A stretch of DNA of 26,960 nucleotides from a virus (IMGVR_UViG_3300049049_000052:1-26960); one strand, 5' to 3'. Positions 1-26,960 are shown, counted from the first letter of the stretch. The notes: generated by a model not told the origin, from the letters alone. Program-made: numbers and translations.

Positions 1-16
1 CCCTGACATTACAGGG
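1..16 (-). terminator. possible hairpin/terminator after the major capsid gene (cut by the window edge)
   Basis: CCCTG-ACATTA-CAGGG inverted repeat 13 nt past the capsid stop; any U-tract would lie outside the window. Confidence 0.35.
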
Positions 17-29
17 AGGTTACAATCTT

Positions 30-1313
30 TTAAGGATTAGCTACATCCAGGGCTGCGATTGCGGTTGCAAAATCTCCCTTTACAATCACCGGAGTATCGT
101 TTGCAGAAGCGAACTGAACCAGTCTGCTTTCTACAAGGATAGTCTTCAGGTTGTTTGTGAAGTCTGAACCGTCAAGGCCGATCTGAATTGCCAGGTCCTC
201 TCTGTACAGTACATTCAGCACCGTCATATCTCCTCCGATAAACTCGCCAGCTGGCACCGCTGTTGTTTTTATGATGGTTAAGCCGTCAATGACAACTGTT
301 TTGTCGGCTTCTACATAATCCTTCCACAGCGGACGGCCCTGTTCGTCCTTTATGGCTTTCATTTTAGCCCATGTGGATGGGTGAATAAACACCGCATTCG
401 CGATTCCATTAGCAACTTCAGCCTGAAGCGCAACAGCAGATAAAACATCGAATTCATTTGGATCCTCAATCAGTGCAGCATTATCACCTGCACTGAATGC
501 AGTAGCTAAAGTTTTAGCGCCATTCAGGTTGTTTCCGGTGTTGTCTCCAACAAGCAGTTGGCTTTCAACCTTCACAGAAAGCCTCTTCATCAAAGAGTTT
601 TTGATGTAAGAGATAAGCTGAGGAAGGTCAGCCATAAGCTCGGTAGAAACTTTACCGAATACTCCAATCTTTTTAACTGCCTGAGTTTTTTCAACCCAGA
701 TAGAAGACAGCTGTATTTTGCCGGCAGCTTCAGCAATGAAGATTGGCGCTCCCTGCTCATCCTGCTCCTCAATCCATAGTGCGCGGGCATTAGTGATTGA
801 TCCAACAGAAACAGCTTGAAGATACTTTTCTTCTCTGCGTCTGATTGGTGAGATAATACCGGTATTCTGAGTCAAAGAAATCTGAGTAGATCCGCTGCCA
901 ATTGTTGTAGCTTCGGTCATATTCACCGCATCTTTTTCAATCGTGATAATGAACGGCTTGTCTTGTTTTCCTTTTAGGATTGCTTCAAACTCTTCTTTCT
1001 TTTCTTCCACTGCTGCGGTAACAGCTGCCTTTAAAGACAATCTCTTGCCTTCGGCATTGTGTGATTTGATCTGAAGCTTCAGTTCTCCGATAGCTTCACC
1101 CTGGGTTTTAAGGATGGCCATAAGCGTATCGCTTGCTTCCTTTGCTGCTGCGGTAGCCAGAGCAGTGACATCCTCTTTGTTTGCTTTATCTTTTAAAGCA
1201 GCGGCTATAGCGGCATCAAGTTTTATTTGAGCCTCTTCCTGGGATTTTTTAATGAGTATTGCAGTCTCTTCGCCAAACTTGGCAACGAGCGCATCAAAGT
1301 CTTCTTTTTTCAT
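30..1313 (-). CDS. major capsid protein, HK97 fold
   Basis: 427 aa with an Ala/Lys/Glu coiled-coil N-terminal scaffold domain. Motifs KKIGVFGKVSTELMAD, QLLVGDNTGNNLNG, HPSTWAKMKAIKDEQGRPL and DFTNNLKTILVESR. Follows the portal and protease genes. Confidence 0.93.
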   Translation of the reverse strand: MKKEDFDALVAKFGEETAILIKKSQEEAQIKLDAAIAAALKDKANKEDVTALATAAAKEASDTLMAILKTQGEAIGELKLQIKSHNAEGKRLSLKAAVTAAVEEKKEEFEAILKGKQDKPFIITIEKDAVNMTEATTIGSGSTQISLTQNTGIISPIRRREEKYLQAVSVGSITNARALWIEEQDEQGAPIFIAEAAGKIQLSSIWVEKTQAVKKIGVFGKVSTELMADLPQLISYIKNSLMKRLSVKVESQLLVGDNTGNNLNGAKTLATAFSAGDNAALIEDPNEFDVLSAVALQAEVANGIANAVFIHPSTWAKMKAIKDEQGRPLWKDYVEADKTVVIDGLTIIKTTAVPAGEFIGGDMTVLNVLYREDLAIQIGLDGSDFTNNLKTILVESRLVQFASANDTPVIVKGDFATAIAALDVANP

Positions 1314-1379
1314 GATAATAATAGTTTGAGTTAATACTTGTTTTCACATTCATTTTATGCGATGACTTATCGCCTGCAT

Positions 1380-1399
1380 GAGTGGAAGTATCCGGCTCA
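1380..1399 (-). repeat. 20-bp motif TGAGCCGGATACTTCCACTC, copy upstream of the capsid gene
   Basis: exact match to 3744-3763; folds as a stem / internal loop / stem. Confidence 0.85.
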
Positions 1400-1409
1400 A
1401 ATATTATTT

Positions 1410-1426
1410 AGTGCCTTTCGGCGGCT
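1410..1426 (-). promoter_or_regulatory. variant of the same structured motif (AG-CC-GCC-GAAA-GGC-A-CT)
   Basis: same AG-CC-stem-loop-stem-A-CT layout as the 20-bp repeat, with compensatory changes in the inner stem. Confidence 0.55.
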
Positions 1427-2253
1427 TATAATGCAATCTTAATCTTTGCGTTCTTTATCATTTCTGACACACTAACGCTGTTCTCTTCTTTAGTCTCCTC
1501 GCTCTTCTCTTCGTTGTCAATACATGGAGTAAGCTCATTCGCTCCCCACAATACAGCGGAAACTTCAAGCAACTTAATTTCATAGATCACCCAGAAATAT
1601 CCGCGGCTGTTTGCCACGTCCTTATTTATAACCTGCATGTAATACTTATTCCAGATCTCAAACTCTGCTGGGAAATTAGGATCGTTCACGGCAACATCCA
1701 TCTTGACATATTGAAGCCCTATAGAGTGTTGATTGATTTGCTTATTGGAATACAGGTTAAAACATTTTTTATCCAGCTCTTTATCTACCAGTGATTCCAT
1801 TACCAGGCATTGAGTAGAGCCACTGAAACCAGACAAGCCTAATTCCTCAAGGGAGTAATCCTTTGAATATAATTTATTGATACTGCCTATTACACCATCT
1901 AAATTCTGAAGGTGGTTTTTTAAATGCCTAATCCTTCCTTTACCCTGTGGCCCGGATTCCTTAATGGTTTTTTTCCAGCAGTCAGGTAAAAGCAAATCCA
2001 TTTGGCAGTCAATATAATTTGCAGCATTGGCAATGGCTGTAATTTCAATCTCTCCTGTGTTGCCTTCTTCCGCTACCAATTCGCCAGCTGCCTTTGTGAC
2101 GGCAACTTTAGACTTTTTAGTTATTGAGTATGGGAAATCCGAAGGCTCAGACTTAGTTGGGAACGCGCATTTCTGTTCTATTAATGCCGATTTGTTCGCT
2201 TTGATGAAAGCAAACAAATCTTTTCCGGTTAGGCCTTCAGGTATTTTTATCAT
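1426..2253 (-). CDS. HK97-family prohead protease
   Basis: HLKNH, QHSIG and LLEVSAVLWGANELTP motifs; lies between portal and capsid. Confidence 0.88.
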   Translation of the reverse strand: MIKIPEGLTGKDLFAFIKANKSALIEQKCAFPTKSEPSDFPYSITKKSKVAVTKAAGELVAEEGNTGEIEITAIANAANYIDCQMDLLLPDCWKKTIKESGPQGKGRIRHLKNHLQNLDGVIGSINKLYSKDYSLEELGLSGFSGSTQCLVMESLVDKELDKKCFNLYSNKQINQHSIGLQYVKMDVAVNDPNFPAEFEIWNKYYMQVINKDVANSRGYFWVIYEIKLLEVSAVLWGANELTPCIDNEEKSEETKEENSVSVSEMIKNAKIKIAL

Positions 2254-2384
2254 TTCTTAACTATTTTATTGCCTTCAACAATTTTTTTCCTGGCATCCTT
2301 AGACTTATTCAGGCTCTTCAGATCAACCTTATGCTTACACTCAGATTTGCAATCTTTATGATTACATTTTTTTTCTGCTGTCAT
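2250..2384 (-). CDS. small basic Cys/His-containing protein, 44 aa (not in the ORF track)
   Basis: MTAEKKCNHKDCKSECKHKVDLKSLNKSKDARKKIVEGNKIVKK; its TGA overlaps the protease ATG (ATGA coupling). Confidence 0.55.
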   Translation of the reverse strand: MTAEKKCNHKDCKSECKHKVDLKSLNKSKDARKKIVEGNKIVKK

Positions 2385-2450
2385 ATTGTCTACTTTTCCT
2401 ATAGATTTAATATACAATACTAAAATAAAGTTCTTTTATTCGCAAATATT

Positions 2451-3725
2451 TTATGTTTTTTCTGGCTCTGGATCAGGCTGGGTTTCAGGAACCATAATGA
2501 ATTGTGCCGCCTCCTGTGGATCAAATTCCCATTCGCTTACTAGAATCTTTATTGCAATTTCTACGGAGATGTTACTGGTTTTCACCTGAGCATTTAACCC
2601 AACGATAGCCTCAGTGATAGTTTTGGCCTTTTCTGCCCGGGTATTCTGTGCCTCTTGTAAACAGTCGATATTAGAAAGATCCAGGTAGATATCATATCCA
2701 AGATCTGCTTTTAATTCTTTGTTCTCAGTGATGAGCTTTGTGAATGGGATTACACAATCATTATAAAGTGCCTTGTTTGCCTCTTGAACGTTGGCGTACT
2801 TCTTATTATCAGGGTCATTAAATAAGCTTGAGTCAATCTGCAGAGCATTACAGATATCACGGACCTTTATCTTGTAACCATCCCATAAAGCCAGTTCCTT
2901 TGTAGTCCGGCCAATATTTTGCACTCTTAATCTGGCGGTGGAGGTTGCTACCCCGCCACTTTTACGCGCCCCCCTTAATCTTCTGTTCAGGGATTTATCC
3001 ATTCCATCCTGTTCGTCTTCGGTAATTGGAACATCCGAATCATTGGTGATAAGAACATCAACACCTTTGTTTTTCAACGTTGAAGTGTCAGCCGTATACA
3101 TTTCTTTAAGTGACTCTATAGGCATGAGCGCCGCCTGTAAAGGAGACAAGCCCATTCTGGTATTCCTTCGAGCAACATCAAATATCTTAATGAAGATCAT
3201 GCTGCTATTGTCAAGCATCACCCAGGATCCATCATCTTTCCAAAGTCTATATTTGAATTGCCCGTTCCCTTGCGGAAGTTCCTCCACATCAAGTGTATTA
3301 AGTACGGTGCGCTCATGGGGGAATCCAACGATTTCTTTTTTGTAAATTATAGCTGTGCCCGTAAGCAGGATCATCTGTAGGGCAAAATTGGTATCAAGGT
3401 CGTAGGTTTTAGATTTGTATGGCTTGCCGCCCCAGTAAGGAATAAAATTGATATTTCTTTGTGCGAGTATTATCTTGATGATCATCCCGAATACTGCAGG
3501 ATTATTGGAGTATCCTACTTCGACCAGGTTTCTTAGTGATCTACGGCCAAAGCTGTGTGAGCCAGACAAGAGACTATACATAAGGTTGTCTCCCGAGGCG
3601 TTTACATAGGTTTGTTCGCCATCGTACAAAACATCTGAATCATTGTTGCCCAATAGAAAAGATTTCACTACAGGGAACAGGCCGGGCCACTTTTTTTTAG
3701 GGGTTTCAGAGCGTTGTTTATCCAT
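2451..3725 (-). CDS. phage portal protein
   Basis: GLSPLQAA, ICNALQIDSSLFND-x-KYANVQEANKALY and CVIP motifs typical of HK97-like portals; directly follows TerL. Confidence 0.9.
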   Translation of the reverse strand: MDKQRSETPKKKWPGLFPVVKSFLLGNNDSDVLYDGEQTYVNASGDNLMYSLLSGSHSFGRRSLRNLVEVGYSNNPAVFGMIIKIILAQRNINFIPYWGGKPYKSKTYDLDTNFALQMILLTGTAIIYKKEIVGFPHERTVLNTLDVEELPQGNGQFKYRLWKDDGSWVMLDNSSMIFIKIFDVARRNTRMGLSPLQAALMPIESLKEMYTADTSTLKNKGVDVLITNDSDVPITEDEQDGMDKSLNRRLRGARKSGGVATSTARLRVQNIGRTTKELALWDGYKIKVRDICNALQIDSSLFNDPDNKKYANVQEANKALYNDCVIPFTKLITENKELKADLGYDIYLDLSNIDCLQEAQNTRAEKAKTITEAIVGLNAQVKTSNISVEIAIKILVSEWEFDPQEAAQFIMVPETQPDPEPEKT

Positions 3726-3743
3726 TTGCTATTGATTAATAGC

Positions 3744-3763
3744 GAGTGGAAGTATCCGGCTCA
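3744..3763 (-). repeat. 20-bp motif TGAGCCGGATACTTCCACTC, copy upstream of the portal gene
   Basis: exact match to 1380-1399; ends 18 nt before the portal ATG. Confidence 0.85.
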
Positions 3764-3824
3764 CAGGTATGTAATCGTAAATATAGAAATTAATTTTATA
3801 TTGTCCACTACCAATAATACGAAA

Positions 3825-5273
3825 CTAAACCTTCTGCCCCAATGTAAAATAAGAGCGCAACATAAACATGTCCATTAGGTCCGGCGATTGACTGCCGAGC
3901 ATAGTTTTCATCTCATCTTTACTAATTAAATGAATTTTTGAATCAGTGGTCATAGTTGCTTTCTTAATAGCTTTCCTCTCATACATAAATCGCTGCCTAA
4001 CTGTCATTTTATTATCATACATAGTATTTGCAACCTTATCTGAAATAGAATATTTTCCCGAGTTCACATCAACCCCGCTAATACTGTAACATTGAGTTTT
4101 AAGATTCACATAATTGTCTCGGCCAATACACTTGCTATTATTGACAAAAGGCAAACCTGCTGGGATGAATCCACCCAGAAAGGCACCTACTCCATCATTA
4201 TCAAAAGTTATTCGGTTATTCGGCACAGCATACTTATTTGCGAATTCCTTAATACCATCAAGCACCTGTTTACCGTTAGACTTAGCCATTATTAATATAT
4301 CGATCAGTTCAAAGCCATCCCATACACCTACAACAAACTTATCTGATCCGTTCATGGCAATGTCAGCTGTAATGTATTTCGTGCCTGTAGTGCTTGATTT
4401 CAGGCTCCCAAACATGGCGCTGAAACACACGGCATCGTACACATCGTTTTCGCTTTTGATATACTTCCAATTGCCATCTAAAAGCCTGAGCTTTGTTTCT
4501 TCGTCCTGTGAAACAAGATTCGAGACATACCCAGGATCTTTCTGCATCAATTTCTTATTATCATATACACTTCCATTAATGAACGTAAATGACTTTACAA
4601 AATCCTCAGCTTTTTGATTTTTGTTAACCAGGCCCTCAAGGAAGAACCATGATTTTTCTATCACCTCTTGCTTTGAATCTCCCCATATATAATCGGAACC
4701 TTTTTTAATAAAATATCTGACTATTCCAATCCTCTCGGGAATCGGGAAACCTGTTATCTGATCAATGTACCACTGTACTATTGTGGCAACCCAAGAATCA
4801 GGATCCGGATTACACGTGGCCCTTACATACGGCTTAACCCCACAAATAGACCTGTTACGAGACAATAGATAAAAAAATTGACCTTCACTGAAGTGTGTTA
4901 ATTCATCAAATCCAATGAAAGGTATTTGGGATCCCTGCCAGTTTAGTTTATCCTTTTCGTATTCCAGATGTGAGAATTTTATTTTATTCCCAAAATTAAA
5001 CTTCCATTCTAAACTTGATTCCTTCGGCTCTGCATTGACATGCGGATAAAGCTGAAGAGAAGTATCCCATAGCCCCCCTTCATTCCTTATCTGTGGTGTA
5101 GTGCGCCTGAAAATCACCCCTCCAAATCCTTTTACCTTAGTGATGTGCCTGAGTGGCTCTATCAGTAAAGCAAAGGTTTTACCTACACCCGCACCAGAAC
5201 CACCTATTACTATGTCCGCGGGAGAGCTTAGAAACTTCTCCTGAAATCCTTCCTGCGGCTTTATAATGTTCAT
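3825..5273 (-). CDS. terL: terminase large subunit
   Basis: Walker A GSGAGVGKT, Walker B FIGFDELTHF, ATCNP coupling motif, and nuclease acidic motifs TADIA, DNDGVG and SPDLMD. Confidence 0.95.
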   Translation of the reverse strand: MNIIKPQEGFQEKFLSSPADIVIGGSGAGVGKTFALLIEPLRHITKVKGFGGVIFRRTTPQIRNEGGLWDTSLQLYPHVNAEPKESSLEWKFNFGNKIKFSHLEYEKDKLNWQGSQIPFIGFDELTHFSEGQFFYLLSRNRSICGVKPYVRATCNPDPDSWVATIVQWYIDQITGFPIPERIGIVRYFIKKGSDYIWGDSKQEVIEKSWFFLEGLVNKNQKAEDFVKSFTFINGSVYDNKKLMQKDPGYVSNLVSQDEETKLRLLDGNWKYIKSENDVYDAVCFSAMFGSLKSSTTGTKYITADIAMNGSDKFVVGVWDGFELIDILIMAKSNGKQVLDGIKEFANKYAVPNNRITFDNDGVGAFLGGFIPAGLPFVNNSKCIGRDNYVNLKTQCYSISGVDVNSGKYSISDKVANTMYDNKMTVRQRFMYERKAIKKATMTTDSKIHLISKDEMKTMLGSQSPDLMDMFMLRSYFTLGQKV

Positions 5274-5779
5274 TCTCGTTTATTGTCTGGTAAATGGAAG
5301 ATTGTAACCGCTTCAATCTTTTCACCGTCTGAGGTAAGGTCAACGTCCTGTTTATCCCTCCATTTATCCTTCTGCCTGTTCTTAAGCCAATTCAAAGCTG
5401 CTCCGGCATCAGGCGGCAATTCTTTTGTGACAATCTTTTTTTTATATATCTCTAATTTAATATCTCCCTCTTCTTCTAAGCCATCCAGTTTTTCACCCAG
5501 CTTCTCATATGTTACCTCATCATATTGATAGCCTACAGCTCTTTTATGAAAGGATTTCGCTACTTCTGCATCGGCCATTACCTTTCCTTTCTTGACTGAA
5601 TCGGAAAACTTTGAATGAACCTTTTTCCATTCATATATTGTATCTTCGTTAACCTCAAAGAAATCAGCGAGTTCCTTGTCTGTTGCCCCTAATAGACAGA
5701 GCTTATACGCCTGGTCATTATATTCTTCTTTGTACTTTGTTGGCCGGCCCTCTTCTTTTGGTATTTTTTCCTTTCCCAT
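5270..5779 (-). CDS. terS: terminase small subunit
   Basis: GRPTKY...LCLLGATDKELADFFEV HTH and PDAGAALNWLKNRQ..KWRDKQ; 4-nt overlap with terL. Confidence 0.88.
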   Translation of the reverse strand: MGKEKIPKEEGRPTKYKEEYNDQAYKLCLLGATDKELADFFEVNEDTIYEWKKVHSKFSDSVKKGKVMADAEVAKSFHKRAVGYQYDEVTYEKLGEKLDGLEEEGDIKLEIYKKKIVTKELPPDAGAALNWLKNRQKDKWRDKQDVDLTSDGEKIEAVTIFHLPDNKRE

Positions 5780-5780
5780 T

Positions 5781-6086
5781 TTAATTTCCCCCTTTCAACT
5801 TTTTAATACGTTCTCGCTCTGCCATTGCTTCCTCCACTCTCTGCATCCATCTGCTTTTTGGTGGATGAATAGCCTGTACTTCCTGTGATTTATTGGCTTT
5901 CCTGGATAAAGCTAAAATACCCAAAACAGAAAGCCCTATGACTCCAATTGCTATAGGAATCCATATCGGGCTCAATACCCACCACCACGACCAGTTAATT
6001 ACATTGCACAACTTTAATACGATAAATGCTATCGCAAGCAATCCCCCAAATCCAATACCTCCTGCTGATGTTGATCTTCCTGACAT
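5781..6086 (-). CDS. small membrane protein with two TM segments (WSWWWVLSPIW type)
   Basis: hydrophobic segments flanking LKLCNVINWSWWWVLSPIWIP, a motif common in phage membrane proteins. Confidence 0.75.
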   Translation of the reverse strand: MSGRSTSAGGIGFGGLLAIAFIVLKLCNVINWSWWWVLSPIWIPIAIGVIGLSVLGILALSRKANKSQEVQAIHPPKSRWMQRVEEAMAERERIKKLKGGN

Positions 6087-6090
6087 AATT

Positions 6091-6576
6091 TTATGCTGTT
6101 ATTTTATTTTTCTGAATATCCTTTATCATTAATAGTGCACAGGCCTCAGCGTCACTCACGGCCTCATGCTTTTTAGCCATCACTATACCATTCCTTTCAC
6201 ATGCAACCGCGAGCTTAGCATCATAAATCCTGTAGGTGCAAAACGCGCTGAATGTTGGATAAGGAATTTTATATAGAATCAATGCCGACTTTAGACAAGT
6301 GATATCAAAGATTGCATTGTGGGCCACTACTTTTTTACCTTCAATGTATCCCTGGATCTTGGGATAAATTTTATCAAAGGTTTCAGCGTTTTCCGTTTTA
6401 TCCGGTGTTATTCCATGGATTTCAATGTTTCTCTGAGAGTATTCGTTATCCGGCGGCTTTACTAAATATGATATCCGCTCAACAATTTTGCAGTCTTCAA
6501 CAATCACAATCCCTACCTGGCATATGCTGGAATGCTTCTGTGTGGCGGTTTCAAAATCTATGGCCGTGAAATTCAT
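6091..6576 (-). CDS. DEDDh 3'-5' exonuclease (DnaQ/epsilon-like)
   Basis: ExoI AIDFET, ExoII VAHNAIFD, ExoIII HEAVSDAEAC. Confidence 0.92.
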   Translation of the reverse strand: MNFTAIDFETATQKHSSICQVGIVIVEDCKIVERISYLVKPPDNEYSQRNIEIHGITPDKTENAETFDKIYPKIQGYIEGKKVVAHNAIFDITCLKSALILYKIPYPTFSAFCTYRIYDAKLAVACERNGIVMAKKHEAVSDAEACALLMIKDIQKNKITA

Positions 6577-6782
6577 ATACAGTCATCCATTAATTTTTCA
6601 CAGGTCTGCCGATCCAAATTATCGGGCGCAGTAAGGTATATTCTCTTTCCTTCTTTGGGCTGCATATTTGTTAAATGGCTGGCTACGGATTTTCTTTGAT
6701 TGTCGTTATCAAATATTATTATGATTGGCTCAATCTCTGAGTCATGAATTACATCCCCTATTTTTACTTTCATATTTGCCAA
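6573..6782 (-). CDS. hypothetical protein
   Basis: short ORF overlapping its neighbours in the minus-strand operon. Confidence 0.6.
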   Translation of the reverse strand: MANMKVKIGDVIHDSEIEPIIIIFDNDNQRKSVASHLTNMQPKEGKRIYLTAPDNLDRQTCEKLMDDCI

Positions 6783-6985
6783 GCTTTTAGTTTTGCCTGC
6801 ATAGCAAGCATATCAATCGTATCGCCGGAATTAATACAGGTCTTCGCATCATTGATATCCTGCTCCATTAACTCACTTCTTATATCGCTATTTTCACATA
6901 GATCAGGATGATCCTTGTATTTTAGTCTTATCTCATTCACTCTGGTTATTTCGTCCAGAAGCGATTCCTTTAAATTCTTACTCAT
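6770..6985 (-). CDS. hypothetical protein (probable start MSKNLK)
   Basis: ORF track gives 6770-7036; the internal ATG at 6985 avoids overlap with the upstream gene. Confidence 0.6.
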   Translation of the reverse strand: MSKNLKESLLDEITRVNEIRLKYKDHPDLCENSDIRSELMEQDINDAKTCINSGDTIDMLAMQAKLKAWQI

Positions 6986-6998
6986 ATATTTTTCTGCC

Positions 6999-7328
6999 CT
7001 ATATTGAATCGAACAGGGATTTCTGATAAGTGTCAATTAAAAACCAGTTTCCCATTTTGAATTGATAGTTGGACTTAAATCTTTCCCAATAAACCTTTGC
7101 ATTTTTTGCTGTCTTGAATTCTGACTTATGTATATTCTTGAATACAGTTCTCAGGCTCTTATCCATGTTTTCTTTATCCAACGGCAAAAGATCCCATCTA
7201 GGATCAGCAACCCCTTGAATAAGCATACACTCTTTCCCTTGATAAAACACGATATCTCCTATGTGTAATCTATTTATACTTTTCAGGGCATAAATAACAT
7301 ACGCGATTTTTACGATTAGTTTTCTCAT
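6999..7328 (-). CDS. hypothetical protein
   Basis: 109-aa ORF in the operon. Confidence 0.65.
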   Translation of the reverse strand: MRKLIVKIAYVIYALKSINRLHIGDIVFYQGKECMLIQGVADPRWDLLPLDKENMDKSLRTVFKNIHKSEFKTAKNAKVYWERFKSNYQFKMGNWFLIDTYQKSLFDSI

Positions 7329-7333
7329 AATTT

Positions 7334-8242
7334 TTATTCTCTCTTATGCGTTAAATTTTCAAAGTATGGCTTAAAGGTCACTGTCACATTTGCGTTGACC
7401 GTTCCGACTACCCACTCAGGCTTATATCCGGCTGTTGGCACTACCCACCTGTTTACCGTTGGAGTAGGGGATAGCTTATTGTAATCGGTGAATTTCATTT
7501 TTCCGGACTGGATAAGGTCCACCTGCAGGAATCTGTGTATCTGCTGCGGCAACTGGTAAATATTCCATGTAAGCTCCTCAACCTGGCTGTCACCGATCCA
7601 AACATTTTCCCCGTTGGGGTATTTCACGAACTCCTCTGTAAGCTCTGAGGTATCAAAGCCGAACATTGAATTCGGGATCCTGATCTGATTAAACCAGTTT
7701 AAAATGCCGTAGTCTTCCACTTTCTCATCATTGCTTCTGCTTCCCAGGACTCCGGATCTGTTCCATTCTACACGCACGGTGCGGTCAGCACGGTCAGCGG
7801 TATATACCTGAAGATTGAATTCAAATGAATATTGATCTGCAAATGTGCCGATGGAACGTGTAGCGGAATTTCTTACCCTGTAAATCCCGGGACCGTGTTC
7901 ATCTAAAACAGCTGCCCAGTCAATCTGATAGCCGATTGCCTGCTCACCAAATTTGTTTGTGAAGAATCCATACTCATAAAAAGTCCCATAAGTATCATCG
8001 GTAAGTTCTCCCAAATCTTCCCTGTCCTTCTGAAGCCAGATTTTTACATCTGAAAAAAGATCATCAAAGAACCATATCACTGAATGCTTGTCATTAAATA
8101 AATCATTGGTTGGCGAAAGCTCAGCCAGAGCCGGAAGGTAAAAGCTGCAGCCGCTCGGATTAGGTCTGTCCTGAAGCGCGGATACAACGTCAGCGGTTGG
8201 CCGCAAGATATATATGGTTTCTTTTATTGCCTGTCCGTTCAT
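7334..8242 (-). CDS. hypothetical protein, possibly virion-associated (probable start MNGQ)
   Basis: about 300 aa, rich in aromatic and acidic residues. ATG at 8242 is preferred because the longer ORF start runs through the palindrome. The structural role is a guess. Confidence 0.6.
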   Translation of the reverse strand: MNGQAIKETIYILRPTADVVSALQDRPNPSGCSFYLPALAELSPTNDLFNDKHSVIWFFDDLFSDVKIWLQKDREDLGELTDDTYGTFYEYGFFTNKFGEQAIGYQIDWAAVLDEHGPGIYRVRNSATRSIGTFADQYSFEFNLQVYTADRADRTVRVEWNRSGVLGSRSNDEKVEDYGILNWFNQIRIPNSMFGFDTSELTEEFVKYPNGENVWIGDSQVEELTWNIYQLPQQIHRFLQVDLIQSGKMKFTDYNKLSPTPTVNRWVVPTAGYKPEWVVGTVNANVTVTFKPYFENLTHKRE

Positions 8243-8260
8243 ATTATAACACACTGATTT

Positions 8261-8297
8261 AGAACTACTTATGTTCCACGTGGAACACAATAGTTCT
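8261..8297. promoter_or_regulatory. parS-like perfect palindrome TGTTCCACGTGGAACA (8272-8287) within a 37-bp imperfect inverted repeat
   Basis: 16-bp perfect palindrome close to the bacterial parS consensus TGTTNCACGTGAAACA, flanked by AGAACTA/TAGTTCT arms, in intergenic DNA. Confidence 0.7.
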
Positions 8298-8403
8298 GAG
8301 TTCGAAAAAAATATGAGGATTAAATTGAGGAAGATTAAAAACAGCAGTAGTCCTGCCTATTGTAAAGTTAATTTATTACGGATTACCTTGTTAGAAAGTT
8401 TGG

Positions 8404-8532
8404 TTATTTTTTATCCAGCTTTCTTTGCTTCTGAATTTCCCGTTTTGCTTCAGATTCATACTTTTTGCGCTTTTGGGTTCCCTTCTTACCGAAGTATTTA
8501 TCCTCCAACTTTTCAAATTTTATTGTTTTCAT
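8404..8532 (-). CDS. 42-aa basic microprotein (not in the ORF track)
   Basis: MKTIKFEKLEDKYFGKKGTQKRKKYESEAKREIQKQRKLDKK; starts 11 nt after the upstream stop. Confidence 0.55.
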   Translation of the reverse strand: MKTIKFEKLEDKYFGKKGTQKRKKYESEAKREIQKQRKLDKK

Positions 8533-8543
8533 CCTTTTATGAC

Positions 8544-8900
8544 TTATAGTTTAAATTTTATAACAACATTGGCTTGCATCAGAATATCCTTCTCCATTTC
8601 CATTGATAAATAAAGGATATCATCGAATTTCCTCTCAAAGGTTCTATTCAAGGATTTCCAGATTTGCACGATTGAATATCTGTGAAGATTATAAACACGC
8701 CTATATATTTTACTAATCCGATAGCGCTCCTTTATCTGGTCATCTTTACTCCATGGGCTTTCCGAACTAGTTATATCCATCATGTTCTGACAGAAATAGG
8801 CAAGAAACGTCTCCTTTGACCTACTGTATTTCTTTTTCTTCACAGGTAAGGATTTCTTCTTTCGCTTAAAATTACCGGCATCTATAAAATTCAGTTTCAT
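8544..8900 (-). CDS. hypothetical basic protein
   Basis: 118 aa; 4-nt overlap with the upstream gene. Confidence 0.6.
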   Translation of the reverse strand: MKLNFIDAGNFKRKKKSLPVKKKKYSRSKETFLAYFCQNMMDITSSESPWSKDDQIKERYRISKIYRRVYNLHRYSIVQIWKSLNRTFERKFDDILYLSMEMEKDILMQANVVIKFKL

Positions 8901-9301
8901 TTCAGATTCTCTACCATCTCGATTACTTCAATCAAAACTTTTCTTCTTTCCTGAAGCATTCTTTTATGTGATATTTCAGGATTCATCCGTTTCAGTTCTG
9001 CCAGTACACGGGAGCGGAAGGATTCGACTTCTGAGGTATGTTTATAACCCAATTCCGATAACCTCTTAATGGAATATTCTATATCCATTGAGGCGTTGCC
9101 AATGGTTTCAATCTCTTGTTCTATTTCCTCTTTTTTATCTGCCTCGTCTTGCTCCCTCTTATGGCAATCATAACATACCACCACCTTTGAGTGCAGGCTA
9201 GGGTATCCATCTTGCAAATCAAACGGCTCCCCGCAGTCGCATGTGCAAGGTTCCTCCATTTCTGTCCATTTACTTTCCATAGTGCTGCTGTTTAAATCCA
9301 C
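8897..9301 (-). CDS. hypothetical protein with Zn-finger-like N-terminus
   Basis: CDCG...CYDC followed by a coiled coil. Confidence 0.65.
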   Translation of the reverse strand: MDLNSSTMESKWTEMEEPCTCDCGEPFDLQDGYPSLHSKVVVCYDCHKREQDEADKKEEIEQEIETIGNASMDIEYSIKRLSELGYKHTSEVESFRSRVLAELKRMNPEISHKRMLQERRKVLIEVIEMVENLK

Positions 9302-9522
9302 ATTCCATTAAAGTCTGCCTCTCCGCTAAGAATATCATCCTCGGTAGCTTTCCTTTTCTTGCCGAACTTTTCATTCTCAGCATCCCATCCACATCTTGAA
9401 CATATCTGATAATCAAAATCAATATCATCATAGGATCTTCCACATTTCGGGCAATCCTCATGAGGTTGGTTCTCATAATACTCATCATCAAAATAGTCGT
9501 CTTCTGGGTCTTTGTTTTCCAT
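9292..9522 (-). CDS. small acidic Zn-ribbon protein
   Basis: CPKCG-x11-CSRCG. Confidence 0.65.
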   Translation of the reverse strand: MENKDPEDDYFDDEYYENQPHEDCPKCGRSYDDIDFDYQICSRCGWDAENEKFGKKRKATEDDILSGEADFNGMWI

Positions 9523-9527
9523 AGGTA

Positions 9528-9821
9528 TTATTGTTTTGGGCCTGTATCAATTGTTGAATCGTTTTCGATTTGATCAAGGTATGCCGCTAAAAGAGCTGCT
9601 GCCTTAATTACATTTTCTCTGTGCGTTCTTTTAAATCTTTTCTGATGCCAAATTCTATCCCAGCCTGATGGGAAGTAAAAATCATTACCAGTAAGCAGGA
9701 ACTTTGCATAATCCTCCAGCTGGTCACCTTCGTATATTTTATCATGTTCTTGAGTAAAACCTTCTTTATCAATCTGCCTTTGCCTTTCTTCGGCGATCAA
9801 TTCTATTCCTGTTTTTTTCAT
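9528..9821 (-). CDS. conserved phage hypothetical protein
   Basis: IAEERQRQIDKEG..EHD...RENVIKAAALLAA motif, recurrent in phage accessory genes. Confidence 0.75.
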   Translation of the reverse strand: MKKTGIELIAEERQRQIDKEGFTQEHDKIYEGDQLEDYAKFLLTGNDFYFPSGWDRIWHQKRFKRTHRENVIKAAALLAAYLDQIENDSTIDTGPKQ

Positions 9822-9834
9822 GGTTTATAAGGGT

Positions 9835-10020
9835 TTATACTTCGTCCGATAACACCAGGCAATCATCTTTCGCCCATACTTTGCCGTCTCTGAAAGTGCA
9901 TTTTTTGACTTCCGCATTCTCAAGTAGGCTCAGATTGAATTCCTGGTCTATTTTCTCGATCATTACATCCATGTTATCTGGAATGGAATTTAGTTTTTCT
10001 TTTAATTCTCCGACTGTCAT
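9835..10020 (-). CDS. small phage protein (MTVxELxxxL...P type)
   Basis: MTVGELKEKLNSIPDNMDV N-terminus. Confidence 0.7.
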   Translation of the reverse strand: MTVGELKEKLNSIPDNMDVMIEKIDQEFNLSLLENAEVKKCTFRDGKVWAKDDCLVLSDEV

Positions 10021-10031
10021 ATTATATCTGG

Positions 10032-10274
10032 TTATCGTTTTAACATTCTTTCAGCTTCAGGCTTATGTTTCATAATGGCTTTAAATAATGCGGCAAGATA
10101 TTTCGGAGAAATAATAATTTCCTCTTGCTGATCATAATTACCATCTTGCCTTAAACATATTACTCCATCATAGAAATCTACATGAATTGGTTTTTCGGCC
10201 GTTCCATCCATATCGAAAACATCTCCTTGGTTAAAGGTGAATGTTGGCACGGTTATTAATTGTGGTTCCTTCAT
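10032..10274 (-). CDS. hypothetical protein
   Basis: 80-aa ORF tightly packed in the operon. Confidence 0.65.
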   Translation of the reverse strand: MKEPQLITVPTFTFNQGDVFDMDGTAEKPIHVDFYDGVICLRQDGNYDQQEEIIISPKYLAALFKAIMKHKPEAERMLKR

Positions 10275-10285
10275 TATTTTTATAG

Positions 10286-10594
10286 TTAGATTTTTACATG
10301 AGAATAAGTATTGTCCGGATTCTTAACCCATTTTCGATTCTTATTTTTAATCAGCTTAAGAGCGAAAGCGGATATAATTTCATTGACAGCAATTCCATGT
10401 CGGCCAGCGCTATCGAATAAGCACATCAGGGCATCAGCATATTCCTCCGGTACTTTTTTCCATGAATTGATATCGGATTCAATTTCCTTTATCTCTTCTT
10501 CTAATTTCCTCAGGCTACTTATTGCCGTGGCATCCGGAAATGTTTTCAAGCTCCACTGCAGCCGCTCATTTTCTAATTCTTCGATAGTGCTCAT
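10286..10594 (-). CDS. DUF550 / MazG-like dNTP pyrophosphohydrolase
   Basis: WSLKTFP, KLEEEIKEI, EEYADALMCLFD, KLIKNKNRKW; all-alpha NTP-PPase acidic pattern. Confidence 0.8.
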   Translation of the reverse strand: MSTIEELENERLQWSLKTFPDATAISSLRKLEEEIKEIESDINSWKKVPEEYADALMCLFDSAGRHGIAVNEIISAFALKLIKNKNRKWVKNPDNTYSHVKI

Positions 10595-10797
10595 ATCACA
10601 TCATTTTTAAATGTTACTTTCTTAAGTTTCTTCACCCTGGGCACATACTCCTTCACGCTAATGGTGAATAGCTTTCCGGTTTCAGGATCACGGAAGCGGG
10701 TGAAGCCACAGCCTTTCTCTTTGTACTGCGTTTCCGGCTCTGTTACATACCTATTGTATATCCGCTCTATGTCGGGTAAGGTCTCAGGCTTTTTCAT
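10591..10797 (-). CDS. hypothetical protein
   Basis: 68-aa ORF with 4-nt overlap. Confidence 0.55.
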   Translation of the reverse strand: MKKPETLPDIERIYNRYVTEPETQYKEKGCGFTRFRDPETGKLFTISVKEYVPRVKKLKKVTFKNDVI

Positions 10798-10804
10798 TTT
10801 ATTT

Positions 10805-12010
10805 TTACATCATTTCTTTAAACATGAATGGCATTACAGAGCCGTCACTATAGAATTTATCCATTACCTTATCGGCAAGTGGCTCAGATCCTGTCCATCC
10901 ATCAGGCCATGTATTATTTTCGATCAGCTTATTTATAAAATCTATTTCCTCCTGGTTAATAAAATCGACAGTTGGTCTGTTAATCTTGATAGCTTTGTTG
11001 TTTACCCTGGATTGTATGTCTATAATTTTTTCTAAAAACATCTTCCTTGATTCAAGCCTTAAAGGCCCCATTCTCTGCTGATTTTTGGCAAAATTTCCAT
11101 CTTTTTTCTTCTGACCTCCAGGCATTCTTATCCGATGCTTTGGCTTTTTCATTTCACGGTAGATCTGTTTTAATTCAAGAAGTGGAGATAAATAAGCCCA
11201 GTCTTTCATTTTACATACTGTGATTAGCGCCTTGTCCTTACTTGCCAATGGGCATCCCTGGCAACCGGTTCTTGCGTTGATATCTTCAGCATCATCCCCA
11301 CCGTAGGCATCAGCAACCATTGTTGTGTGCCAGGCGCCATACTTTTGTGATGGAGCATATATTTTTAGCCAATCCCATACAAGGCACACTCTCCAATGAA
11401 TAATTGGGGCAAGGGTGCTGCACGAAGCTGAATCCATTCCTGTTTGATACCATCCCTGGCCGCACTCTGATCCATCTTTGCTGCAGCTCATTGATATCCT
11501 ACCATCCCTTATTGATGATTCCCCCTGACGAACACCGGTTATCATAAGTATCTTTTGCCCTATTTTTTTGTGGAGTTCTGCCAGAGCATCGATCATTGGA
11601 TCTACCTTTATATGACCTGTACACCATCTGAAGGTATTGCTAGGAGGCGGGACACCTCTCCCCAATATGTATACAAGGAATCTTTTTTCTATAGGAGCCA
11701 TCACTACGTTTACAGATATTCCCCTTTCCACCATCTGTTTTATCAAAGCTTGGGCCGATATCCACAGCGGCGCAATTTCTTGCCTTGTATCAGCATAAAA
11801 AATGGTTACGGATTTTGGGTTAGGTATCTGCCCTGTGGTAATTAACTGCAGGGTTAATGTTGCAACGGTGGTGCTATCCTTCCCGCCGCTCCATGCGATT
11901 GCCCAATGATCATGTCTTTTGCCATATTCATTAAGTGAATCAATGGTCAGCCCTATAGCTTCATCAATACTCATCCTACCTGTACCGAAAAGGAATAACT
12001 CATTTCTCAT
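10805..12010 (-). CDS. PAPS-reductase-family (DndC-like) PP-loop protein
   Basis: PP-loop AWSGGKDST, GVPPPSNTFRWCT, TGVRQGES..R, and Cys motif RTGCQGCP. Confidence 0.85.
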   Translation of the reverse strand: MRNELFLFGTGRMSIDEAIGLTIDSLNEYGKRHDHWAIAWSGGKDSTTVATLTLQLITTGQIPNPKSVTIFYADTRQEIAPLWISAQALIKQMVERGISVNVVMAPIEKRFLVYILGRGVPPPSNTFRWCTGHIKVDPMIDALAELHKKIGQKILMITGVRQGESSIRDGRISMSCSKDGSECGQGWYQTGMDSASCSTLAPIIHWRVCLVWDWLKIYAPSQKYGAWHTTMVADAYGGDDAEDINARTGCQGCPLASKDKALITVCKMKDWAYLSPLLELKQIYREMKKPKHRIRMPGGQKKKDGNFAKNQQRMGPLRLESRKMFLEKIIDIQSRVNNKAIKINRPTVDFINQEEIDFINKLIENNTWPDGWTGSEPLADKVMDKFYSDGSVMPFMFKEMM

Positions 12011-12186
12011 TTCTTTACCTCCTGTTTTAAAACATCCATATTATCTTCAATGTACTTTTTGAGCTCGCCGAAGCATTTATTATTCTCATGAAGCCAGATC
12101 AGATAATGAGCTGGTACCTCAATTAATTTCTTTCCCGTGTACTTACCGAAGGGCATCGGGGTTTGATCATCGAATGGTTTATTCAT
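12007..12186 (-). CDS. DUF3820-like small protein, 59 aa (not in the ORF track)
   Basis: MPFGKYTGKKLIEVPAHYLIWL motif; ATGA overlaps with both neighbours. Confidence 0.8.
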   Translation of the reverse strand: MNKPFDDQTPMPFGKYTGKKLIEVPAHYLIWLHENNKCFGELKKYIEDNMDVLKQEVKK

Positions 12187-12590
12187 AACAGATTAGAGTT
12201 TTCGTGGATATTTCCGATTACTTCAATTTTTCTGTGGTAACCATCATACAAGCACCTTAGATTGCACTCTGACCCCCATGAGCCAAGCATTGTCTTATTA
12301 TCTGTACCGTAATCGTGATTCAGCCCAAATAATCCCTTATCAAATTCAACGACTGATTTACTGGCAGGAGTTTTAACTATATCTCCCTCATAAATTTCCT
12401 TGCCGTTCTTGTCATGGAGGCCGGTGAATTGCATGATTTCGCAATTATGCCCTGGTATATTCATTATTTGCTTAGCATCGATCTGGACCCGATCTATTTT
12501 GCCTGAAATGTTCAGTGAATATAAATTGACCTTATAGGACATCTTTCTGTGTCCCTTATCCCAAGCCCTGAATTTTATTTCTCTAGTCAT
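12183..12590 (-). CDS. YopX family protein
   Basis: REIKFRAWD, MQFTGLHDKNGKEIYEGDIV, EVIGNIHEN. Confidence 0.93.
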   Translation of the reverse strand: MTREIKFRAWDKGHRKMSYKVNLYSLNISGKIDRVQIDAKQIMNIPGHNCEIMQFTGLHDKNGKEIYEGDIVKTPASKSVVEFDKGLFGLNHDYGTDNKTMLGSWGSECNLRCLYDGYHRKIEVIGNIHENSNLL

Positions 12591-12951
12591 TTGTTGATCG
12601 TTTAATTACATATCCCTTTTCTAATGCTTCAGCAGCATTATCTCTTATCCAATCGTGGCCGGCCTGAGATACTGCCATGAAATACTTTTCCTCTAAAAGC
12701 ATTTTACCTGAACGGCCTTTTTTATGATGAACCTGATTTGATCTCAGTTCAGGAAATACGCCGCATCTTGGATTTAACATCAGGAAAACCTTAGCCTTTA
12801 CTGAATACTTCCTTTCTTCCTTTTCCCTCTCAGGTCTCCTGCGCCGGATCTTCTTATACCGCGGCTTATCTTTTACCTCCACAGCTTTAGTATTACATAT
12901 GTGGCACACATTCCCCTTGGGCCAGCAGCCACAGTTCGAACATTGGATCAT
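12583..12951 (-). CDS. Zn-ribbon plus degenerate HNH-like protein
   Basis: N-terminal CxxC/CxxC; VHHKKGR...FMAVSQAGHDWI resembles an HNH core with Cys residues lost. Confidence 0.6.
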   Translation of the reverse strand: MIQCSNCGCWPKGNVCHICNTKAVEVKDKPRYKKIRRRRPEREKEERKYSVKAKVFLMLNPRCGVFPELRSNQVHHKKGRSGKMLLEEKYFMAVSQAGHDWIRDNAAEALEKGYVIKRSTND

Positions 12952-13115
12952 AAACTGTCCTCTTCAATTTCTCTCCAATCAATTCCGTTGGTAGTGTATC
13001 GCTGAGCTACCAGATCATAAACCACCATACCTACATCCTTTGAAAAGTGATTCAGCGAATCAAACCAGTTGGTAAAAAATGGGCCTTGTGTGTTTGTTGT
13101 TATTAAGTATCTCAT
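12948..13115 (-). CDS. hypothetical protein, 55 aa (not in the ORF track)
   Basis: MRYLITTNTQGPFFTNWFDSLNHFSKDVGMVVYDLVAQRYTTNGIDWREIEEDSL; fills the gap with ATGA overlaps at both ends. Confidence 0.7.
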   Translation of the reverse strand: MRYLITTNTQGPFFTNWFDSLNHFSKDVGMVVYDLVAQRYTTNGIDWREIEEDSL

Positions 13116-13912
13116 ATAGGGAACTGTCTAAGTTTTAAATCTTCTGGAAACATTTCAAAATCATCCCCTTTATGATCATGTGGGGTTAATTTCATCCGCT
13201 CAAGGTTTCCTGTTTTCGCTGATGGATAAACCGGATTTGAACCCAATTGCTTCATGAAAAATGGAACGTCAAGAATTTGGCATTGCTCTTTTATAGACCT
13301 TGCCCATTCTATATTAAATGGCCTGGCATCCTTCTTAAAGCCAGACTCACCGCCAACAATTACCCATTGCAATCCAGGTAAAAAATCCATCAAATCAAGT
13401 CTTGAAAGAAGGGGCTCACATGATAAAAATCTTACAGTTGCTTTAACATTTATCAGGTCCTCAATCATTTTATAATCTCTGGCACTTCCAATTGAGGTTC
13501 CAAGCCAAACATTATCATATCCGGATCCCCAATCTTCCGGAAGAAACCTGTTTATATTTTCAGGCCGCTTTGTCAAAATCAACCAATCCAGATGTGGAGT
13601 ATCTTTGATAATCTTCCAGGCTTTAATTCTGGTTTCGGCGATCTGCTCATTATCCTCAAAAAAGTCTGATAATGATGATGCGAACACCTTATAACGTAAT
13701 CCCATCTGACCGGCTTGTTTATTCCATCTGGCAGGATTTCCCCAGGTGGATGTGGTAATATGTCTGCGGGAATTTGGCCCCCATAAATCCTTTCCGTGAT
13801 ACCTTTGTGAGAATGCTTCAGCATAGCAAAACTTGCATGCATCTGTTACTTTCTGACATCCCATCCAGAAGTTCATGGTATGGTCTGTCCACTGTATTTT
13901 ACTGTTTTCCAT
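13112..13912 (-). CDS. DUF5131 (Gp37/Gp68) radical-SAM-like protein
   Basis: SKIQWTDHT, GCQKVTDACKFCYA, LILTKRPEN, FLSCEPLL, WVIVGGESG, PFFMKQLG. Confidence 0.92.
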   Translation of the reverse strand: MENSKIQWTDHTMNFWMGCQKVTDACKFCYAEAFSQRYHGKDLWGPNSRRHITTSTWGNPARWNKQAGQMGLRYKVFASSLSDFFEDNEQIAETRIKAWKIIKDTPHLDWLILTKRPENINRFLPEDWGSGYDNVWLGTSIGSARDYKMIEDLINVKATVRFLSCEPLLSRLDLMDFLPGLQWVIVGGESGFKKDARPFNIEWARSIKEQCQILDVPFFMKQLGSNPVYPSAKTGNLERMKLTPHDHKGDDFEMFPEDLKLRQFPI

Positions 13913-14124
13913 TATGCAGCTTTGCGTTTAAATTTTTGGTCAATTATTAAAATCTTTCTTTCGTATATCTTCATATCCACCCTTAGCCGGCTCTGCTTCT
14001 TTTCGATCTCCCGAATACATCTGCCATTATTCAAATGCTTGTTCATGGTTCTCTGTAGCTTTTCAATCTGTATCCTGAGACCATCAGCTCTCAGCTGGAA
14101 TAGGTCCCGTGCTGAACTAATCAT
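13912..14124 (-). CDS. small coiled-coil hypothetical protein
   Basis: 70 aa, overlapping both neighbours. Confidence 0.55.
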   Translation of the reverse strand: MISSARDLFQLRADGLRIQIEKLQRTMNKHLNNGRCIREIEKKQSRLRVDMKIYERKILIIDQKFKRKAA

Positions 14125-14933
14125 TTCCTTTTATCAATTGAATTGGCTGGGAACTCAACCTTGTTAAACATTTCACGCATCCGGCTTCTTACCCTGGTTC
14201 CATAAGATGATTCAATCTGCTCAGCACTAAGATTTGTTGATAAGTGAGTAACAACCTTTGTTTCATACCGGCTGAGAATAATATCAGCCATCACATTTGA
14301 TTCATTTCCGAAGTTCTTAACTGACACCTCTGTGCCTAAATCATCAAAGCATACTGATAAATAATCCTGGCCATACTTCTTTCCTTCATGCCCGGCCCTG
14401 ATCAGGTTGTAATACTTCTCAATCGCCTCATATCCCTTCTTTGCGTACTCAGATGATACATGCCGGCACGGAACCAGGTGAAAGCTCTGATGGGGGTTTG
14501 TAGCGAACAATTTAAATAAGGTTGTCTTTCCACATCCAACATTACCGTGAAGCAGAATCCCTTTTTTCAGGCTGTATTCTTCCCCCATGCTTTCAAACTC
14601 CGGACTACCAGTGAAATAATGGCAAAGTGTTTTTGCGATTACAAGCTCGTCTGGCGTAAATACCAGATCAATACTTTGTTCCATTGCCCGAACCTTGATA
14701 ATCTCAAACATCTGATCTGGGGTAAGTTTGATAACCTGCCTTGGCTGACGTAATTTTTCAGCATAGGCAAGCTCCCGCAGGTGTGCAAGTTTCCTTTCAC
14801 GGGCATGGAATACAGCCTCGTTAAGTTCTTCAGGAGTTAAAACATCATCCTTATAGTTTTCCAAACCCGGAAGAACCGGAAGTTTGAAGGGTTGAGGTAA
14901 GATCTTTTCTAACTGTGTTTGAATCTTTTCCAT
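14121..14933 (-). CDS. DnaC/IstB-like AAA+ helicase loader
   Basis: Walker A GNVGCGKT, Walker B FDDLGTE, STNL, YGTRVRSRMREM; follows the initiator. Confidence 0.85.
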   Translation of the reverse strand: MEKIQTQLEKILPQPFKLPVLPGLENYKDDVLTPEELNEAVFHARERKLAHLRELAYAEKLRQPRQVIKLTPDQMFEIIKVRAMEQSIDLVFTPDELVIAKTLCHYFTGSPEFESMGEEYSLKKGILLHGNVGCGKTTLFKLFATNPHQSFHLVPCRHVSSEYAKKGYEAIEKYYNLIRAGHEGKKYGQDYLSVCFDDLGTEVSVKNFGNESNVMADIILSRYETKVVTHLSTNLSAEQIESSYGTRVRSRMREMFNKVEFPANSIDKRK

Positions 14934-15585
14934 TGCTATTAAATTTTAATTCGTTCGCGGCCCAGGTGACCAATCTTTTTTTTATGTCGAAAACAAGCTC
15001 ATGCTCGAATCTCATTTTTTTTGACCTTGGGCTTTTTTCAGCCCAGTAGTCAATAAATTTTTTTAATCTTTCAGGAGGGTGGTCAATCGCCAGATTGACT
15101 TCTGCGATGAAATCCTTTTCCCTTTCTTCTATAGTTTTATTTACTTTACTCTCCTTTACTATAGTTTCCTTTACTTTACTTTGTGTACTTTCGGATTCCG
15201 AAACTGTTTTTTCTGCTGGTTTCTGCTTCTGAAACTCTTCTCTTTGTTTGTTTCGCTTGCCTATAAGACCACTGAAACGCCTGATCATGTTCTCGCTGAA
15301 GATTTCCCCTTCCAGATTGATAAGCAGTTCTATCTTCTGAAAGTATTCTAAAATCTCTTTAAGCTTATCTGTCTCAACCTCAAAATCGCCGGCCCATAAT
15401 TCAAGATTCATGTCATTGTATTTCATGGTAAATCCATCCGACTTTGACAACTTCTCAAGCATCATATTCCAGATCGAATACCCTTCATGCTTGAACTTTC
15501 TCCGGACGGCTTTTATCTTCTCGTCATTCCTCATATCATTATCATGAGAGAAGTAATCAGCGTTATTCTTTTTGGGCCTTGCCAT
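14851..15585 (-). CDS. phage replication initiator (DUF4373/Lin1244-like N-terminus)
   Basis: MARPKK..ADYFSHD...DEKI..VRRKF..EGY N-terminus, KVKE repeat linker and C-terminal FIDYWAE domain; paired with the DnaC-like gene. Confidence 0.78.
   Translation of the reverse strand: MARPKKNNADYFSHDNDMRNDEKIKAVRRKFKHEGYSIWNMMLEKLSKSDGFTMKYNDMNLELWAGDFEVETDKLKEILEYFQKIELLINLEGEIFSENMIRRFSGLIGKRNKQREEFQKQKPAEKTVSESESTQSKVKETIVKESKVNKTIEEREKDFIAEVNLAIDHPPERLKKFIDYWAEKSPRSKKMRFEHELVFDIKKRLVTWAANELKFNSNGKDSNTVRKDLTSTLQTSGSSGFGKL
15126..15185. repeat. imperfect 15-bp-period TTTAC repeats inside the initiator gene
   Basis: CTTCTATAGTTTTAT / TTACTTTACTCTCCT / TTACTATAGTTTCCT / TTACTTTACTTTGTG. Confidence 0.6.
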
Positions 15586-15588
15586 TCT

Positions 15589-16122
15589 TTAATTGATATC
15601 AAGTTCTAACTGTGGATTTGGAGCATGCTTCCCATTAATGTATGCCTGAACTTCCTGCTCACATAGATCTACGGCTATGTAAAGCTCACGCAGGAAATGA
15701 TATCCGCTCTGCTCCGTCTCCGGATCAAACTTTGTGAATGGTGTGGTAAGGTTCAGGACCTTTTTACCGCGGAGCATCTTCCGGCCAATGATTGTAACTC
15801 CGGAGTGTTCATCATTACCCCCCAGGGAGAAACCAGTAACCCTGAACTTATCAAAGCGAGGATCCTGGTATATCTCTTCGGTATCGAAATGGTACCGATC
15901 CACATTCTCATCATCCACAATCTCGGCCAACATGACCAGGTGAGGTATAAGCCGGTTGAAAGCTTTTTTCAGATCTTCATGAATGATCTTCCGGGATTTG
16001 GAAGCTATCTCCGTGGAAACAGTATCATCACCGTCAGCCTCCGTTAAAAGGTATTCTGTTTCAAGAAAAGTATCGTCTGCGATCTTTGCCTTTTTAATGG
16101 TTAATGTTAGGTTCTCATTCAT
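15589..16122 (-). CDS. conserved phage hypothetical protein
   Basis: 177 aa, IHEDL...VTGFS...GVTIIG...LNLTTP; function unknown. Confidence 0.75.
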   Translation of the reverse strand: MNENLTLTIKKAKIADDTFLETEYLLTEADGDDTVSTEIASKSRKIIHEDLKKAFNRLIPHLVMLAEIVDDENVDRYHFDTEEIYQDPRFDKFRVTGFSLGGNDEHSGVTIIGRKMLRGKKVLNLTTPFTKFDPETEQSGYHFLRELYIAVDLCEQEVQAYINGKHAPNPQLELDIN

Positions 16123-16126
16123 AGGT

Positions 16127-17041
16127 TTATACTATTTGGTAAAATTTATTAGTCTGATCTATTGCTTTAAAAATCTGAAAGGCTACTTGAGGAACTATTG
16201 CGTTACCTCCAGCCTCTAAGCTGCTTTTATTCCACTCTGTTTTTGAAATGGTTGTAGTGTCCAGTCGGGAGGAAATCCCATCATTTCCATCACGAACAGG
16301 GGAGACAGTCGGGAATTCTGACCAGTTATTGAATTGATTGTATCCCCTAAAGAGTTGTTCGCCGATCTCCCTTTCATCGCTAGAGTATCTGGATGCCTTC
16401 CTCCTTTGTATTCTCTTCTCGTTGGTGTTGGTGTTGGTAGCATGCCCATTACTGCTAATTGATGTAAGTTCACTCCAAATCTTTCCCCCTTCTTCGACTT
16501 GTTTACTACTTTGCCATTCTCTATTTGTGGCAGCCTGTTGCCCATCGATTTCACTACTGTAGGCAACAAACCAAATTCTATCTCTTCGATGCGGAGCATT
16601 GACGGCACAAGCTGGAAGTAGTACCGGTTGTACTTTATACCCTTCATTTTCCAAGTCAGTACACACTTCGTTGAAAACCAATCCCCCCCCCCAATTAATG
16701 AGGCCAGGAACATTTTCTCCCACAATCCAAACCGGTTGAATTTCTCTAATTGTTCTAAGCATCTCCGGCCAGAGGTGTCTTTCATCTTCTTTGCCCTTTC
16801 TTTTGCCAGCAAGAGAATATGGCTGGCATGGGAATCCTCCGGTAAGTATGTCAATCTGTCCTCTGTGAATAGTGAAATCTGTTTTGGTAATGTCTGCATA
16901 ACTTATAGCCTTTGGCCAGTAGTGTTTTAATATTTTTTGCCCGAACTCATTCCATTCACAATGAAAAACATTCTCCCAACCCATCCATTCCGCTGCGAGG
17001 TCAAAACCTCCAATCCCAGAGAATAAGCTTCCGTGTGTCAT
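16127..17041 (-). CDS. C5 cytosine DNA methyltransferase, alpha chain (lacks motif IX)
   Basis: motif I SLFSGIGG, IV GGFPCQ, VI ENV, VIII PHRRDRIW, X GNAIVPQVA. Confidence 0.92.
   Translation of the reverse strand: MTHGSLFSGIGGFDLAAEWMGWENVFHCEWNEFGQKILKHYWPKAISYADITKTDFTIHRGQIDILTGGFPCQPYSLAGKRKGKEDERHLWPEMLRTIREIQPVWIVGENVPGLINWGGGLVFNEVCTDLENEGYKVQPVLLPACAVNAPHRRDRIWFVAYSSEIDGQQAATNREWQSSKQVEEGGKIWSELTSISSNGHATNTNTNEKRIQRRKASRYSSDEREIGEQLFRGYNQFNNWSEFPTVSPVRDGNDGISSRLDTTTISKTEWNKSSLEAGGNAIVPQVAFQIFKAIDQTNKFYQIV
16216..16899 (-). CDS. nested alternate-frame ORF, putative methyltransferase beta chain
   Basis: 227-codon ORF wholly inside the MTase gene, with LLPT and MLPTP segments, ending in RLSPLFVMEMMGFPPDWT (motif IX-like). 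Confidence 0.75.
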   Translation of the reverse strand: MQTLPKQISLFTEDRLTYLPEDSHASHILLLAKERAKKMKDTSGRRCLEQLEKFNRFGLWEKMFLASLIGGGDWFSTKCVLTWKMKGIKYNRYYFQLVPSMLRIEEIEFGLLPTVVKSMGNRLPQIENGKVVNKSKKGERFGVNLHQLAVMGMLPTPTPTRREYKGGRHPDTLAMKGRSANNSLGDTINSITGQNSRLSPLFVMEMMGFPPDWTLQPFQKQSGIKAA

Positions 17042-18033
17042 ATCAGCCTTAATTGTGAATCATCCTTAAATCTTTCCTTACACTGCTGAAGGTTGATTAC
17101 AGCTTGCTTAAAATATGTCTCCTTTAGCTCTACTCCGACTGCTCTACGGCCAAGAGAAACAGGGCTGTAAACCTCTGATCCCACGCCCATATAAGGAGTA
17201 AAGACAACATCATTCGGATTACTCCATAGTTCAACACACCGATCAATTACATCCAGCTGCAACGGGTGAACATGCTTCTCATCATCCTCATCTTTGCTGT
17301 CTCTGAAAGGAAGGACGTTCTCTAATCTGATATCATCCCAGACCGAAGAGGCGTAACGCTGCCAGATGATGTGAGAAAGCTTGTTTGTTTTTGGGTCCGC
17401 CCAACCTTTAAATTTTTTCTTAAGGCTTTCAAAATCTCCATAGGTCTCTTGCATGGCTGGTAGCATAGGTGTTTCACCAAAGTATTCAGTAAGCCCTACC
17501 GGATGGGTAACTGGCACTTCTCTTTCGCCGCGCTTCTTAAAAATGAGTAGGTAGTCCGGTGATGCCGTAAAGCATTTGGAGCTGTCTTCAACTATTAATT
17601 TGTGCATGAGCGATCTAACCATTGTTCTCATTCTCACCTTCAATGGCTCCTTCCAGATGGTGATTCGATTCTTGTAATCAAATCCATGCTTGGCATGTAT
17701 TTTTATGATCTCATGCGGGAAGTCAAATAGGATCTCGGTTTTAGAATCCATTGTATCAGTGCAGTGGACCGCCGTAATTGTTCCCGGCTTTTGTATCCTG
17801 GCAATCTCAGAAACAGTGAATTCATATTGTGCCAGAAATTGCTCGAGCGTTTCGCAATTACTTAGGTCATTGACAGAGCTTGAATAGTTGTATAAAGCAC
17901 CACCATTCTTTTTAGCAAAAGGAGGTGAATAAACGCTAAGGTCAATGCTGTTGTCTGGCATTGATGGCATCACATACATATTGTCGCTGTGATACATTGC
18001 GTACCTATCGGTAATAACTTGGTCCTTAATCAT
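17038..18033 (-). CDS. amino (N4-C/N6-A) DNA methyltransferase, beta-class motif order
   Basis: catalytic YSPPF precedes HVHPLQ and the SAM-binding VFTPYMGVGS...GVELK. Confidence 0.88.
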   Translation of the reverse strand: MIKDQVITDRYAMYHSDNMYVMPSMPDNSIDLSVYSPPFAKKNGGALYNYSSSVNDLSNCETLEQFLAQYEFTVSEIARIQKPGTITAVHCTDTMDSKTEILFDFPHEIIKIHAKHGFDYKNRITIWKEPLKVRMRTMVRSLMHKLIVEDSSKCFTASPDYLLIFKKRGEREVPVTHPVGLTEYFGETPMLPAMQETYGDFESLKKKFKGWADPKTNKLSHIIWQRYASSVWDDIRLENVLPFRDSKDEDDEKHVHPLQLDVIDRCVELWSNPNDVVFTPYMGVGSEVYSPVSLGRRAVGVELKETYFKQAVINLQQCKERFKDDSQLRLI

Positions 18034-19418
18034 AAAAAAGATGGTAGTGTTATAGGTTTATCGAACTCTTTTGTTTTGATTTCGAATGATTGATTTATGT
18101 TGCTGTTTAATTTATCAAAGAGTTCATTTGCCTTATGAGCTTTAGCTACCAAACTATCCATCACTCTTTTCTGACCGTCTGAGAATACCAGATCCGCGAT
18201 CACGGTTCTCTTTTGTCCGAATCGCCAGAACCTCCTTATGGCTTGGTAATACTGCTCATAACTGAATGTTGGAAAGAACACTGTATGGTTGCAGTGTTGC
18301 CAGTTCAGACCGAATGCTGTGATTTTTGGCTTCGTGATGAGTTTTTTAATTTCGCCTCTTGAGAATGCTAGAAGCATTTCCTCCTTCTTATCAAGGTTCA
18401 GGCTTCCTTTAATTTGATAAGCATCTTTATCAATCTGCTGAATGAGATCCCCTTCATTATTTAGATTGCACCAATAAACAGTGCCTTCGTGCTGACTTGC
18501 TAAGTCCACAGCCTTCTCACATCTTTTCTGAATTGTTAATTTATTTTCCTCTCTCACTTCAGCCATCCGTCTGGCTATTTCATTGAATAACATGACCTGT
18601 CCATTGATCACCATATTCTTATCATTCTTGACAGAATTATAATTGACCTGAAGCTCTGGTAATATGTGCTTGCTGTCATCAAAATTCAGATCGGACGGCT
18701 TTCTCATTGATATGCTCCAGCCGGAAACCCATTTAAAGAAAGCTTCTTTGGCATGGCCTTTTAGAACCCACTCCGTACCAATGTTCATTGGAGAAACAGT
18801 ATCCTCGTTATTCTTAAAGAACTTCCCGAGCATATCTGTATATCCCATATACCCCAAGGCCTCTGAGCTGGTCCCTAATTCAATGAAATCATTCGGTGAA
18901 GGTGTTGCTGTAAAAAGAAATCTATACTTTACTTTCTTCAGGAAACTTGTTATTTGCTGCTTGATAGCGCCGTCAAAGTTTTTCAGAATTGAACTTTCAT
19001 CCAGGATAACACAGTCGAAGTCTGAAGGATTGAAATGGGACAGCCTTTCATAGTTGCATACCACAATCTTATAATTGAACCGGCCATCTTTTGAATATCC
19101 CACATCATCAATCTGAAATTTTTCAGCCTCATCAATTACTTGGAAGGCAACTGCCAGGGGTGTAATTATCAGAACCCTTTTATTGGTTGCCAGCAAATAG
19201 TTCTTAGCTACCGTTAATTCGATTAAAGTTTTACCCAGGCCCGTATCAATGAAGCCAGCACACCTGCCTTTTTCTATTGCATGACTAGCAACATACTTCT
19301 GAAAATCAAACATTCTATCAGGTAGATAATCTGCTTTTATTCCATAATTATTAGAAGTATGCCTCTTCTGCTCAAGAAACCGTTTATAGGCTTGGTCTGA
19401 TTCAAATGTGTGTGTCAT
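18030..19418 (-). CDS. SF2 (SNF2-like) helicase/ATPase
   Basis: DTGLGKT, ILDESS, TATP, GLNWQ, QAIRRFWRFGQ; probable ATG at 19418, just after the upstream stop (ORF track extends to 19442). Confidence 0.9.
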   Translation of the reverse strand: MTHTFESDQAYKRFLEQKRHTSNNYGIKADYLPDRMFDFQKYVASHAIEKGRCAGFIDTGLGKTLIELTVAKNYLLATNKRVLIITPLAVAFQVIDEAEKFQIDDVGYSKDGRFNYKIVVCNYERLSHFNPSDFDCVILDESSILKNFDGAIKQQITSFLKKVKYRFLFTATPSPNDFIELGTSSEALGYMGYTDMLGKFFKNNEDTVSPMNIGTEWVLKGHAKEAFFKWVSGWSISMRKPSDLNFDDSKHILPELQVNYNSVKNDKNMVINGQVMLFNEIARRMAEVREENKLTIQKRCEKAVDLASQHEGTVYWCNLNNEGDLIQQIDKDAYQIKGSLNLDKKEEMLLAFSRGEIKKLITKPKITAFGLNWQHCNHTVFFPTFSYEQYYQAIRRFWRFGQKRTVIADLVFSDGQKRVMDSLVAKAHKANELFDKLNSNINQSFEIKTKEFDKPITLPSFL

Positions 19419-19419
19419 G

Positions 19420-19722
19420 TTATCTAAATTCAAATCGTTCATTAATTTCTTCTATGGTTGCACTGAACGGAAAACTTTCCTTTGGTACCTGCTCAATAGC
19501 ATTCATTAAATACCCTGACCCAGTAAACAATACCCGCATTTCTACTCCCATATTTATTTGGAGGTGTAGACATTTGCCGTTTCCCTTATCAGGATATTTC
19601 GATGGTGCGATGATATAATCATGCACTGAAACCTCTTTGTTGATCACTTTTTTAATCGAAATCTTTTCACCCTGTAATGATTTTACAGATGACTTTATTC
19701 CAAAATCTTTAAACTGTTTCAT
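19420..19722 (-). CDS. 100-aa protein coupled to the RT; candidate DGR accessory factor
   Basis: start overlaps the RT stop by 14 nt; beta-strand-like pattern, unlike the helical Avd. Confidence 0.7.
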   Translation of the reverse strand: MKQFKDFGIKSSVKSLQGEKISIKKVINKEVSVHDYIIAPSKYPDKGNGKCLHLQINMGVEMRVLFTGSGYLMNAIEQVPKESFPFSATIEEINERFEFR

Positions 19723-20668
19723 TCAATAATTTTTTCAATAAATGTTTACTGTTACAATGCTTTGCCCAGCCTGTATAAGAGGCTATTGATTCACGATTCT
19801 TTCTTCTGGAAAGCATCCTGGCGAAATTCTTTTTGATGGTCTTTCTAAGCCGCGTATGCGTGTGATAGAAGCAGTATCCTACAAAGTCAATGCTCCGAGC
19901 CTGCACTGGAAAAATCTGATAGTTATCCTTTACCTTGAGATTTAATTCATTATTCAGATACTCTGTGATCTCAGAAAGGACCTGATGCAGGTACGGTTTA
20001 TTATCTGAGAGTATTACCAGATCATCGGCATAGCGGAAGTAATACTTTACACCCTTTTGTTCTTTAATCCAATGATCAAAATAGGTGAGGTAGAAATTCG
20101 CAAAGTATTGGCTCAGATAATTACCGATCGGCAAACCTTCCGCGCTGTCAATAATTCCATCCAAAAGCCAGAGAAGATCCTGATCTTTAATCTTCCGGCG
20201 TAAAAGCTGTTTTAGAATTGCATGGTCAATGTTCGGATAGAACTTCTTAATGTCCAGCTTCAGACAGTATTGGGTACCGGCAACATCTTTCAATGCCTTC
20301 CGGACTGCATAAGCTGCGGCATGTATGCCTTTGCCTTTAATGCAGCTGTAAGTATCAGCAGTGAATGTGGAGATGAAAATAGGCTCCATGATATTCATTA
20401 CCGCATGATGTGTGATCCGATCTGGAAAGTATGGGAGCCTGAATATTACTCTCTCCTTTGGTTCGTAAATCGTAAATGTGGTATAGGCAGATGTCTTATA
20501 CGTCTTATTCTTCAGCATCAGGTGAAGCGCCCAGATGTTGGCATCCTGATCCCTTTCATGGAGCTGGACACCATACTGGCCGAGCTTTCCCTTCCTTGCC
20601 TTCTGATCAGCCAGGTAAAGGTTATCAATGCTGTAGATTTGTTCGTATAAGTTTTTTAATCGTTTCAT
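19709..20668 (-). CDS. DGR-type reverse transcriptase
   Basis: LKLDIKKFYPNI, GLPIGNYLSQYFAN (DGR-type GxxxSQ), YFRYADD, IDFVGY. About 319 aa from ATG 20668 (ORF track extends to 20737). No maturase or endonuclease domain; adjacent to a TR/VR set. Confidence 0.95.
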   Translation of the reverse strand: MKRLKNLYEQIYSIDNLYLADQKARKGKLGQYGVQLHERDQDANIWALHLMLKNKTYKTSAYTTFTIYEPKERVIFRLPYFPDRITHHAVMNIMEPIFISTFTADTYSCIKGKGIHAAAYAVRKALKDVAGTQYCLKLDIKKFYPNIDHAILKQLLRRKIKDQDLLWLLDGIIDSAEGLPIGNYLSQYFANFYLTYFDHWIKEQKGVKYYFRYADDLVILSDNKPYLHQVLSEITEYLNNELNLKVKDNYQIFPVQARSIDFVGYCFYHTHTRLRKTIKKNFARMLSRRKNRESIASYTGWAKHCNSKHLLKKLLNETV

Positions 20669-20730
20669 GCCTTTGCTTATTCCGGTCGCGTTCCCATAGG
20701 TACCAGCGCCCTTTAATAAAAAGTTGTTTT

Positions 20731-20870
20731 TTGCCATGTTGGCAAGGTTTACACTGCAACATCATTGTGCATAGGTGCGAGCTGACATTCGAATTCGTGT
20801 TCGAGTTATCGTAGTCGTTGTTCGAAAAGCTGGAACTAGCCTAACAACCGCTCACGCAGCATACAACCTT
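20731..20870 (-). ncRNA. predicted DGR template RNA (TR enclosed by a long-range stem, with a 3' hairpin)
   Basis: 20856-20870 pairs with 20744-20757 (14 bp including 2 G-U and 1 bulge); hairpin TTGCCA-ACA-TGGCAA at 20731-20745. Confidence 0.65.
20769..20840 (-). repeat. DGR template repeat (TR)
   Basis: GCTAGTTCCAGCTTTTCGAACAACGACTACGATAACTCGAACACGAATTCGAATGTCAGCTCGCACCTATGC; 72 nt, 21 A, rich in AAC/AAT, intergenic. Confidence 0.95.
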
Positions 20871-20877
20871 CACTGAT

Positions 20878-21246
20878 CTATTTTGAAAGGAGAAAATATT
20901 CCTTGTATAGAGATTTAAATTGCTTGCCGGCGTACACAGCTAAATCATACGACTTAAAGCAAAGGCGCGAGCCGACACCCGAAGACGTGAACGAGTAAGC
21001 GTAGTCGTGGTACGAAAAGCCGGAACCAGCCTTGTCCATCCAAAACCATGGATAATACTTATATTCATTGCTGTCTTTCCAGTTCGGTTTCCAGCCGGCA
21101 TTAAGAGCACGGGCAATGATCACCAGTTTATAATGAGCTATGATTGCTTTGCGATCCTTTGCTGGTATTCCGGTAACTATTGGTAATTTCTTTGGATCGA
21201 GTTTGAGGGCCTTACAGGCATCGTTAAAAGTTTTGATCTTATTCAT
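20878..21246 (-). CDS. DGR target protein 1 (122 aa)
   Basis: contains VR1 encoding AGSGFSYHDYAYSFTSSGVGSRLC; paralog of 21256-21729. Confidence 0.92.
   Translation of the reverse strand: MNKIKTFNDACKALKLDPKKLPIVTGIPAKDRKAIIAHYKLVIIARALNAGWKPNWKDSNEYKYYPWFWMDKAGSGFSYHDYAYSFTSSGVGSRLCFKSYDLAVYAGKQFKSLYKEYFLLSK
20959..21030 (-). repeat. variable repeat VR1
   Basis: 15 mismatches to the TR, all at TR adenines; 0 of 51 non-A positions differ. Confidence 0.95.
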
Positions 21247-21255
21247 GGTTATAGG

Positions 21256-21729
21256 TTATAGGGTGAAAGCATCTTTATAAATTGATAGAAACTGTTTACC
21301 AGCATATCTTGCCAGCTCTTCAGACTTAAAGCAAAGGCGCGAGCCGACACCCGAAGTCGTGTACGAGCCACCGTAGACGTCGTTCGAAAAGCCGGAACCA
21401 GCCCTCATGTCAAACCACGGATAGTATTTGTACTGGCTTGAGTTATTCCAATCTGGAACCCATCCTTCATTAAGGGCGCGGGCGATTATGAATAACTTTG
21501 CATAAGCAATGATCGCGGCAGCATCTTTTGAATTCGTGCTTGGTAATTGATCAGATGGATTTAAACCCAGTACCTTACAGGCATCTTCATAGGTTTTCAC
21601 CCGCTCCATAATGTTCTTTGGCTTAAATGTCTCAGGCCCGAACAGGTTACTGAGTACTTTTTGTACATCTGAGCATCCTTCATTGAAGGCTTTCAGAGCA
21701 TTGTCTTTACTGATGTTTAAGGTTTCCAT
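21256..21729 (-). CDS. DGR target protein 2 (157 aa)
   Basis: contains VR2 encoding AGSGFSNDVYGGSYTTSGVGSRLC; about 40-aa N-terminal extension relative to target 1. Confidence 0.92.
   Translation of the reverse strand: METLNISKDNALKAFNEGCSDVQKVLSNLFGPETFKPKNIMERVKTYEDACKVLGLNPSDQLPSTNSKDAAAIIAYAKLFIIARALNEGWVPDWNNSSQYKYYPWFDMRAGSGFSNDVYGGSYTTSGVGSRLCFKSEELARYAGKQFLSIYKDAFTL
21331..21402 (-). repeat. variable repeat VR2
   Basis: 14 mismatches to the TR, all at TR adenines; 0 of 51 non-A positions differ. Confidence 0.95.
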
Positions 21730-21745
21730 TTTTATAGATTTAAGG

Positions 21746-22045
21746 TTATTTACTCATTGTCTTTTCCCGCCACAGTTCTCTTACTGTTTTGGGCTCAGGA
21801 AATAAATTGTCCTGTCTCCCTGTTAATGCTACTGGACCGCCTTTACTTTTCCGCTTCTGTGCCCTAGCATCCTTCCAGTTGTTTTTCATCTTTGCCCGGT
21901 GTACAAAGAATGGATCTGATCCGTCTTCAGAAGCACTCATTATGATCAGGTACCCACCAGGCTCACCAACTATATAAGCTATCGGAGGCTTGCCGGCCAT
22001 CCTGCCTATGTGAATCATCTTCTGGCCGATCCTGTATTCCTCCAT
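21746..22045 (-). CDS. hypothetical protein
   Basis: 99-aa ORF abutting the upstream stop. Confidence 0.6.
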   Translation of the reverse strand: MEEYRIGQKMIHIGRMAGKPPIAYIVGEPGGYLIIMSASEDGSDPFFVHRAKMKNNWKDARAQKRKSKGGPVALTGRQDNLFPEPKTVRELWREKTMSK

Positions 22046-22273
22046 TCACTTATTTATCTTTTTAAAAATCATTCTTTGTTGAAAGTATTTTTCTCCGAAT
22101 TTTTCAGACTCCCACTCTATTTTGTCTCTTATTTCATCTATGTTATCCCAAATCAATTTGCTTATCCCGCCAATACTTATTTTATGTTTTAACCTTCCGT
22201 GTATCTGGCGGTATGTTACCCAATCGTCACCTATCACAGATAAAATAAGATTTAGCTTTTCGTCTTTAGTCAT
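22046..22273 (-). CDS. hypothetical protein, possibly winged HTH
   Basis: 75 aa; WVTYRQI...ISIGGISKLI pattern. Confidence 0.55.
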   Translation of the reverse strand: MTKDEKLNLILSVIGDDWVTYRQIHGRLKHKISIGGISKLIWDNIDEIRDKIEWESEKFGEKYFQQRMIFKKINK

Positions 22274-22282
22274 TTGTAGATG

Positions 22283-22561
22283 TTAATTTATTTTCTGAAT
22301 CCAGCTGGCTTTCGCCTGGGTGTTATACACATTCTCATCACGGAACTTCGTTTCCACATACCATTCGATTTTTATCTTTTCCCCGACAAGTAAACTTTCA
22401 GCGATAGCGCCTACGGCTTTAAATGCGCTGAATACAACCAGTCTTCTTTTGCTCCCGAAATCAACATCAGCCTCAAATGTGAATAGAGTGTATGGCCCTG
22501 AATCGCCTACTATCTTCTTGGGCGGCATCTTCTTTGTTATTGTTGCGAAACTTTCAATCAT
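22283..22561 (-). CDS. small OB-fold / SSB-like protein (DUF3127-like)
   Basis: beta-rich; LLVGEKIKIEWYVETK...YNTQAKASWI resembles an OB-fold C-terminal half. Confidence 0.55.
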   Translation of the reverse strand: MIESFATITKKMPPKKIVGDSGPYTLFTFEADVDFGSKRRLVVFSAFKAVGAIAESLLVGEKIKIEWYVETKFRDENVYNTQAKASWIQKIN

Positions 22562-22562
22562 A

Positions 22563-22784
22563 TTATCTTATTCGGTTATTTCTGATGACAATTTGTTTTT
22601 TGTGATGCTTCTTAAGCTTTCTAAATGATCTCAGCGATGTTTCCAGGTCAGAGAGTTTAGATTCAAAGAATTCCGGATTAAACCAGAAGTCAGAATCACT
22701 ATCCCTGCGGAGCTTATCCATCAGTCCACTTACTATGTAATGGCTGAGTGGCTTTATTGATCTCGGATTTATCTGCAGGTTCAT
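22563..22784 (-). CDS. hypothetical protein
   Basis: 73-aa ORF with 4-nt overlap. Confidence 0.55.
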   Translation of the reverse strand: MNLQINPRSIKPLSHYIVSGLMDKLRRDSDSDFWFNPEFFESKLSDLETSLRSFRKLKKHHKKQIVIRNNRIR

Positions 22785-23128
22785 AGCTTATAATCATTTG
22801 AGTGTTCCTTCCACCACTTCTCAGCTACAGACTTAAGAATCCTGGCGCGCTTTCCTCTGCCGCCATCAAATGGAACAGGGTTCTTTTTCTGCCTGATCAT
22901 TTTATCCAGCGTGGTCTGACTTACTTTGAAGTATTTCATAAAATCGCTCTTCGTGAAGTATTCATCAGATTCAGGCTTAGGTATCTCCTTAAGCATCTTT
23001 GCCCGCTCTTCACTCATGAGAAGCTGAAATTCCCCTACAGTTAAATCAATTAGCCTGGTTGATGGTGTCATAATTAAGCTGCTATTAATTTTTTCTTGAA
23101 TAAGTTTTTGTTCATCCATTCTCTGCAT
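22781..23128 (-). CDS. excisionase/MerR-like HTH DNA-binding protein (true start probably near 23071)
   Basis: LIDLTVGEF N-terminus; YFTKSDFMKYFKVSQTTLDKMIRQ HTH followed by a wing. Confidence 0.7.
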   Translation of the reverse strand: MQRMDEQKLIQEKINSSLIMTPSTRLIDLTVGEFQLLMSEERAKMLKEIPKPESDEYFTKSDFMKYFKVSQTTLDKMIRQKKNPVPFDGGRGKRARILKSVAEKWWKEHSNDYKL

Positions 23129-23862
23129 TCGATTACCCTGTCTTTCATTTTTTGGATCTTGGTATTATTCCTTAAAACATCAATCTCATAAAGCCTTTCA
23201 GCCATTGGAACATCATATTTCCAGTCCTTGCAATGCAATTCAAAATATGGGTGATGGCTTAGAAAAAGGGGCATGTCATAGATGTGATTTTTCTCAATCT
23301 CAATACAAGCATCAATGTATTCCTGTGGCTCTGTATCTATTACTCCCATCTTCCAGGCCAGCTTCTTTTTTTCATCCATAATCAAACTCGCCGGAGTATT
23401 TACAAGACAGTAAGCAACTGTGTGAACATTAGCTCCGGTCAGATCCAGATATGTCAAACCTTGGTATTCATAGCCAGCATCAACAGTGTCGCAGATTGAA
23501 GGCATCGTTGTCCAATCCCAGCAACTTTTTGTATCAATTGTCTTTTCTGCCTTTCTGATTTCTTCTCCTTTAAATAAATCCACTTCTCCGGTAAAAAAAT
23601 CATTCTCAAGCCTGATATCGTTTTTCTTGAACACCTCTTTTTTAAGGCGACTGTAGAGGGTTATAGAATCCTCCTCGACAGCGTTCCCCTTCTCGGTATA
23701 TTTATTCCCCTTGTCAGTTCTTCTTTGCCAGGTTAGCTCCCTGTAGATTTGAACCAACTTTCTTTTACAGGTAAGCGAATCCTCAACACTCCAACCTTTG
23801 GCAACACCAGTCATTATATCGCCCATCGAAGAGGCTCTGAATAAAATTTTATCTGCGTTCAT
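23074..23862 (-). CDS. YqaJ/lambda-exonuclease-like recombination nuclease
   Basis: RASS, KGNAVE, TGEVD, IDTKS and YQGLTY follow the PD-(D/E)xK lambda-exo pattern. Confidence 0.8.
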   Translation of the reverse strand: MNADKILFRASSMGDIMTGVAKGWSVEDSLTCKRKLVQIYRELTWQRRTDKGNKYTEKGNAVEEDSITLYSRLKKEVFKKNDIRLENDFFTGEVDLFKGEEIRKAEKTIDTKSCWDWTTMPSICDTVDAGYEYQGLTYLDLTGANVHTVAYCLVNTPASLIMDEKKKLAWKMGVIDTEPQEYIDACIEIEKNHIYDMPLFLSHHPYFELHCKDWKYDVPMAERLYEIDVLRNNTKIQKMKDRVIECREWMNKNLFKKKLIAA

Positions 23863-23881
23863 GTTGTAAGATTTTAATAGT

Positions 23882-25222
23882 TTACTTCTTTTCGATTAAT
23901 TCATACCTGATATCTCCTGCGTCATAGTCTGCTCTTTCGATCAGCAATTGCAAATCATTGTCGCTGGCCCAATTTTCAATTTCAGCCAATGTGTTTTTGT
24001 CTAAGAAGGAAGCATCAAAGTGTAGAGTCTCTACTTCTCCAATATTCATTGAAGCAATCCGGAGAGCAGCACAGTACAGTTTAGAGGAGCTTATTTGTGA
24101 TTTGTCCAAAGGAAACCCATCCACTGTAATTCCATCCAACGCGAACGCTATCCCTGCTGGCATCTTAGCCGACTTAATCAGGTTCTCCCTTTCTTCCTCA
24201 ATGGCCTTTACCTTTATATCCGCATCTTTCGCCTCGATAGCTGCAGCTTCAGTACTTCTTTTGTATTCGATATAATCCGCGTAGGCTTTAGCTTTTGTAT
24301 TCGTTTCTGACGCCTCAAGGATTTGTTTATCTATCACCTGAAGCTCTTTGTCATCTGGCATTTCAGGTACATATTCCGGTTCCTTTGGATAAAGCTCTGA
24401 TGCTACTTTGTCTTTCAGGATGGCTTTGCCTTTTGTCTTAACAAAATTCTCTAGCTCTTCACTATTAAATCCATCAGCCTTCAATACTCCCATCGCATCA
24501 TAGCATCTATTATATGCCAACCTGTTTTCTGTTTGCTGAGAATTAAATTCCGAAACCTCTTTATTGATTTCTTCCTTTTCTTTATTCCATTTATCACGGA
24601 GGAGATCATTGGCAGCCTTATTCTTCTTATAAAGATCATTCAGCCTGGTTCTCTCAACTTCTTTTTTTGCTTGTAGCTCGGTTAAATCAACCGTATCCAC
24701 TTTCTCGCATTCCAGCATTTGGGAAAGCTTTACATGAAATCTTTCAGCCTCTCTGTTTTTTTCTGTCCTGTCATCATATGCCAGCTTATATCGATTGTCG
24801 ATTTCTGTAAAGTCGATACCGACAATCTTTTGCAACTGCTTTGACTGATCCTTTGGGGAACTGTTAAGAAACTTGTCAATGTCAAAAGATGGAGGGAAAA
24901 ACCTTGCGACAATTTCTTTTGTCACCTTAGTCTTATAGCCCTCTTTGGTCAGGAATATTAATTTGTCCACTCCTTCAATGTCGAATTCCCATACAAACTT
25001 TTCTCCGGTTGTGAGTTCTATTGTTCCGCTTCCTTCCTTTTTTCCATTGGTTACAATTAACTCAGGCTTTATCCCTCTGATCCGGTCAATTACACCGCGC
25101 AAAAATGTGGACTTGCCTTTATTATTACCTCCGGTTAAGATGGCAGTGCATCCTTTGAAATCAATTTCTAAATCGCTGATGGCTTTGAAATTGGTAACTG
25201 ATATTTTTTGAATTTTGCTCAT
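23882..25222 (-). CDS. SMC/Rad50-like AAA ATPase with coiled coil
   Basis: KIQKISVTNFKAI, Walker A GGNNKGKST, long coiled coil, degenerate signature ISSS and Walker-B-like LHFDASFLD. Confidence 0.82.
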   Translation of the reverse strand: MSKIQKISVTNFKAISDLEIDFKGCTAILTGGNNKGKSTFLRGVIDRIRGIKPELIVTNGKKEGSGTIELTTGEKFVWEFDIEGVDKLIFLTKEGYKTKVTKEIVARFFPPSFDIDKFLNSSPKDQSKQLQKIVGIDFTEIDNRYKLAYDDRTEKNREAERFHVKLSQMLECEKVDTVDLTELQAKKEVERTRLNDLYKKNKAANDLLRDKWNKEKEEINKEVSEFNSQQTENRLAYNRCYDAMGVLKADGFNSEELENFVKTKGKAILKDKVASELYPKEPEYVPEMPDDKELQVIDKQILEASETNTKAKAYADYIEYKRSTEAAAIEAKDADIKVKAIEEERENLIKSAKMPAGIAFALDGITVDGFPLDKSQISSSKLYCAALRIASMNIGEVETLHFDASFLDKNTLAEIENWASDNDLQLLIERADYDAGDIRYELIEKK

Positions 25223-26133
25223 GATTGTTTGTTTTTAGATTTCATCTTAATTATTTCTCTCTGAGCATTAAAAAGCGCTATGTCAATATTTGGGTTAGCC
25301 TCCTGAAGTGATGTTAAATCTTCCTCAGTCAGGCAGTCGGCAATCATGAACTGGATTCTCTCAGCTTCTTTATTTATCTCAGGTGCTTTTGCTTTCCCGC
25401 TTTTGAAGGCTAATTCTACAGTAGTGTCACCATCCTTTATGGCTTGCCCAGCTCCGATCAGTACAACAAGATCATCCCCGGTTATATGGTCAATCGCGGC
25501 TTTTCCAACAGCGGATAATATTTCAGCTTCAGTAAGGTTGTAGGTGTTTTTAAGACCGTCAAAAACAGCCTTCCTTCTTTGTAAAAGCTTAGTCGCATCC
25601 GAAATGTCACCGGTAATAACTTTCTTAGATTCATTGTAAGCCTTATCCACAATTGATTTTGGTATGACCGACAGGATTGCATTTCTCAAGGCGATAGCGT
25701 TACCGGCGTTGCCTGTAACAGTGATCATATCATCTGTCATTCTTCCGTTCTTAGTCATAATGGAGCGTCTCACTTCAACCTTTATGGCAATATTATTTTC
25801 AAGGTCAAAAGCGATAGCCTGAGAAGTGACTTGCTTTGCATCAATAGCGATAACCTTTGTTTCAATTCTCATATTACCCCAGCACTGAGCGAGTATTTTA
25901 GCAAGGTGAACACTTGGCCCTGTGATTGCTTTTCCTCCGCGTGGAACTGAATATGTGCAGGTAGTGGCTGTCTCCCTGTCCATGGTAGCAATAGCAATTG
26001 CATTTTCAGTAGCTCTTTTAATATTTCTTGGGTAAGCTTTTGCCGTTGCAACCTGGCCATCAATCAATGCTTTATCTTGCTGATAGATTGTTTGCAGGTC
26101 TAAATTTTCGATACTGATATTTTCATCTGTCAT
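25219..26133 (-). CDS. conserved phage protein, possible ssDNA-annealing protein by context
   Basis: QVATAKAYPRN...YSVPRGGKAITGPSVHLA...WGNM; next to the ATPase and exonuclease; function inferred only. Confidence 0.6.
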   Translation of the reverse strand: MTDENISIENLDLQTIYQQDKALIDGQVATAKAYPRNIKRATENAIAIATMDRETATTCTYSVPRGGKAITGPSVHLAKILAQCWGNMRIETKVIAIDAKQVTSQAIAFDLENNIAIKVEVRRSIMTKNGRMTDDMITVTGNAGNAIALRNAILSVIPKSIVDKAYNESKKVITGDISDATKLLQRRKAVFDGLKNTYNLTEAEILSAVGKAAIDHITGDDLVVLIGAGQAIKDGDTTVELAFKSGKAKAPEINKEAERIQFMIADCLTEEDLTSLQEANPNIDIALFNAQREIIKMKSKNKQS

Positions 26134-26154
26134 AAAATGGAAGATTTAGTTTGG

Positions 26155-26403
26155 TTACTTTTTAAAAATTAGGTTCTTGTTAATTTCCTTCTGAACCACG
26201 GTGAATTGTTCGTAAAACTGATCGCTGGTTATCTTCACCAGATCGATGTAAAGTGGCCGGCCTTTCTTCTCCCAGTTGACTATCTTATGAATCTCCTTCG
26301 GCGCTATCTCTATAATATTTGGCCCGACCTTGAGCCCTTCAGTTGCACTTATTACCTTGTAATAATTGAAGTCGAATGTTTCTTTCACGTAGAAGGGATA
26401 CAT
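26155..26403 (-). CDS. hypothetical protein
   Basis: 82-aa ORF. Confidence 0.6.
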   Translation of the reverse strand: MYPFYVKETFDFNYYKVISATEGLKVGPNIIEIAPKEIHKIVNWEKKGRPLYIDLVKITSDQFYEQFTVVQKEINKNLIFKK

Positions 26404-26558
26404 TATTTCACGTCCTCAAAAAGAAAAAATGGAAGAAAAGGAAACACTCTCTCGAGCCCCGAAATTTCAAAGACGTTGCTTTCCGTATCGGTCACAGGAA
26501 CGACCGCTATTAGCTGGCCGTCCGGATTTATATGTAGATATGATAGCTCGTCTCTCAT
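26403..26558 (-). CDS. hypothetical protein, 51 aa (not in the ORF track)
   Basis: MRDELSYLHINPDGQLIAVVPVTDTESNVFEISGLERVFPFLPFFLFEDVK; ATGA and TAATG overlaps with its neighbours. Confidence 0.5.
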   Translation of the reverse strand: MRDELSYLHINPDGQLIAVVPVTDTESNVFEISGLERVFPFLPFFLFEDVK

Positions 26559-26851
26559 GCTGCCTCCTGTTCTGATTGAATTTTAATTTTATCCCAGTGA
26601 AGTATGAACTCTCTCTGGATATTATCCGGAATGTCATAGTAGAACATGTCAATCCAGGATACTTCGCCCTCGAATGTGTACTGCTGTCTTAGTTCATTAT
26701 GATTGTGGATTAGCCACAGGTTGAAAAGTGAAAGAGGTATTTCAACGCTTTCAAAATTGTTGTCACCCTCAAAGCCATATTCAAAAATCACCTTGCTGCC
26801 ATTCATCAGGAGCATTGGAGTTTCGATCTGTAAGTCTGCTGCGGTTTTCAT
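26555..26851 (-). CDS. hypothetical acidic protein, first gene of the operon
   Basis: 98-aa ORF just downstream of the predicted promoter. Confidence 0.65.
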   Translation of the reverse strand: MKTAADLQIETPMLLMNGSKVIFEYGFEGDNNFESVEIPLSLFNLWLIHNHNELRQQYTFEGEVSWIDMFYYDIPDNIQREFILHWDKIKIQSEQEAA

Positions 26852-26894
26852 AAATGGAAGATTTAGTTATGTGTTATTCTGTTTTTGATATATA

Positions 26895-26925
26895 CAAATG
26901 TATAGACAATATAGACACTTGTCAA
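26895..26925 (-). promoter_or_regulatory. Bacteroidota-type sigmaA promoter for the leftward early operon
   Basis: minus strand TTG-N20-TACATTTG fits the -33/-7 (TTG / TAnnTTTG) consensus; overlapped by GTCTA repeats. Confidence 0.7.
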
Positions 26926-26960
26926 GTTTTTTGTAGACTATTTTCAATATTGTGAACAAT

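Follow-up and report, generated by a model that had tools for sequence, protein, structure and literature searches.

The window (the whole stretch of DNA analysed, 26,960 nucleotides) is a 27-kb piece of a tailed phage and carries a genuine diversity-generating retroelement (DGR). The element lacks Avd, and its two targets are small paralogous proteins which, on balance, are likely to be variable intracellular binders employed in phage–host conflict. To our knowledge, phage DGRs are understood almost solely as tail-fibre switchers. The cassette comprises genes for a long target (157 aa) and a short target (122 aa), a template repeat (TR), a reverse transcriptase (RT) and a 100-aa accessory gene, in that order.

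Genome organisation

The genes of the window are located on the (−) strand. Genes for capsid, protease, portal and terminase occupy positions 30–5273 (−); TerL ends at 5273, which agrees with the initial annotation in placing the cassette about 14 kb from the head genes. Replication, methylase and helicase genes are found at ~14100–19400 (−) and recombination genes at 23000–26100 (−). Intergenic gaps do not exceed 21 nt across the region from 26851 to 14121, with the 140-nt TR gap as the sole exception. A scan of the window yielded one TAnnTTTG motif, at 26902, which we take to be the Bacteroidota promoter consensus; scans for sigma-70 promoters and terminators gave results at chance level. 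Two RNA runs contained a few short contigs over the cassette, which do not amount to evidence of expression. The cassette is indeed co-oriented with recombination, helicase and methyltransferase genes, as had been pointed out, but co-orientation alone fails to separate early from late genes here, because the head genes share the same strand. The window is the only sequence of this phage at hand and the tail module lies outside it; a remote tail target may exist.

A PAPS-reductase/DndC-like gene (10805–12010 (−); PADLOC DndC, E 1.6e-33) is located downstream of the DGR and, together with genes of a C5 methyltransferase (16127–17041 (−)) and an N6/N4 methyltransferase (17038–18033 (−)), constitutes a DNA-modification set. 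A 227-aa ORF starting with ATG (16216–16899 (−)) is entirely contained in the C5 methyltransferase gene, on the same strand but in a different frame. A 318-aa ORF (7334–8290 (−)), matching phrog_12180 (unknown), lies between the replication module and the head module, surrounded by small early-type genes.

Template and variable repeats

The TR (20769–20841 (−)) is 73 nt long and contains 21 adenines and 52 other positions; the 72 nt and 51 non-adenine positions of the initial annotation required correction. VR1 (20959–21031 (−)) encodes residues 73–96 of the short target and VR2 (21331–21403 (−)) residues 110–133 of the long target, both in frame inside protein-coding genes. Recomputation reproduced the 15 and 14 mismatches to the TR, all of which fall on TR adenines (15/15 and 14/14; hypergeometric p 3.7e-11 for VR1 and 3.1e-10 for VR2). 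The two VRs differ from each other at eight sites, all TR adenines. The 29 mismatches do not represent 29 separate mutations, since VR1 and VR2 agree in their base at nine positions and the differences at the final three adenines are fixed family-wide. No third VR was found in the window, where the next best TR match has 26 non-adenine mismatches.

The same pattern extends to relatives. Across 97 loci, the 175 distinct TR/VR pairs show mismatches at 2107 of 3182 TR adenine sites vs 52 of 6268 non-adenine sites; no TR was found in four loci, and a single VR was left out because its non-adenine mismatches exceeded three. At the positions of the final three TR adenines, the VRs have G (153/159), G (164/166) and T (132/138), the third site being synonymous; judging from these counts, the three differences are fixed, not diversified, across the family. 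In VR1 they fall in the last 15 nt, and they appear to resemble IMH/IMH*. A stem-loop directly 3′ of the VR was unsupported in 168 sequences (mean z −0.44 vs synonymous recoding; 9% of sequences below −2). The variable core consists of 10 codons, six of them AAC/AAT, and could in theory provide ~2.9e9 protein variants per target. Of 1030 residues found at TR codons starting with AA, the most frequent are Tyr (169), Asp (129) and Gly (112). Part of the Tyr/Asp bias stems from the RT itself, according to PMC12875486, and for this reason the bias is weak evidence of binding.

Extra targets with adenine-only mismatches are located 1.5–9 kb upstream or downstream of the TR in loci L085/L106, L101, L112, L114 and L122.

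Reverse transcriptase and accessory protein

The RT gene (19709–20737 (−)) is an uninterrupted ORF with GNYLSQ and YADD motifs that matches phrog_1423 (E 1e-128), which bears out the earlier description of an intact DGR-type RT adjoining the repeats. Translation probably begins at the second Met, at 20665, to give 318 aa, because many RT ORFs of relatives are 316–320 aa long. RTs of relatives that adjoin TRs are 59–77% identical to it, and one of them is assigned to clade 1 in the data of Roux 2021 (PMC8144416). The TR–RT spacer contains a short hairpin (20731–20745 (−)) with four consensus pairs, three of which have two-sided changes among 41 sequences. By analogy with BPP-1, as described in PMC12875486, this hairpin is likely to be part of an RNA element recruiting the RT.

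In locus L072, a 345-aa ORF (L072:6587–7624) about 2 kb upstream of the cassette matches phrog_2825 ('polymerase'). This family is also matched weakly by the DGR RT; the ORF possibly encodes a second reverse transcriptase.

No family match to Avd was obtained in the cassette or the flanking ORFs. The 100-aa accessory gene (19420–19722 (−)) overlaps the RT stop codon and encodes a protein with a predicted OB fold. It is found 3′ of the RT in 97 of 98 loci with room for it and in none of 28 loci without an RT, as detected with a profile built from those same loci's genes. The accessory domain is fused to the RT in one 414-aa ORF (L122:17076–18320), and its profile matches the C-terminus of the BT-TP2 RT and the last segment of the LoVEphage RT (E 7e-12 and 2e-13). 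The predicted model (pLDDT 90.7) is a small beta barrel, the best structural matches of which are OB folds: a RuvBL2 fragment (Z 6.5, rmsd 3.3, 69 residues aligned), followed by SSBs at Z 5.1–5.9; these scores are modest, and a Foldseek search with the model returned nothing significant. The Atlas ties the gene to RT fusions and to a cluster of which 44% of the members have Phi29_Phage_SSB. The accessory protein is a putative DGR helper.

Target proteins

The long target (21256–21729 (−)) consists of an N-terminal extension of about 40 aa and a domain shared with the short target; it belongs to phrog_11581 and the PC_00007 family. The short target (20878–21246 (−)) is predicted to form a scaffold of four helices, with the VR placed in a loop that is modelled at low confidence. 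The sizes of 157 and 122 aa are as first reported, and so is the stretch of about 25 codons after each VR, counted here as 26 in the short and 24 in the long target. Neither protein has a TM-like segment (peak 19-residue hydropathy 1.11 and 1.28), again as previously noted.

All candidates of similar length (819/819) were homologous to the short target, and a profile search with it identified 4608 representatives at the 50% identity level (E up to 0.001). The comparison covered 54 viral and 76 genome loci; several are near-identical, so the counts that follow are not independent. The host is presumably a member of Bacteroidota or a close relative, because nearly all titles of the genome loci refer to such organisms. 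With the window included, 103 of 131 loci have an RT, and 87 of these 103 contain two tandem targets. The order long–short occurs in 72 of 102 RT loci, and 91 of 102 start with the long form (classes assigned by a crude start-codon rule).

When the extension and the VR are removed, the nearest neighbour of the remaining core belongs to its own class in 121 of 124 proteins and is its own partner in none. On the tree, the long/short label changes six times, vs a mean of 41.8 in 500 shuffles. A recent tandem duplication was rejected on account of these class-wise neighbours and few label changes; the tree and distances indicate that the long form and the short form each make up an old subfamily. 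Natural two-domain fusions (n = 29) include 14 long–short, nine long–long, five short–short and one short–long protein. The long–short fusions lend mild support to a joint role of the two forms. The two old subfamilies in long–short order and the 14 long–short fusions of 29 also underlie a more specific but doubtful reading, in which the long and short forms would be two chains of one intracellular antibody-like binder, each with its own separately diversified loop on a helical fold that resembles no solved DGR target, so that a single template would give a combinatorial two-loop site against host defence proteins, and the DGR would use an SSB-like OB-fold helper in place of Avd; against it stand the long–long and short–short fusions (also 14 of 29) and the existence of single distal targets.

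The model of the short target has a mean pLDDT of 83.9 and four helices, with the VR at pLDDT 47–61. A Foldseek search of this model, in which the VR is poorly modelled, against solved structures gave nothing clear (best E 1.8); the best VIA match has Z 3.9, rmsd 3.8 and 74 aligned residues, and no CLec is listed. The structure prediction proposed in the initial annotation has thus yielded a helical model but no clear match among solved folds, CLec included. A missing solved match is no proof of a new fold, and the model neither demonstrates nor excludes a lectin fold. Uncharacterised phage proteins do match the short-target model, several of them from crAss-like phages. Searches of Pfam, NCBIfam and PADLOC yielded no family match for either target, and profiles of the targets gave only weak, compositional matches to solved structures. 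Long fusions with a response regulator, DUF285 or Lcl_C were discarded as clues to function; they are single cases and look like frameshift or assembly joins.

In four inspected homologs (P0291, P0297, P0299 and P0307) the reading frame appears to shift within the VR or immediately behind it, and the protein continues into the following gene. About 40 similar homologs are 312–319 aa long; all of these may be DGR-made indel alleles or assembly errors. One element is represented by three targets in L011 and by different two-target subsets in L009 and L012, which may reflect repeat recombination or assembly collapse.

Arrays contain up to five targets (five in tandem in L102, four in L105), and 28 of 131 target loci are RT-free. 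In L075, L076, L121 and L126, targets and a TR are followed by at least 9 kb of RT-free DNA, as are the four targets of L113, where no TR was found. Such arrays seem to be cassettes that have lost the RT and kept the targets. Five genomes that carry target arrays lacking an RT were searched for one elsewhere, with no positive control, and none was found.

Genomic neighbourhood and isolated phages

The neighbourhood was surveyed in 30 loci picked for long flanks, with up to five ORFs of at least 100 aa per side (297 ORFs). By manual tally, 29 of the 30 loci have a named early-type neighbour, that is, a transposase, primase, DnaB, RecT/Erf, SSB, methylase, ParB, integrase, regulator or nucleotide enzyme; in the exception, L007, the neighbours are all unknowns or convergent structural genes. 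No flanking ORF of the 297 matched a tail-fibre or baseplate family (E 1e-8). The non-tail, early-region placement proposed at the outset therefore holds across the family. Co-oriented structural genes occur within five ORFs in five of the 30 loci (L022, L035, L046, L097 and L108), and the position of a gene predicts imperfectly whether its product belongs to the virion. The cassette is portable between Mu-like and lambda-like phages and inserts in early regions.

Eleven phage records contain a homolog of the target, at 31–37% identity. Those of LoVEphage, Versailles and BI-TP1 sit among recombination, replication and methylase genes, including RecT and DnaC. In LoVEphage, Versailles and BT-TP2, a TR beside the tail gene matches both the VR of the tail gene and a distal VR of the PC_00007 family; the mismatches of the distal VR are at adenines in 19/19, 14/14 and 14/14 cases, respectively. 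A comparison of the target profile with the C-termini of the three tail proteins aligns 27 columns, which correspond to the VR only (probability 67.5%), and outside the VR no similarity of the targets to those tail fibres was found. The target family thus combines a tail-fibre-type VR with another scaffold, and it serves as a remote second target or, as in the window, has its own cassette. Because of the homology between target and tail-fibre VRs, and because one TR can supply both, hitch-hiking on a surface-binding module is possible.

Variation of the VRs

Contigs were examined from eight of 24 listed runs, all 24 of which are soil or rhizosphere metagenomes; two of the eight are marked as possible sources of the window. 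No clear VR allele was seen in the contigs of the eight runs: among the contigs listed, VR1 is unchanged in X1, X2, X4, X6 and X22, and VR2 in X1, X2, X4, X5 and X6. A 230-nt contig from X4 (depth 3.6) has nine differences over VR1, the three displayed ones at TR adenines; it was rejected as a VR1 allele and read as a related cassette, since its TR is joined at another spacing. Locus L001 is identical to the window over 6449 nt. A short-motif scan retrieved L139, also identical, as the only viral contig, and nine metagenome loci without similarity to the window.

Close relatives do differ. Loci L032, L042, L070 and L098 have a common TR; where their RT DNA is 96–99% identical, the VRs have 8–13 differences, all at adenines. 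Copies with identical RT DNA also agree in their VRs, the one exception being an ambiguous array of three targets. Diversification is therefore observed between strains and not within the population of the window. Of the VR variation that the initial annotation expected, the adenine-only differences between close relatives are present and a clear allele in the contigs of the eight runs is not. Arms-race turnover is not seen for the window element, given these contigs and the identity of L001.

It is possible, though hardly probable, that the DGR of the window is now silent, intact but not diversifying, with its VRs as relics; such a state is compatible with any role of the targets. The contigs without a clear allele and the identical L001 and L139 would fit it, but the RT, TR, spacer hairpin and accessory gene are intact and neither VR has a non-adenine mismatch. 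Moreover, contigs drop rare variants, the runs perhaps stem from one campaign, and Roux 2021 (PMC8144416) describes slower turnover for non-structural targets.

Possible function of the targets

The early gene run, the early-type neighbours in 29/30 loci and the 0/297 tail matches all count for an intracellular binder, as do the absence of a hydrophobic segment in the targets and the low share of PC_00007 members predicted to be structural (1.6%, according to Roux 2021, PMC8144416); the adenine-only VR differences between close relatives count as past DGR activity. By inference from BPP-1, the RT would make errors at adenines when it copies the RNA of the TR, and each VR would then be replaced by the resulting cDNA, with the OB-fold protein as a putative single-strand-binding helper instead of Avd. 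The helical scaffold would display a Tyr/Asp/Gly-rich variable loop, and this loop may bind a fast-changing host protein, for example a defence component. The long and short forms are retained together, probably for distinct or joint roles. A useful allele, once found, would appear to stay fixed in the population.

Three other roles of the targets can be weighed against phage–host conflict. It seems unlikely that they are prophage-expressed sensors or blockers of competing-phage proteins, rather than of host proteins, acting in superinfection exclusion or lysogen defence. Many carriers are temperate, with integrase, repressor or Mu-type transposase neighbours, arrays reach five targets, and cellular DGRs are proposed to diversify antigen sensors (PMC10907252); however, no effector domain is fused or adjacent, PADLOC matches neither target, and the cassette is placed within a lytic early gene run, co-oriented with it and not as a separate unit. 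The targets are also quite unlikely to be ejected proteins or minor parts of the virion with a binding site on the cell surface or envelope, in which case the DGR would still serve host recognition. The 27-column alignment with tail-fibre C-termini and the single TR serving both kinds of target in three isolated phages speak for such proteins, and Roux 2021 (PMC8144416) leaves an uncharacterised structural role open. The early-module position in 29/30 loci and in isolated phages, the presence in Mu-like and lambda-like phages alike, the lack of tail-fibre similarity outside the VR and the length of 122–157 aa without a fibre shaft speak against them. Finally, the targets might tune the phage's own programme as adaptors or regulators of host transcription, proteolysis or replication across Bacteroidota, with no defence component, which would suit their early position, the persistence of homologs without an RT in 28/131 loci, the arrays followed by kilobases of RT-free DNA and the structural relatives in crAss-like phages, but is quite improbable because conserved core host machinery would presumably rarely need 1e9 variants.

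The ligand of the target family would reveal what Bacteroidota phages must recognise anew within the host cell, and it could lead to defence systems that are still undescribed. As a soluble scaffold of 122 aa that has a natural hypervariable loop, the short target is a simple system for DGR research and application, and an RT that works with an OB-fold helper in place of Avd would likewise make a simple DGR system.

Comparison with known systems

The first target of locus L045 is 41% identical to the long target described here, and L045 stands, under the same genome id, in the table of Roux 2021 (PMC8144416) with a PC_00007 target; on this similarity the targets of the window are assigned to PC_00007. 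In the data of Roux 2021 (PMC8144416), PC_00007 is a 'Phage_other' family of DGR clade 1, non-structural or unknown, viral and with FCB hosts, and the target table contains at least 1694 rows of it. The VR is positioned at about 0.75 of the protein in PC_00007, and the VR midpoints here are at 0.77 and 0.69. The passages of Roux 2021 (PMC8144416) on PC_00007 give no fold, long and short subfamilies, accessory gene or function; otherwise the systems are of the same kind. No function is given for the family in passages of Wu 2018 (PMC5758913), 10.1101/2024.11.15.621889, PMC8143477, PMC10743442 and PMC12875486, and no functional study of the target family or of an OB-fold DGR helper was found in the literature, most subscription papers aside.

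In Quimbyvirus, Benler 2021 (PMC8008677) described a distal target that is non-structural and has methylases and a tRNA ligase as neighbours, and proposed a role in phage–host conflict; four more gut prophages with a distal non-structural target, and the same proposal, are given in PMC12629997. The Quimbyvirus distal target, which lies among methylase and nuclease genes, is non-structural like the targets of the window, and the link between them is a matching neighbourhood, not sequence. In the Quimbyvirus type, a single TR is used for a tail fibre as well as for one remote gene, whereas the window has an early-region cassette with a tandem pair. Benler 2021 (PMC8008677) also terms the target a C-type lectin, while the short-target model here has no lectin match.

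The accessory gene resembles PAG1 of Wu 2018 (PMC5758913), which is also ~100–120 aa and located beside a Lineage 3 RT; FT(G/N)S and FP motifs with the same spacing, compared by eye only, are found in both. PAG1 lies upstream of the TR, however, and the accessory gene here downstream of the RT. Wu 2018 (PMC5758913) found PAG1 in three DGRs, termed it tenuous, and described Lineage 3 DGRs as having no avd. The reference DGR FP929032.1 names the RT cluster that contains L045.

The window shares with BPP-1 (mtd-avd-TR-brt) the adenine-specific TR/VR differences, an AAC-rich template, an RT, a structured TR–RT spacer and fixed differences at the 3′ end. Unlike BPP-1, it has no Avd and no stem-loop signal after the VR, the VR is internal, and the targets are two, small, not tail fibres and outside the tail module. 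The target family was already catalogued as PC_00007 and a conflict role is in print (PMC8008677, PMC12629997); the window contributes one more clean example of a catalogued class, not its function. New here are the long and short subfamilies in kept order, the predicted helical fold, the OB-fold gene and the fixed last three adenines.
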